DNA of 64,000 nucleotides from a bacterium (GTDB lineage: Bacteria; SM23-31). Position 1 is the stretch's first letter, and every line of letters starts with the position of its first letter. The stretch is taken from assembly GCA_965249485.1 (NCBI GenBank), contig OZ252239.1, forward strand, positions 2,281,047-2,345,046, read 5' to 3'. Below are positions 1 through 64,000 of this stretch, in pieces. Both the position numbers and the translations under genes were made by a program. The notes under the pieces are model-generated. The model worked only from the letters and a program-made list of their open reading frames with translations, had not been told where the DNA came from and searched no databases.

Positions 1-191
1 GTATTTCCCTGACAGAAAGTTTTGCTATGAACCCCGCCGCTTCAGTATGCGGGCTTTACTGTGCACATCCCGAGGCAGAATATTTTTCTCTCGGAAAGAT
101 CGGAAAAGACCAAATTGAAGACTATCAAAAGAGGAAGAATATCCCCTTAAGCGAAATAGAGTTCTGGTTGGGGCACAATTTGAATTATTAA
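1..191 (+). CDS. metH: B12-dependent methionine synthase, C-terminal activation domain (5' truncated by window edge)
   Basis: Frame starting at base 3 reads ISLTESFAMNPAASVCGLYCAHPEAEYFSLGKIGKDQIEDYQKRK...WLGHNLNY*, matching the MetH C-terminus; TAA at 189-191. Confidence 0.9.
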   Translation, partial: ISLTESFAMNPAASVCGLYCAHPEAEYFSLGKIGKDQIEDYQKRKNIPLSEIEFWLGHNLNY

Positions 192-285
192 TTTGTTACA
201 GTATTTGATGTCTGCTGATTCTGAATGTGAAATGCCCCGGAAATCTCAATTTATTAGACAAATCAATATAAGGTTATATAGAAAC

Positions 286-1029
286 GTGATAAAACTCAGA
301 AAATCAAATGAGCGTGGTCATACTGATCTGGGATGGCTTGACAGCTACCATACTTTTTCGTTTTCATCGTATCATGATCGAAATAATATGGGATTTAGGT
401 CTCTAAGGGTATTCAATGATGACCGTGTGCAGCCGGGACAAGGATTTGGAACACATGCCCATGACAATATGGAAATTGTTTCTCTAGTCATCGAAGGAGC
501 GCTTGAACACAAAGACAGTATGGGTAATGGATCTGTCATCCGGAAAGGTGAAATTCAGAGAATGACCGCTGGCACTGGAGTGACACATAGCGAATATAAT
601 AACTCTGATACGGAGGTAGCCCATTTTCTGCAGATATGGATTATTCCGGAGAAAAAAGGGCTGCAACCTGGTTATGAACAAAACTATTATAGTGATTTAG
701 TACAGCCGAATAATCTTCTTCTCATAGCATCACCTGATGCCATGGGGCAATCGCTTAAGATTCATCAGGATGTCAAAATCTATACTTCTATACTTGAAAA
801 GGATAATTCGATTAATCATGATATTGACTTGAATCGCCATGTGTGGCTTCACACAATAAAAGGCAACCTCAATATTGATGGAGAGAATTTACTAACGGGT
901 GATAGCTGCGGTATAAGCGAGGAAGCACTGATCACAATTCATGCAAATGAAACGAGTGAGTTTTTATTATTTGATCTATTTATGACATATCGGTCGCGAT
1001 TTCTCGAATTAAGGTTCACATATACATGA
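286..1029 (+). CDS. Pirin family protein (YhhW-like)
   Basis: RGH...GWLDSYHTFSF, GFGTHAHDNMEI, MTAGTGVTHSE, FLQIWI motifs; probable GTG start at 286. Confidence 0.92.
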   Translation: MIKLRKSNERGHTDLGWLDSYHTFSFSSYHDRNNMGFRSLRVFNDDRVQPGQGFGTHAHDNMEIVSLVIEGALEHKDSMGNGSVIRKGEIQRMTAGTGVTHSEYNNSDTEVAHFLQIWIIPEKKGLQPGYEQNYYSDLVQPNNLLLIASPDAMGQSLKIHQDVKIYTSILEKDNSINHDIDLNRHVWLHTIKGNLNIDGENLLTGDSCGISEEALITIHANETSEFLLFDLFMTYRSRFLELRFTYT

Positions 1030-1036
1030 ATTTTTA

Positions 1037-2530
1037 TTATTGTTCATATCCCGCCAGAATGTTTTCACACTCTAGCAAATATTCATCTACAAGGGCAGTC
1101 GGTATGTTGTAACCGAATGCGAGCATTTCAACCCACTCCCGTTGCAAAGCTTTAAATTCTTTTAAGTATACATTGCTAAAAATAGTGAGCTGCTCCATTG
1201 AGGATTGGGTCCCGGTTAATCCCGCATACAGTTTTTGGAATCTGTCAAGACTGTACGAAGTGAAAAGAAATTTCAAAAATGATCCGGAAATCAGCGAAAG
1301 ATTGTCATTATTGTAAGGTGAATTAGCAAGTTCGAATATTCGTGAAATCGGAACCACCTGATTTTTCACAAACAGTTCTGCGGATAAAGCATCTATATCT
1401 GTACCGGGTCCGTCTGTGGCAAAATGTCCAACCATCATTCCAGTTGCCTGTTCGATTGGTTGCGGAGCATTACCTCATGCCTTCCGGATTACCGGTAAAG
1501 CTATTTTATCTACAGTGTGAAAATATTCATTCTGAATTGGATGATTATAGTGATTTTGGAGTGAATATACATTGTAGATTTCTGTATTATTTGTGTATTC
1601 GTCTTTTGTAATTCCTGTAAAAAAGCGAAGTGAAGTAAAATCAGGAAAATAAGTAGTTTCGGATGTTAACGATTCTGTTTCTTCAGTAAGATGGAGAAAC
1701 TGTTCAACAAAAAGCAAGGCTTTCTCTTCCAGTTCGGCAACATAGGTCATTAAATCCTCATTGAGCACACCGGGAAGATATCTCTTTTTAAAATGTTCAC
1801 TTTGTACACTTTCAAGTCCACTTTTGATTCTCAATTTCCTTGTAAGAGGCAATTCTACAGGAGAAATAGAAAATAACTGGTCTAATGCATTTCCAAAAAT
1901 ATCAAGATTATAACCGCCTTCGTGGAGAAGTCCTTGAGCTTCAGTGAATGAGATTGAATATACCGGAATAGTTATTTCCGGACGTGTGGGGGGGAGTACA
2001 ATAAACGGTTCAAACCATCCGGGAGAATAAGGCATCCCGAATAGAATGACAGCCGCTGCACCACGGAGTTCAGCTTCATAGATGCGAATATGGAGATCAC
2101 TTACTTCTCCATAACGCTGCTTGAAGTCGGAAGGATAGTTATAGACAATTAATGGTATCCTTCCCTGTAAATTATAGTCACCATATGCGTTATATTCTCT
2201 ATCTTTGCAAACAATACCATTCCCGCTAAAAACTAATCGTCCCCCCACTTCAAAGTCCCGTGAAAAATCGTATATCCCGGTTGGTTTTTGGTTTACAATG
2301 ACAGGAGTAAACGGAATAGCGTATTGAGATCCGTCAGGGTAAAGAACGGAAAGGGACGCATATGGAAGAACGGTTTCTCTACTGTGATAAAATGAGTTTT
2401 GAGGAACTTGAGCAGCAGCAGAATAAAATGAGGCGAATAAAATTAATATAATGAAATTTGAACGGAAATTAACTTTAATAATCCGGTTCATGACGAATGT
2501 ATCCCTGTTGCAACTCGGACCAATATACAA
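1037..2530 (-). pseudogene. Exported PA-domain protein with a peptidase-MA-like C-terminal region, interrupted by one in-frame TGA at 1475-1477
   Basis: ORFs 1475-2530 and 1037-1438 share a frame: ...IRKA-TGA-GNAPQPIEQATGMMVGHF...; PA-domain motifs LVFSGNGI, YNAY, EAELRGAAAVILF; signal-peptide-like N-terminus. Confidence 0.6.
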
Positions 2531-2659
2531 TATTATTCTCGAATCCTAAAGATAATTTTATTCTATCCGCTTCTGCATATTACAGAAGAACCGGATAATA
2601 TATAACGCATACTTTTATAAAGTAAAGAGACTAACTGTTGATACCATCGTATGCATGTA

Positions 2660-3342
2660 TTATTGCTGAACAACACGTACTTTTATAATGTAAATATTGT
2701 CAACAGGCCTGTCTCCCTGATCTCTGGAAGCAGTGGCAATTTTATCGACAACAGCAAGACCATCAAGCACTTCGCCGAATACCGAATACTGTCCATCAAG
2801 AAAAGGACTATCATCGTGCACAATAAAGAATTGACTGCTTGCACTATTAATATCATTACCCTTCCGCGCAGCTGAAACGATCCCCGAACATGGGATATTT
2901 CACTGAATTCGGCATCGACATAGTAACCTGGAGAACCTTTTCCGTCGTCGGACGGATTGTTATTCTTTGAGTTGATGTCACCACCCTGGATCATGAATCC
3001 CGGTTTCACCCTGTGAAACGTAGTCCAATCATAAAAGCCACTATTGGCAAGTTTTTTGAAATTAGCACTATGATTCGGGGCAACATCAGTAAAAAATCTG
3101 AATCGAATTGTACCGAGAGAAGTTTCTAAAACAGCAATTTCACCTCGTTCGACCGGATCTGCTTCAATGGTACGGAGCCGATTCTGCCATTCGGCAATTT
3201 GCTCTCTGGTCAGAATTTCAGGTTGCAGGTTATTTTCTTCAGCAGTCTCCTCTTCCGGTGTATCCTGGGCACTATCGCACATTTCGAAGAACAGACTAGT
3301 CCTCACGACAAGCAGAGCAAACGGTAGTGAATTGAAATACAT
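2660..3342 (-). pseudogene. Cyclophilin-type peptidyl-prolyl isomerase with a single-base frameshift at 2882-2885
   Basis: GFYDWTTFHRVKPGFMIQGGD in the first frame; after HVRG the conserved tail IVSAARKGNDINSASSQFFIVHDDSPFLDGQYSVFGEV continues in another frame to a stop at 2660-2662. Confidence 0.85.
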
Positions 3343-3372
3343 AATGATTTTCTCCCTTTGTTAATAACCTAT

Positions 3373-4701
3373 TTACAATATAGGCAAATATTTTTCGATC
3401 TCATGCGGTGTAACCTGCGATCTATACTCTTCCCATATAATCTTTTTGTTTCGGATAAACTGATCGAACATATGTTGGCCAAGCGTATCATGCATGAGAT
3501 CGCTTTTTTCAGTAAGCTGAATTGCCTCCCAAAGAGATTCCGGCAACGACTCAATTCCTGCTTTTTCCCGTTCATCTTCGGTCATTTCGTATATGTTGTT
3601 ATCTGTTACAGCAGGTATCGGCATCTTTTTCTCGATGCCGTCGAGCCCTGCACGGAGCATTACTGATAAAGCAAGGTACGGATTGCATGCAGGGTCGGGT
3701 GACCGTAATTCTATTCGCGTTGCTTGCTCTTTACCAGGTTTATACTTCGGAATCCTGACCATAGCCGACCGGTTCTGTTGTGCCCAAGATATATATACCG
3801 GAGCTTCAAACCCCGGAACGAGCCGTTTATAGGAATTGACCCACTGATTCGTTATTGACGTAAATGATTTGCTGTGGTGTAGAATACCGGCAACATACTG
3901 TTTACATGTTTCAGATAGATGGAATTGTTCATTATTATCGTGAAAAGCATTTTTATCGCCAGTAAATAACGATTGATGGGTGTGCATCCCCGAGCCATTT
4001 ACACCAAAAACCGGTTTCGGCATAAATGATGCATAATAACCCCGTAAATATGCAATCCTTTTCACAACGGTTTTATATGTCATGACCTGATCTGCCATTT
4101 GGAGTGCATCCCGGTATCGGAGATCAATTTCATGCTGACTTGGAGCCACTTCATGGTGGCTGTATTCAACACGGATACCCAAATCTTCCAGGCTTCTGAT
4201 CGTTTCTTTCCTAAGGTCAGTTCCGAGATCGAGTGGAAGTTGATCGAAATATCCCCCGGAATCGAGAGGGGTCGGATCCTTTTCGTTCGGGAAATAAAAG
4301 AATTCAAGTTCCGGACCGATGTAAAATTTGTCAAAACCCATCTGATTTGCTTTTTCAAGGTTTCGCTTCAGGCAGTAACGGGGATCTCCGACATACGGTG
4401 TTCCGTCTGGATTTAATATGTCACAAAACATCCTTGCGATTCTCATGCCGTCTGTCTGCCAGGGCAGTATATTGAATGTACTAGGATCGGGAATGGCGAT
4501 CATATCACTTTCCTGAATTCTTGTAAATCCTTCTATTGATGAACCGTCAAAACCCATTCCTTCAGATAGCGCGCTTTCGAGTTCATGAACAGTGATTGAA
4601 AAGCTTTTAAGAATGCCAAGAATATCGGTAAACCAAATATTGATAAACCGAATATTCTGCTCCTTTACAATTTTTATGACATCCTGTGATGAATAACTCA
4701 T
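3373..4701 (-). CDS. glnA: Glutamine synthetase type I (canonical copy)
   Basis: FDGSSIEGF, ESDM, HHEVAPSQHEI, FMPKP, NGSGMH, NSYKRLVPGFEAP, NRS, RIELRSPDP motifs. Confidence 0.92.
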   Translation of the reverse strand: MSYSSQDVIKIVKEQNIRFINIWFTDILGILKSFSITVHELESALSEGMGFDGSSIEGFTRIQESDMIAIPDPSTFNILPWQTDGMRIARMFCDILNPDGTPYVGDPRYCLKRNLEKANQMGFDKFYIGPELEFFYFPNEKDPTPLDSGGYFDQLPLDLGTDLRKETIRSLEDLGIRVEYSHHEVAPSQHEIDLRYRDALQMADQVMTYKTVVKRIAYLRGYYASFMPKPVFGVNGSGMHTHQSLFTGDKNAFHDNNEQFHLSETCKQYVAGILHHSKSFTSITNQWVNSYKRLVPGFEAPVYISWAQQNRSAMVRIPKYKPGKEQATRIELRSPDPACNPYLALSVMLRAGLDGIEKKMPIPAVTDNNIYEMTEDEREKAGIESLPESLWEAIQLTEKSDLMHDTLGQHMFDQFIRNKKIIWEEYRSQVTPHEIEKYLPIL

Positions 4702-4788
4702 TAATAATCTCCTTTCAAATACATAATTAGTGTGTACTCTATTGGTTACCTTCAGAGCTGAAAAGCTATCGAAGTTGCGCTGAAATTA

Positions 4789-6117
4789 CTAATAATAGGT
4801 AAAATATTGTTCTATTTCCCACGGATGAATCTGAGCGATGTAGGTATTCCATTCCGCCTGTTTAGCACTCAGAAAATGTTTGTAAATATATTCTCCCAGA
4901 GCTGTTTGTATAACTTTATCCTTTTTCAAACTCATGAGGGCATCGTTTAAATCCTTTGGAAGTGAGTGAATTTTCAACCGGGCACGCTCCCGGTGACTTA
5001 AAGAAAAAACATCCTTATTAACTGGTTTACCCGGATTGCTTTTCCTTTTAATGCCATCAAGTCCTGCCTGTAGTAAAGCAGATAATGCAAGGTACGGATT
5101 GCAGGTGGGATCGGGCAGCCGTAGTTCTAATCTTGTATTTATTCCACGTTGGTCGGGAATCCGAATCAGTGGTGACACGTTATGTTCAGCCCATGATACA
5201 AATGTTGGCGCTTCTGTACCATGTACAAGTCTTTTATATGAATTAATGAGCGGATTCGTAACAACACAATAACCGCGGCCGTGCTCAAGCTGGCCACCCA
5301 TAAACCAATAAGCCGTTTCGCTCAACTTATGTTCATCGTCATTATCAGCAAATGCGTTTATTCCGTTTTTCTCCAAAATTTGATGAAAATGAAGTCCGTT
5401 TCCATATTGATTGAAAATCGGTTTTGGCATAAAGGTAGCATGTAATCCAAAATCTCCTGCAATTTTACGAACAACATATTTGCAGCTTGCAAGATGATCG
5501 GCGGCTGTTACAGCGTTTGCTTTGACAAAGTCAATTTCATGCTGACCCTGAGCAACTTCGTGATGTGATGATTCGACAGTGTAGTTCATTGTTTCAAGTG
5601 CTTTGACAATGTTTCTTCGTGTCGCTTCACCCTCATCGTCCGGTGTAAGATCGAAATAGCCAGCAGGATCATTGGTGATCAGGGTAGCCGATCCATCAGA
5701 TTTTTTCCTAAAGAGAAAGAATTCGAGCTCACTCGAAACAAAATACTCAAATCCTGTCTTGCGGCATTCATTGACCACCCGTTTCAAGGTCAAACGCGGA
5801 CACCCTTCAAATTCGCCGCCGTCAGGATAATAGATGTCGCAAAGAATGCTCGCGATTTTATTTTCTCCTTTATCTTCCGCCCATGGAAAAATGCGGAAGG
5901 TATCGTAATCCGGTACCAGGATCATATCAAGCTCTTTGGTCCGCGAAAAACCTTCTAATGACGAACCATCAAAGAGAACCTGACTGTCGAGTGCCTGGGA
6001 AAACCGTTGCTGAGGCACCTCGACATTTTTGATTTGTCCAAGTATGTCGGTAAATTGAAGACGCAGGAATTGAACCTGTTCTTCGGTTGCCCTTTTAAGT
6101 ATATCTGATTTAGTCAT
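4789..6117 (-). CDS. Glutamine synthetase type I paralogue (divergent)
   Basis: FDGSSLEGF, HHEVAQGQHEI, FMPKP, NSYKRL, RLELRLPDP; ATG at 6117 gives 442 aa; the NRS motif is replaced by NVS. Confidence 0.85.
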   Translation of the reverse strand: MTKSDILKRATEEQVQFLRLQFTDILGQIKNVEVPQQRFSQALDSQVLFDGSSLEGFSRTKELDMILVPDYDTFRIFPWAEDKGENKIASILCDIYYPDGGEFEGCPRLTLKRVVNECRKTGFEYFVSSELEFFLFRKKSDGSATLITNDPAGYFDLTPDDEGEATRRNIVKALETMNYTVESSHHEVAQGQHEIDFVKANAVTAADHLASCKYVVRKIAGDFGLHATFMPKPIFNQYGNGLHFHQILEKNGINAFADNDDEHKLSETAYWFMGGQLEHGRGYCVVTNPLINSYKRLVHGTEAPTFVSWAEHNVSPLIRIPDQRGINTRLELRLPDPTCNPYLALSALLQAGLDGIKRKSNPGKPVNKDVFSLSHRERARLKIHSLPKDLNDALMSLKKDKVIQTALGEYIYKHFLSAKQAEWNTYIAQIHPWEIEQYFTYY

Positions 6118-6142
6118 ATCACCCACGGTTAAATCGACAAAC

Positions 6143-6171
6143 AAAGTAACAATCTTAAATAATAATGTCAA
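6143..6171 (-). promoter_or_regulatory. Sigma70-type promoter for the glnA pair
   Basis: Minus strand TTGACA-N17-TACTTT. Confidence 0.65.
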
Positions 6172-6178
6172 TAATAAA

Positions 6179-6193
6179 ATGCAGTTACTGCAT
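6179..6193. promoter_or_regulatory. Perfect inverted repeat, candidate operator
   Basis: ATGCAGT-T-ACTGCAT, just upstream of the glnA -35 element. Confidence 0.45.
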
Positions 6194-6352
6194 AAAATAA
6201 TAGGCAATATGTAATATTATTCAATTAATATTATGATAGATGAGAGTAAATATGCAATTTATACAAATAATAATTATCACATTGATTGGTATTTTTATTA
6301 GGAATTTGTGGGATTTAGCGAATTTCTCTTGATTTTGAGATGGGGTAATTGC

Positions 6353-6381
6353 TTGACTTTACTTTCTGAAATAAGTATATT
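6353..6381 (+). promoter_or_regulatory. Sigma70-type promoter for prfB
   Basis: TTGACT-N17-TATATT. Confidence 0.6.
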
Positions 6382-6461
6382 TGCAGCTTGATTATTTCAC
6401 TCAGAAACATTTGTTTTCTATAAAGTTATGAGTAATTGATCCGGATAACTTTGGAGGAGTT

Positions 6462-7560
6462 ATGGTAGATGATATAAGTGATGTATTGACCGGTTTTGCT
6501 GCAAGAACTGCTAAAATACGGGAGTATCTTTGACATAGATGATAAGGAGAGACAAATTGCTGAGCTAGAAGAAAAGAGTATAAAAGACAATTTTTGGTCA
6601 AATCAGGATTTAGCTCAGTCAATATTGAAATCGTTAAGTCTTTTGAAAGATACCGTTTCAAAGTATACTACAATCAATACTGAAGTAAAGGATTTAAAAG
6701 AGCTGCTTGAAATTACCCTGAAGGAAGAGGATGAACATTCGTTAGATGAAATTCGCTTGGAATTGAGTGGGCTGAATGAAAAAATTTCAAAGTTAGAATT
6801 AGATATAATGCTCGATGGTGAAGATGATTCAAAAAACGCAATTCTGACTATCCATCCTGGCGCAGGGGGGACAGAATCTCAGGATTGGGCAGAAATGCTG
6901 CTCCGAATGTATTTGCGCTGGCTCGAATCAAGAAATTATCAGGTGTCGGTATTAGACCGGCAGAGCGCTGAAGAAGCAGGAATTAAAAGCGCCACTATTG
7001 AAATAAAAGGCAGTTTTGCATACGGATACTCAAAAGCTGAAATAGGTGTACACAGGCTTGTGCGTTTATCCCCGTTCGATACGAATCATAGGAGGCACAC
7101 CTCATTTGCCTCCGTTTTTGTATATCCTGAAGTTGAAGACAATATTACAATAGAGATTGATCCAGGTGATCTTAGGATCGATACATTCAGGGCAAGCGGG
7201 GCAGGAGGCCAGCATGTTAATAAAACTGATTCTGCTATTCGGATCACTCATATTCCAACAGGAATTGTTGTGAATTGCCAAAATGAGCGATCTCAGCATA
7301 AAAATAAAGAAAATGCACTGAAGATACTAAAGGCGCGGTTGTATTCCTTGAAAAAACAGGAAGAGATGGAAAGACTTGACAAGCTTGAAAAGACCAAGAC
7401 CGACATTGCCTGGGGGAATCAGATTAGGTCATATACTATGCATCCTTACAGCCTTGTCAAGGACCATCGTACGAATGTCGAAGTGGGTGATGTGCAGTCG
7501 GTATTAGGCGGCGATCTGGACAAATTTGTAAATTCATATCTGCTCCAGACGAAAAGTTGA
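6462..7560 (+). CDS. prfB: Peptide chain release factor 2, translated via programmed +1 frameshift
   Basis: GGAGG RBS then ATG 6462; codon 23 is CTT followed by TGA C (6528-6534) with internal SD GGGAG; SPF and GGQ motifs in the +1 frame. Confidence 0.97.
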
Positions 7561-7590
7561 TAAACTGAACAGCTGAAGAGGAATATCAAT

Positions 7591-8694
7591 ATGGATACCA
7601 ATGCTGTAATTGACCTCGAAGCATTGCGCTGGAATGCTGTTCAGATACAAAATCATGTAAGTCCTGTTCCTGTTTGCGCAGTAATTAAAGCGGATGCATA
7701 TGGTCATGGTGCATACGAAATAGCACGAGAACTTATAAGTGTCGGTATTGAGCATTTTTGTGTGGCATTGGTTAAAGAAGGAGTTGATCTTAGAAAAAAA
7801 GGCATAAATAAGCCGATACTTGTATTGTCGCCTGCAGAATATGACCAGATCGAGTCTACTGTTCAGAACGGATTAGAATTGACGGTTACTTCATATGAGC
7901 AGGCTAAAGTTATATCTGAGCAAGTTAAAAAGCTTGGAAAAGAAATAGCTGTTCATATTTATATCGATACCGGAATGCAGCGAGGCGGTGTATATTGGCA
8001 GGATGCAAGAAAAGAAATTGGAAAAATTGTACAACGTAAAGGGTTGAATATCAAGGGTATATACACACACTGCGCAGCAGCAGACGAGATTGATTTGACA
8101 TTCACTTCTACCCAACTCAATCGATTTGATTTGGCAATTCAAGAGTGCAAAGGAACAATCCCGGCTGTGCATGCGGCGGGAAGCGGGGCACTGCTGCAGA
8201 TGCCGGAATCTTATTATACAATGGTCAGGCCGGGGATATCACTCTATGGATATTTTCCTTCGAAAGAGTGCAAGCAGACAGTTCAACTTAAACCAGTGAT
8301 GTCTGTGCAATCTACGGTTGCCGATGTGCGCTTGTATCACGCTCCGGAGGGTATTGGGTACTCGCTGTCCTACAAGGTGGATAAACCATCCCGTATTGCC
8401 TCCGTTCCTATCGGATACGATGATGGAGTTAACAGGTCGTTATCAAATAAAGGATCGGTACTAATCAGGGGAAAGCGATTTCCCATCGTGGGTATTATTG
8501 CAATGGATTGGATTATGGTTGACGTCGGTGACGATGCATCAGTGCATAGTGGTGACGAAGTAATTCTTCTTGGAAAACAAGGTGAACAGGAAATAACAAT
8601 TCATGAATGGTGTGAAATTGTGCACACTATTCCCTACGAGGTACTTTGTAATTTTACCGGACGACTGCAGAAGCAGTATATTAATGCGTCATAA
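7591..8694 (+). CDS. alr: Alanine racemase
   Basis: AVIKADAYGHG PLP-lysine motif, DTGMQRGG, VRPGISLYG, TIPYEV. Confidence 0.95.
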   Translation: MDTNAVIDLEALRWNAVQIQNHVSPVPVCAVIKADAYGHGAYEIARELISVGIEHFCVALVKEGVDLRKKGINKPILVLSPAEYDQIESTVQNGLELTVTSYEQAKVISEQVKKLGKEIAVHIYIDTGMQRGGVYWQDARKEIGKIVQRKGLNIKGIYTHCAAADEIDLTFTSTQLNRFDLAIQECKGTIPAVHAAGSGALLQMPESYYTMVRPGISLYGYFPSKECKQTVQLKPVMSVQSTVADVRLYHAPEGIGYSLSYKVDKPSRIASVPIGYDDGVNRSLSNKGSVLIRGKRFPIVGIIAMDWIMVDVGDDASVHSGDEVILLGKQGEQEITIHEWCEIVHTIPYEVLCNFTGRLQKQYINAS

Positions 8695-8750
8695 TATTTA
8701 TATGTCAGTAATAAATTAGAATATTGATTGTGAAGTAAAGGAGCAGTACT

Positions 8751-10262
8751 GTGGATTCAGAAACGACCTATGGTGGCGAATTACGGAATGTGAAGATAGA
8801 AAAACTTGAAAAGATCAAAAACCTTGGAATCGATCCATATCCGACAAAGTACGACCGGACTCATTATTCAAATGAAATCTTGGACGATCTCGAGCAGTTT
8901 GAAAAAGAGGGAACACAGGTTGCATTAGCAGGTAGAGTAATCGCATTTCGGAAAATGGGAAAAGCACTTTTCGGACATCTAAGAGATAGTGAAGGAAAAA
9001 TCCAGATATACGTGCGGAAGGACAGAATTCCTGAGCTACAGTTTAGCCTCATCGGATTGGTAGATATAGGAGATTTTATTGGTGTAAAAGGGACGATTTT
9101 TAAGACAAGGACAGGTGAAATAACAGTGCTGGTAGAAGATGTGCAGTTGTTGACGAAATCGCTGCTCCCGCTTCCTATTGTAAAGGAAGAAGAAGTAGAT
9201 GGAAAAATAGTTACACACGACGCATTTTCCGACAAAGAACTGCGGTACCGCCGCCGCTATCTTGATCTTGCCGTTAACCCGGAAGTAAAGAATGTTTTTG
9301 TCTCACGCGCCCAAATTATAACAGCTATGCGTCGATTTCTTGATGATAAGGGGTACATTGAAGTGGAAACCCCTGTGCTGCAGCCGATTTACGGTGGAGC
9401 AAATGCTCGTCCCTTCAAGACGTACCACAACACACTCGATATGAATCTTTTTCTTCGGATAGCAGATGAGCTCTATCTGAAACGGCTCATTGTTGGCGGA
9501 TTTGATGGTGTGTATGAAATTTCAAAAGATTTTCGTAATGAGGGAATAGATAGGTACCATAATCCTGAATTTACAATGATGGAGCTTTATGTCGCATATA
9601 AAAATTATGACTTTATGATGGAGCTTATCGAGACGATGGTCGCATATATTGTACAGGAGGTTAATGGAACGACCGAGCTGACATATCAGGGACAAAAAAT
9701 TGATTTTGCCCCGCCATGGGAGCGTATCAGTATGGTCGATGCCGTGACGCGGTATACCGGGTATGATGTTCACAATGCGGACGTAAAAAAGCTTAAAGAA
9801 ATAGCTGATGAACTCGAAATTAAAACGGAGAAGTTCTGGGGGCCAGGTAAATATATTGAAGAGATATTCGGTGCCTATGTTGAACATAAAATTGTGAAAC
9901 CGACATATATCATTGATTATCCGAGCGAGACATCGCCGCTTGCAAAGAAAAGCCCGAGTGATGAAAACATTGTTGAACGGTTTGAAGCAATTGTTGCCGG
10001 GTTTGAATTGTCAAATGGCTATTCAGAGTTAAATGATCCACAGGACCAAAAGCAGCGTTTTCTCGACCAGATGGAACAGAGAAAACTTGAAGACGAAGAA
10101 GCGCAGGTTATCGATGAAGACTATGTAATGGCTCTTGAGTATGGAATGCCTCCGACAGGCGGTGTCGGAGTTGGCGTTGACCGTTTAACAATGCTGATTA
10201 CTAATACAACATCTATCAAAGATGTTATTCTCTTTCCTCAAATGAAATCGAGAGATGAATAA
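8751..10262 (+). CDS. lysS: Lysyl-tRNA synthetase class II
   Basis: RYRRRYLDL, GGANARPF, FRNEGID, HNPEFTMME, GMPPTGG. Confidence 0.97.
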   Translation: MDSETTYGGELRNVKIEKLEKIKNLGIDPYPTKYDRTHYSNEILDDLEQFEKEGTQVALAGRVIAFRKMGKALFGHLRDSEGKIQIYVRKDRIPELQFSLIGLVDIGDFIGVKGTIFKTRTGEITVLVEDVQLLTKSLLPLPIVKEEEVDGKIVTHDAFSDKELRYRRRYLDLAVNPEVKNVFVSRAQIITAMRRFLDDKGYIEVETPVLQPIYGGANARPFKTYHNTLDMNLFLRIADELYLKRLIVGGFDGVYEISKDFRNEGIDRYHNPEFTMMELYVAYKNYDFMMELIETMVAYIVQEVNGTTELTYQGQKIDFAPPWERISMVDAVTRYTGYDVHNADVKKLKEIADELEIKTEKFWGPGKYIEEIFGAYVEHKIVKPTYIIDYPSETSPLAKKSPSDENIVERFEAIVAGFELSNGYSELNDPQDQKQRFLDQMEQRKLEDEEAQVIDEDYVMALEYGMPPTGGVGVGVDRLTMLITNTTSIKDVILFPQMKSRDE

Positions 10263-10276
10263 GGCTTTTTCTCATC

Positions 10277-11503
10277 ATGTCCTTCGAATATCTCATTGCA
10301 AAGCGCTATTTAACACAGAAAAAAGAGACAGGCTTTATTACACTCATTACCTATATTTCAATTGCAGGTCTTTCAATTGGAATTGCCGCATTGGTGTTAA
10401 CGTTGGGCGTGTTGAACGGTTTTGAGCAGACTATCAGAGAAAAAGTCCTCAGTTTTCAGCCTCATCTTAGGGTTGAAAGATTTCACACCAATCCCATTAT
10501 TCAATACCTGGAAATTCAGGAGCTTCTTAATAAATATCCTGAAGTTTCCGCTGTTTCTCCCTTTGTGGAACAGGTTTCTATAATCCGGTTCGGATCTCTT
10601 GAAGACGGTATAATGGTTCGTGGGATAGTGCCTGAATCACAGTCCGATGTAAATGATATGAGCCAATTTGTATCGGGAGGCAAAGTACAGCTTGGTTCCG
10701 AATATTCCGATACTCCCGGTATAATTCTCGGATCTGATATAGCAGAACGGTTTGATTTGTCTGTCGGCGATGAGGTAATACTTGCCAGTCCGGCAGGCTT
10801 GCGGTCAGGTGGTATCGGCAGACCAAGGAGAAATCTGTATGAAGTGAGGGGACTGATAGATACCGGTATGTCTGAATTTGACAATTCATTTGCTTTTATT
10901 CATCTGAATGAAGCGCAGTATCTTTTTAATATGCGGGATCAGGTTTCTGGTTTTGGTCTGAGGTTGTACGACAGACTGAATGCTCCGGTTGTACAACAGA
11001 AAATCAATAGTGAATTAGGATATCCATTTTATGCCAGAACATGGCTCGATACGAATAATGTTCTGTTTGACTGGATGAATGTTCAGCGTCTTCCGTTCCT
11101 TATCGCATTCGGCATGATTATTTTAGTAGGATCACTAAATCTTGTCAGTACGCTCATTCTGATAATTCTCGAAAAACAAAAAGATATCGGAATTCTGAAA
11201 TCAATGGGTGCGACATCCCGGTCAATAACAAAAATATTCTTTATTGACGGGTTATTAATCGGCCTACTTTCGATTAGCGCTGGTTCGGTACTCGCGTTAG
11301 TGCTCGGAATATTGCAGAACAATTTTGAGATTATTTCTGTTAGTAAGGATGTTTATTACATTAGTTCGTTTCCCATAGATATGGCATGGTCTGTATTTTT
11401 TCAAATTGGAATAATCGCATTGCTATTGTGTCTGGGGGCGACGCTTTACCCAGCATGGAAAGCGTCGAGTATGAGTCCATTCGAAGCAATTAAACGGGAT
11501 TAG
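10277..11503 (+). CDS. LolC/LolE-family lipoprotein-releasing ABC permease
   Basis: MSFEYLIAKRYL start, LNGF, EKQKDIGILKSMGA, TLYPA. Confidence 0.9.
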   Translation: MSFEYLIAKRYLTQKKETGFITLITYISIAGLSIGIAALVLTLGVLNGFEQTIREKVLSFQPHLRVERFHTNPIIQYLEIQELLNKYPEVSAVSPFVEQVSIIRFGSLEDGIMVRGIVPESQSDVNDMSQFVSGGKVQLGSEYSDTPGIILGSDIAERFDLSVGDEVILASPAGLRSGGIGRPRRNLYEVRGLIDTGMSEFDNSFAFIHLNEAQYLFNMRDQVSGFGLRLYDRLNAPVVQQKINSELGYPFYARTWLDTNNVLFDWMNVQRLPFLIAFGMIILVGSLNLVSTLILIILEKQKDIGILKSMGATSRSITKIFFIDGLLIGLLSISAGSVLALVLGILQNNFEIISVSKDVYYISSFPIDMAWSVFFQIGIIALLLCLGATLYPAWKASSMSPFEAIKRD

Positions 11504-11690
11504 TTTGGTTAGTTGAAACACAGCATAAATTAACAATATTTTTTAAATTGATCATTATTGTAGTGCTTCAAACCACTATTTGAGTGTCATGAGTAATGAA
11601 GCTTGAAAATCTATGATTAAAACATTACGCATTTTTGAAAGTTAAATTCAAAATTTAATATTGTATTTTGTAACACAATCAATAAATCAC

Positions 11691-12917
11691 ATGTCATTTG
11701 AAACATTTATAGCGAAACGGTTTCTGCGGGCAAAAAAGCGTATAGGCCTCATATCATTCACCACTTTTTTTTCGTTTTCTGTGATAGTACTTGGTGTTGC
11801 GTGCATAACCACTATATTGTCGATTATGAACGGATTCGAATCTGTGGTGCTTGAACGGTATTTAGCATTCGATAGCCATATCACTGCAACGAAAACCGGT
11901 GAAGATGAGTTTCCCGAACACATGGGTTTTACCAACTATCTCGATGCAAATTCGAATATTCAGGGCTATTCGCAGTTTGTTTCGGCAAGAGCTATTCTCA
12001 TGTCAGAAGAGGCAGAGCACATTACTACCTTAAAAGGGATTGACATCGAGACGGTAGATAATGTATCCCGATTACGGCAACATATTTTCTATGGAACAGA
12101 TGACTTTTCTCTCGATAATCAACAGGTCGAATTTGGTATTATCCTTGGTATGGAAACTGCGGACAATTTGGTAGTAACGGTCGGAGATAGAATTTGGGTT
12201 ATGAGTTTGAGCGGATTAGGTCGCGTATTTCAAGAACCACCTGCACGTCGCTTTGTCGTGACGGGTATATTTGACGCAGGACTAAGTGACTATAATATGA
12301 CCTATTCTTATTTGCCAATACAGTCGGCTCAAAAATTTTTAAGGTTAGGTTCGGATATATCAGGATTTGATATTGCAACTACTCAGATAGAATCCTCTCC
12401 CGAAATTGCAGAATATTTGAAAAGTGATAATTCGGAAAATGTCCTAATAAAGACATGGTATGACCAGCACGAAAATCTGTTTGCTGCGATGAAACTAGAA
12501 AAATGGGGTGCATTGCTTGTGCTGAGTTTAATGATATTAGTGGCAAGTTTCTCAATTGCAAGTTCATTGATAATGCTGGTTCTGGAAAAGCGAAATGAAA
12601 TCGGAATATTAAAATCGATGGGTGGAACTGAGCAAAGTATAAAAAAAATATTCATCATTAATGGAATGATAATCGGGACCTCAGGCACTTTTTTGGGATT
12701 GTTAACTGGACTCGCTCTTTGCACATTGCAGAAAATGTATGCTATTGTTGAGCTCCCGACCAATATTTTTATTATTGGTTCTTTACCCGTTGAAATCAAT
12801 CCGTACGATTTTATTATTGTCGGGGTCATTGCGCTGGGGATGACCTTTGCGGCGACACTCTATCCTGCTCGAACAGCAGCCGTTATGCTCCCTTCACGAG
12901 CACTCCGATATGAATAG
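11691..12917 (+). CDS. Second LolC/LolE-family ABC permease
   Basis: MSFETFIAKRFL, MNGFE, EKRNEIGILKSMG, TLYPARTA, LRYE end. Confidence 0.9.
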   Translation: MSFETFIAKRFLRAKKRIGLISFTTFFSFSVIVLGVACITTILSIMNGFESVVLERYLAFDSHITATKTGEDEFPEHMGFTNYLDANSNIQGYSQFVSARAILMSEEAEHITTLKGIDIETVDNVSRLRQHIFYGTDDFSLDNQQVEFGIILGMETADNLVVTVGDRIWVMSLSGLGRVFQEPPARRFVVTGIFDAGLSDYNMTYSYLPIQSAQKFLRLGSDISGFDIATTQIESSPEIAEYLKSDNSENVLIKTWYDQHENLFAAMKLEKWGALLVLSLMILVASFSIASSLIMLVLEKRNEIGILKSMGGTEQSIKKIFIINGMIIGTSGTFLGLLTGLALCTLQKMYAIVELPTNIFIIGSLPVEINPYDFIIVGVIALGMTFAATLYPARTAAVMLPSRALRYE

Positions 12918-12936
12918 AAAACAATAGGAAACCGTT

Positions 12937-13617
12937 ATGAACACCGGCACAATTCTGGAAGTACAAGGTATCTATAAAAATTTTCAAGTAGGGAAAAAGA
13001 GGGTAGATGTGCTCAATGGCGTTAACTTTTCCCTGAATAGGGGAGAAATCGTTTCTATTTTAGGTGTTTCGGGTGCAGGAAAAAGTACATTGTTGAGTAT
13101 AATCGGAACACTTGACCGTCCGAATAAAGGTATAATAACGCTCGATGGTGAAAATGTTACAAAAATGGACGAAATGCAGCTTGCTATCGTAAGAAATAAG
13201 AAGATTGGATTTGTATTTCAGTTTCACTATCTCCTGCCGGAGTTTACCGCATTGGAAAATGTAGCTATGCCGGGATTTATTCAGGGTAAACCACGTAATG
13301 ATGTTGTTAATCGGGCTCGAGAGCTGCTTGTAAATGTCGGACTCGGTGAACGTCTTGATCATAAACCGAGTGAGTTGTCAGGTGGGGAACTACAGCGGAC
13401 AGCCGTAGCTCGCGCTCTTATCAATGATCCTGCTATTGTCCTTGCCGATGAACCGACCGGGAACTTAGACCGTGAGAATGGGGAAGCGGTTTACAATCTA
13501 ATGCTCGATCTGAGCCATAAATCAAATAAAACATTTCTTGTTGTGACGCACAACGAGTCAATATCTGAACGAACAAACCGGATTCTAACGTTATCCGATG
13601 GCAAGATAATTATATGA
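12937..13617 (+). CDS. lolD: Lipoprotein-releasing ABC ATPase
   Basis: [19 protein letters not shown] LolD motif, [15 protein letters not shown]. Confidence 0.93.
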
Positions 13618-14025
13618 TCACTATATTGAATCTGTAAGCGGATATAGAGAATAATCCTTCTGCCTTGGAACTTTTTCTAAGAGAGCAAACGTTTATGTAT
13701 GGCGGTTGCTCATAGAATAGGAGCAACGAAAAAAAAATCTCGAAATGTCTTGAGAGGATTGGATAAGTCGTCGATACTAGTATCAACTGAATGTATTGAT
13801 GCTTCTCACTCTTCTCATGATAGCGGATGGAAAGGTACTGTACTTCCGAATTAAAGTATTGATTACGATGGAAAAAATTAGTATTCTAATACGTAACTGG
13901 AATAAAGTGCCTCCGGGATTTGTTAGATAAACAAAAGCGCCTTATGATTTTAAGATTTCGTTTGAAAAGTACGGTGGCTTTAAAACTTAAATCTAAGTTC
14001 AAGGTATGTGCTCATGGAGTTTCCA

Positions 14026-16473
14026 ATGAAAAACAATTTTTCGCACCGAGTGCAAATGGTGATTCAATTCTCTCGTGAAGAGGCTGTCCGTCTTGGCCAT
14101 GACTATATTGGATCGGAACATCTTCTGCTTGGTTTGCTGCGTGAAGGAGATGGAATCGCTATAGAAATTCTCAAGAACCAAAGCGTTGACCTCGACGAAC
14201 TCAAACGTAGTATTGAAGAGACAGTCAAAAGTACTGGTGGTACTATGACTATTGGAAATCTTCCGTTGACAAAACGGGCCGAGAGAATTTTAAAGGGCAC
14301 TTATATTGAAGCGAAAAATTTTAAATCGGATATAATTGGTACCGAACATCTGCTCCTTTCACTGACAAAAGAAAAGGACGGGATGGCAGCTCAGATACTT
14401 ATGAATTTTGATGTGGAATATGAATCGGTAAAAAGGGAGTTAGAAGCAATAATGCAGGGTGAAGAACATGAAAAAGTTGAAAAGCCAAAAAAATCGAAAA
14501 CACCGGCCTTAGATCATTTTGGCAGAGATTTGACAGAATTAACCCGTCAGGACAATCTCGACCCAATAATCGGTAGAGATGATGAAATTGAGCGTGTTGC
14601 CCAGATTCTGAGTAGACGCAAAAAGAATAATCCAGTACTCATAGGTGAGCCTGGAGTAGGAAAAACTGCAATTGCTGAAGGACTTGCTATTCGTATTGTT
14701 GAGAAGAAAGTTCCCCGCACTTTGCATAATAAACGGGTTGTAACCCTTGATTTAGGAGCACTTGTTGCGGGTACTAAATACCGTGGTCAATTCGAAGAGC
14801 GGATGAAAGCGGTAATGAATGAATTAGAAAAAAACAGAAATATTATTCTTTTTATTGATGAACTGCATACAATTGTCGGTGCCGGTGGCGCTTCCGGTTC
14901 ACTCGATGCCTCGAATATGTTTAAACCCGCGCTGGCACGGGGGGAACTGCAGTGTGTTGGTGCAACAACGTACGATGAATATCGGCAGTTCATTGAAAAA
15001 GATGGTGCTTTAGAGCGTCGTTTTCAGAAAATTATGATTGATCCTCCATCTATCGAACAGACCGCGCAGATTTTACAGGGATTGAAGAGCAGATATGAAG
15101 ATCACCACAGGGTAACCTACACTGAAGAAGCATTGGATGCCGCAGTCAAACTGAGTGACCGGTATATAACCGATAAATTTCTACCGGACAAGGCTATTGA
15201 TGTTCTCGATGAAACCGGTTCCCGCGTACGATTGACAAATCTTGTTGTTCCGGAAGAGCTTCTCGAAGCCGAAAAAAATGTAGAAGATATCAAATTGAAA
15301 AAAGAATCGGCAGTTCAGAATCAGGCATTTGAGGAAGCTGCGCGGCTCCGTGATGAAGAGCGGCGTGCAAAAGAGAATCTCAAGTCAGTTAGAGACAAAT
15401 GGGAAGAAAACGAGGAATTCAACAGGGTAGTTGTTACAGAAGAAGACATTGCGGACGTTGTTGCGATGATGACCGGAATTCCGGTAAAACGGGTTGCACA
15501 AACCGAATCTGAGAAACTCCTCAAGATTGAAGACGAAGTAAAAAAATCTATCATCGGACAGGATGAAGCCATTGAATCACTTGCTCGTGCAATCCAACGT
15601 ACACGTGCAGGATTGAAAGATCCTGATAAGCCGATCGGGTCGTTCATATTTCTTGGCCCTTCGGGCGTTGGTAAGACACTGCTCGCAAAAGTGGTGGCAA
15701 AATATCTGTTTGAAGACGAAAGCGCTCTGATTCGGATCGATATGTCGGAGTACATGGAAAAATTCACCAGTTCCCGATTAACTGGTGCCCCTCCAGGCTA
15801 TGTCGGCTACGAAGAAGGCGGCCAACTTACTGAGCGGGTCAGAAGAAAACCCTACTCGGTCGTGTTGTTGGATGAGATTGAAAAGGCACATCCGGATGTG
15901 TTTAATGTTCTTCTACAAGTCTTGGATGACGGCCGATTGACAGATGGGCTCGGCAGAAAAGTTGATTTCAAAAACACAATCCTCATTATGACGTCAAATG
16001 TTGGTGCTCGTGAGATAAAACAAAATGCTTCATTTGGATTCACCTCAGGATCAAAAGAAGCGGACTACAACTCTATGAAAATAAAAATCATGGAAAATGT
16101 AAAACGGATATTTAATCCAGAATTTTTGAACAGGATTGATGAACCGGTTGTGTTTAAAGCGTTGGATTTAGACGATATACTCAAAATTGTCGATCTTGAA
16201 TTTAAAGCAATTCTTGAAAAACTGTCAGAGCGGAAAATATCGGTGAACCTTTCTGCAGGTGCCCGAAAATTTTTAGCAGAAAAAGGGTATGATGCTGTAC
16301 TGGGTGCACGACCATTAAAGAGGGCAATTCAAAGGTATGTTGAAGATCCTTTGGCAGAAGAAATTCTTAAAGGAAAATTCGGTGATGGTGGGAAGATTAA
16401 AATCGTTGTGCGTGGTGATAAGCTCTCTTTTTCAGATTCCATTAAAGCTCCTCTAAAACTCGATGACAATTAA
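14026..16473 (+). CDS. clpC: ATP-dependent Clp protease ATPase subunit ClpC
   Basis: Two Clp-N repeats, GEPGVGKT and GPSGVGKT Walker A motifs, short UVR linker, GAPPGYVGY. Confidence 0.95.
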
Positions 16474-16509
16474 TCAAAAGTGATATTTAAAAGAGCACAA
16501 CAATTTTTC

Positions 16510-16546
16510 AAAGCCTCGACTTAATATGCCGGGGCTTTATTTTTTT
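16510..16546 (+). terminator. Intrinsic terminator after clpC
   Basis: AAAGCCTCG/CGGGGCTTT stem followed by a T-run. Confidence 0.7.
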
Positions 16547-16636
16547 CTGGCCGTACAAAAAATCTGCAACTTTTTTGAGTAATTTTCCCCCGATTATTGT
16601 ATAATATAGTAAGACATTCTGTAAAATTTAAAATCA

Positions 16637-17503
16637 ATGGAAACAATCGGAAAACCATTACAACAGGGTGTGTTTGATATTGATGCCGGAGGTAAGAAGC
16701 TCTGGTGGTCTCTTACTGTGTCTCTACTGCTGCATTTGTCTTTGTTTTTTTTGTTTAAGACAGGATTAGTGCCGATAATTCCGTTATCTAATGTAGCGCC
16801 TGAAGAGGAGGAAACACGGCTCATGTTTGAACTGGTTGAATCCAACCCGGACAATATTGTTGCTGTTCCACCTGAAAATGCCGTATTTGCCTCCGATCGG
16901 AATACCGAGGCATCTGATCCTAATCCCACAGTAGATAGCGATGAAAACATACCGCACATTGAAGGTTTTGCCGAAACTGAAGAGCTGCCATCCCCAACTA
17001 TCAATCCTATGAGTGCTCCGCCGGCACAAAGTTTGTTGTTTCCAAAAACATTCAATTTATCCGAGCTTAAAAAGCAGTCTGCTGCTGGGGAAGAGATGAA
17101 AGAAGCGGTTGCGCAGGAGGAACAGTCAAGCTATTTACAACCTGTCTTACCAGACAATCGCACTGTCAGTGAACGAGAGGTTGGAGGACTGTCTCTCAGT
17201 ACCTATGCATGGGATTATGCACCATATTTATTGCGGCTCAAACAAAAAATCAGCATGAACATTCATCCACCGCCGGCATTTACACAGTTAGGAATCATCG
17301 AGGGAAAATACATTGTTCAGTTTGTAATTACCCGAAAGGGAGAACTAAAAAGCCTTCAACTGCTTGATTCAAGCGGGGCGGAAGCATTAGCACGAACAAG
17401 TACTGATGCAATTAACTTTTCAAAGCCGTTCGATCCATTGCCTGACCATTTTCCAGAGGACGTTCTCATTGTAACAGGCACATTTTATTTCTATGTCCGT
17501 TGA
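16637..17503 (+). CDS. TonB/TolA-family energy transducer
   Basis: Anchor SLLLH, Pro/Glu-rich linker, C-terminal FVITRKGEL...SSG...PFDPLP; upstream of exbBD. Confidence 0.8.
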   Translation: METIGKPLQQGVFDIDAGGKKLWWSLTVSLLLHLSLFFLFKTGLVPIIPLSNVAPEEEETRLMFELVESNPDNIVAVPPENAVFASDRNTEASDPNPTVDSDENIPHIEGFAETEELPSPTINPMSAPPAQSLLFPKTFNLSELKKQSAAGEEMKEAVAQEEQSSYLQPVLPDNRTVSEREVGGLSLSTYAWDYAPYLLRLKQKISMNIHPPPAFTQLGIIEGKYIVQFVITRKGELKSLQLLDSSGAEALARTSTDAINFSKPFDPLPDHFPEDVLIVTGTFYFYVR

Positions 17504-17530
17504 TATGAGTAGAGAGGATAGTGTACTACT

Positions 17531-18133
17531 ATGCTGGAAATGATTTACGAAGGAGGAATCATGATGATTCCTCTGTTTTTGTGTTCGATCCTTGTAGTTA
17601 CGATCGCCTTTGAGCGAGGATTTTCACTACGGAGAAAAAAGGTTATAAAATCGGAATCCGTGTGGGTTGTCGAAAATGTAAGCGGAAAAGACGATATCAA
17701 CAAAACGCTTGCACATTGTAAAAATAGCAATGACGCATTCTCAAATATTATTAATGCAACTCTTACTTCTTATATTGATAATCCCCGTGACATAAAAGAA
17801 TATGTTGAGGAGCAGGGGAGAATTGAAGTCCGCAGGCTGGAAAAAAGACTCGTTATTCTTGAAACAATTGCCGGTATAGCCCCGCTTCTCGGATTGCTCG
17901 GCACGGTGATCGGAATGATAGAAGTTTTTGATGGAATTTCTATTGAAGGAATAACACGGACTGCATCACTGTCCAGTGGTATATCAGAGGCATTAATAAC
18001 AACGGTAGCCGGTTTATCAATCGGTATATTAGCATTGGTGTTTTATAATTATTTTACGAATAAAGCTGAAGACTTTGTGCTGGAAATTGAGCATTATTCG
18101 GCACGACTTATCCAAAAATTACAAAACATATAG
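17531..18133 (+). CDS. exbB: MotA/TolQ/ExbB proton channel
   Basis: APLLGLLGTVIGMI, GISEALITTVAGL. Confidence 0.88.
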   Translation: MLEMIYEGGIMMIPLFLCSILVVTIAFERGFSLRRKKVIKSESVWVVENVSGKDDINKTLAHCKNSNDAFSNIINATLTSYIDNPRDIKEYVEEQGRIEVRRLEKRLVILETIAGIAPLLGLLGTVIGMIEVFDGISIEGITRTASLSSGISEALITTVAGLSIGILALVFYNYFTNKAEDFVLEIEHYSARLIQKLQNI

Positions 18134-18174
18134 CACATCGACATTTCGAAAACCGTCAACTTGATGTAATTATA

Positions 18175-18588
18175 ATGAAACTTAGTCTCAGAAAACCTCG
18201 AAAACTTCTCATCAATATCACTTCTCTTATTGACGTGCTCTTTCTTTTGCTCATATTTTTCATGGTTTCTTCGACATTTGTTGAAAATCCAGGTATGGAC
18301 CTTGAACTACCCGAATCAGAATCGAGTACAGTACAGGAAACAAAAGATCTCGTTTTACAGATTCAGGCTGACGATATAATGTTTCTTAATAGTATTCCGG
18401 TCAATTGGAGTAATCTACAAGATGTACTGGAAAAAGAACATGTCATGAATCCTGCGGGTGCACTTATTCTAAAGGCCGACAAAAATGTCAGGCATGGAAG
18501 TGTTGTCCGAATTATGGATTTCGCAAAGCGAACCGGCCTCGAGAAACTCATCATTGCTACTACCACCGAGCAGGGTCGTCCCCGGTAA
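18175..18588 (+). CDS. exbD: ExbD/TolR biopolymer transporter
   Basis: NITSLIDVLFLLLIFFMV, ILKADK. Confidence 0.88.
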   Translation: MKLSLRKPRKLLINITSLIDVLFLLLIFFMVSSTFVENPGMDLELPESESSTVQETKDLVLQIQADDIMFLNSIPVNWSNLQDVLEKEHVMNPAGALILKADKNVRHGSVVRIMDFAKRTGLEKLIIATTTEQGRPR

Positions 18589-18657
18589 TAGGCACTACCA
18601 TTTCATCTCTTTGTTAATTTAATACACATCATAATTTTTTAAATTTTGAAAAATTGC

Positions 18658-18686
18658 TTGACAAGTGGCCATATATAAACTATATT
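18658..18686 (+). promoter_or_regulatory. Sigma70-type promoter for the HTH-FHA-PBP-SEDS-kinase operon
   Basis: TTGACA-N17-TATATT. Confidence 0.7.
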
Positions 18687-18722
18687 AAGTATAATAAATA
18701 ATTAAAGTATATCAACTATATG
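18678..18722 (+). repeat. Five imperfect tandem 9-bp direct repeats overlapping the -10 and start region
   Basis: AACTATATT AAGTATAAT AAATAATTA AAGTATATC AACTATATG. Confidence 0.6.
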
Positions 18723-18751
18723 ACGATAATGAAGTAAAAGGGGCCGTTTGA

Positions 18752-18952
18752 ATGAAGAAAAACAAAGAATTGTTTCCAACCCAGAAAATCTGTGAAATGT
18801 TTGATGTGACTAAAACGACTCTATTCAAATGGGAAAAAGAGGGGAAACTTAAAAAGGTCGATAAGGATTGGCGGGGATGGCGTGTATTCTCGGATGATAA
18901 TGTGGACGAAATACGAAAAATTATTATTGATAAGAAACGGAAAAACAGGTAG
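18752..18952 (+). CDS. Small MerR/Xis/BldC-like winged-HTH DNA-binding protein
   Basis: 66 aa; ICEMFDVTKTTLFKWEKEGKL...GWRVFS pattern; no effector domain. Confidence 0.8.
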   Translation: MKKNKELFPTQKICEMFDVTKTTLFKWEKEGKLKKVDKDWRGWRVFSDDNVDEIRKIIIDKKRKNR

Positions 18953-18958
18953 GATTAC

Positions 18959-19852
18959 ATGACACTTTCACATTTGTTTTCAAGACTGATCGGATATTTT
19001 AAACAGAATATATCTGGACTGGATATGCCAAAACCGGAACATGGATTAGAGAGAATTCCATTTGAGTTTATAGCGGATAAATTGTATGAAGTGGCATATT
19101 CGAGTCGGGATGCTATCGGCCGTAAAATTGTAGCTCCCGACAAGTATATTATTCGGTTTTCTCCGGAAGACCGTGCATTGCGGAAATATACTGAAGATAT
19201 CCTTGTTGAAGAATTGGCACATAACCTCAATAACCGTATTAAAAAATTGAAGGCGGATATATGCAGTAGTATATGTTGTATCGAAATTGAGACTGATGTT
19301 GAACTGGAGCAAGGTGAGTTCTATATTGATTGTAAATTTTTGTCCAAGCAGCAGAAAGAGAAGAAAAAAAGTGTAAAAGTATATCCAATGGAAAGAAAAG
19401 ATCTGTCCGCCGCGAAAATTCCACCACCAGATTCTCCTGAAATGCAAGATGGCTCTTTGATACGTACGCTCTTAAGCAAAGGGGAGGAAGAAAATATCGC
19501 GCATACCGAGCAGGGTATTTTCTGTTCATTGCAGGTGCATGATGAAGGCAATGACCGGTTTTTTGTACTACCTGAAGGCAAATACTGTATTGGGCGGGGT
19601 AAAATTGCAGATATTCAACTCAACGAAAAAGATCTTTCGATATCTCGGAAGCATGCTATTCTGGTAATTGAGAAATCAGGCATCTCATTGAAAATGATTG
19701 GGAATAATGGTGGAAGAGTCAACAAAGAGCCTGTGTTAAGCGGTACCGAGTGTTTTGCGGCTTCCGGAGATTTGATTTGTATAGGAAGCAGTACCATTTC
19801 TATTGATCTCACTACCGGAGGGCATTTTAATTATGATAACAACAAAAATTGA
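18959..19852 (+). CDS. FhaA-like protein: DUF3662-like N-domain plus C-terminal FHA
   Basis: IVAPDKYIIRFSPED (DUF3662-like); FHA motifs IGRG, SISRKHA, NNG. Confidence 0.8.
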   Translation: MTLSHLFSRLIGYFKQNISGLDMPKPEHGLERIPFEFIADKLYEVAYSSRDAIGRKIVAPDKYIIRFSPEDRALRKYTEDILVEELAHNLNNRIKKLKADICSSICCIEIETDVELEQGEFYIDCKFLSKQQKEKKKSVKVYPMERKDLSAAKIPPPDSPEMQDGSLIRTLLSKGEEENIAHTEQGIFCSLQVHDEGNDRFFVLPEGKYCIGRGKIADIQLNEKDLSISRKHAILVIEKSGISLKMIGNNGGRVNKEPVLSGTECFAASGDLICIGSSTISIDLTTGGHFNYDNNKN

Positions 19853-20552
19853 AAATTCGCTTCGAAATGGCCTGTTTGGCGTGTTCGGGAAGTTTTATGA
19901 AAAAGAAGGCCGGTTGATCTGGCAAGCATTGTTATCCCAGAGTATAGAAAACAATCTGCTTATTAACGGAGACCGTTGTATTGTGCCGGACAGATATCTA
20001 GTGTCTGTTTCTTCGGACAATGATGAGGTTTTGATGAGAAAAGAAACTTGCACTCATTTGATGAAATGTTTTGTCAAAGATTTTGCAGAGTGTTTGGAGT
20101 ATGACCTGAACAATGAGGTTCGTATTGATTGGATTGTTAAAAATATGAATAATCCTTTTGGGATGAGTATTCATGCATGGGTATCCCGGTCAGCCGGTGT
20201 AAAAGCTGAAGTGATTAAAATTAATGATGGTAATAAGCGTATTGGGGAGTTCAGACTGGCTCCAGGCGAGAAAGTCATAGCAGGCAGGAACGAGCGTTGT
20301 ACGGTTGTTCTTAATGACAAGTATATATCGGACCAGCATGCAGTGATAGCGTCCGATCAAATGGGTAATATACATATCATTGATTTACATAGTGCAAATG
20401 GTACGTATGTATCAGGAAAACGCCTGGAGCCTTTTGTTGATTATAAGCACGAACTCCCGAAAAGTGTGTTTATTGGAAGTGATTTCGAAGTGAAATTTTA
20501 TAAAAATTTCGCTATGAAACCGGGTATATGTACGGGTGATGGCAATGTATAG
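19833..20552 (+). CDS. Second FHA protein with a degenerate DUF3662-like N-domain
   Basis: GGAGG RBS before ATG 19833; IVPDRYLVSVS; AGRN, ISDQHA, DLHSANGTYV. Confidence 0.8.
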   Translation: MITTKIENSLRNGLFGVFGKFYEKEGRLIWQALLSQSIENNLLINGDRCIVPDRYLVSVSSDNDEVLMRKETCTHLMKCFVKDFAECLEYDLNNEVRIDWIVKNMNNPFGMSIHAWVSRSAGVKAEVIKINDGNKRIGEFRLAPGEKVIAGRNERCTVVLNDKYISDQHAVIASDQMGNIHIIDLHSANGTYVSGKRLEPFVDYKHELPKSVFIGSDFEVKFYKNFAMKPGICTGDGNV

Positions 20553-22137
20553 CATATTGAAAATCGGACATTTTCTTTCTATAGCACTCTTAGTATTTGT
20601 CGGACTATCTCTTGTATGGGCTAGCATTGGAACATTCGGAAACGGCTCGGCAGTTTTCAGGAGAAAGTTGTACTACGGTATGGTGTTGGGAGTGATAGTG
20701 TTGTTCGTTTTAACAGCGACCTCACAAGGTCAGAGGCAATTAGGTTTACACGAAAATTTGACAACGGTTGTCGCTCAGTACGACACGCGTCAATGGATGA
20801 AGGAGCGCTCTATTCTTAAGGGATCAATTTTTGACAGAAGCGGCGAGCTGGACAGGGCGCTTGCAGTATCCGAGCAGTTTGGCAATAAAGAATTCGAGAG
20901 AATTTATCCATATGGGACTGCCAGCGGACATGTTATAGGATACTCAGATCGCGAACGTGGACGGACTGGGATCGAAGCTGCATATTTTTCTACGCTTATA
21001 GGTCTCCAATTTGGATATCTTGAAAATTTAAAGCAATTTGTCTCTGGAAAATTCAATACTGTTCCAAAGGGAACGGATGTTTATTTAACAATCGACAGCA
21101 GAATGCAAAAAGCAGCATATAATGCTATAGGTAATAAAAAAGGGGCTGTCGTTGTGCTCGATCCCAAGACTGGAGAAGTTGTTGCTCTTGTAAGTACACC
21201 CGGTTTTTCTCCAGATCACATTAACAATGATGAACAGTGGAATAATTTGCTTGAGCGGCATGAAGATGCACCGCTCTTTAACAGAGCGCTGCAAGGACTT
21301 TACCCTCCGGGATCTATAATGAAAATAATTATTGCTGCAGCGGCACTGGAAGCAGGCCTTGACCCGATCTATTTTTCAGGTCCTGATGGTTACAAGCCGG
21401 ATGAAATGTCTCAAGTTATTCATGAACATGAGTATGAAGCCTACAATAATGCCGGAAATAAATGGATGGGTCATGGTAATCTTTCCATGACTAAAGCTTT
21501 TCAAAAGTCAAGCAACGTATACTTTTCGCGACTAAGTATGGCTTTAGATAACAGCATATTTGAAAATACAATAAAAAAATTTGGATTTAAACACGAATTT
21601 CAGTGGAATACGTCGAGTTCTTCATTGCATGATTATTTTCCAGTTGTGCATTCATTCTTTCCTGAGTCTGATGTTCTGATGCCTGAACAAAAATGTTGGT
21701 CGTCACTCGGCCAGTATAAAGTTCTCATGTCTCCAATGCATGTATCGCTTGTCGTTGCTGCTGTGGCAAATAACGGATATATGCCCCGGCCATCACTTGA
21801 ACTGGGTAGATTTCCACGATATTCAGCAAAGGTTATTTCTTCAGGAACTGCACAGTCACTGCAAAAAATGCTTCGTACTGTTGTGGAAAATGACACAGGA
21901 TTCAGAGCAAATGTTTCCGGTATAAACGTGGCGGGAAAAACAGGTACTGCTGAGATAGGTTCACGCGATCCCCACAGCTGGTTTGCCTCATTTGCACCCG
22001 CAGAAAACGCACGGCTTGTTGTTGTTGTGCTAATTGAGAACGGTGGGTATGGAGGAAAAGCCGCAGCGACGGCAGCACGAAAAATTTATTTGGAAGCTCA
22101 AAAGCTGGGTTATTTCGGCTTAGCCTCACAATTATGA
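20536..22137 (+). CDS. Class B penicillin-binding transpeptidase (PbpA-like)
   Basis: KGSIFDR, RIYPYG, catalytic SxxK (GSIMK), SxN (KSSN) and KTG (GKTGTA) intact; two N-terminal hydrophobic segments. Confidence 0.92.
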   Translation: MMAMYSILKIGHFLSIALLVFVGLSLVWASIGTFGNGSAVFRRKLYYGMVLGVIVLFVLTATSQGQRQLGLHENLTTVVAQYDTRQWMKERSILKGSIFDRSGELDRALAVSEQFGNKEFERIYPYGTASGHVIGYSDRERGRTGIEAAYFSTLIGLQFGYLENLKQFVSGKFNTVPKGTDVYLTIDSRMQKAAYNAIGNKKGAVVVLDPKTGEVVALVSTPGFSPDHINNDEQWNNLLERHEDAPLFNRALQGLYPPGSIMKIIIAAAALEAGLDPIYFSGPDGYKPDEMSQVIHEHEYEAYNNAGNKWMGHGNLSMTKAFQKSSNVYFSRLSMALDNSIFENTIKKFGFKHEFQWNTSSSSLHDYFPVVHSFFPESDVLMPEQKCWSSLGQYKVLMSPMHVSLVVAAVANNGYMPRPSLELGRFPRYSAKVISSGTAQSLQKMLRTVVENDTGFRANVSGINVAGKTGTAEIGSRDPHSWFASFAPAENARLVVVVLIENGGYGGKAAATAARKIYLEAQKLGYFGLASQL

Positions 22138-23543
22138 GAACGATAACAGTAAAATATTCTTATACAAACTCATTATACCAAAAAAAGAGTCCGGTTATGC
22201 CGGCAGTGTTTCTGATCGGTATCAGTGTCCTACCAATTGGATGGATACTTCTTCTCTCTGGAGGATTTCGGATTCAAAGTGTTGATGTGCCTACAAGTAT
22301 GTTTGTAGCACTCAGTGTGATTCAGGTTCTGTTTGTTATAGGAATTGTGTGTCTGTTGCGAACAGGTTACCGGGGGAGCTACGTTCCGCTTGCCGCTATT
22401 ATGTTGTTAACGGGTATCGGTATGGTATTGCAGATAAGATTGAGCATAAACACTATATCATTCAGTGTTGACCAGACTGTTCGGATCGGAATGGATCTAA
22501 TGTTCTATGGCATGGAAAATCACATTCTCTCGATATGCATTGCTATTATTTCTCTTTTTAGTGCTGTTTTTCTTTTTACAAGTAAATATATTAGATTAAT
22601 TGGGAAAAAGTATTTATTCATTTATGCGGCAACTATAAGCCTTGTCGTGGTGTTAACGGGGATGTCTCTAATGCATGATGGGGGTCAATTTCTCTTTTCC
22701 AGAGTGCCGTGGGAATTGGCAAAAATAGCGCTGCCTTTGACATTTGCAGGTTATCTGTCATATAACAGCCGTTTATTGACAGTGATGAACAACGGGAAAA
22801 TGGAGCTCAATCTATTTGGTTGGGGACCTTTTTTGGTTATGATATTTATTCCTTTACTGCTCTTTATGATACTTGGTGATTTCGGACAGGTTATGATTTA
22901 TGGTGCGGTTATTTTACTTCTTCTGTTCGTGGCGACAGGGTCATTTGTGTATCCCTTGCTTGGTTTAGTTGCAATAATAGCGGCTCATCAGATTGCCGGA
23001 ATGTGGAGTGATGTACTGCCCGGACATATCGCCACACGATTTACTTTGTGGTATGATTTTTGGTCAGGATTTCCATCAACCGAGTGGTGGGACAGAAGCT
23101 TCCAGACAGCAAATGCATTCTTTGCCCTTAATGCAGGAGGACTCGGAGGAACGGGCCTTGGACTTGGAAATCCCAACTTGGTTCCACTGGTACAATCGGA
23201 CTTTGTGTTTGCCGCTGCCGCAGAGGAGTTAGGTTTTATTGGTACTTTGGGTATTTTTTTACTATATTTGAGCATAATTTTAACAGGTATTCGCACTGCC
23301 TTTTCTTGTTCTAATAGATTTGAATTTCTTGCTGTTTCTGCTCTTGCGATCATGTTCTGCTGCCAGATATTTATTAATATTGGGGGTGTCTTGAATATGA
23401 TACCATTAACTGGGGTAGTGTTGCCATTTTTAAGTAAAGGTGGATTTGCTTTTATTACATTTTCCACTATGATAGGATTTATTATGGCCGTATCACACAA
23501 AAATGCAACCGAACATAACAGAATGCCCGAAGATATAATATGA
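22134..23543 (+). CDS. SEDS-family peptidoglycan glycosyltransferase (RodA/FtsW-like)
   Basis: Polytopic; GDFG, GGLGGTGLGLG, QSDFVF (catalytic Asp), EELG, IPLTGVVLPFLSKGG; ATGA overlap with the PBP gene. Confidence 0.92.
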   Translation: MRTITVKYSYTNSLYQKKSPVMPAVFLIGISVLPIGWILLLSGGFRIQSVDVPTSMFVALSVIQVLFVIGIVCLLRTGYRGSYVPLAAIMLLTGIGMVLQIRLSINTISFSVDQTVRIGMDLMFYGMENHILSICIAIISLFSAVFLFTSKYIRLIGKKYLFIYAATISLVVVLTGMSLMHDGGQFLFSRVPWELAKIALPLTFAGYLSYNSRLLTVMNNGKMELNLFGWGPFLVMIFIPLLLFMILGDFGQVMIYGAVILLLLFVATGSFVYPLLGLVAIIAAHQIAGMWSDVLPGHIATRFTLWYDFWSGFPSTEWWDRSFQTANAFFALNAGGLGGTGLGLGNPNLVPLVQSDFVFAAAAEELGFIGTLGIFLLYLSIILTGIRTAFSCSNRFEFLAVSALAIMFCCQIFINIGGVLNMIPLTGVVLPFLSKGGFAFITFSTMIGFIMAVSHKNATEHNRMPEDII

Positions 23544-24562
23544 GTTCAGATATTGTAAAAATAATTCTTACTGGTAATCCGACAGACAGAGATTTGGCCG
23601 CCCGTCAAATATGCCAGAGTAGAAAAAAAGATATACTTAAAACGTTATGGGATAATGTGCATGCTGCTGATGCGGGAGCCCGTGAAGTGATAATCAAAAT
23701 TGCCGGCGTGTTAGGGGGACTTGAATTTAGTCAAGAAATCGAGGATTTGAGTAAAAAAGACCCGGAGGCAAACGTCAGAATTGCTGCCATTGTGGCAAAA
23801 CAATATCTGGGAAAAGTCACCTATGGCAAACTTTCAGACGAAATAAATAGATTTAATTTTGAAGAAACTGAGGATAGCAGACAAACAATTCAACCGGCTG
23901 CTCAGGAAGTCCCAACTCAGACCGAATCCCGAACCTCCGCGCCAAAAGTCAAATTTGCCGGTGATACAGAAGAGCAAAAGAATGATTCTGATCAAAGTAT
24001 AAAAAAATCAACCCTCCTTTCAAAAAAAGTGTTGATCGCGGGACTTTGTGTTGTAGTTGTGGTAGCGGCTGTTTCTGTGAGTAGGATTCTTTTCGAAAGT
24101 GAACAGGAGCTAGATAGACAAATTCCGCAATCACCCGGCACTAAGGCGATTGCACTGATGATCAGGGAGCGGATCGATGCAGTTAATAAATTTAAAGCGA
24201 ATTATCTTGATCCGGAAAGTCCGGCAAGTCGCTTTCCAATGACATTAGAGCTCCGTAGCATGCCTGGTGATACTTACGGTGAGCTATTTGAGCGTGTCTA
24301 TGGAAATATTCTTGGCACTGAAACCGGGATGAATACTATCGGTGCTTTTTGGCGGCATATGAATTTTGGAACATCTAAAACACAGAAAATGATTGATTTG
24401 ATGGATATGGAAACAGAGAGTGAACTTCTATTGTTTCCCAATCCTGTTTCGATGGGATTGCAGCTTAACTTGAATGAAGGTAGTGCCGCTAACCAAAGTT
24501 TTAACAATGTTGATCCTGATCTTGAAATTTTAATCAGAGTCAACAGTGTTGTCGTGAGATAG
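23540..24562 (+). CDS. Bitopic membrane protein: HEAT-like N-domain, TM helix, possible divergent LysM C-domain
   Basis: DPEANVRIAAIVA HEAT-like repeat; TM VLIAGLCVVVVVAAVSV; MPGDTYGELFERVYG...N...LLFP. Confidence 0.55.
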   Translation: MSSDIVKIILTGNPTDRDLAARQICQSRKKDILKTLWDNVHAADAGAREVIIKIAGVLGGLEFSQEIEDLSKKDPEANVRIAAIVAKQYLGKVTYGKLSDEINRFNFEETEDSRQTIQPAAQEVPTQTESRTSAPKVKFAGDTEEQKNDSDQSIKKSTLLSKKVLIAGLCVVVVVAAVSVSRILFESEQELDRQIPQSPGTKAIALMIRERIDAVNKFKANYLDPESPASRFPMTLELRSMPGDTYGELFERVYGNILGTETGMNTIGAFWRHMNFGTSKTQKMIDLMDMETESELLLFPNPVSMGLQLNLNEGSAANQSFNNVDPDLEILIRVNSVVVR

Positions 24563-24571
24563 GTTCTCATA

Positions 24572-25288
24572 ATGATGCAAATTACTCAAAAGATAGCAGT
24601 GGTATTAATATGCGTGCTTTTCAGTTTGTCGGGCATGGTTCCGATGTACTGGACCGATTTTTCAATGTCGGTAATTGTTACCAATAGATCAGATGAGTGG
24701 AAGCGGTTATTTCTAGAGAAGGGTAGAATTCTTGAAATTGCAAATGTCAATTCATCTCATCTTCAGAGTGTTATTATTACTGCAGGTGATGGTTGGATGG
24801 AAATACCTCCCGGCCGTACTGTGGAGAAGAAAATAGAGGCAATTTGTCTGAATGAAGGACTTAGCTTTCCACCAGTGGGAGATGAGGTAGTATTGACTCC
24901 ATTTTCAGGAAGTCAGGAATTGATTGCGGCTGGAGCAAATCAAAAAGCAATCCATAGCATTACAGCATTCCCGAAAGAAAATTTCGTACTCATTACCGCC
25001 AAAGGATATTCTGATGATGAAATTGAGGGGAGAGCAACCGATTATGATGAGGCGTTTCAGTCAGCGGTCGAAAACGCAGCACGTGAGAGCGGATTTACCT
25101 TTACTTCGGAAACAATTCTGAATAATCTGAATTTAATAAGAACACAACAAAGAATTGATGTTGAAGAAAAATCGATTAAGTTAGTATGTGTGATTCATGA
25201 AGAGTATAATGAAGAGAATGGACAATATCTCCTGATCGGAGAGTTTGAAGTCAGATCAAAACCGTCATCACCACAGTTAAACAACTAA
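24572..25288 (+). CDS. Exported hypothetical protein with LPP20-like C-terminal segment
   Basis: N-terminal hydrophobic signal; ICLNEGLSFPP; ITAKGYS...AFQSAVENA. Confidence 0.55.
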   Translation: MMQITQKIAVVLICVLFSLSGMVPMYWTDFSMSVIVTNRSDEWKRLFLEKGRILEIANVNSSHLQSVIITAGDGWMEIPPGRTVEKKIEAICLNEGLSFPPVGDEVVLTPFSGSQELIAAGANQKAIHSITAFPKENFVLITAKGYSDDEIEGRATDYDEAFQSAVENAARESGFTFTSETILNNLNLIRTQQRIDVEEKSIKLVCVIHEEYNEENGQYLLIGEFEVRSKPSSPQLNN

Positions 25289-25303
25289 ATGTAGTGAAAA
25301 ACT

Positions 25304-26308
25304 ATGCTGGAACAAAAAGGTCTTGATGAAGTTCATGCCCATTCACAATGCAGATATCTAAGAAGGGATTCCTTTTATTGTCCTGAAGTGCGAATGGATG
25401 AGTCGCTCTATTGTTTTTGGCATAATCCGAATGCACCGAGAGATGGACATGACCTCAAGGAACGGTTAGAAACAAAAGTGAAAATTGATCCGAATTGTGA
25501 AGGGTACAAATTGGCAAAGACAGATTTACACGATGCGTGGCTGACCGAAACAAATTTCAATGATTCCGATTTTCGCCGAACGAAATTGACCAATGGCCAT
25601 CTGTTTGGTATATCTCTCAAGGGTGCTGATTTGCTCAAAACGAATTTATCGAGTGCAAATCTACGGCATGCTGATTTGCGGGAAGCAAACTTGCTTGGTA
25701 TCAATATCGAGAATTCAAGAATTGATAATATCAATTGGGGCAGTGAATGTGTTATTTTGCATGAAATCCTGGCAATAATTGCGGTTAAGCAGAAATTAAA
25801 AGAAGTCGCCTGCAGTAAATACAAAGACGCTGAAGAGGTATATCTGACATTAAAAAATCACTTTAATTCGATAGGCAATTCGCAGCTTGTCGGAAAGTTT
25901 TTCTACAGAGAGATGATTGCTCAAAGAAAACAGGCACCCCTCTTTTCTGCTAAAAGATTATTTACAAAAATGGCTGATGTTTCGTGCGGATACGGAGAAA
26001 AAATACCAAATATATTATTTTTCTCAATGGCTGTTGTCATCATTAATGCTTTTCTCTTCGGCTTTTTCTCAATCTCAAGTGGTGATTCGGTTTACAGATT
26101 TTCTATGGCAGCAGGAATCTGGGGAAATATAAAAACATATTTTCTTATGCTGTATTATAGTACAGTGACGTTTACGACACTCGGTTATGGGGATTATGCA
26201 CCTGCTTCTGCTATCAGTAAGGCATTGGCAGGTTTTGAGGCGTTCATTGGACCGTTTCTTGTCGCATTGTTTGTTATAACTGTCTCAAAAAACCTGATGT
26301 CCCGGTGA
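25304..26308 (+). CDS. Pentapeptide-repeat / two-TM potassium channel fusion
   Basis: Pentapeptide repeats (ANLRH ADLRE ANLLG); pore YYSTVTFTTLGYGDYAP; N-terminal C-x8-C...CFWH. Confidence 0.88.
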   Translation: MLEQKGLDEVHAHSQCRYLRRDSFYCPEVRMDESLYCFWHNPNAPRDGHDLKERLETKVKIDPNCEGYKLAKTDLHDAWLTETNFNDSDFRRTKLTNGHLFGISLKGADLLKTNLSSANLRHADLREANLLGINIENSRIDNINWGSECVILHEILAIIAVKQKLKEVACSKYKDAEEVYLTLKNHFNSIGNSQLVGKFFYREMIAQRKQAPLFSAKRLFTKMADVSCGYGEKIPNILFFSMAVVIINAFLFGFFSISSGDSVYRFSMAAGIWGNIKTYFLMLYYSTVTFTTLGYGDYAPASAISKALAGFEAFIGPFLVALFVITVSKNLMSR

Positions 26309-26312
26309 GGTC

Positions 26313-27183
26313 ATGAAGTGTGTAAAATATATAATAATTCCTACCCGTCTACAGGGGATTACCCTCTTCGTACTTTTGCTGCCAATTGTTATGTTCTGCT
26401 CAGAATCCGTTGAGTCTGATTTGTCCTCTCTTTCTGCGCGAATTGATGAAACAGACATGTATTTTGAAGTGACTGGGCTCGGTGCTGCCGCTGTTGATGA
26501 TGGTACTACCATTGCAGAAGCAAGGCGGAATGCCGAATCGATTGCTTACATTCAGGCCGTGGAAATTCTTGCTGAAGCGATACAGGGAATAGCAGTACAG
26601 GGAGAAATACGGCTTCGCGACCTAGCAATGCAAGAGGGCCGACTTTCCCAGCTTATAAAGGTACGCCTTGAACAAATACGCCAAGTCGGTGCCACGCAAT
26701 TCGAAGAACAGGATGACGGTTCGTGGATTGCCGCCTCCACAATCATTTATCAGAAAGAGAACGCTCAAAAAATTGCAGATGCAATCGGTTTAGGAGAGTA
26801 TGACGAATTAACATTGTATACAGAAAATACTGTGCTGCTACAAAACAGAGACTATTCCGGTATTATACTTGATGTGAGGTATGTGTCCGGATTTAATACA
26901 TTTTTAGCACCAAAAGTCGCCCGCAACGACGGATCGGTATTATTTTCGGTTAGAGATATTGCCCCACGTGTTGATAGAAACATTTGGCATTCCTGTTTTT
27001 GCGACCATTTCGGATGCAGTGCGGCTTGGAGATGTCGGGCAGACTCCCTTAAAAATTGTTCCGGTGGATTTTAAAGCAGACACTGGATTATTGATACTCA
27101 CGGAGAGAGATGCGCGTATATTTGAGACAAATAATTTTGTGCAAAAAGCAATAAACACTGGAAAATTAGCGCTTATTTTATAG
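26313..27183 (+). pseudogene. LPP20-like exported protein or lipoprotein, frameshifted near 26960-26972
   Basis: EVTGLGAA...ARRNA and YSGIILDVR...APKV in ORF 26313; the tail paralogous to the next gene (FGIPVF...VGQTPLKI...GKLALIL) is in the frame of ORF 26959-27183. Confidence 0.65.
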
Positions 27184-27191
27184 AAAATGAT

Positions 27192-28061
27192 ATGATTCAA
27201 CATCGTAAACTAAAATATATTGTACTTGTGTTATCTGTTTTCTTCTTGTATTGCCCTGCGCCTTCACAGGATTTCAATATAGTCTATTCAGATAATACCG
27301 CTGAATCTGTTACAGATTATATTAAGAGGTCTATTGTTGTCACAGGGAGAGGAGCATCTACCAAATCTCAAACATCGATCGCTCAGAAAAAACTTTGGGC
27401 GCTTACGGAAGCGCGGAAAAATTGCATAACACAGGCTGCTGTAGCAATCGGTAAATTGTATGTTGAAAGTACGACATTTATGGAAGCAGGTTCTCTGGCT
27501 GGAACGGATTTTTCAATGCAGATCGGGGCATACGTGCGAGGCTTACAGGCATTCGAAGAAGAAACAGAAACGTTGAGTGATGGTTCTTTTGCTGCCGAAA
27601 TTACATTAGTCATTGATTTCGACGGAAATAGGGGATTAAATGCATTGCTGTTTAATGAACTATTTCCACTTGAGGAATCAAATGCCAGTCAATTGACGGA
27701 CAATAGCGTTATCAGGTATTCGGCAAAGTCGATAACAGGTCTTGTGTTTGATGTGCGTGATTTGCCCATTAAACCCTCTATGATACCAAAAATTTATTCT
27801 GAAAGTGGTGAGCTCATATTTGGGCCTGAGCATGTCAGTAGGGATTATGTTGAAAGATACGGGATTGTCGGTTACACGAAAGATGCTGCGAATGTCCTTG
27901 AGCGAGTAGGTGAAAATCCGCTTCTTCTGAAAGTTTTTGCGCTGCGCGAGGGCAATGCGGCACATATTGTCCTCGGTAAAGATACTGTTGAACAACTCGT
28001 AAAAATTGACAAACGTGGTCGTCTTTTTAGAGAGTCTCGGGTTGCTTTTTTGGTTAAATAG
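27192..28061 (+). CDS. LPP20-like exported protein, paralogue of the upstream gene
   Basis: Signal peptide; VVTGRGAS...ALTEARKN; TGLVFDVRDLPIKPSMIPKIYSESG; RVGENPL; RVAFLV end. Confidence 0.7.
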   Translation: MIQHRKLKYIVLVLSVFFLYCPAPSQDFNIVYSDNTAESVTDYIKRSIVVTGRGASTKSQTSIAQKKLWALTEARKNCITQAAVAIGKLYVESTTFMEAGSLAGTDFSMQIGAYVRGLQAFEEETETLSDGSFAAEITLVIDFDGNRGLNALLFNELFPLEESNASQLTDNSVIRYSAKSITGLVFDVRDLPIKPSMIPKIYSESGELIFGPEHVSRDYVERYGIVGYTKDAANVLERVGENPLLLKVFALREGNAAHIVLGKDTVEQLVKIDKRGRLFRESRVAFLVK

Positions 28062-28082
28062 AATAAATTATAGAAGAATACT

Positions 28083-29420
28083 ATGGCTGACTTTAATTTT
28101 CCACCAGGATACAGGATTGGTGAGCATGGTGAATATCAAATCATTCGCCGTCAGCCTATCAGTGATGGAGTGAACAACACGTTTTCCGAAGTGTACCTGG
28201 TGAAAAAAATCAAGGTACGAAAAAAGTATGCTCTTAAGGTCTTACGTCCCGATATTATTGCAAAACATAAACGGTCAGTCGATGATTTCAAGGATGAAAT
28301 TCGTGTATTGATGGAGATGCGGCACAAAAACATTATTTCAATTAACGACTATGGAACTTTGCAAGACAGAGATGGTGTGCCGAGTTTTTATCTGATTATG
28401 GAATACATTGAAGACGCTTCGCTGCTCAAGGAGAAGTATTCGCTCAAAAAACGATTTCTGTTGTTTCTTCAGATCTTGGAAGGTCTTGAATATCTCCATT
28501 CAAAAAATATTATTCACCGAGATATTAAACCTGACAATATACTGGTTCAGCACGATTCTCTCGTTAAAATAACAGATTTTGGAATTGCTAAATTTATTGG
28601 TAATAACGATACGGTATCATCGGTAATCGGGGCGCCTGCATACGCACCTCCTGAGCAAATTGATAAATTCGGAGCACTTTCATACTCATCGGATCTATAT
28701 GCTGCTGGGAAGACGCTTTACACTATGTTAACAGGCAATCTGCCGAAGATAAACAAGTCTGTCAAAAGTCTGCCAGAGAAGTTTAGAACCAAGAAATGGC
28801 ATGATAGTATTCTCAATATTCTTCAAAAATCGACGAATCAGGACCCGGATCTGCGGTACAATTCAGCCGAGGAATTGAAACATGAATTGGCTGCTGTTAT
28901 GAAGACGTATTTCCGGAAGAAACACATAACCACAGTTGAGAAAAAACAAACAGTTTTACGTGCAGCAACTCGTGCTGCAGTTGTTATAGTTGCTATCGGT
29001 GTAGCTGGTTTAGGATATTATTTAACGAATAAAACTTCTATACCGAATGAATCAGTCGAGTTTCTCAATGCCCGTGATCAGGGAATTGGAATGTTCGCAT
29101 CACCAGTTAATTCGGATGAACAGGTTTTGTCCTATTTTCAGGATTTATCCGAGCGCTTTTCTAGTGGTGATGGGAATTCGTTGTTTCTTGGAGCTGTTAG
29201 TGCAGAACTGGCTGGAGAGAGAAATAGATCCATAGAATTTATGGAAAAAGCAGTAAAGCTTTATCCGGAAGATTCCGGTTGGAAAATTGTTCTGGGAAAA
29301 ATGTATTACAGTGCCGGAAGAATATTTGATGCACGTGCTATGTGGAAACAGGTGAAAAATAAAGATCATAATGATTATTCAAGTGCAATGCTGTTGAAAA
29401 TGACAATACCATTTAAGTAA
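28083..29420 (+). CDS. Hanks-type Ser/Thr protein kinase with TM helix and C-terminal TPR-like region
   Basis: ALKVL, EIRVL, HRDIKPDN, DFGIAK, SDLYAAG; TM AAVVIVAIGVAGLGYYL; KAVKLYPED...LGKMYY TPR pattern. Confidence 0.92.
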   Translation: MADFNFPPGYRIGEHGEYQIIRRQPISDGVNNTFSEVYLVKKIKVRKKYALKVLRPDIIAKHKRSVDDFKDEIRVLMEMRHKNIISINDYGTLQDRDGVPSFYLIMEYIEDASLLKEKYSLKKRFLLFLQILEGLEYLHSKNIIHRDIKPDNILVQHDSLVKITDFGIAKFIGNNDTVSSVIGAPAYAPPEQIDKFGALSYSSDLYAAGKTLYTMLTGNLPKINKSVKSLPEKFRTKKWHDSILNILQKSTNQDPDLRYNSAEELKHELAAVMKTYFRKKHITTVEKKQTVLRAATRAAVVIVAIGVAGLGYYLTNKTSIPNESVEFLNARDQGIGMFASPVNSDEQVLSYFQDLSERFSSGDGNSLFLGAVSAELAGERNRSIEFMEKAVKLYPEDSGWKIVLGKMYYSAGRIFDARAMWKQVKNKDHNDYSSAMLLKMTIPFK

Positions 29421-29452
29421 TAAATTCAAAATTTAGTATTTGGAGTGTATTC

Positions 29453-29836
29453 ATGTTTAAAATATCTGTTGAGGATAAATTTTCTGCCGCACATCAGCTA
29501 CACGAATATAAAGGGAAATGTGCAGATCTGCATGGTCACAACTGGAAAGTACGAGTAAATGTTCTTGCAGAAAAACTGGATGATATTGGAATTGCAATCG
29601 ATTTCCATGATTTGAAATCGATAACGCATAATGTGTTGGAACTGCTTGATCATAAAAATTTAAATGATCTCGATTATTTCTCATATCAGAATCCTTCTTC
29701 TGAAAATATTGCACGATTTATTTTTAATAAAATCAATGAACAACTTCCTCCGTATGTTAAGCTTGATGATATAGAAGTGATTGAATCAGAGGGGTGTGTT
29801 ATTACCTATTTTGAAAAGTCATATGAAAATCAATGA
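29453..29836 (+). CDS. queD: 6-carboxy-5,6,7,8-tetrahydropterin synthase
   Basis: FSAAH, CADLHGHNW, LDHKNLN, NPSSENIA. Confidence 0.93.
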   Translation: MFKISVEDKFSAAHQLHEYKGKCADLHGHNWKVRVNVLAEKLDDIGIAIDFHDLKSITHNVLELLDHKNLNDLDYFSYQNPSSENIARFIFNKINEQLPPYVKLDDIEVIESEGCVITYFEKSYENQ

Positions 29837-30458
29837 AATATTTTTAAGCATTCAGGGTGAATCAACATATGCCGGGCGCCCTTGCTTGTTTATCAGAACA
29901 ACCAGATGCAACCTCAGGTGTACCTATTGTGATACCGAATATGCCTTTTATGACGGCAAAGATATGTCAATTGATGAACTGTACTCTGTTGTGAGAAACA
30001 GCGGTGTTCGTCTGGTTGAGATAACGGGAGGTGAGCCTTTAATGCAAAAAGATATAAACGAATTAGTTAAAGTATTACTTAAAGATGATTATGAAGTTCT
30101 TATTGAGACATCGGGAAGTCTCGATATTGATGTCATTGATAGACGTGCTGTGAGAATTATGGATATGAAATGTCCATCGAGCGGTATGGAATCGAAAAAC
30201 GATTATACAAATATAGAAAAGCTGACTCCGCAAGACGAGATCAAATTCGTTATCGAGAATAGAGAAGACTATGACTGGTCAATGGGTATAGTAAAAAAAT
30301 ACAATCTTAATGATAAAATGCCGATTCTCATGTCTCCCGTATTCGATAAAATAGAGCCCGAAACTCTGGCAAACTGGATTTTGAGTGACAAAAAAAATGT
30401 GCGTATGCAATTACAGATGCATAAATACATCTGGGGTCCTGAAGTAACCGGTGTGTGA
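29823..30458 (+). CDS. queE: 7-carboxy-7-deazaguanine synthase (radical SAM)
   Basis: EIFLSIQGE, CNLRCTYCDT, ITGGEP, QMHKYIW. Confidence 0.93.
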   Translation: MKINEIFLSIQGESTYAGRPCLFIRTTRCNLRCTYCDTEYAFYDGKDMSIDELYSVVRNSGVRLVEITGGEPLMQKDINELVKVLLKDDYEVLIETSGSLDIDVIDRRAVRIMDMKCPSSGMESKNDYTNIEKLTPQDEIKFVIENREDYDWSMGIVKKYNLNDKMPILMSPVFDKIEPETLANWILSDKKNVRMQLQMHKYIWGPEVTGV

Positions 30459-30527
30459 CATGCCTTTATAATATCATTTCTATTAGACAATTCTCTGGAC
30501 AGTTTCATTCATATACAATTCATAACT

Positions 30528-31367
30528 ATGGGAAAGTATTTCACACCATATGGGTGGATTGGTGTTATAATCATCATTTCCGGAGAAGTACTTCTCTTCT
30601 CCGGAAATACATTTATGGGTATATGGATGACGCCGGTCATGTGGACTGGGTATATTCTTCTTGCAGATAATATTGTTTATAAAAGACAGAACTATTCCTT
30701 GCTTTCGTTGAGCGGTAGACTCCTCCCGGCAATTCTTCTCATTTCAATCAGTTCCTGGCTTATTTTCGAAGGGTATAACCTTCTCTTAAAAAACTGGTAT
30801 TACGTCAATCTTCCGGAGAATAGAGCAATCCGTTTTCTCGGATATGCGTGGTCATTTTCCACTATTACACCGGGGATACTGGTAACAAAGGATGCGCTGG
30901 TTTCGTTTGGTATGTTTAAACATAAACGATGTTCTCAACTTCGCATTTCAAACAGGTCACTATCGGCAATTATTGGTACCAGTTTACTACTCAGTATCTA
31001 CCCATTGGTGTTTCCTAATAAGTATCTTTTCCCACTAATCTGGTGCAGTGTCATCTTTCTTGTTGATCCGATAGTATACCTTCTAAAGGGAAGATCGATA
31101 CTTGGGGAATTAATAGAGGGGAAACCAGGTACGCTTCTCCAACTGCTTCTTGCTGGTCTGGTCTGCGGACTGCTGTGGGAGTTCTGGAATTATTGGGCTA
31201 TTGCGAAATGGATTTATACTGTACCGTACTTTCCGCAATTCAAACTATTTGAAATGCCGGTTATCGGTTTTCTGGGTTTTCCACCGTTCGCCGTTGAGTG
31301 CTATGTACTGTATCAGCTCTTTAAAAAATTATTACATATTATCGGCGTGAAACTGAAGTATTCCTGA
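30528..31367 (+). CDS. Conserved hypothetical polytopic membrane protein
   Basis: About 8 hydrophobic segments; two related motifs WLIFEGYN...WYY and WEFWN...WIY; FEMPVIGFLGFPPF. Confidence 0.75.
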   Translation: MGKYFTPYGWIGVIIIISGEVLLFSGNTFMGIWMTPVMWTGYILLADNIVYKRQNYSLLSLSGRLLPAILLISISSWLIFEGYNLLLKNWYYVNLPENRAIRFLGYAWSFSTITPGILVTKDALVSFGMFKHKRCSQLRISNRSLSAIIGTSLLLSIYPLVFPNKYLFPLIWCSVIFLVDPIVYLLKGRSILGELIEGKPGTLLQLLLAGLVCGLLWEFWNYWAIAKWIYTVPYFPQFKLFEMPVIGFLGFPPFAVECYVLYQLFKKLLHIIGVKLKYS

Positions 31368-31382
31368 GGGGCATTTGATTAT

Positions 31383-31415
31383 AAAAAAGGGGCGGAATAA
31401 AATATGCCGCCCCTT
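31383..31415 (-). terminator. Intrinsic terminator after ahcY, between convergent genes
   Basis: AAGGGGCGG/CCGCCCCTT stem with an A-run on the left (U-run on minus strand). Confidence 0.75.
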
Positions 31416-31445
31416 AAAATATTGGTTTATTGTTGTTATAAAGCT

Positions 31446-33853
<2,408 letters not shown>

Positions 33854-33956
33854 GCATTAACCTCACATGAATATATAGTACGCTTATTTAACCAGTGGGA
33901 TAGTTTACAAATTACATTATATATGTTATCGGTATTTATCCTTAATAAACTAAACT

Positions 33957-34931
33957 TTAAAGAATGATTTCAGAAAAATCGCTGATATTTAAAGTGTTAA
34001 AGGTGCCCGTAACGGTTGCGTGGCTTCCGATCAAAGAGTCTTTAAGTTTCACGTCTTTAACAAAAGCACCTTCACCGATAATACAGTTGACGAGAATCGA
34101 ATTTTGAATATTTGCATTATTGGCAATTGTTGAATTAGGTCCAATGATAGAGTTCTCAAGTATTGCACTTTTATCGATATACACAGGCGGGCAAATCTGT
34201 GAACCGTTTATTTGGTAATTCTGTTTATGTCTCGATAAAAGAAATTGATTAGTTGAAAGAATTGTTTCAGGTTTGCCACAGTCATACCAACCGTCAACAT
34301 CAAAGGTAGTGAATTTATGGTTATTATTAACCATGATTTGGAATGCATCAGTTATCTGGTATTCACCGCTCGTTTTGTGGTTATTTCCAATTAGTTCTTC
34401 GATTGCAGATTTCAGTATACTTCCTTGATTAAGATAATACAGTCCGACAAGCGCAAGATTGGATTTTGGGTTTGGATCTTTTTCGACAAGATGCTTAATA
34501 AAACCATCTTTATTTAATTCAGCTGTGCCAAACCGTCTTGGGTCTTCTACAGATTTTACGCCCAATGATGAATGTTCACCCTCAAATACCGGCACAAGAT
34601 CAACATCAAAAACCGTATCACCGAGAATAATCACAACAGGTTCATCAATAAGATAATCCTGAGCTAATCCCACTGCATATGCAAGACCAAGCATCTCATC
34701 CTGGTCATAAAAATCATGTTTTAAATCGTAATTATCCTTGATAAAATCTTTAATCTGATTTCCTCGATACCCCACTATAAATGCAAATTCATCGATACCC
34801 GACTCCAAAGATTTATCGATTATGTGGCTCAGAATTGGTTTGCCACCAACATTCAAAAGCACTTTGGGCATCGCTAACGTATGTGGTCGAAGACGAGAAC
34901 CTACACCTGCAACTGGAATAATAGCTTTCAT
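33957..34931 (-). CDS. Sugar-phosphate nucleotidyltransferase (RmlA-like, hexapeptide C-tail)
   Basis: AIIPVAGVGSRLRPHT..PK, LGD, VEK, WYDCG; left-handed beta-helix repeats. Confidence 0.88.
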   Translation of the reverse strand: MKAIIPVAGVGSRLRPHTLAMPKVLLNVGGKPILSHIIDKSLESGIDEFAFIVGYRGNQIKDFIKDNYDLKHDFYDQDEMLGLAYAVGLAQDYLIDEPVVIILGDTVFDVDLVPVFEGEHSSLGVKSVEDPRRFGTAELNKDGFIKHLVEKDPNPKSNLALVGLYYLNQGSILKSAIEELIGNNHKTSGEYQITDAFQIMVNNNHKFTTFDVDGWYDCGKPETILSTNQFLLSRHKQNYQINGSQICPPVYIDKSAILENSIIGPNSTIANNANIQNSILVNCIIGEGAFVKDVKLKDSLIGSHATVTGTFNTLNISDFSEIIL

Positions 34932-35014
34932 TTCACATGCCAGATTAATTGATTTTTACCAAGCTACGAAGCTAAATAAGGTAAGGATTTTTAGAAAAAA
35001 AATCAATTACTAAT

Positions 35015-36070
35015 TTACAGCTTGCTTTTGAGGTAATTGATGTTATCAATGCGGGAAGGATCCTGTTTATTCAGGAGTGCAAGATAGAAACTTATGTAGT
35101 CACCATAATATACCAGCGAGAAAGTACGGGCAAGAATTCCAGTTCCGGATGACCAGACATCAGAAAAACTGCAATTCTGATTTGCTAGAATTTCCTGCGT
35201 GACTTCAATTCTCTTTTTGATTTGGGTATGTTCATCAGTATCCCGAAGAAAAACGACATGATATCCGGTATGGTCTGTTACTTCTTTGTTCCAGCCCACA
35301 ATCTCGTTATGGCTCAGCTCAGGTAGGAATTGGCAGTAAGAGGGTACCTTGGCATTTTCATTCAATTGACATTTCCATCGTGTACCAAGAGCGTTAAAGG
35401 GGGCATATCCCGTATAGATCAATGGAATTTTCCCAACTATATCTTTTGCAAGACGCAAAGGAGGGGATGATGTGTAATTTTGCGTGCCATATTCGGCATT
35501 GAGATCTTTTAATATATTTATCGTTTCATCTATTTCAGGCTTCTGAATTGAAATTATGTTGTAGTGGCTGAGTGTTTTCATTAATGGAAATACAGAATAC
35601 CCAAGCGCTGCCCTCGGCTGGAAACCCGCCGGAATAGTGATGATGGGATCTCCATGTTGCCGTGCTATTTCGGCTAAGGTACCACCAGTAGTAATACATA
35701 CTATATGAGCGTTTCGCTCCCGCGCTTGTGCATAAGCGGAGAGTGTTTCTTCAGTATTACCGGAATAGCTGGAAATGCATACGAGCGATCTGTTTTGAAA
35801 ATAAGCGGGAAGCTCATAATTTCGAACAACGTGTAATGGTACGGAAAGTTTATGTTCATATAATGACTGAATTAGCTCTCCGCCGATAGCTGATCCGCCC
35901 ATTCCTGCAACAGCTATGGAATTGATTGACTCGCGTGCATTCGGCAAGTTTGGAATTTCCAAAGTATAGGCATCGTGGACCTGCACCGGAAATTCTTCTA
36001 TAAATCGTAAGTAATTGCTCTTATCGTATCGTTGAATTAGCGCACTGATATCGACATTTTTTTCAGTCAT
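35015..36070 (-). CDS. Bifunctional phosphoglucose/phosphomannose isomerase
   Basis: GMGGSAIGG, SYSGNTEET, QPRAA, RWKCQLNENAK, PELSHNEIVGW. Confidence 0.92.
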   Translation of the reverse strand: MTEKNVDISALIQRYDKSNYLRFIEEFPVQVHDAYTLEIPNLPNARESINSIAVAGMGGSAIGGELIQSLYEHKLSVPLHVVRNYELPAYFQNRSLVCISSYSGNTEETLSAYAQARERNAHIVCITTGGTLAEIARQHGDPIITIPAGFQPRAALGYSVFPLMKTLSHYNIISIQKPEIDETINILKDLNAEYGTQNYTSSPPLRLAKDIVGKIPLIYTGYAPFNALGTRWKCQLNENAKVPSYCQFLPELSHNEIVGWNKEVTDHTGYHVVFLRDTDEHTQIKKRIEVTQEILANQNCSFSDVWSSGTGILARTFSLVYYGDYISFYLALLNKQDPSRIDNINYLKSKL

Positions 36071-36155
36071 CTCGGTTATCCTATATATATGTTTTGAATT
36101 CTAATTAGTTTTCACTTGAAAAATTAAGAACTTTTTATTTTGTAAAAGAAATTTA

Positions 36156-37937
36156 TTATGATTTTGTCTGAAAAAAATCATCTTCATCCATCCGTGGAAA
36201 GATATCTCTCATCACATTTTGCATATAAGTCTCCACTTCCTTTGTTGTTTGGAACCGGAGACAGCGGTTACTGATTTTTTTAGCGTCTTTCAACTCAATT
36301 GATTTAAGAATTTGTTTGATTTTAGAAAGCATAATCGGACTGACACTAAATTCTGTTATCCCCAGACCGAAAAGAAGAATTGTGGAGAATGGATCACCGG
36401 CCATCTCACCGCACAATCCAACCGGGATAGAGTTTTTATTGCATGCCAGTATTGTGGTTTTTATCATCTTGAGTACTGCAGGATGGAACGAATTATAAAG
36501 ATTAGCCACTCGAGCATTACCTCTGTCTACTGCCAGAGTAAACTGTGTTAAATCATTCGTCCCAATAGAAAAATAATCCACTTCTTTTGCGAACTGATCT
36601 GCCAGCATTACAGCTGAAGGGACTTCAATCATTATACCGACCGGTACATTCTCATCAAAATCAATTCTCTGATCAGCAAGTTCGGTCTTGACTTCCTCCA
36701 TACGGTATTTGATCTTGTGAATTTCCTCGAGTGATGTAATAAGAGGGAACAGAAGCTTCACTTTTCCCCACACACTTGCACGGTAAATTGCTCGTAATTG
36801 CTTTCTTAAAATATCGGGCATATCAAGGCATATTCGAATTGACCGCCAACCGAGAAACGGATTGTGTTCGAGTTCCGTATCCAAAAACGGAACTACTTTG
36901 TCACCTCCGAGGTCGAGTGTTCTTATGGTGACAGGGTGAGGATTGATCTTTTTAATCACACTCGAGTATTTCTCAAATTGTTCTTCTTCGGTAGGAAGTC
37001 GGTCGTCAGCCATAAAAACATATTCAGTTCTGAACAATCCGATTCCGAAACCACCGTGTGCTACTACAGAGTCAACTTCGACATGGAGCTCAATATTGGC
37101 GTTGACGATAAACGGTACGTTGTCACGTGAAACAGAGGGAAGTGATGAAAGACGTAGATAACGATGTTCAAACTTTTTAAATGTATTACTTTTTCTGATA
37201 TACTGCTTGAGGGTTGCCTGCATCGGATTCAGAATGACTTCACCGGTCAATCCGTTGGCCGTAATAATATCATTGTTTCTTACTTTTTGAAGAATATAAG
37301 GAACACTGATTACCCCCGGAAGTTCCAATGCCCTGATCATGATAGTAGTATGAGTTGTTTTCCCACCGCCTTCTTGAATTATACCTTCAACATTCGCGTG
37401 AGAAAGCGCTATGGCGTCGAAAATATTCAACTCATTTGTAACGACTAACATACCGCTCAAATCGTCGGACCGCTCCTTCTGCAATCCCAGAATTTTATTG
37501 ATAACACGGCGCTTCACATCCCGAACATCAAGTGACCGTTCTTGAAAATATCTGCTGCTTGATGCATCGAGAGACCGTTGATAATTAATCATGACGCTGT
37601 AGTATGCATAGTCTGCATTTATCTTTTTCCCCTTGATCTCTGCTATAGAACTTTCGATTATATTCGGGTCTTCAAGAATCAAGAATATCGCATTGAAAAT
37701 CTCACGTTTATGGGCACTAATGCGAGTTCCAACCTGATCGATTATTAATTGAAAATCAAGTTTAGTGTCCTGAATGGCAAATTTAAGCTTATCGATTTCC
37801 TTCTGAATATCGCTTTCCGGAATATTTCTCCGCTTTGTTTCAATATAATCATCATCAAGGATAAATACTTTGCCGATGGCAATTCCGGGTGAAATCGGAT
37901 CGCCATTCAGAATTTTTTCTTTGGATTTCGTAGCCAT
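36156..37937 (-). CDS. ptsI: PTS enzyme I
   Basis: GGKTTHTTIM (phospho-His), GLFRTE, RTLDLGGDK, NPFLGWR, SIGTNDL, CGEMAG. Confidence 0.95.
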   Translation of the reverse strand: MATKSKEKILNGDPISPGIAIGKVFILDDDYIETKRRNIPESDIQKEIDKLKFAIQDTKLDFQLIIDQVGTRISAHKREIFNAIFLILEDPNIIESSIAEIKGKKINADYAYYSVMINYQRSLDASSSRYFQERSLDVRDVKRRVINKILGLQKERSDDLSGMLVVTNELNIFDAIALSHANVEGIIQEGGGKTTHTTIMIRALELPGVISVPYILQKVRNNDIITANGLTGEVILNPMQATLKQYIRKSNTFKKFEHRYLRLSSLPSVSRDNVPFIVNANIELHVEVDSVVAHGGFGIGLFRTEYVFMADDRLPTEEEQFEKYSSVIKKINPHPVTIRTLDLGGDKVVPFLDTELEHNPFLGWRSIRICLDMPDILRKQLRAIYRASVWGKVKLLFPLITSLEEIHKIKYRMEEVKTELADQRIDFDENVPVGIMIEVPSAVMLADQFAKEVDYFSIGTNDLTQFTLAVDRGNARVANLYNSFHPAVLKMIKTTILACNKNSIPVGLCGEMAGDPFSTILLFGLGITEFSVSPIMLSKIKQILKSIELKDAKKISNRCLRFQTTKEVETYMQNVMRDIFPRMDEDDFFQTKS

Positions 37938-37944
37938 AAACAAT

Positions 37945-38214
37945 CTACTCTTCTTCCTCGAAAATTTGATTCATAAGATCTATGAGCTTTGCGACAGCTT
38001 CCTTCTCTTTATCGCCATCAGCCCGAATTGTAACCACACTTCCTTTTTCAGCAGCAATTGACATGACGCCGAGTATACTTTTCCCATTTACTGCAAACGT
38101 CTCTTTAATAAGTTCAATATTACAGGGATATTTTGACGCCAACTGCACAAATCGCGCTGCCGGTCTGGCATGGAAACCAAGTATATTTTGAATCAGTATA
38201 TTCTTTTGTGTCAT
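37945..38214 (-). CDS. ptsH: Phosphocarrier protein HPr
   Basis: GFHARPA (His15), NGKSILGVM (Ser46). Confidence 0.95.
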   Translation of the reverse strand: MTQKNILIQNILGFHARPAARFVQLASKYPCNIELIKETFAVNGKSILGVMSIAAEKGSVVTIRADGDKEKEAVAKLIDLMNQIFEEEE

Positions 38215-38229
38215 ATATAGTATTGAATG

Positions 38230-39018
38230 TTAGTGTGCAAGTGCAAAAATTATGATCGACACTCCTAATCCGGCAATTATCCCAAATGCCGGGGACAATT
38301 TTCTGAAATTAAAAAGAAATGCAACGACCGCTGAGGCACCGAACACATAAAAACCAGTGTAACCCTGTTGAAATGTTATCCGGGATTCAAGTGGAATAAG
38401 TACACCCAAAAAAAGCAGGGTAAGTCCAGCCAGAATGGCATTGATTTTTTCAATCCTCAGAATACTTTTCGATCTGATCACCGACAACCCAAGCGAATAG
38501 CCTTCTTTGATGCCGTGCCATCTATAAAAAAAATGAAATATATTAAAAATTATGAGAAATCCCAATACACTTATAAAAATATTGCCGGGGAAGTGATCCC
38601 TGTTCAAAAATAGCATGACAAGAGCAATGGTTGAAGCAAATGGTTTGAGGTATTTCCAAAAAAGCCTGTCTCCGAGTGAGCCGAGTGCACCTGCGAAGCG
38701 GTCTTTGAAGTTTTCGATATTCTTTGTGTCACACTCGGAATTCCGGAGTTCTAACTCTTCGCATCGAAGCACAGAACCCAAAACAAAAGGCGCAAGATAT
38801 GGATGTGTATTGAAATAACCGGAATGGCGTTTTACAATGGTATGCACTGTCTCGGCATCTTGAGACAGACATTTTATTCCAGGTATTAATGAAACCGCAA
38901 ATCCGACACCAAGTTTTTCGGTCAGAGTAAATGATGCTTGTATAAACAGGCTGCGGATAACAATCGAAAGAAGCTTCAATTTTCCGATAGAGTATTGTGT
39001 TTCACTTCGATTTTCCAT
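38230..39018 (-). CDS. PTS mannose-family EIID component
   Basis: RSLFIQASF, RHSGYFNTHPY, GALGSLGDRLFW. Confidence 0.85.
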   Translation of the reverse strand: MENRSETQYSIGKLKLLSIVIRSLFIQASFTLTEKLGVGFAVSLIPGIKCLSQDAETVHTIVKRHSGYFNTHPYLAPFVLGSVLRCEELELRNSECDTKNIENFKDRFAGALGSLGDRLFWKYLKPFASTIALVMLFLNRDHFPGNIFISVLGFLIIFNIFHFFYRWHGIKEGYSLGLSVIRSKSILRIEKINAILAGLTLLFLGVLIPLESRITFQQGYTGFYVFGASAVVAFLFNFRKLSPAFGIIAGLGVSIIIFALAH

Positions 39019-39045
39019 AAATATCTTTAGACAGTGTTCACGCAA

Positions 39046-39729
39046 TTAAAGAAATAGAATTATGATTCCTGCAAATACACCGATAATTGCATAATACCAA
39101 AATTCTTTTTGCCAGACCATTGAAAAGGTAGTTCCAAGTCCTATGCCCAAAAATGCAATTAATCCGTAAACAAAATACGAATCCATTGCTGTGAAATAGA
39201 GATTTGGGAGGTTCCGGACAATCCATGAACCCACAAGAGAAAAGCTTAGAACAAGGACCGCGCCGGCAATTCCGGTAACCACAACACCGGTAAAATGACA
39301 AAGTTGGAATCTCACCAAGCTGTTCTCTTCCAGAGCCCTATGTGCATATGTAATAAAAATCTGATTAAATAACCTTTTTTTATACGTAAAATATCCGTAT
39401 ACATAGCTGATAACAATGCCATATAAAATAACAGTAAATTGTAATCCTTCTATCGAATAAGGGAATACAGGTAAACATAAAGCAAGAACAGAAACCGCGG
39501 TTATGGTTCCAAGGTTACCGTTTAGAAATATTGTACCGCCTGCCGGAACCAATTTGAGCCACATTACCTGCATAATTGCACCGACATAGACTGCGGATTC
39601 CAGTTCTCCGAATAATAATCCTGCTAAAGCGGCTGATACAATCGGCTGGGATATCATAAATTGCCCGGCAACGGTTGTATCCAGCGCAACAAGTGCTCCT
39701 AAGAGAGCTATGATACAATAATCTTGCAT
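39046..39729 (-). CDS. PTS mannose-family EIIC component
   Basis: LDTTVAGQFMISQPIV, GAIMQVMWL...PAGG. Confidence 0.8.
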   Translation of the reverse strand: MQDYCIIALLGALVALDTTVAGQFMISQPIVSAALAGLLFGELESAVYVGAIMQVMWLKLVPAGGTIFLNGNLGTITAVSVLALCLPVFPYSIEGLQFTVILYGIVISYVYGYFTYKKRLFNQIFITYAHRALEENSLVRFQLCHFTGVVVTGIAGAVLVLSFSLVGSWIVRNLPNLYFTAMDSYFVYGLIAFLGIGLGTTFSMVWQKEFWYYAIIGVFAGIIILFL

Positions 39730-39832
39730 TTATTTCCAAATTTTCAACGACTGCAAAATATGCAGCAACATATTCTTAAGTTCGGGAATGAGCTTATTAG
39801 GGATAATGGACTGATGTATAAAACTGTTTTGC

Positions 39833-40909
39833 TCAAACTTCAATTTTTTGATTGCCCGATTTGGTAATGAGCTGACCACATGCCCCCTGTATACCTTTTC
39901 CCATACTCTTTCTGACATTAACCTGTATGCCATGAGCTTTGAGGTGTTTGTATATTTCCTGAATTCTTTCTGGATTGGAAGATTTATAGGTAGAATCAAC
40001 TGTATTATACGGTATTAAATTTATCTTTATGGGAAGAGATTTTATCAATATGAGAAGTGCTTGAATTTCACTTTCAGTGTCATTAATCCCCTGCAATAAC
40101 ACATACTCAAACGTGATTAGTCTCGAATTTGGACGGTCAATCGATTTTAATGTTTCGATCAGTTTTAGTAGGGGAAATTTTTTCGAAACAGGCATTAAGG
40201 TGCGTCTTAGTTCTTCAGTACCGGCGTTGAGAGAGATTGCCAGTTTGAAATTATGTTTTTCCTTAAAGAATTGTTCAATTTTATGAGCTAGTCCTACTGT
40301 TGAAATTGTAATATGGCGTGCACCAATTCCTTTGCCTCTTTCATCATTGAGTATAGAAGCAGCTTTTAAAACGTTCTCATAGTTATGCAACGGTTCACCC
40401 ATCCCCATGAAGACAACATTTGTTATAGTTTCACCTGATATCCGTTCAACTTGAATAAGTTGTTCGATGATTTCACCAACGGTCAGGTTCCGGACAAGCC
40501 CCATTTTTCCTGTTGCACAAAATGAACACTGAAATGCACAGCCGACCTGGGACGAAACGCAAACAGTGCGTCGTGATCCGTCTGGTAATAACACAGTTTC
40601 AATTTGATTGCCGTCACTGAGCTCAAAAAGCAGCTTTTTAACACCATCCTCCGATTCAAGACATTTGAGCATGCTAAGCCGTGATATATCAGAAGAGGTT
40701 GCCAATCTATTTTGAAAATCATGCGAAATTGTCGTCATGTCAGAGAACATTTCGGCATTATGTTTATGGAGCCAATCAAAAATTTGGCGGGCACGGTAGG
40801 GGCGCTCTCCGTAATCTGCAATATAGGCAGTTAGTTCCTCTAAAGTGAGACCGGCGATATGGGTCACATCAGCGGTATCAATAGAAGTGCGTGCTGTGTT
40901 AGTATTCAT
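39833..40909 (-). CDS. rlmN: 23S rRNA/tRNA m2A methyltransferase
   Basis: SSQVGCAFQCSFCATG, MGMGEP, ACGQL. Confidence 0.95.
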   Translation of the reverse strand: MNTNTARTSIDTADVTHIAGLTLEELTAYIADYGERPYRARQIFDWLHKHNAEMFSDMTTISHDFQNRLATSSDISRLSMLKCLESEDGVKKLLFELSDGNQIETVLLPDGSRRTVCVSSQVGCAFQCSFCATGKMGLVRNLTVGEIIEQLIQVERISGETITNVVFMGMGEPLHNYENVLKAASILNDERGKGIGARHITISTVGLAHKIEQFFKEKHNFKLAISLNAGTEELRRTLMPVSKKFPLLKLIETLKSIDRPNSRLITFEYVLLQGINDTESEIQALLILIKSLPIKINLIPYNTVDSTYKSSNPERIQEIYKHLKAHGIQVNVRKSMGKGIQGACGQLITKSGNQKIEV

Positions 40910-41117
40910 GTTAGTCAAAAACTTTTTGTTTAATTTGATTCGTTGTTGAGTATTCTGAATAAATAATTATATTACAATAAAAATAGTTTGGTGCTTTTAT
41001 ATTAAAGTATGTTTTTTGATTTGTATTTTCAATAGAAAATATTTGTATAAGTTCGTATATTGAAAATGTAAAGATGATAACTATCTTGATCTGAATGAGA
41101 AGTTCAAAGAGGACAAT

Positions 41118-42125
41118 ATGGAAAAACAGAAAGATATTATAGATGACAAGGAAAAAGTAAAGCAGCTGCAGTTGGACTGTGAGCGTATTAAATCGGAGAT
41201 CGGAAAACAGATTATTGGGCAGCAAGACATTGTTGAGCACTTATTGATCTGTATGTTCTCACGGGGGCATGGTCTGATAGTAGGAGTACCGGGACTTGCA
41301 AAAACGATGCTCATCCATACGCTTGCCGAAATTCTCGATCTGCAATTCAGTCGTATTCAATTTACTCCTGACCTCATGCCCTCAGATATAACAGGAACCG
41401 AAATTCTTGAAGAAGATGTTTCCACTGGTCATAAGGCATTTAAATTTATAAAAGGCCCGATATTTGCAAATATCATTTTAGCTGATGAAATTAACAGAAC
41501 TCCTCCAAAAACTCAGGCAGCTCTTCTTGAGGCTATGCAAGAGCACAATGTGACAATAGCGGGCGAGACAAATGTACTTTCGGAGCCGTTTTTTGTCCTC
41601 GCAACACAAAATCCCATAGAGCAGGAGGGTACGTATCCTCTCCCTGAAGCACAGCTCGACCGCTTTATGTTTAATCTCTGGATTGATTATCCGACTCTGG
41701 ACGAGGAAAAAGAGATAGTTAAAACGACCACAAGTGCCTATAAAGCTGATCTTAATCCGATTCTGAATGCTCAGGATATTATCGAGTATCAGGATCTGAT
41801 TAGGCGTGTACCTGTCGCTGACAATGTTGTTTCTTATGCCGTTGAGCTCGTCACCATGACTCGCCCAAACGTCAATAATGCTCCGGGTTTTATTCGCGAT
41901 TGGATCAGCTGGGGTGCTGGACCACGGGCTTCACAATATTTGATACTCGGCGCAAAAACAAGAGCTGTTATGAGCGGGCGTCCGACACCCGATATTGAGG
42001 ATGTCAAAGCGATCGCTAAACCTGTTTTGCGTCACCGTCTTGTTACCAGTTTTGCCGCTGAAGCAGAAGGCATAGATTCTATAACCATAATTGAAAAGCT
42101 CTTTGATGAGTTGAAACAATCATAA
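41118..42125 (+). CDS. MoxR-family AAA+ ATPase
   Basis: GVPGLAKT, RIQFTPDLMPSD, DEINR, ATQNPIEQEGTYPLPEAQLDRF. Confidence 0.95.
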   Translation: MEKQKDIIDDKEKVKQLQLDCERIKSEIGKQIIGQQDIVEHLLICMFSRGHGLIVGVPGLAKTMLIHTLAEILDLQFSRIQFTPDLMPSDITGTEILEEDVSTGHKAFKFIKGPIFANIILADEINRTPPKTQAALLEAMQEHNVTIAGETNVLSEPFFVLATQNPIEQEGTYPLPEAQLDRFMFNLWIDYPTLDEEKEIVKTTTSAYKADLNPILNAQDIIEYQDLIRRVPVADNVVSYAVELVTMTRPNVNNAPGFIRDWISWGAGPRASQYLILGAKTRAVMSGRPTPDIEDVKAIAKPVLRHRLVTSFAAEAEGIDSITIIEKLFDELKQS

Positions 42126-42155
42126 TTTTCTTCACATATATTTGACGAATAGTTT

Positions 42156-43049
42156 ATGGACAAATCAACTTTTAAGCTCACTCCGGAAACGTTGTCACAG
42201 TTGGAAAATCTTGAAATCCGTGCTCGTTTAGTGGTTGAAGGATTTATCACGGGTTTACATAAAAGTCCGTATCACGGATTCAGTGTTGAGTTTTTGGAAC
42301 ACAAGCAATATATGCCGGGTGATGATTTAAAACATGTCGATTGGAAAGTGCTTGCAAAAACTGACCGGTATTATGTGAAGCAGCATGAAGAAGAGACAAA
42401 TTTGAAAAGCTATATTTTGCTCGATGTCAGCAAATCGATGGAATACACCTCGGGTAGTGTCAGTAAAATGCAGTATGCATCGTATCTTGCTGCGTCGCTT
42501 GCTTTTCTCATGCTAAAACAGCGCGATGCTGTCGGTCTCGCTGTTTTTGCGGAAACCATCTTAAACTATATTCCTCCGCGTTCAATTCAGTCTTATTTGA
42601 TTCACATCCTTAAAGCTCTTGAACATCTTAAGCCGCAAGGTACGACCAACGTTAGCAACGCATTTCATATATTAGCCGAACGGATGAAACGGAGAGGCCT
42701 CGTCATAATTATTTCTGACCTCTTTGACGATCCCAAAAAAGTTATTTCTGGTCTGAAACATTTTCGTCATAAAAATCATGAAGTACTAGTATTCCACATT
42801 CTTGATCCGATGGAGTATTCGTTTGCTTTTGAGAAAGAAGCAGTTTTTTATGACATGGAAACAAATGATGAAATCTTTACACTCCCATGGCATATAAAGG
42901 GAGACTATAAAGAACAATTGAAAAATCTCCTGCAGTTTTACAAAAAAACATGCCGGGAAAGCAGTATTGATTATGTTTTGCTAAACACAAAGACGGAACT
43001 TGATAAAGCCCTGCTGGATTATCTTACGAAACGAAAGCGTCTTTACTAA
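42156..43049 (+). CDS. DUF58 / VWA-like MoxR partner
   Basis: GLHKSPYHGFSVEF, YMPGDD, DWK, DVSKSM. Confidence 0.92.
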   Translation: MDKSTFKLTPETLSQLENLEIRARLVVEGFITGLHKSPYHGFSVEFLEHKQYMPGDDLKHVDWKVLAKTDRYYVKQHEEETNLKSYILLDVSKSMEYTSGSVSKMQYASYLAASLAFLMLKQRDAVGLAVFAETILNYIPPRSIQSYLIHILKALEHLKPQGTTNVSNAFHILAERMKRRGLVIIISDLFDDPKKVISGLKHFRHKNHEVLVFHILDPMEYSFAFEKEAVFYDMETNDEIFTLPWHIKGDYKEQLKNLLQFYKKTCRESSIDYVLLNTKTELDKALLDYLTKRKRLY

Positions 43050-43160
43050 ACGTGAAAAGAATATGTTCTAAAAATTAAAGGGACATATAGCAAACTCCGA
43101 TTACTTATGTGAGTGTAGTTTTGGTTATTGGTGTTTCCTTTAGTACAAGGTGGTTTCTTC

Positions 43161-43189
43161 AAAAAAGGCGGTTCTCACCGCCTTTTTTT
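43161..43189. terminator. Intrinsic terminator, bidirectional form
   Basis: A6-GGCGGT-TCTC-ACCGCC-T7. Confidence 0.85.
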
Positions 43190-43330
43190 AATTTTGTCCA
43201 GTCTCTCGCCCAAACATTACTTCTTAATAGTAAGAAGTTTTACTCTTGTTTTTCGCTTTGATTCATTGTACATTTTGCCCTTTAATTACTAATTAAAATC
43301 TTATTACATTCTTTGGTTAGGTTGCTATTC

Positions 43331-44779
43331 ATGTCTGATCCGGAGAACCTGCATACGAAGTCCGGTATGCCTACTCATATTCATTTTGTTGGAATTGCAG
43401 GATCTGCAATGGGATCTGTTGCCATTGCCATGAAGAGGAATGGAATCCTGGTAACAGGTTCAGATCACAACGTTTATCCTCCGATGAGTGATGTTCTCAA
43501 TGATGAAGGAATAGAGTTCAACACCGGTTTTGATGTTCACGATCTTGATCCAGTACCAGATTTAACGGTGATTGGCAACGTTGTTTCACGAGGCAATACG
43601 GAGCTTGAATATATTCTACAGCACAAAATACCTTACTGCTCTCTTGCTGAACTTATTCGTGATTACGGCATCAAAGACAAAACATCGCATGTGATATCCG
43701 GTACTCATGGAAAGTCGACAACAACGACGCTCTTGGCCTGGATCATGACAAATGCAGGAAAAAATCCAGGATACATGATTGGTGGAGTCCCGATTGATTT
43801 GCCGTCGGCATGTGTCCTGACGGATGGTGATGATTTTATTATTGAAGGCGATGAATATGATACAGCCTTTTTTGACAAACGGTCGAAATTTATACATTAT
43901 AAACCGAATACGCTTATTATCAACAATCTGGAGTACGATCATGTTGACATTTTCCCCGATTTTGTTGATATGAAAAAATCGTTCTATAATGTTATAAATA
44001 TAGTGTCGTCTAATGGCCTGATCATTGCTAATGGTGACGATAAAAATGTGCATGAGTTATTAGAAAATCATCTAGTTGTACAGAAGAAGCTTGTTAGGGT
44101 AGTCCAATTCGGATACGATGAGCATAACGATTGGCAGATATCAGATGTACACCACAAAAACCACATGCTTCAATTTTCTTTGACGAATCCATTACATAAA
44201 TCATTTACCATACAATCGCCGACGATAGGGAAATATCAGACATATAATATAACTGCCGCCGTAGCTGCAGCAATCAATGCAGGGATAGAGGTTCCGTTGG
44301 TTCAGAAGTCGGTTCAGACATTTCGAGGTTTGAAGCGGAGAATGGATTGCAAAGAAACTACAGCTGGAATTGTAGTAATCGATGATTTTGCGCATCATCC
44401 TTCGGCAATCAGGGAGGTGATTGGTGCCGTGCGGGCCGGTTATCAAAACAGCAAAATATGGGCTGTTGTAGAGCCACGGTCAAATTCGATGCGAAGAACC
44501 GTATTTCAATCGCAATTAGTAGAAGCATTGTCAAAGGCAGATACAGCTATAATAGCGCATATCAATGCGCCTGAGAAAATCAGAGAAAATGAACGATTGC
44601 AACCTGAAAAAATAGTTAAAGAACTCACATCGTCAGGCTCAGATGCGAAATACATCCCGAATGTGGATGATATAGTTTCCCATATTAAAAAAAATGCTGA
44701 TCAGGGAGACATTATTATTACAATGAGTAATGGGAATTTTGATAATGTACATGAAAAATTGATCAATGCATTTCAATAA
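43331..44779 (+). CDS. mpl: Murein peptide ligase (MurC/Mpl family)
   Basis: VGIAGSAMG, GSDHNVYPPMS, SGTHGKSTT, EGDEYDTAFFDKRSKF, DDFAHHP, EPRSNSMR. Confidence 0.9.
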   Translation: MSDPENLHTKSGMPTHIHFVGIAGSAMGSVAIAMKRNGILVTGSDHNVYPPMSDVLNDEGIEFNTGFDVHDLDPVPDLTVIGNVVSRGNTELEYILQHKIPYCSLAELIRDYGIKDKTSHVISGTHGKSTTTTLLAWIMTNAGKNPGYMIGGVPIDLPSACVLTDGDDFIIEGDEYDTAFFDKRSKFIHYKPNTLIINNLEYDHVDIFPDFVDMKKSFYNVINIVSSNGLIIANGDDKNVHELLENHLVVQKKLVRVVQFGYDEHNDWQISDVHHKNHMLQFSLTNPLHKSFTIQSPTIGKYQTYNITAAVAAAINAGIEVPLVQKSVQTFRGLKRRMDCKETTAGIVVIDDFAHHPSAIREVIGAVRAGYQNSKIWAVVEPRSNSMRRTVFQSQLVEALSKADTAIIAHINAPEKIRENERLQPEKIVKELTSSGSDAKYIPNVDDIVSHIKKNADQGDIIITMSNGNFDNVHEKLINAFQ

Positions 44780-44901
44780 CAGCAGATTGTTTGATCGTGC
44801 TGATTGTACTGTGTTTAATTACTCTATTTTCAAATTGATTGTAGAACAAATTTTACAAAATGATAGATAATTGATGTAAAAATAATTATATTTATCGGTT
44901 G

Positions 44902-44929
44902 AGAGCTGCGAGTGACAGCTCTTTTTTTT
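44902..44929 (+). terminator. Intrinsic terminator between mpl and pcm
   Basis: AGAGCTG/CAGCTCT stem followed by T7. Confidence 0.6.
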
Positions 44930-44989
44930 GAGTTTCATTGCAATAGTGATGGAAGAACGTTTGAGTAGAAAAGGTATTGGTACGGTTTC

Positions 44990-45649
44990 ATGAGGATGAG
45001 GAATTACCGTCACCAACGTGAAAAAATGGTGGAGACTCAACTCCGCAAACGGGGGATAACTGATAAACGCGTTCTTGACGTTTTTAATTCTGTTGAGCGA
45101 CACCGGTTCGTAGAAGAAAGCTTAATAGATAGAGCCTATAACGATTCACCATTGCCGATCGGCAAAAATCAGACGATATCTCAACCTTATATTGTTGCAC
45201 TTATGTCACAAGCGCTTGCATTGAAGGGAGATGAACGGGTACTTGAAATAGGAACCGGTTCTGGTTATCAGACACTTATCCTTGCAAATCTTGTCCGGCA
45301 GGTATTTTCAATTGAGCGGCATCCCGATTTAGCCCGTCGTGCAAGGGCAATTTTTGAAGCCGCAAATGTCCATAACATTGCGATACGGATCGGAGACGGT
45401 ACAATAGGGTGGAAGGATTATGCCCCATATAATGGAATTATCGTAACTGCGGCGTCACCGCAACTTCCAATATCACTTTTCAATCAATTGTGTGATGGTG
45501 GCAAAATAGTAATCCCGATTGGAAGTGAATCAAAACAGACGCTGTATGTTTTTACACGTACCGGTGAAAGCCACACAAAAGAAGCCCTCTGTCCCTGTTC
45601 ATTTGTACTGCTAATCGGCAAAGAAGGATGGAGTAATAATTCAAATTAA
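44990..45649 (+). CDS. pcm: Protein-L-isoaspartate O-methyltransferase
   Basis: QTISQPY, VLEIGTGSGYQ, GDGTIGW. Confidence 0.95.
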   Translation: MRMRNYRHQREKMVETQLRKRGITDKRVLDVFNSVERHRFVEESLIDRAYNDSPLPIGKNQTISQPYIVALMSQALALKGDERVLEIGTGSGYQTLILANLVRQVFSIERHPDLARRARAIFEAANVHNIAIRIGDGTIGWKDYAPYNGIIVTAASPQLPISLFNQLCDGGKIVIPIGSESKQTLYVFTRTGESHTKEALCPCSFVLLIGKEGWSNNSN

Positions 45650-45694
45650 TCGAGATTCTATCTTACATTAATTGCTATAGAGATACTAAACAGA

Positions 45695-46318
45695 ATGAGT
45701 GATACAGATCGTACAACAGAAGAAAAGAAAAACATCGTTAAACGGTTATATGATTGGGTTCTGGGTTGGGCCGATACACGGTATGGCACACCGGCGCTTG
45801 CAATACTGGCATTTGCCGAATCGTCGTTTTTTCTTATACCGCCTGATATATTGCTGATGGCTCTTTCGCTCGGCAAACCGAAACGTGCGTTTTATTTTGC
45901 GGCAGTCTGTACAGTAGGTTCAGTCCTTGGAGGACTTGCCGGTTATTATATTGGTTGGCAATTTATGGATCTAATTGGTGTCCGGATTCTTGAGATGTAT
46001 GGGTTAGTTGAAGAATTCGAGAAGATCGGCTCTCTATTCAACCAGTATGATGCAATCGCAGTCTTTATAGCAGGATTTACTCCGGTGCCCTATAAAGTTG
46101 CCACCATTTCTGCGGGTGTATTTCATGTCAATATTCTGACTTTTATTCTCGCATCTGTTACGAGCAGAGGTGCCCGGTTTTTTGCAATTGCAGGGCTTAT
46201 ATACTTTTTTGGTCCGAAAATCAAAACATTTATCGACAAATATTTCAATATTCTGGTTATTATTTTTACAATACTATTGATTGGGGGATTTCTAATCAGT
46301 AAATTATTAATTGATTAA
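45695..46318 (+). CDS. YqaA/DedA-family membrane protein
   Basis: AFAESSFFLIPPD, GSVLGG, FTPVPYK, RGARF. Confidence 0.9.
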   Translation: MSDTDRTTEEKKNIVKRLYDWVLGWADTRYGTPALAILAFAESSFFLIPPDILLMALSLGKPKRAFYFAAVCTVGSVLGGLAGYYIGWQFMDLIGVRILEMYGLVEEFEKIGSLFNQYDAIAVFIAGFTPVPYKVATISAGVFHVNILTFILASVTSRGARFFAIAGLIYFFGPKIKTFIDKYFNILVIIFTILLIGGFLISKLLID

Positions 46319-46321
46319 AAT

Positions 46322-46396
46322 CGGGGCGTAGCGCAGCCCGGTTAGCGCGCGTGCTTCGGGAGCACGAGGTCGAAGGTTCAAATCCTTTCGCCCCGA
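46322..46396 (+). tRNA. tRNA-Pro(CGG), CCA not encoded
   Basis: CGGGGCG/CGCCCCG acceptor stem; anticodon arm CGTGC-TTCGGGA-GCACG; T-arm GGTTCAAATCC. Confidence 0.95.
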
Positions 46397-46791
46397 CAAA
46401 TCATAAAGTATTATAGTATAATGCTTTAGGATTTATTGCTTATGACTATACTTGAACATTCTTAGCAAGAACAGCACGAGGTAAACAGCACAATCCTGCC
46501 AATTCTTGCATTCAACTTTCTGCTAACTTGTCAAAAGGGTGAATTTGCCAACTTCAATCGGTCGTATTAACTGTCGGATATAGAAATTTCTCAGTTCAAA
46601 GATAGAAAGATAAGGCAAAATTAGAAAAATCCCGTGAGAATGTATATTCTTCTTTAAACTAGCAATCTTTAAATCAATTGTTTATTTTTGGATAATATTT
46701 CGCAATAGTATAGTCCTTCCTTGCTTTCAACTTCACGGAACTTCGACCAGCTGATATGAAGATTGTATTGAATACATATGAAGAGTAGAGT

Positions 46792-46815
46792 ATGTATCTT
46801 TTTAAAAAGATACAT
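46792..46815. promoter_or_regulatory. Perfect 24-bp palindrome, candidate operator
   Basis: ATGTATCTTTTT-AAAAAGATACAT. Confidence 0.5.
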
Positions 46816-46962
46816 CCATGAAATATAATTTGATAAATCGGTTGGTGCCGTATAGCCGCTGATGAAGCCGGGGCAGTTTGAAATTCTTAGTTATTTCCAA
46901 ATTTTAAACACTATAATATTCCTTTATTTATAGGACAAACAAATTGTATGAGGTGGAATGCC

Positions 46963-48414
46963 ATGAAAGTAATAAGAATGTTAACGCTCGTTATTCTGGT
47001 AGTATCCTTTCTATTTCCGGGACAGGCGTATTCTCAGAGTGCGGATGATTATAAGACTGTTCTCACAAACTGTAATGTGATTAATTGCACCGGAAGCCCG
47101 GTAATGGAGAATATGACGGTAACCATATCGGGGAACGTAATTGAGTCAATAAGGGAGGGGTCGTATCAACAATCCAGACAAGATAATAATGTTCGTGTGA
47201 TTGACCTGGATGGAGCATATGTACTTCCCGGCTTTTGGAACATGCACGTGCACATGGCCAGTACCTTCCCGGGAAATCCAAATTTATCCGGCGAATTGCT
47301 TCCTTCAGCAGTCATCAGGGCCGGATTGAACGCCATGAATGGTCTTCGGAGCGGGTTTACAGCTATTCGTACAGCCGGAGAGAATGACAGCATGTTTGAT
47401 CCTGTGAAGGGAAATGTCCTTCCAGGCTTCGAGCGGGATTTTTTTGATACTGCCTGGAGAGATGTTTTTGATTATGGATTTTACATGGGCCCCCGTATAT
47501 TTGCTGCCGGAGAGGTCGTAATGGTTACCGGAGGTGGGCGTGGTAACAATCCCGCCGGGCCTGATGGGCCATATGAAGTCAGGAAAAAAGTACGTTCGAG
47601 CATCCAACGTGGTGTTAATGCAATAAAGATTGTAGATGTAGAAATGTTCCCCGACGAAATCGAGGCACTAACTGAAACTGCCCATAGTTTTGGGATCCAT
47701 GTTCTCAGCCACTCCAGAGAGCCTGCAACCTACCGATCCGTCGCGGCCGGTATAGATTGTATCGAACATGGGTATGGAATTACTGATGAAACTATTGCAC
47801 TCATGGCTGAAAAAGGCACATTTTACTGTCCGACCATCAGTTGTAACCTGAGTGATCAGTATATTAAGGAGAGGGAAAGCCGGCTGGCAAAACTGGGTTA
47901 TTCAGAAGATGAACAGGTCGTTAAATGGCGTACTCTTATCGCCTATGGAGACGAAAGATCTCCAGAACATGCCCTGCATCAAAGGCAGGCATTGCAGAAG
48001 GCAGCGAAAGCCGGTGTGAAGCTCCTCATAGGTTCCGACTCCAACCCTATTGGTGAAATCGGAATCCTGGAGATGGAACAATTTGTTCTTGCGGGTGTCA
48101 GCGAGATGGAAACGCTCATTGCTGCCACGCGTAATGGCGCGGAAATGTGTGGTGTGCTGGACATACTCGGCACTGTGGAAGAAGGTAAACTTGCCGACCT
48201 TGTGGTTGTTGCAGAGAATCCACTGGAGAACATCTCAAATATCAGGAAAGTGAAAATGGTCTTCAAAGATGGAACCTCAGTGGACTTGAAACAGACTCAG
48301 GGAACAGCCAGTTACTGGGATTATTTTGATGTTAAATTTCCACGAAAAGGGTACCTGGGTGATGCCGAGAACGTTGCCGGTTTCAGAAGAGGTCTGGCAG
48401 AATCCCCCAAATAA
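46963..48414 (+). CDS. Exported metal-dependent amidohydrolase (M38/prolidase-like)
   Basis: Signal peptide; LPGFWNMHVH, AIKI, SHS, IEHG, GSDS, GKLADLVV. Confidence 0.88.
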   Translation: MKVIRMLTLVILVVSFLFPGQAYSQSADDYKTVLTNCNVINCTGSPVMENMTVTISGNVIESIREGSYQQSRQDNNVRVIDLDGAYVLPGFWNMHVHMASTFPGNPNLSGELLPSAVIRAGLNAMNGLRSGFTAIRTAGENDSMFDPVKGNVLPGFERDFFDTAWRDVFDYGFYMGPRIFAAGEVVMVTGGGRGNNPAGPDGPYEVRKKVRSSIQRGVNAIKIVDVEMFPDEIEALTETAHSFGIHVLSHSREPATYRSVAAGIDCIEHGYGITDETIALMAEKGTFYCPTISCNLSDQYIKERESRLAKLGYSEDEQVVKWRTLIAYGDERSPEHALHQRQALQKAAKAGVKLLIGSDSNPIGEIGILEMEQFVLAGVSEMETLIAATRNGAEMCGVLDILGTVEEGKLADLVVVAENPLENISNIRKVKMVFKDGTSVDLKQTQGTASYWDYFDVKFPRKGYLGDAENVAGFRRGLAESPK

Positions 48415-48745
48415 TGTTCTAAATTTTGATTATGTTCAAAGTGAAGAGCAGATTTTATTGGCACAAAGTGAAACCTTTTACCGGATTAACGATATTTTGT
48501 TCAAAAATCTCGACAGTTTATTAAACCTGAAATAAGATGTAGTGTAAGCGGTACCATTGTATTCCTTTTTTGACATTTGATGCAATCAGATTTATTAATT
48601 CCTAACAATATCATTTGTGATAGTTTTCTGTTATCTCATTGAATTTACAATGAGTTTGGAATGTACAGTAATTTTCTATGAGAAGAACGTTGTTTGCGAC
48701 CTTATCATTGGAGATTAACTACTCTTCAATAGCTTAATCTCCACA

Positions 48746-50353
48746 TTACCATGGCAAAGGCCAAACTCGGGGAAGTTTTTCATCACGCATGGCGGCATGA
48801 TACGCTAATGTCGCCACGACCACCGATGACTGCATCATGCCTTCCGGAAAGAGACGTTCATACACGTCCATATTGATATGGGCGGTATAGTCAAGCATAT
48901 CATATGCATCATGATTAAAATAAAAGCCAATCAAACCGACTTCGGTGTATGCTGAATGTGTCGCTCCACCAGTTGAAAGATGTGTCATCCCAATGCTATG
49001 CAACGGCTTTATCCATTCTGTAAATATCGCCCTGAGTTCTTCGCTCCCTATGATCGATACACTCCGAATTTTGCTAGGACCGATATCCTGATTAAAATAT
49101 GCAACAAGATTAACATAATCTTTTTTGTATTCCTTTGTTACCGGGTCGGCAAAGTGTTTGCGAACATGAGCCCGGCTGCCTGCTAATCCACCGCCATCAT
49201 GCCCACCCCAGAGACCAACACGAATAGTACGTCGTGGCCTGGCACCTATCGCCTTGAGAATGCGTACCGCCTCCATGGACGTTGTTGATCCGGCAGCGTT
49301 GTCGATGGCACCGGTCCCGTGGGGTAGAGACTGAAGATGGCCGCCTACTATAACTATCTCATGCGCTAGGTCTGTACCCGGAATCTCGGCAATGACGTTA
49401 AAATCATTCGGGTCGCCTCCGTAAACGGTTGTCTTGACTTCAATTTCCATTTCGACAGGAATGTCCTCTTCAAGAATACGCAATATCCGGTTATACTGTT
49501 CCACTGCAAAAACCAGCTCCAAAGGCTGAGGAGGCGCATCCACATCCCATGGATTTTCAACATTATTGTATCTACCCGTTCCGGCAACAGATCCGAAATA
49601 ATGAACAGGATCCGTTTTAGCGATAGCCACGGCACCCTCGGCAAATACAAAATCAACTATTTGCTGTTTCAATTCATTGGAACCGCGGTCACGAGGTTCT
49701 CTCGGGGCTGGGGGAATAATGGAGACTTTTGACATCTCATCGAGCCGTTCGTCGGACCACTCCACGGGATAGCCGTTTTCATGGCGAAAGGTGCCCGCCC
49801 GGTTCCACATTTGAACACCAAAATAGGGCGAGATCTCCTGTATCGGCATTATGAATACGATACGGCCTCGTAATTTCCCACGGTATTGTTCCAGATCCGC
49901 TACCGACATGATTTCATCAACATTCATGTGGATTGCATTTGCCCGGACCTTCCCATTTGTACCGGACGACCACAGTGCGGGAAAGGCAATGATCGGCACA
50001 TAATCAGGCTCCATCATATGCACTGAGACGTAATCAAAATCCCAGCCGTTACCAAATTCATACGGCTCAAGATGGGCATTCGACAGACCATACCCTTCAA
50101 GTCGGTCCCGGGCCCATTCTGCCGCTGCACGATACGAAGGCGTTTTCCAATTCCGTCCGCCAAAAATATTGGTCAGCATGTTGGCATTCTTCATTACATC
50201 AGAATTTTCAAACTCAAATTCCATGAGCTTCTGTACAACATCGTAGTAGACCGGTTCAAAGCCCGGTATGTTGGCCTTTTCTTGTGCGGATACGGGAGAT
50301 ACCGTTATAAGCAGTAAAAATATACTGACCATACAAACATGCACAGCTTTCAT
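48746..50353 (-). CDS. Exported M28/carboxypeptidase-Q-like protein with altered active site
   Basis: Signal peptide; NVIAEIPG, VGGHLQS, GTGAIDNAAG, PRRTIR, WGGHDGG, YFNQD. Confidence 0.85.
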   Translation of the reverse strand: MKAVHVCMVSIFLLLITVSPVSAQEKANIPGFEPVYYDVVQKLMEFEFENSDVMKNANMLTNIFGGRNWKTPSYRAAAEWARDRLEGYGLSNAHLEPYEFGNGWDFDYVSVHMMEPDYVPIIAFPALWSSGTNGKVRANAIHMNVDEIMSVADLEQYRGKLRGRIVFIMPIQEISPYFGVQMWNRAGTFRHENGYPVEWSDERLDEMSKVSIIPPAPREPRDRGSNELKQQIVDFVFAEGAVAIAKTDPVHYFGSVAGTGRYNNVENPWDVDAPPQPLELVFAVEQYNRILRILEEDIPVEMEIEVKTTVYGGDPNDFNVIAEIPGTDLAHEIVIVGGHLQSLPHGTGAIDNAAGSTTSMEAVRILKAIGARPRRTIRVGLWGGHDGGGLAGSRAHVRKHFADPVTKEYKKDYVNLVAYFNQDIGPSKIRSVSIIGSEELRAIFTEWIKPLHSIGMTHLSTGGATHSAYTEVGLIGFYFNHDAYDMLDYTAHINMDVYERLFPEGMMQSSVVVATLAYHAAMRDEKLPRVWPLPW

Positions 50354-50962
50354 AACACCTCCTGATATATTTGGATGATTTTATAAATATCAATAATTCT
50401 GAAAAATATTTATTTAATGTAAGTTGGAATGTGATACTTTGTAGAATTGTGATGCGCGTTGCCAAAACATCTTTGGCACATCGGAATAATATTATAACGA
50501 ATGCAATTAGTTTCTCCAAGGACTTTTTAATCTTCAGTAGAACGATATTCGTACTTTCTTGAAAGTAGATTTGATGTAATTTCATAAAAAAAGGCCGACA
50601 ATTACAATTCAACCCAGAAAAATTTTTGAAAGAAACTCAAATGTTCTTCATCCGGATCGTTTTGTATCAAGCCATACAAGCACCTCAGACACAGATTACA
50701 GAGTATTAATGTGCCTCGTCAGAGTAATTTGAATATTTTGTGTTAGAAATAATGAGATACTTTTAGTCTTACTTTTTTCTTTTTATCCTTTCAATTTCCA
50801 ATATATTTTATTTCATTTGTCTTATTCAGGCTCTTAAATCAAATTGACGTCACATTTCAACACAAACCCATTTTGTTTTCTATTATTAGAATTGATATAG
50901 TGGATAATCGGAATGTAGGTGTTTAATGGAATACAGAATATCGGTAAGGGAAAAATCTGATT

Positions 50963-52651
50963 ATGCTTATTGATTGGCTCGTCATTATTGTATATCTAAG
51001 CAGTTTAGTGGTGATTGGAGTCTGGTCTGCCAGAAAGATAAAAACAGCTTCAAGCTTTTTTATCAGTGAGCGTAATTTCGGAAAGACCATGATGACGTTC
51101 TTTAACTTCGGAACGGGGACTAATACTGATCAGGCTGTCACCGTCGTGTCAAAGACGTTCGTGTCCGGGGCTTCGGGAATCTGGTATCAGTGGTTATGGT
51201 TGTTTGCCACACCGTTCTACTGGTTACTGGCTCTGCTATTCAGGCGTATGAGAGCGGTAACAACTGCAGATTATTTATTCAAACGTTATGGTCAGAGTGT
51301 CGCCGTCCTTTTCGCTCTGGTCGGCATGGCACAATTATCAGTCAATATTGGTGTAACGCTCAGGGCATCAAGTGCACTTATTACAGCTGTAACCGATGGT
51401 GCAATCAGCACTGCTCTCGCAATATTTGCACTGACAGGTCTGTTTGTATTTTACGGTGTGCTCGGTGGATTGAAAGCAGCAATTATCACCGATTTTATTC
51501 AGGGTATATTAACCTTCGTGCTCTCCTTTATGATTTTACCGTTTGTGCTCAGTGCAGTGGGAGGTTTGGAAGGATTAAAAACAATTGTCAATGATCCCTC
51601 AATGTTCGAGATCGTGACTCCCGGTGAGATCACAACACTGTATATTATAGTAATCGCTTTAAATGGACTTATTGGCTGGGTTACAGCTCCATATTCCATG
51701 GCAATGTGCGGTGCTGGCAAAAGCGAGTTTGATTCGAGAGTAGGACTTGTCTGCGGAATGTTTCTCAAGCGAATATGCACGATCGCATGGGTTCTGACAG
51801 GTCTATGCGGTATAGGCATATACACAGGCACATCCGTCAATCCGGACTTTGTTTGGGGATTCCTCGGACGTGATTTTCTGCCAAATATAGCACCGGGTCT
51901 CATCGGAGTATTTGTCGCTTCCATGCTTGCAGCGGTCATGAGTTCATGTGATTGCTTTATGGTTTCATCCGCCGCATTGTTCACGGAAAATATTTATAAA
52001 CCTTTGATCAAGCCGAACCAAAATGATAAACATTATATTTTAATAGGGAGAATTGCATCTGTTGTTGTTGTTATCTTTGGCATTATCGTAGCATTCGCTA
52101 TTACGGGTGTAGTACAAGGTTTAGAAGTTATCTGGAAAGTGTATGCAATGATGGGAATCGCTATATGGGCAAGTTTTTTCTGGAGAAAAGCGACTGCTGC
52201 CGCAGCCTGGGCTTCAACATTGAGTAGTTTTGCCACATGGTTTTTCATAAGCACGATCGATTTCATTGGCTGGGACTTTAATGCTCATTTTGCCCGCTTC
52301 CTCCCGGATTTTATGTTGTATGACGGTGTACTTTCTCTGCCGTGGCAGATGATTTTCTATTTGACAGTAGGGCTGGTTGTCATGGTGGTTGTGAGTCTGT
52401 TTACAAAACCACAGGATAAAGAGACACTTGATCAAGTTTATGAATGTCTCCGTACTCCGGTCCTGCCGGGTGAGCCAGAAGTCGAACCGCTTACGCTTCC
52501 TGAAGGTATAAAACCGGCTCCTCGCTCGGTACTCATAAACCATCCCGATTTTGAGATTATGAAACCGTCTCTTGTTAGTGTAGTAGGCTTTCTTGTATCC
52601 TGGGTGGCCGTAGGATTGTTAATCGGTGTATTTGTCTGGATTATACAATGA
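50963..52651 (+). CDS. Sodium:solute symporter (SSS) family
   Basis: IDWLVIIVY start, many TM segments, GGLKAAIITDFIQG, LAAVMSS. Confidence 0.92.
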   Translation: MLIDWLVIIVYLSSLVVIGVWSARKIKTASSFFISERNFGKTMMTFFNFGTGTNTDQAVTVVSKTFVSGASGIWYQWLWLFATPFYWLLALLFRRMRAVTTADYLFKRYGQSVAVLFALVGMAQLSVNIGVTLRASSALITAVTDGAISTALAIFALTGLFVFYGVLGGLKAAIITDFIQGILTFVLSFMILPFVLSAVGGLEGLKTIVNDPSMFEIVTPGEITTLYIIVIALNGLIGWVTAPYSMAMCGAGKSEFDSRVGLVCGMFLKRICTIAWVLTGLCGIGIYTGTSVNPDFVWGFLGRDFLPNIAPGLIGVFVASMLAAVMSSCDCFMVSSAALFTENIYKPLIKPNQNDKHYILIGRIASVVVVIFGIIVAFAITGVVQGLEVIWKVYAMMGIAIWASFFWRKATAAAAWASTLSSFATWFFISTIDFIGWDFNAHFARFLPDFMLYDGVLSLPWQMIFYLTVGLVVMVVVSLFTKPQDKETLDQVYECLRTPVLPGEPEVEPLTLPEGIKPAPRSVLINHPDFEIMKPSLVSVVGFLVSWVAVGLLIGVFVWIIQ

Positions 52652-53142
52652 GATCCGCAATGTAAAAAATATATACATATGCCAGATATCATTTTAGTTG
52701 GAAGATTTGCTTCATACCGGAAAAGTGGAGTGTTATAATCAAGAAGAAATTTTAGTAAGTAATGGTGGAATTCGTATTCATCTGACGAATGGGAATCAAT
52801 TCCTTCCATGGTATACTGTAACATTCAAACAAAATAAAAAGGATAACAAAAAACCACCTTTAATCAGAAAAGAAATCGTTATGGAAACTCCCTTTCTTCA
52901 AAATTCACTTCTATGTAATGCATAAATATAGTTTATTAATTATGCGCCACAACGAATAAAAACTGAATAATTACGTTGTAATTTAAAAAAAAACATATAT
53001 ATTAATTTTACGTTACAGTAATATTGCAGTTTTGCAGCATCTGAAGCATAAATTCAAAAAAGTTGAAGAGCTAGTGGATTTTTGGATTAACAATCGCCAG
53101 AGCTCTCAATAAAAATGAAACCAGTTAAGTACAGGATCGAAA

Positions 53143-54969
53143 TTGAGTAATTATCATCACGATTTCTTTATACCGGTAATGGGTACGGGGCATTCGGTTG
53201 ATTCCCCGATTCGTGTTGCTCCTTTGGGAATTTCTTCCGTTATATCACTGGTGGATGATATTCTCCTGGATAAAATAAGGAAATATTACAGCGAAGAGTA
53301 TAATCTGCCTTTTTCTACAATATCTCCACAGGATGTTGACAGTAGAGCAAAACGTATAACTGCATATCTCGATTTGGTGCATGATATTGTCGATATCAAG
53401 ATTGCAGCTATCAGAAATATGCCGTTTTTCAAAAACAATGATAAAAAGAAATATTTTGATCTTTTGCCCGATACCAGTATCCTGAAGAAGGAATATAATA
53501 AGCTTATTTCTATGAAAGATGGTCACGTACGTGAAGGTCTTGCATGCGAACTGACACAGGAAATTATTCCCGGTTCAATCGATGTCAATATTATGGTCAA
53601 ACTTGACCGGACTAAACAGGTCAGGAATAATGGTTCCGTAGTAGATATGTTAAGCGACGCAAAATTGGCATTGAAAGGTTATGCAGAGAGTAAACTTAAT
53701 TCAAGCATCGTCTTTTCAGCCGGTATTAATCAGAGTTTGTTTAGTTATATGACCAAATTCAGCGACTTTTACCGCAATGAAACTGGAGAGATTAAGAAAA
53801 AGATAGTGCTTAAGGTGAGTGATTACCGCTCAGCGCTTATTCAGGGTAAATTTCTTGCACGTAAAGGGCTGGAAATCTCGGAATTCCGGATTGAGTCGGG
53901 ATTGAATTGTGGTGGTCATGCATTCCCTTCGAACGGAAATCTCCTGTCGAGTATTCTCCAGAAGTTCAAAGAGAAAAAAGACCAATTAGTTACAGAATTT
54001 CAGCAGCAGGTGCAGGTGTATTATGAAAAAATGGGTATGGAGTTTCCCGAAAACGGCCTAAAGGAAAAATCGCTCATTACTGTTCAAGGTGGAATTGGGA
54101 ACAATGGTGAAATCCGCAGACTTCTGGAGGATTTCAAATTGGACCGTACCGGCTTAGCCTCACCTTTTTTACTGGTTCCGGAAGCCACCTGTGTAGATGA
54201 TCCCACTGTTGATTTGTTAAAAAAAGCTGGAAAAGATGAGTTGTATTTGAGCAATGTGTCTCCCATAGGTGTTCCGTTTAATAACGTAAAAAATTCTGGC
54301 TCGGAATTATGGACCAAAGATAGAATAAATAAAAGTACACCTGGTTCACCCTGTCCGAAAGGATTTCTTGTTTCCAATACCGAATTCACCGATGTGCCGA
54401 TTTGTCTTGCCTCTAAAGAGTATCAAACATTGAAGTTGGATGAATTAAATAGAATGCCCGATCAAAATGGTGAGTACGAAAATCGGTTTACGAAGATCAC
54501 AGAAAAAACCTGCATATGTGATCACTTGGGCAATGGTGCATTGATAAAACTTGGGATATCAAATGGAAATAAGAGTACTCCTCCATCAATTTGTCCGGGT
54601 CCGAATATTGCATGGTTTAATAGAACGTATTCTTTGATGGAAATGGTTGATCATATATACGGAAGATGCAAATCATTGGTACCACCTGAGCGCCCCCATA
54701 TGTTTGCCAGCGAGATTGAAATGTATGTTGATCTTTTTGAACAAAAAGTAAATAGTTGCGGTACCACTCCGAAAGAGATCGAAACCCTGCATCAATTCAA
54801 AAACAATCTCGAAGAAGGAATTGATTATTGTCTCGAACTATCCAAAAAGAAAGCATTCCCCGGTGAAAATCTGGACTCAATCGCAGATACTGTTTTTCTT
54901 CAGAAAACCCGCCTCAAATCAATTTCTGCCAAATTGGAAAATATTTCAGAGGTAGAATTCGTAAATTAA
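53143..54969 (+). CDS. Conserved hypothetical protein, possibly a nitronate-monooxygenase/FabK-like FMN barrel with Cys-rich C-terminus
   Basis: IPVMG, ESGLNCGGHAF, VQGGIG, ASPFL, CPKG, CICDHL, CPGP. Confidence 0.7.
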   Translation: MSNYHHDFFIPVMGTGHSVDSPIRVAPLGISSVISLVDDILLDKIRKYYSEEYNLPFSTISPQDVDSRAKRITAYLDLVHDIVDIKIAAIRNMPFFKNNDKKKYFDLLPDTSILKKEYNKLISMKDGHVREGLACELTQEIIPGSIDVNIMVKLDRTKQVRNNGSVVDMLSDAKLALKGYAESKLNSSIVFSAGINQSLFSYMTKFSDFYRNETGEIKKKIVLKVSDYRSALIQGKFLARKGLEISEFRIESGLNCGGHAFPSNGNLLSSILQKFKEKKDQLVTEFQQQVQVYYEKMGMEFPENGLKEKSLITVQGGIGNNGEIRRLLEDFKLDRTGLASPFLLVPEATCVDDPTVDLLKKAGKDELYLSNVSPIGVPFNNVKNSGSELWTKDRINKSTPGSPCPKGFLVSNTEFTDVPICLASKEYQTLKLDELNRMPDQNGEYENRFTKITEKTCICDHLGNGALIKLGISNGNKSTPPSICPGPNIAWFNRTYSLMEMVDHIYGRCKSLVPPERPHMFASEIEMYVDLFEQKVNSCGTTPKEIETLHQFKNNLEEGIDYCLELSKKKAFPGENLDSIADTVFLQKTRLKSISAKLENISEVEFVN

Positions 54970-55127
54970 TATTCATCACATATCACGCCACAATTGACTC
55001 AATTTAGACAATTGTACAATAATCTGTACATATTAATAGTTAGTGTTCACTTTCACTATGATGGCAATTAACCATTTCACAGATTATTGAGCTGAATGAT
55101 AAGCTTGTATTGTGTCGTACGTTACAA

Positions 55128-55142
55128 TGGCACGGCGTTTGC
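55128..55142 (+). promoter_or_regulatory. Sigma54 (-24/-12) promoter
   Basis: TGGCACGGCGTTTGC matches TGGCAC-N5-TTGC. Confidence 0.7.
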
Positions 55143-55189
55143 CTTTTTACCCATTAAACACTGCGTATATATATTGAAAGGAAATCAAA

Positions 55190-55384
55190 ATGAGTGCTCA
55201 CTTTACTTCAACAAAATCTCTTTCAAAAGATCAAGTTAAGAATATAGAGTATATAAGTATCGAAGATCAGGTAGTTACAATTATATTAGTGAATAATTTC
55301 GGTGAGAGAAAAATTATTGATGTAGAAATGGCTGTTCTTAGTAATGCACTAGATTCTGATTCCATACCCTATTATCATAACTAA
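55190..55384 (+). CDS. Small hypothetical protein (64 aa)
   Basis: GAAAGGA RBS 7-8 nt before ATG; lies directly downstream of the sigma54 motif. Confidence 0.6.
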   Translation: MSAHFTSTKSLSKDQVKNIEYISIEDQVVTIILVNNFGERKIIDVEMAVLSNALDSDSIPYYHN

Positions 55385-55730
55385 CTACTATTCATGAAAT
55401 CGCCAACGTTCCACAGGTGATATTTTCTTCATTTTTCCTTACTTTTCTTGATTGCCTCAGTAATCCTAAATTTGTATAAACACCCGCACAATTCACTTCT
55501 CACCTCATCAATCATCTAAAATTGATTTTATAGATAGTTAAATTACATGTTGCATACTACTCAGATTAACACTATATTTAAGCTTCCGTAAATCCACATC
55601 ATATCATTTAATCTTCAAAATCGCACCATGGTACATTTTTGATCATCTATTTATTTGACATTTCTGACGATTAATAAAAATTATTGATCAATATAATGGT
55701 AACAAACGTAAAGTAATCGGAGGTTTGAGT

Positions 55731-56741
55731 ATGTATAAATTATTATCAGGATTTCTTATATCCTGTTTGCTTGTGATTTCGTGTTCGGGTGATACAGGAG
55801 GCATGGCTGGAAGTGAGGAAGCAAAACCCAGTACGAAGTCGATGGTAATGCAGACTATAGGTACAACAGATGTCACGGTTGAATACCACAGCCCGGCAAA
55901 ACGGGACAGAGTAATTTTTGGGGAATTAGTGCCTTATGGTGAGCCATGGAGAGCAGGAGCCAATGAAGCGACAACAATAGAATTCAGCAAGGCAGTTCGA
56001 GTACAAGGAGAACAGCTTGATGCCGGCAAATATGGATTTTGGGTCATTCCCGATGATTCCGGTGAGTGGACGCTCATATTCAGCAGTGCGAACGATGTGT
56101 GGGGAGCAACCTATCCCGAAGGACAGGATGCACTGCGTGTCACTGCACAGGCATCGCAGCGTGAGCCGAGAGAACGCCTCGAGTATTATTTTTCTAGAGC
56201 CGCTGAACAGGAAGGCGTTTTGTTGCTGACATGGGATACAATCAGGCTACCGATTGCCATCGAAACATTGGAAAACGATGAGGAAGTGATGCCCAGTCTT
56301 AAAGCGGCAGTCATGAATACCATTATGACAACAGAGGTTACCGTTCATTATCATAGACCTGCTGTACGTGGCAGAACAATTTTCGGAGAACTCGTCCCGT
56401 TCGACGAAGTATGGCGGACAGGCGCCAATAATGCAACAACCATTGAATTCAGTAAAGATGTAACGCTGAATGGACAACCACTTGCTGCGGGAAAATATGG
56501 TTTCTGGCTTATTCCGATAGAAGAAGGGCCAGCAACGCTTATCTTCAGCAGTGATGCAGACGTACCGGGAACACCGTATCCGGAAGGAAATGATGTGCTC
56601 CGTATCGATGTCGAGCCTGTTACTGGGGAGGAAACAGAAGAACTCCTCGAATATGTATTCCCGGGGACAACTACCAATACCGGACAGCTGCACTTAGTAT
56701 GGGATACATGGAGATTTCCGATGACCATTACAGTGCAGTAA
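55731..56741 (+). CDS. Lipoprotein with two tandem DUF2911 domains
   Basis: Lipobox-like LVISC; duplicated YHxPAxRxRxIFGELVP...WRxGANxATTIEFSK...AGKYGFW. Confidence 0.85.
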   Translation: MYKLLSGFLISCLLVISCSGDTGGMAGSEEAKPSTKSMVMQTIGTTDVTVEYHSPAKRDRVIFGELVPYGEPWRAGANEATTIEFSKAVRVQGEQLDAGKYGFWVIPDDSGEWTLIFSSANDVWGATYPEGQDALRVTAQASQREPRERLEYYFSRAAEQEGVLLLTWDTIRLPIAIETLENDEEVMPSLKAAVMNTIMTTEVTVHYHRPAVRGRTIFGELVPFDEVWRTGANNATTIEFSKDVTLNGQPLAAGKYGFWLIPIEEGPATLIFSSDADVPGTPYPEGNDVLRIDVEPVTGEETEELLEYVFPGTTTNTGQLHLVWDTWRFPMTITVQ

Positions 56742-56841
56742 TGGTGTCAAGTTTACAGGGATTCTATAGTATAATATCCGAAGATAAATGTATTATAACT
56801 GAGATACGACAGGAAGAGACCAACGAGCAGTGAGAAGATTG

Positions 56842-57741
56842 ATGGCGAATTTTAGTGTGAACGTTCTTTTGGTTACTATATGTTTTATACTCATTGTTGC
56901 ATGTAGTACTGAAATGACTTCGGAAACCGGTGTGAACAGTGGTTCAAGAATCGCATTCCATTCGGAACGGTCGGGAAATCTTGATATTTACACGATCAAT
57001 ATCGATGGGACAGATTTGCGGCAGCTCACCGATCATCCCACGGAAGATTCATATCCGTCATATTCACCCGATGGGACTCGATTAGTATTTGAGTCGGATC
57101 GTGACGGGGACTTCGAGATCTATCTCATGAATCTTGACGGAACATCAGTAGTTCAATTGACCGATAATGATGATGGTGAATTTTCCGCAACATGGTCACC
57201 GGACGGATCAAAGATCGCATTTATCTCCTTCCGTGACGGTGAATCAGGAGAAATTTACGAGATGAATACAGACGGTTCCAATCAGACACGACTCACTTTC
57301 AATGATTATGCGGATGAAGCACCTCATTACTCACCTGACGGTACGATGATTGTTTCCGAATCCGGATTTGACACACCCTCTGCACGGAATAGGCAGATAT
57401 GGACGATGAGTGCTGATGGATCGAATCTTGTTCAACTTACGGAAAATGACGGGTACAACGGTTATCCTGTGTTCTCTTCGGATGGAAACTTTATCACGTT
57501 CGATTCAGATTTTGAGGGAGAATCCAAAGTCTATATAATGGGTAAAGATGGGTCTAATCTTCACGCTCTGCGACCGGGTATTTCCGGCCCATGGTCGCCG
57601 GATGGCAGTAAAATTGCATATAATGGCCGGTCGCCTGACGGACAAAGAGGTATATTCATGATGAATCCGGATGGTACTGATCCTCAATTGCTTCCAAATA
57701 CGGACGCCGGGGACGGCGCTCCATCATGGTCACCTTTTTAG
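56842..57741 (+). CDS. TolB-like PD40/WD40 beta-propeller lipoprotein
   Basis: LIVAC lipobox; repeated PSYSPDG/WSPDG and IYxMNxDG. Confidence 0.88.
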   Translation: MANFSVNVLLVTICFILIVACSTEMTSETGVNSGSRIAFHSERSGNLDIYTINIDGTDLRQLTDHPTEDSYPSYSPDGTRLVFESDRDGDFEIYLMNLDGTSVVQLTDNDDGEFSATWSPDGSKIAFISFRDGESGEIYEMNTDGSNQTRLTFNDYADEAPHYSPDGTMIVSESGFDTPSARNRQIWTMSADGSNLVQLTENDGYNGYPVFSSDGNFITFDSDFEGESKVYIMGKDGSNLHALRPGISGPWSPDGSKIAYNGRSPDGQRGIFMMNPDGTDPQLLPNTDAGDGAPSWSPF

Positions 57742-57766
57742 GACTTCATTAAAACAATTATTTATG

Positions 57767-57796
57767 AAAAGGCGGCACATGAGTGCCGCCTTTTTT
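57767..57796. terminator. Intrinsic terminator
   Basis: AAAAGGCGGCAC-ATGA-GTGCCGCC-T6. Confidence 0.88.
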
Positions 57797-57908
57797 ATTG
57801 TCATTGATTGCTCTTGTGAGAAAAAATTGTTACATTAATAAAGTACAATTTCAATTTGGAATTCTATAAAAGTAAGTTGATAGAGAGTTGCAGATTTTTT
57901 GAGACATA

Positions 57909-59711
57909 ATGAGAAAAGAATCGATTAGAAATATAGCTATTATCGCACACGTTGATCATGGTAAGACCACACTGGTTGATGGAATGTTAAAGCAAAGCGG
58001 TATATACAGAGAGAATCAAGAGGTTGAAGAGCGGGTGATGGATTCCATGGACCTTGAAAAAGAGCGGGGAATAACCATTACCGCAAAAAACACTGCGGTG
58101 ATGTATAACAATGTAAAAATAAATATTGTTGACACACCGGGGCATGCTGACTTCGGGGGAGAAGTTGAACGCAGCCTCAACATGATTGACGGGGCACTGC
58201 TTCTGGTAGATGCAGCTGAGGGTCCTCTGCCGCAAACCCGGTTTGTTGTGAAAAAAGCGCTTGAAAAAAAGCTCCCATTAATTCTGGTAATAAACAAAAT
58301 AGACAGGAAAGATGCCCGGATTGGCGAGGTATTGGATGAGACATATGAACTTTTTATCGATGTGGATGCGGATGATGACCAGATAGATTTTCCTGTCATT
58401 TACACGAATGCGAAACTGGGTATTGCGCATAACGATCCCGGCGATGACAGTAAAAATCTGCAGCCTTTATTTGATATGATTCTTAAAAAAGTCCCTGGAC
58501 CGCTTGCTGATGAAAATAAAACACCGCAGTTTCTCGTAACCAGTCTTGATTATGATCCGTATGTAGGTCAGATTTCAATCGGCAGGCTGGAAAATGGTAT
58601 TCTTGAAATGAACAAACAATACAGCCTCTGTGGTGAACATGAAACTAAAAATGCTTTAAAATTTTCCGCATTGTATGCCTATGAAGGACTCTCAAAAAAA
58701 CAGGTAGATACCGTTTACGCAGGGGATATAATCGCTGTTGCCGGAGTTGAAAATGTGAAAATCGGAGACACGATCTCATCAGATGAGAATCCGCAGCCAC
58801 TCACACGGTTTATCATAGATGAACCTACCGTTTCCATGCTGTTTTATGTCAACAGCAGCCCGTTTGCGGGGAAAGAAGGTAAATATCTGACTTCAAGGCA
58901 CATATTAGATCGACTGGAAAAAGAGACGTTGCGAAATGTTTCAATAAAGATTAAAAAAACCGATCGTGCCAATGCATTCGAAGTGTGCGGTAGGGGTGAG
59001 TTGCAAATGGCTGTCCTGATTGAAACAATGCGGCGGGAAGGCTATGAACTCATGGTGTCGAAGCCGAAAGTGATCTTGAAAGAGCAGGATGGAAAAACGC
59101 TTGAACCCGTTGAACGGGTTTTTCTTGATGTCCCGGAAGAATATATCGGTGTCATAACGGAAAAATTGTCACCGCGCAAAGGTAAAATGACCCTTCTTGA
59201 AAACAGAGGAAACGGTCGTGTCGATCTTGAATTTGTTATACCGACACGGGGATTAATCGGATTTGCGAGCCAGTTCTTAACAGATACGAAAGGCTCCGGA
59301 ATCATGAACACTCTTTTCGAAGGGTACCAAAATTGGTTTGGTCCTATTCCACAACGATCCAAGGGTGCTCTCGTTGCCGATAGAAAAGGCGTGTCGAATA
59401 CTTATGCAAGCCACAATATGGTCGACTGGGGAGTTTTATTTATTGAAGTCGGAACGAAAGTATACGACGGAATGGTAATCGGTGAACGAAACCGCAGCGG
59501 TGATCTACATGTAAATATTACCAAAGAGAAAAAACTGACGAATATGCGCGCTGCGTCCGCTGATGCAACTGTTATACTCAGACCTCCCCGACCGATGTCG
59601 CTTGACCAGAATATCGAATTTATTGCCGAGGATGAGTTGGTAGAAATCACACCGAAATCTATACGTATATTGAAAATGAAGCTTGAGTCAGACAAACGCG
59701 GTGGTGAGTGA
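57909..59711 (+). CDS. typA: Ribosome-associated GTPase TypA/BipA
   Basis: IRNIAIIAHVDHGKTT, DTPGHADFGGEVER, GRGELQ, KKLTNMRA. Confidence 0.97.
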   Translation: MRKESIRNIAIIAHVDHGKTTLVDGMLKQSGIYRENQEVEERVMDSMDLEKERGITITAKNTAVMYNNVKINIVDTPGHADFGGEVERSLNMIDGALLLVDAAEGPLPQTRFVVKKALEKKLPLILVINKIDRKDARIGEVLDETYELFIDVDADDDQIDFPVIYTNAKLGIAHNDPGDDSKNLQPLFDMILKKVPGPLADENKTPQFLVTSLDYDPYVGQISIGRLENGILEMNKQYSLCGEHETKNALKFSALYAYEGLSKKQVDTVYAGDIIAVAGVENVKIGDTISSDENPQPLTRFIIDEPTVSMLFYVNSSPFAGKEGKYLTSRHILDRLEKETLRNVSIKIKKTDRANAFEVCGRGELQMAVLIETMRREGYELMVSKPKVILKEQDGKTLEPVERVFLDVPEEYIGVITEKLSPRKGKMTLLENRGNGRVDLEFVIPTRGLIGFASQFLTDTKGSGIMNTLFEGYQNWFGPIPQRSKGALVADRKGVSNTYASHNMVDWGVLFIEVGTKVYDGMVIGERNRSGDLHVNITKEKKLTNMRAASADATVILRPPRPMSLDQNIEFIAEDELVEITPKSIRILKMKLESDKRGGE

Positions 59712-59855
59712 TGCTGTTTTATTATTTGCCAAAACCTTAAAAATTAAATTGAGTACATTCAACTTACTGGAATAAAAAGTTGGATTTAAGATTTGGTGCG
59801 ATCATTTTAAGCAACTATTTGTATTTGACATTAGATATCATCTCGCACAAAAAGC

Positions 59856-60506
59856 TTACGGTCCAATTATGATGATTACCTTCCCCGGGCCATGAACACC
59901 CTGTACTTTTATCATTTCTATATCTGCTGTTGCACTTTGACCGGTAGCAATTACGCTGTAATGGGTGCTGGTAAATTCTTTGCGATATTGTGTGAAAAAA
60001 TCTCCAAGACCATAGAGAATCTTCGAAGGCTGGGCAAGTGCAATATGAACTGGAGGAAGCAGCGATAATGCCCGGTGCTTCCCTTTCTGCTGCAGCAGAA
60101 TGAGCGAACCGGTTTCCGCAAGTGCATACTCACAGCCTGTCAGACCGATTTCTGCTTTTTCCTGGTGTACAATATCATCATGTTCGTAGGTAGTTTTATC
60201 GGACTCAAGTATACTTCCTGCATCGTAGGGAAGCAAATCCCTATCCCAACTCAAAACTGTCTTACCATCAATGAACGATTTGAGCTTCTCTCTGACGGAC
60301 TCGGAGGATTTTTCGATAAATACGTCGCAGTTTAAGAGTCGGAGCTCAGTGCAAAACCGCCCAACTAAATCATTTTGATCGAGATTTTCCGACCGAGGTT
60401 TTGTCGGTAAAGAAGGTTCCGCATCCGGCAGTTTACCCGTTCGTTTTGCCTGGGCAATCTTTGAAAATATAATAAGCCGTGCTTCTTGTGATGTAGTATC
60501 AGTCAT
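59856..60506 (-). CDS. lutC: Lactate utilisation protein C (LUD domain)
   Basis: ALAETGSL, RALSLLPPVH, SATADIE...GVHGP; ATG overlaps the lutB stop. Confidence 0.88.
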   Translation of the reverse strand: MTDTTSQEARLIIFSKIAQAKRTGKLPDAEPSLPTKPRSENLDQNDLVGRFCTELRLLNCDVFIEKSSESVREKLKSFIDGKTVLSWDRDLLPYDAGSILESDKTTYEHDDIVHQEKAEIGLTGCEYALAETGSLILLQQKGKHRALSLLPPVHIALAQPSKILYGLGDFFTQYRKEFTSTHYSVIATGQSATADIEMIKVQGVHGPGKVIIIIGP

Positions 60507-61902
60507 TGTTTTTTTTAATATAGTCGTTCCACTGCTCCCGAAATGACTGATGAGCAGGCAATCTGAAATCACGTGCTTCTGTCCAACCCGATAAAAATCC
60601 GGGCAATGATCGCATCCAGCCTTTTTTAGCGAATGGTTTGAGTATAAATTTGCCAAAATTGACGGCAAATTTATATACGTGGGGGTGTTGTGTAACAAAT
60701 CCAAATGTTTTCATTGCCACTGTAATACTAAGCGGTGTAGTTTCCTGCTCTACTGTTTTTTTCCGTAAACTGAGCAGCATAGCAGGAATATTAAGACGTA
60801 CGGGGCATACCTCTTTACATGCACCGCATAATGAGCTTGCATGAGGAAGGTCTTTCCACTCAGATAATCCTCTCAGTCCCGGTGTGGTTATAGATCCGAC
60901 CGGACCGACATAAGTATCACCGTAAGCGTGACCACTGATAAACCGGTAAACAGGACAAACATTTTGACATGCACCGCATCTGATACAGCCGAGAATTTCA
61001 GATTCTGTACTTCCGAGAATATCACTCCTGCCGTTATCGAGCAGGACAACATGAACTTCCTCGGGGCCGGTAACGCCTTCATAGCTGCGCGGTCCATTAA
61101 TTAATGTTGTATACACCGTTATTTTTTGTGATGTTGTGCTTCGTGCAAGAATCTTCAGGCAATTGTCAAGATCCTGCAGCGTTGGAACCAGTTTCTCGAT
61201 TCCCATAACAGCTACATGCACTTTCGGCAGCGACGTTACCATGCTGCCGTTTCCTTCGTTCGTGACAATACAGAGTGTGCCCGATTCCGCAACACCGAAA
61301 TTGACACCCGAAATTCCCATGTCCGCTTCGAGAAAGTCCTTCCGGAGAATTTTACGGGCATAACCGGTAAGCTCTTCAGCATCTGTCGTCAGAGGGATAT
61401 CGAGTTCCCGGTGCATGATATCAGCAACTTCCTTACGGGATAAGTGGATAATTGGACCGGTCATATGCGACGGCCGGTCATTCGAAAGCTGAACAATGTA
61501 TTCGCCGAGATCGGTTTCGACAACCTTCAGTCCATTATTAATCAATGATTCATTGAGAAAAATCTCTTCGGTAACCATCGACTTGGATTTGACGATCTTT
61601 TTAACGTCATGTTTTCGAGCAATTGCATTGACAATATCACATGCTTCAGTACCGTTTTCTGCCCAGTGTACATGAACACCATTTTTGATAAGCTGTTGTT
61701 CGAATTGTTCAAGATACCCGTCCAGATTCCTGAGAACCTCCATTTTTGCATTTCGTGCAAGATCGCGGTAGGTATCTGAGTGCTCAAAATCAGACAATGC
61801 ACCTTTTGCCCGTCGAATCAATCCGTCGGTAGCTTTCTGCACTGTATTGACCAGATCCTGATTATGGATCGATTTTTCTGTGCGTTCGTGAAATGTCGTC
61901 AT
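60499..61902 (-). CDS. lutB: Lactate utilisation protein B (Fe-S)
   Basis: VKSKSM, ETDLGE, TNEGN, CIRCGACQNVCP, SSLCGACKEVCP. Confidence 0.93.
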   Translation of the reverse strand: MTTFHERTEKSIHNQDLVNTVQKATDGLIRRAKGALSDFEHSDTYRDLARNAKMEVLRNLDGYLEQFEQQLIKNGVHVHWAENGTEACDIVNAIARKHDVKKIVKSKSMVTEEIFLNESLINNGLKVVETDLGEYIVQLSNDRPSHMTGPIIHLSRKEVADIMHRELDIPLTTDAEELTGYARKILRKDFLEADMGISGVNFGVAESGTLCIVTNEGNGSMVTSLPKVHVAVMGIEKLVPTLQDLDNCLKILARSTTSQKITVYTTLINGPRSYEGVTGPEEVHVVLLDNGRSDILGSTESEILGCIRCGACQNVCPVYRFISGHAYGDTYVGPVGSITTPGLRGLSEWKDLPHASSLCGACKEVCPVRLNIPAMLLSLRKKTVEQETTPLSITVAMKTFGFVTQHPHVYKFAVNFGKFILKPFAKKGWMRSLPGFLSGWTEARDFRLPAHQSFREQWNDYIKKNND

Positions 61903-62645
61903 TTCGGTAATCCTGCTGATAATATCTGCGCAACATGGCGAACCTGCAGGGAATGCTCCTGCCTGTGTATTCCCCCTTCAAGATGCATTAAACATCCCAT
62001 ATCACAACTCACTATCATTTCTGCACCGGAACTACGTATGTTTTTGAGTTTTTTGTTGAGCATTGATCCCGAAATGCCAGGATTCTTTGCGGCAAAACTC
62101 CCGCCGAACCCGCAACATTCCTCATGCTCGTCGAATTCAACGATTTCGAGACCATTTACCTTCTCAAGCAGTGCCATAGGCTGTTTCTTTATTCCCATTC
62201 CTCTCAATAAATGACAGGATGGATGGTATGCAATCCGCGCCGTGAGCTGAGCCCCAAAATCGGTAATAACCAGTTCATCAACCATAAATTGTGTGAACTC
62301 AAAGCACCTCTTGGTAACGGATGTTATGATACTCAAATAGTGCGGATCGTCCTGAAACAAAAGCTTATAATGATGCGTGATCATATCGCCGCACGATCCT
62401 GAAGGTATAATGATTGGTTCGTCCGTATTGTTGAGCATATCCAGCGTGTATCGTGCAGCTTTTTTTGTTTCATTGTGAAATCCTGCGTTAAACATCGGCT
62501 GACCGCAGCACGTCTGCTGTGAAGGGACACCAACATCGATACCGAGATGATGAAAAATATGAGCTACTGACATACCAACATCGGGAAAGAAATCATTGAC
62601 AAGACAGGTATGGAAAAGTTGTATTTTAGGGGGTAGCGTGGTCAT
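61899..62645 (-). CDS. lutA: Lactate utilisation protein A (CCG domains)
   Basis: TCCGQP, PSGSC, YHPSCH, ECCGFGGSF, DMGCLMH. Confidence 0.92.
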   Translation of the reverse strand: MTTLPPKIQLFHTCLVNDFFPDVGMSVAHIFHHLGIDVGVPSQQTCCGQPMFNAGFHNETKKAARYTLDMLNNTDEPIIIPSGSCGDMITHHYKLLFQDDPHYLSIITSVTKRCFEFTQFMVDELVITDFGAQLTARIAYHPSCHLLRGMGIKKQPMALLEKVNGLEIVEFDEHEECCGFGGSFAAKNPGISGSMLNKKLKNIRSSGAEMIVSCDMGCLMHLEGGIHRQEHSLQVRHVAQILSAGLPK

Positions 62646-62759
62646 AGTATTGTTCTTCGCGTTTTTATTTAATTCCTGATACATAAATTTCAAAAATAAA
62701 AGATATGATCAATTGCGGAAATACTGTAGTGTTACCTATGAAGTCAGTCGAATTATTAA

Positions 62760-62780
62760 TTGATTATTGTACATAATCAA
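62760..62780. promoter_or_regulatory. Inverted repeat, candidate operator upstream of lutA
   Basis: TTGATTAT-TGTAC-ATAATCAA; the core TTATTGTACATAA recurs at 62897-62909. Confidence 0.5.
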
Positions 62781-62928
62781 GTGATAAAAATCAATTGTTT
62801 TTGTGTGTTACTTTAAAAAGGACCACTGGTACGATCAGCAATAATTTCTGTACCGATATTAACATTATTTATTGCAATTATAACTACAATGTATTTTTAT
62901 TGTACATAAATAAATAATTATTGCAAAA

Positions 62929-62971
62929 TGTGACGTGCATCACAGCATTTTATGAAAAGAAGTTGTATATT
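62929..62971 (+). promoter_or_regulatory. CRP-type site and -10 element with class II activator geometry
   Basis: TGTGA-CGTGCA-TCACA at 62929-62944; TATATT at 62966-62971 places the site centre near -41.5. Confidence 0.6.
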
Positions 62972-63165
62972 GCTACGGTCGTGTAGTATTTTGTCGACAT
63001 AATAACAAGATTTGTTTGAATCGCCACTAATCATGATCTTAGATATAGATGTATTATTTTAGTTCGGTCGGGTAAGCTGACGGATCCGAGATTCCTTCCG
63101 ATTTTACGGGCTTTTTAAAGGATTATTGCAACTAAGTGAATTCCGCGCACATATAGTGAGTTCTG

Positions 63166-64000
63166 ATGAGCCACGCATGTAGTAAAAAATTTATTTTTCC
63201 CCTTTTAGTACTCCTCTTTATATTCAGCTTTTCTATGAGTGATGTTTTCGCTCAATCCCAAACAGCAAGTGTGTCAGGCAATTGGAGCGCCGTAGGCACT
63301 TGGGGAGGCGTCGTTCCGATTGCCGGTGATACCGTTTTTTTTGCTACAGGTATTTCGGTTACATTTGATGGGGCCGCTGATCAGGCATCGGTTTATGGCC
63401 CTGTCATATTTAATGGACCGGACGCTGCTCTCCATGTCAACACAAATGGTGCCGGTGTAAATGGCCTGCAAATTGCGAATTTTCATGCTAACACCACGAC
63501 CGATACAATTTCAGTTCTTGCCGGTATTAATTTTACGGCTGATAGCATTTTAGTTTCGGCCGGTAATTCACTTTTGATACAGGGAGACGGCATCATCAGT
63601 CACAAACCGGGGGTAATATCGGGGACACTTGAGCTGGGAACCGGTTTTGTAGCGCTTGACACTGTTTTTTTTGGGGGCGGAAGTAATCTCAATGTTGGTT
63701 CAAGCCGTGATACGATTCGAGTAATAGATTTTCAGGGAAATGACACCCTAAATTTCGGTGTTGCGAGTGATTCACTGTTTACCGATAATCTTACCATAAG
63801 CGGCGGCGCAAATCTGACAATCGGCACTTTTGCGGGAAATATTTTCAACACGCAGCCCATGTCTTTCGGTGTGAACAGCAGCATGACCCTGGGCTCAAAT
63901 TTAGTCGTCAATGACATATCCATCAACGGCCTCACACAATTCTCGCTTGGTACGTTTAATTTAACCACCGATACACTTGATATTATCGATACGCTGCAGT
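63166..64000 (+). CDS. Secreted beta-rich surface protein (3' truncated by window edge; absent from the ORF track)
   Basis: Open frame MSHACSKKFIFPLLVLLFIFSFSMSDVFA-QSQTASVSGNWSAVGTWGGVVPIAGDTV... with no stop before the window end. Confidence 0.85.
   Translation, partial: MSHACSKKFIFPLLVLLFIFSFSMSDVFAQSQTASVSGNWSAVGTWGGVVPIAGDTVFFATGISVTFDGAADQASVYGPVIFNGPDAALHVNTNGAGVNGLQIANFHANTTTDTISVLAGINFTADSILVSAGNSLLIQGDGIISHKPGVISGTLELGTGFVALDTVFFGGGSNLNVGSSRDTIRVIDFQGNDTLNFGVASDSLFTDNLTISGGANLTIGTFAGNIFNTQPMSFGVNSSMTLGSNLVVNDISINGLTQFSLGTFNLTTDTLDIIDTLQ

What the first reader, a model, noticed from the sequence alone, without database searches (positions are those of the whole stretch)
18752..29420. 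Candidate new system: phospho-signalled accessory peptidoglycan-synthesis operon (HTH-FHA-FHA-PBP-SEDS-HEAT/LysM-exported-K+ channel-LPP20x2-kinase) in a diderm
Seen: 11 co-oriented genes with gaps of about 20 bp or less, or overlaps (ATGA couplings at 22134 and 23540), behind one consensus promoter and between the core genes exbD and queD. PBP and SEDS catalytic motifs are intact. Established: fhaA-fhaB-pstP-rodA-pbpA-pknA-pknB is a conserved cell-wall signalling cluster of Actinobacteria, with relatives in Firmicutes and Chloroflexi. Here the host has Lol and TonB systems, no mreBCD or dcw genes are adjacent, there is no phosphatase, PBP precedes SEDS, and five extra envelope genes are inserted. 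The kinase has a TPR-like ectodomain instead of PASTA. Inference: a self-contained module that builds or remodels peptidoglycan locally (appendage, branch, cyst, contact site or beta-lactam bypass), with kinase-FHA control and possible membrane-potential input.
Basis: partly seen in the sequence, partly recalled or inferred. Interest (0 to 1): 0.82.

Follow-up and report, generated by a model that had tools for sequence, protein, structure and literature searches.

The report
Kinase-controlled spare cell-wall synthase operon
This is a real operon for a third, non-housekeeping peptidoglycan synthase pair with its own kinase and phosphothreonine-reader proteins: a lineage-specific version of a cluster best known from Actinobacteria, carrying new accessory envelope proteins and decaying in this genus.

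Summary
Eleven co-oriented, tightly packed genes lie between exbD and queD: MerR-HTH, two FhaA-like FHA proteins, a PbpA-type bPBP, a SEDS protein, a HEAT-TM-periplasmic protein, an exported protein, a pentapeptide-K+ channel, two FlgP/LPP20-like proteins and a Hanks kinase with a TPR-like ectodomain.

The genome also has mreB-pbp2-rodA and ftsI/ftsW elsewhere, so this is a third SEDS-bPBP pair. The kinase is the genome's only full Hanks kinase, and the two FHA proteins are its only FHA proteins.

It is not a new kind of system. SEDS, PBP and FhaA trees and gene order place it beside a cluster I found in Acidobacteriota (FhaA-PBP-SEDS-PP2C-STK-FhaA). Both are sister to the terrabacterial FhaA-FhaB-PP2C-SEDS-PBP-STK cluster.

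New in this small KSB1-labelled phylum:
- a MerR gene at the 5' end;
- no PP2C phosphatase;
- g06 and g07, a lineage-restricted pair predicted to bind each other (ipSAE 0.87, best control 0.00);
- a later insertion of the channel and the two lipoprotein-like genes.

The module is dispensable. It is largely deleted or pseudogenised in one congener and carries frameshifts and nonsense codons in another. g09 is frameshifted in this genome.

Verdict: new variant of a known kind, moderate interest.

The parts
18658..18686 (+). sigma-70-like promoter candidate TTGACA-17-TATATT in the exbD-g01 spacer
   Evidence: 11 of 12 matches, the best + strand site. The total count of such sites in the region is not above shuffles.
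18752..18952 (+). g01, 66-aa MerR-type HTH protein
   Evidence: PF13411, E 1.7e-7. It heads the cluster in 8 loci of the phylum (window, L039-L042, L140, L142, L143). It was found in 0 of 81 loci outside the phylum.
18959..19852 (+). g02, FhaA-like protein (FhaA_N plus FHA)
   Evidence: One of only two FHA domains in the genome. Groups with the acidobacterial downstream FhaA (SH-aLRT 95).
19803..20552 (+). g03, second FhaA-like protein (FhaA_N borderline, plus FHA). The likely start is ATG 19833.
   Evidence: Groups with the acidobacterial FhaA that sits directly upstream of the PBP (SH-aLRT 87).
20536..22137 (+). g04, class B PBP of PbpA type (PBP_dimer_2 plus transpeptidase)
   Evidence: SIMK, SSN, KTG. 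Clade with acidobacterial PBPs (SH-aLRT 95).
22134..23543 (+). g05, SEDS glycosyltransferase, the third of three in the genome
   Evidence: ATGA overlap with g04.
23540..24562 (+). g06: cytoplasmic HEAT-repeat domain (1-106), disordered linker, one TM helix (about 159-193), conserved periplasmic alpha/beta domain (about 201-340)
   Evidence: ATGA overlap with g05. Predicted to bind g07.
24572..25288 (+). g07, exported protein: beta-sandwich plus alpha/beta domain, no known family
   Evidence: Always adjacent to g06 (8 of 8 genomes). ipSAE with g06 0.87, best control 0.00.
25304..26308 (+). g08, pentapeptide-repeat domain fused to a 2-TM K+ channel pore (TLGYGD)
   Evidence: Seen only in family f1 of the phylum.
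26313..27183 (+). g09, FlgP/LPP20-like protein and paralogue of g10, frameshifted near 26950-26966 (first frame ends at 27074)
27192..28061 (+). g10, FlgP/LPP20-like N-domain plus a C-domain resembling part of PDB 5jir_B
28083..29420 (+). g11, Hanks Ser/Thr kinase, one TM helix, TPR-like ectodomain
30528..31367 (+). d3, multi-pass membrane protein of no family; membership in the system is uncertain
   Evidence: It sits directly after the kinase in G010 (L041) and is broken in G001.

Best explanation
The locus is a lineage-specific version of the ancient FhaA / PbpA-type bPBP / RodA-type SEDS / Hanks-kinase cell-wall cluster. It encodes a third, accessory peptidoglycan polymerase-transpeptidase pair (g05-g04) beside the canonical MreB-RodA-PBP2 and FtsW-FtsI machines.

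Inferred mechanism, by analogy with PknB-FhaA in mycobacteria:
1. The membrane kinase g11 senses a periplasmic cue through its TPR-like ectodomain.
2. It phosphorylates threonines on itself or on cluster proteins.
3. The two FhaA-like adaptors g02 and g03 read those phosphothreonines and scaffold or gate the g04-g05 synthase.

The signalling circuit is closed. The genome has one full kinase, two FHA proteins and no PstP-type phosphatase.

g06 (cytoplasmic HEAT platform, TM helix, periplasmic domain) and g07 (periplasmic) form a heterodimer. Together they act as a lineage-specific accessory subunit linking cytoplasm and periplasm.

g08 (pentapeptide-K+ channel) and g09/g10 (FlgP/LPP20-like) were inserted later in one family. 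They are peripheral.

The module is non-essential and is being lost in this genus.

Shown: gene content, homology, third-pair status, closed kinase/FHA inventory, phylogenetic placement, co-occurrence and decay. Predicted by the model: g06-g07 binding. Inferred: the phospho-relay, what is phosphorylated, and the physiological role.
For: Third pair: 3 SEDS and 3 bPBP loci plus 1 further transpeptidase-domain locus, presumably an aPBP. mreB lies beside pbp2-rodA.

Closed circuit: the FHA family matches only g02 and g03. Pkinase matches g11 plus one partial 273-aa ORF. PF13672 and PF00481 give 0 matches. One distal SpoIIE-type PPM exists.

Homology:
- The nearest SEDS outside the phylum carry the labels Blastocatellia, Chloroflexia and Streptomyces.
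- Among the 80 best genome loci found with the SEDS alignment, my iterated HMMs found FHA in 68, FhaA_N in 63 and a kinase in 59 of the 89 loci scanned (80 plus 8 of the phylum plus the window).

Gene order:
- PBP precedes SEDS in 30 of 40 Acidobacteriota loci. The other 10 show no PBP, and none shows the reverse order.
- SEDS precedes PBP in 27 of 28 Actinomycetota loci.
- The complete FhaA-PBP-SEDS-PP2C-STK-FhaA order is seen in 13 of 40 Acidobacteriota loci.

Trees:
- SEDS of the phylum plus Acidobacteriota form one clade (SH-aLRT 98), separate from own RodA/FtsW (99).
- The PBP tree agrees (95).
- g02 groups with the acidobacterial downstream FhaA (95) and g03 with the upstream one (87).

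Acidobacterial genomes also hold 3 SEDS (3 of 3 tested).

Accessory genes:
- g06 and g07 strong matches co-occur and are adjacent in 8 of 8 genomes, out of 12 in the phylum.
- ATGA coupling joins g05 and g06.
- g06(196-340) with g07(26-238): ipSAE 0.87, 0.87 and 0.86; best of 3 controls 0.00. That mark was reached by 58 of 80 solved complexes and 2 of 110 mismatched pairs. The runs agree in at least 98% of contacts and partner pLDDT is at least 80. No like complex is known to me.

Co-decay in G001 (90-94% nucleotide identity):
- Window 18940-23065 is replaced by 1794 bp of 57.8%-GC DNA.
- g05 to g09 and g11 are truncated, frameshifted or stopped.
- In all, 9 of 10 cluster genes are missing or broken, against 2 of 28 flanking syntenic genes (Fisher p 3e-6).
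Against: No expression data. No RNA run holds the stretch, so co-transcription is untested.

No phosphorylation site is conserved in the g06 linker. Kinase-to-FHA-to-synthase is analogy only.

In G006 the orthologous TonB-ExbBD-flanked locus keeps MerR-g02-g06-g07-g08 but lacks g03, PBP and SEDS. So g06-g08 can persist without an adjacent synthase. That genome has a second, divergent Fha-PBP-SEDS cluster.

That second variant (G006:C195, G009:C130) has an FGE-sulfatase-domain gene instead of g06/g07.

FhaA_N in g03 is just below Pfam's cut-off (23.0 against 25).

The trees are quick searches (LG+G4, SH-aLRT only). They have two outgroup rows, flagged long branches and compositional outliers.

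My domain HMMs are home-made. PP2C identity was checked by Pfam on one representative only.

Many loci are cut by contig ends.

In this genome g09 is frameshifted, so the full 11-gene set is not intact here.

The g07 model is of low confidence (pLDDT 65).
Confidence: 0.65

Rival explanations
1. The locus is two or more functionally independent units that merely sit side by side. One is an FHA-PBP-SEDS(-kinase) core. The other is an unrelated envelope gene set (g06-g10) that does not act with the synthase.
For: G006:C147 keeps MerR-g02-g06-g07-g08 with no g03, PBP or SEDS. g08-g10 are absent from family f2 clusters (L041, L044). The variant clusters in G006:C195 and G009 lack g06/g07. g06-g10 homologues are absent from all 81 loci outside the phylum.
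Against: g06 overlaps g05 by ATGA. The order SEDS-g06-g07 is kept in both families that hold it: G000, G002, G003, G010 and G011, plus remnants in G001. In G001, g06, g07, g08, g09 and g11 decayed together with the loss of the core while the flanks stayed intact. The kinase lies downstream of g06-g10, so the inserted genes sit inside the kinase/FHA unit.
Confidence: 0.2
2. It is a developmental peptidoglycan synthase, analogous to SpoVD-SpoVE, used only for a resting cell, cyst or other differentiated form and switched on by the kinase.
For: It is a third pair and is dispensable. Kinase- and phosphatase-flanked extra SEDS/bPBP genes are likened to spoVD-spoVE in PMC12516126 (passages). A small MerR regulator heads the operon.
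Against: No sporulation or cyst genes were seen nearby. NCBIfam scores for SpoVD and SpoVE are far below their cut-offs (118.7 against 688; 101 against 448.8). The actinobacterial relatives act in vegetative growth (bioRxiv 10.1101/2024.08.13.607006, passages). Nothing is known of the life cycle of these uncultured organisms.
Confidence: 0.1
3. It is a horizontally acquired island that provides a low-affinity PBP for beta-lactam bypass.
For: NCBIfam lists weak similarity of g04 to PBP2a/MecA-type models (about 73-86 bits against cut-offs of 750-1525). The pair is additional to the housekeeping ones.
Against: GC equals the genome's (0.403 against 0.405). The same TonB-ExbBD flank is seen in G001, G002, G003, G005 and G006. 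SEDS, PBP and FhaA trees are mutually congruent and the phylum's rows form one clade. No mobile-element genes are seen in the flanks. The MecA-model scores are an order of magnitude under their cut-offs.
Confidence: 0.03
4. It is the genome's housekeeping elongasome.
For: None beyond the family names RodA/PBP2 in NCBIfam, which score below their cut-offs.
Against: mreB (C1:2649843), pbp2 (C1:2646665) and rodA (C1:2645389) lie together 340 kb away. ftsI and ftsW lie at 3.62 Mb. The cluster is deleted or broken in G001.
Confidence: 0.02

Closest known systems
Actinobacterial fhaA-fhaB-pstP-rodA-pbpA-pknA-pknB operon (Mycobacteriales; described in bioRxiv 10.1101/2024.08.13.607006 and PMC6554272)
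   Same: Both have an FhaA_N-plus-FHA adaptor, a PbpA-type bPBP with PBP_dimer_2, a RodA-type SEDS and a membrane Hanks kinase in one co-oriented cluster. The SEDS and PBP fall in one FHA-linked clade apart from own RodA/FtsW and PBP2/FtsI.
   Different: Here PBP precedes SEDS. The second FHA protein is FhaA-like, not FhaB-like. There is no PP2C. There is one kinase with a TPR-like ectodomain rather than PASTA. The host is a diderm with a separate MreB elongasome, so the pair is a third one. MerR and g06-g10 are added.
Acidobacteriota cluster FhaA-PBP-SEDS-PP2C-STK-FhaA (found here in 40 loci, complete in 13; no paper found with searches)
   Same: Both have PBP-before-SEDS order and two FhaA_N-FHA paralogues that pair one-to-one with g02 and g03 in the tree. 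The SEDS and PBP are sister clades. The pair is a third SEDS in 3 of 3 genomes tested.
   Different: The Acidobacteriota keep the PP2C and place the g02-type FhaA after the kinase. They have no MerR and no g06-g10 homologues (0 of 40 loci).
Pedobacter ginsengisoli giant GTase-GTase-TPase protein flanked by Ser/Thr kinase and phosphatase genes (PMC12516126, passages read)
   Same: An extra SEDS/bPBP-type synthase next to a Ser/Thr kinase in an FCB-group diderm that keeps intact FtsI/FtsW and MrdA/RodA.
   Different: That one is a fused single polypeptide with a phosphatase. FHA proteins are not mentioned in the text ('FHA' occurs 0 times). I did not compare the sequences.
Type VI secretion threonine-phosphorylation pathway PpkA-PppA-Fha (PMC3953482, search listing and abstract only)
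   Same: A diderm precedent for a membrane Hanks kinase plus an FHA protein gating assembly of an envelope-spanning machine.
   Different: No T6SS genes are here. The TagH model scores 27 bits against a cut-off of 120. The output is a PG synthase, not a secretion system.
FlgP / LPP20 lipoproteins of flagellar basal disks (PDB 8z5n and related)
   Same: The N-terminal domain (about 37-120) of the g09/g10 profile matches FlgP chains and a 'putative lipoprotein' (E 0.0012 to 0.19). An Atlas neighbour cluster carries LPP20 in 14% of its members.
   Different: 0 of 17 family members reach Pfam LPP20 even at E 10. There are no flagellar genes nearby. A second domain matches part of 5jir_B (E 1.5e-6).

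Membership tests
FhaA/FhaB-PstP-RodA-PbpA-Pkn cell-wall cluster (terrabacterial form) | FhaA-type protein: FhaA_N (PF12401) followed by FHA | tested here: met
   g02 scores 25.6 bits (cut-off 25) and has an FHA domain at E 3.3e-8. g03 scores 23.0 bits alone, or 25.1 with its neighbours in the frame.
FhaA/FhaB-PstP-RodA-PbpA-Pkn cell-wall cluster (terrabacterial form) | FhaB/FipA-type second FHA protein without FhaA_N | tested here: not met
   The second FHA protein (g03) has an FhaA_N-like N-domain. The NCBIfam FhaB model scores 54 bits against a cut-off of 125.
FhaA/FhaB-PstP-RodA-PbpA-Pkn cell-wall cluster (terrabacterial form) | PP2C phosphatase (PstP) within the cluster | tested here: not met
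   There is no PP2C in the cluster in any of the phylum's loci. PF13672 and PF00481 give 0 matches in the 94.4%-complete genome. One distal SpoIIE-type PPM exists.
FhaA/FhaB-PstP-RodA-PbpA-Pkn cell-wall cluster (terrabacterial form) | SEDS gene followed by a PbpA-type bPBP (PBP_dimer_2 plus transpeptidase) | tested here: inconclusive
   Both proteins are present with the right domains, but the order is reversed: PBP comes before SEDS. SEDS comes before PBP in 27 of 28 Actinomycetota loci.
FhaA/FhaB-PstP-RodA-PbpA-Pkn cell-wall cluster (terrabacterial form) | Membrane Hanks kinase with PASTA ectodomain | tested here: not met
   The kinase domain is intact (PF00069, 1.5e-44). There is no PASTA hit. 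Sub-threshold TPR hits cover residues 367-431.
Acidobacteriota-type FHA-linked PBP-SEDS cluster (defined here) | PBP directly upstream of SEDS, with a g03-type FhaA directly upstream of the PBP | tested here: met
Acidobacteriota-type FHA-linked PBP-SEDS cluster (defined here) | Two FhaA_N-FHA paralogues per cluster | tested here: met
   g02 and g03 group with the two acidobacterial paralogues (SH-aLRT 95 and 87).
Acidobacteriota-type FHA-linked PBP-SEDS cluster (defined here) | PP2C between SEDS and the kinase | tested here: not met
   Absent in all 8 loci of the phylum. A PP2C hit directly after the SEDS is seen in 36 of 40 Acidobacteriota loci.
SEDS (FtsW/RodA/SpoVE) glycosyltransferases | PF01098 over its cut-off and conserved family columns | tested here: met
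   157.2 bits against a cut-off of 26.4. g05 carries all 31 columns that are invariant in the 18-sequence alignment. Assignment of the catalytic Asp rests on recall.
Class B PBP transpeptidases | SxxK, SxN and KTG active-site motifs | tested here: met
   SIMK260, SSN325 and KTG468. PF00905 at 3.9e-51.
   There is no LysM hit for 19 members at E up to 10, and none for the profile against PDB sequences. The model shows beta-alpha-alpha-beta at 235-300. Fold searches were filled by the HEAT domain.
HEAT repeats (g06 N-terminus) | Match to HEAT profiles and structures | tested here: met
   19 of 19 members hit PF13646 (best 1.4e-10). The window's own copy reaches only E 0.023. The profile against PDB gives alphaRep 1.4e-42 and YibA 6.6e-5. 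VIA Z is 10.7 and 9.8.
LPP20 / FlgP lipoproteins (g09, g10) | Match to PF02169 or to FlgP structures; lipobox | tested here: inconclusive
   Pfam: 0 of 17 members. Profile against PDB: FlgP E 0.013 and a putative lipoprotein E 0.0012. Atlas lead: LPP20 in 14% of one neighbour cluster. A Cys follows the hydrophobic N-terminal segment, but no lipobox predictor was run.
K+ channels (g08) | Ion_trans_2 pore with the TxGYGD filter | tested here: met
   PF07885 at 8.7e-11; TLGYGD at residue 292.

The most novel reading that the evidence does not exclude
g06-g07, later joined by the pentapeptide-K+ channel and two FlgP-like lipoproteins, form a previously undescribed envelope-spanning accessory complex. 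A cytoplasmic HEAT platform would be read by the FhaA adaptors and joined through a periplasmic heterodimer to ring-forming outer-membrane lipoproteins. This would turn the kinase-gated third SEDS-bPBP pair into a dedicated nanomachine that builds a localised wall structure in this uncultured phylum. The circuit would run as a minimal system with one kinase, two FHA proteins and no phosphatase.
Probability: 0.2. Interest if true: 0.75.

Novelty: new variant of a known kind. Interest (0 to 1): 0.5.

Why it matters
The FhaA/STK-linked SEDS-bPBP cluster is usually treated as an actinobacterial or Gram-positive feature. This work shows that it has a deep diderm branch in Acidobacteriota and a small KSB1-labelled phylum. 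There it is a third synthase pair beside the MreB and FtsZ machines.

The version here is a compact natural test bed. It has one kinase, two FHA readers, one synthase pair and no cognate phosphatase. It also has a lineage-restricted pair of accessory proteins (g06-g07) that the complex model predicts, with high confidence, to bind each other.

Its stepwise decay in three congeners gives a natural-knockout series that argues for dispensability and for functional linkage of the genes.

The organisms are uncultured, and in this genome one gene is already frameshifted. That limits direct follow-up.

Tried and rejected
No earlier notes were seen.
- Expression: no RNA holder was listed for window 19500-29400, so co-transcription could not be tested. 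The only runs laid were contigs of one sample, possibly the source.
- g07 fold: Foldseek against PDB gave nothing at E <= 0.001. The weak rows were FlgT 3w1e (E 0.1, prob 0.96) and dodecin 6ri3 (E 0.16). The model's pLDDT is only 65.
- g06 periplasmic domain: the fold searches were filled by the HEAT domain.
- Pfam and NCBIfam gave nothing for g07, g09, g10 or d3, even at E 10.
- Literature: searches (0 papers; 1 paper; 1 paper) found no description of this cluster in Acidobacteriota or KSB1. Supplementary tables of PMC12516126, which list PBPA_dimer proteins by taxon, were not opened and may include such taxa.
- The region after the tRNA (46322-46396) loses synteny with G001 and G002. I considered an island but rejected it: the genes there are housekeeping (BipA, LutB-like, SSF transporter).
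- The T6SS-type Fha reading was rejected. TagH scores 27 bits against a cut-off of 120 and no T6SS genes appeared among the flanking genes scanned.
- G033 (another phylum) has a PBP-SEDS pair with 32-34% identity, but none of its neighbouring ORFs matched the cluster's FHA or kinase proteins. It was not pursued.

Full report
OBSERVATION

The 11 + strand ORFs are present as described. Pfam gives the following.
- g01: MerR_1.
- g02 and g03: FhaA_N plus FHA. FhaA_N scores 25.6 bits in g02 and 23.0 bits in g03, against a cut-off of 25.
- g04: Transpeptidase plus PBP_dimer_2, the 'PBP-A' dimerisation domain.
- g05: FTSW_RODA_SPOVE.
- g06 and g07: nothing.
- g08: Pentapeptide plus Ion_trans_2.
- g09 and g10: nothing.
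- g11: Pkinase plus sub-threshold TPR.

The flanks are TonB-ExbB-ExbD upstream and QueD-QueE downstream.

The junctions are 6, -50 (-20 from ATG 19833), -17, -4 (ATGA), -4 (ATGA), 9, 15, 4, 117 and 21 nt.

The active-site motifs are intact. The PBP has SIMK260, SSN325 and KTG468. The kinase has ALK50, HRDIKPDN145 and DFG165. The channel filter is TLGYGD292.

The best + strand promoter-like site of the region (TTGACA-17-TATATT, 18658-18686) lies in the exbD-g01 spacer. The total number of such sites is not above shuffles.

One correction concerns g09, which is frameshifted. Its G003 orthologue aligns at residues 1-213 in one frame (26313-26966) and at residues 209-285 in another (26950-27180). 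The intact gene would end at 27183, 8 nt before g10, so the 117-nt gap is not real spacing. Contigs from three runs of one sample, which may be the source, reproduce 18600-29500 without a single difference. The frameshift is therefore not a one-off assembly slip.

A THIRD SYNTHASE PAIR AND A CLOSED SIGNALLING CIRCUIT

The genome is 4.06 Mb in 6 contigs and 94.4% complete. It has three SEDS loci and three class B PBP loci, plus one further transpeptidase-domain locus that I presume is an aPBP.
- One SEDS-PBP pair lies at 2.645-2.648 Mb directly beside mreB.
- One lies at 3.617-3.624 Mb beside an FtsA-like gene.
- The third is the pair in this window.

The FHA family matches only two places in the whole genome, g02 and g03. 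Pkinase matches g11 and one partial 273-aa ORF. PP2C_2 and PP2C match nothing. One SpoIIE-type PPM lies far away. All recognisable kinase and FHA parts of the genome therefore sit in this operon. This is the strongest in-genome argument that they work together.

TAXON AND DISTRIBUTION WITHIN IT

Homologues of g07, g05 and g10 that carry a source name are labelled 'candidate division KSB1 bacterium'. The GTDB phylum that holds the genome has only 12 species representatives.

Combining searches gives this picture.
- The TonB-ExbBD-flanked locus ('K1'), or contig-cut parts of it, is present in 9 of 12 genomes: G000-G006, G010 and G011.
- A divergent variant ('K2': MerR-Fha-Fha-PBP-SEDS followed by an FGE-sulfatase-domain gene) is present in G006 and G009.
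- Nothing was found in G007 (88% complete) or G008 (83%).

g06 and g07 give strong matches in the same 8 genomes and are adjacent in all 8. g08-g10 occur only in family f1 (G000-G004). The family f2 clusters read MerR-Fha-Fha-PBP-SEDS-g06-g07-STK (L041, L044). The 'five inserted genes' are therefore two layers. An older g06-g07 pair is conserved in both families. The g08-g10 block was inserted later.

RELATIVES OUTSIDE THE PHYLUM

The nearest SEDS proteins outside the phylum carry the labels Blastocatellia, Chloroflexia and Streptomyces.

By record title these are:
- 40 Acidobacteriota;
- 28 Actinomycetota;
- 4 Chloroflexota;
- 6 Firmicutes-labelled, of which 3 are Negativicutes families;
- 2 unlabelled.

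I called domains on stop-to-stop ORFs of these loci with HMMs. The HMMs were grown from the window's own proteins by three rounds at E <= 1e-4. A PP2C family was recovered by clustering the unexplained ORFs. It was checked by Pfam on one representative.

Two arrangements emerge.
- Actinomycetota, Firmicutes and Negativicutes show FhaA-FHA-PP2C-SEDS-PBP-STK. The full set is seen in 17 of 28 Actinomycetota loci. SEDS precedes PBP in 27 of 28.
- Acidobacteriota show FhaA-PBP-SEDS-PP2C-STK-FhaA. This is complete in 13 of 40 loci. PBP precedes SEDS in 30 of 40, the other 10 show no PBP, and none shows the reverse order.

No homologue of MerR or of g06-g10 was found in any of the 81 loci outside the phylum.

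TREES

All trees are quick IQ-TREE searches with LG+G4 and SH-aLRT support only.
- SEDS tree (88 rows; 3 of 89 loci were dropped because the match was shorter than 330 aa). FHA-linked SEDS separate from own RodA/FtsW (support 99). This phylum plus Acidobacteriota form one clade (98). The terrabacterial rows form the other.
- PBP tree (47 of 66 rows, with Acidobacteriota and Actinomycetota capped at 16 each). It gives the same grouping (95).
- FhaA tree (41 of 117 FHA ORFs: only those with FhaA_N, at most 8 per group). g02 groups with the acidobacterial FhaA that follows the kinase (95). g03 groups with the one directly upstream of the PBP (87).

Long branches and compositional outliers are flagged in all three trees, and there are only two outgroup rows. 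The placement is therefore well supported but not proven.

Three of three acidobacterial genomes tested, and two of two Negativicutes genomes, also hold three SEDS loci. A 'third, FHA-linked pair in a diderm' is therefore not unique to this window.

THE ACCESSORY PROTEINS

g06 belongs to a very small family. Only 27 representatives reach E <= 0.001 among 1.84 billion.

The g06 model (pLDDT 73) has four parts:
- a confident helical-repeat domain (residues 1-106);
- a disordered K/E-rich linker;
- one TM helix (about 159-193);
- a confident periplasmic alpha/beta domain.

The N-domain is HEAT. 19 of 19 members hit HEAT_2 (best 1.4e-10; the window's own copy reaches only E 0.023). The family profile hits alphaRep proteins at 1.4e-42 and E. 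coli YibA at 6.6e-5. VIA Z is 10.7 and 9.8. The 'LysM' label is not confirmed by any profile.

g07 (19 homologues) models poorly (pLDDT 65). It appears as a beta-sandwich plus an alpha/beta domain with no significant fold match.

The complex model supports binding of the g06 periplasmic domain (196-340) to mature g07 (26-238).
- ipSAE was 0.87, 0.87 and 0.86. The best of 3 controls was 0.00.
- That mark was reached by 58 of 80 solved complexes and 2 of 110 mismatched pairs. These counts hold only roughly, because my own alignments were used.
- The runs agree in at least 98% of their contacts, and partner pLDDT is at least 80.
- The interface uses the family-invariant g06 residues G263, N265 and T266, and its C-terminal strand, against g07 strands 34-38 and 53-56.

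This is a prediction, not a measurement.

The g09/g10 profile matches part of PDB 5jir_B (E 1.5e-6; residues 187-281). More weakly, it matches a putative lipoprotein and FlgP chains (E 0.0012-0.19; residues 37-120). Pfam LPP20 is matched by 0 of 17 members.

DECAY IN THE GENUS

G001 shares 90-94% nucleotide identity with the window.
- Window 18940-23065 (g02, g03, g04 and two thirds of g05) is replaced there by 1794 bp of 57.8%-GC DNA that has no match in this genome.
- g06, g08 and g11 are split over two or three frames. g06, g07, g09 and g11 carry 3 to 6 in-frame stops each. Only g10 is intact.
- In all, 9 of 10 cluster genes of at least 100 aa are missing or broken, against 2 of 28 flanking syntenic genes (Fisher p 3e-6).

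G002 shares about 55-75% amino-acid identity.
- g03 and g04 are frameshifted.
- g05, g06 and g09 each carry one TAG at positions that are W, Q and D here, within conserved context.
- That is 5 of 10 broken, against 3 of 31 in the flanks (p 0.013). One of those three, QueE, turned out to be a start-site artefact.

With g09 frameshifted in this genome, all three congeners show some erosion. The cluster reads intact on the contigs of G003, G005, G010 and G011, as far as those contigs reach.

This shows that the module is dispensable. In G001 the accessory genes decayed together with the loss of the core, which supports their being one functional unit.

There is a counter-example. G006 keeps MerR-g02-g06-g07-g08 at the K1 locus without g03, PBP or SEDS. 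It also has the K2 cluster elsewhere.

MECHANISM

The actinobacterial operon is described as encoding FhaA, FhaB, RodA, PbpA, PknA, PknB and the sole phosphatase. FhaA is described as a phosphothreonine-binding organiser of the elongation machinery (bioRxiv 10.1101/2024.08.13.607006, passages read; PMC6554272, abstract).

By analogy I propose this sequence:
1. g11 is activated through its TPR-like ectodomain.
2. It phosphorylates threonines on itself or on cluster proteins.
3. g02 and g03 dock on those sites and recruit or gate g04-g05.
4. g06-g07 link the cytoplasmic side to the periplasm.

None of these steps is shown, and no conserved phospho-site was seen in the g06 linker. The absence of a PstP-type phosphatase implies either slow reset, by turnover or the distal SpoIIE-type PPM, or a switch-like use.

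COMPARISON WITH THE LITERATURE AND NOVELTY

PMC12516126 (abstract and passages; supplements not opened) reports that PBPA_dimer bPBPs occur mainly in Actinomycetota and Bacillota. It also notes a Pedobacter (FCB, diderm) giant GTase-GTase-TPase flanked by Ser/Thr kinase and phosphatase genes, beside intact FtsI/FtsW and MrdA/RodA. It calls that 'novel phenomena'. FHA is not mentioned in its text.

My searches found no description of the acidobacterial or KSB1 form.

The locus is thus a new variant of a known kind. The core is known. The diderm branch with two FhaA paralogues, the loss of PP2C and the g06-g07 pair appear undescribed.

Interest is moderate. It is a tidy minimal kinase-FHA-synthase system with new parts. 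It sits in uncultured organisms, is partly eroded in this genome, and has no functional data.

Noticed in passing
window 26950-26966: g09 carries a frameshift relative to its G003 orthologue. Three run assemblies of one sample reproduce it exactly.
   Followed up: yes
L039 (G001:C1:2899000-2918900), reverse-strand positions 6636-8429: A 1794-bp segment of 57.8% GC, in a genome of about 40% GC, replaces g02-g04 and most of g05. It has no blastn or tblastx match in the window's genome, and its 259-aa ORF has no Pfam family.
   Followed up: partly
L040 / L137 (G002), orthologues of g05, g06, g09: All three in-frame stops in the G002 cluster are TAG. They stand at positions that are W230, Q88 and D45 here, within conserved context. 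Together with the frameshifts in g03 and g04, this points to recent pseudogenisation rather than assembly noise.
   Followed up: partly
L140 (G006:C147:1-15000): The orthologous TonB-ExbB-ExbD-flanked locus reads MerR-g02-g06-g07-g08 with no g03, PBP or SEDS. The same genome has a second, divergent MerR-Fha-Fha-PBP-SEDS cluster on C195.
   Followed up: partly
L042:9643-10797 and L043:4953-5801: In the divergent cluster variant (G006:C195, G009:C130) an FGE-sulfatase-domain protein follows the SEDS gene, where g06/g07 stand in the window.
   Followed up: no
window 30528-31367: A 279-aa multi-pass membrane protein with no family. It lies directly after the kinase in G010 (L041) but is separated from it by queD-queE here. 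It is split over two frames in G001.
   Followed up: partly
L115 (record titled 'uncultured Heliobacteriaceae bacterium'): This contig has the acidobacterial gene order. It nests inside Acidobacteriota in the SEDS and FhaA trees. It is probably a mis-binned or mislabelled contig.
   Followed up: no
G000:C1:1796676-1797020: This is the only other Pkinase match in the genome. It is partial (profile positions 102-209) and lies in a 273-aa ORF. I did not examine it.
   Followed up: no
window 46322-46396 and beyond: Synteny with G001 and G002 ends just after a tRNA gene. The genes beyond it are ordinary housekeeping genes (amidohydrolase, M28 peptidase, SSF transporter, BipA, LutB-like). This looks like a rearrangement rather than an island.
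   Followed up: partly
window 10277-12917: Two paralogous MacB_PCD/FtsX permeases (LolC/E-like) lie upstream of a ClpB/ClpA-type ATPase. Only the first was scanned by Pfam.
   Followed up: partly
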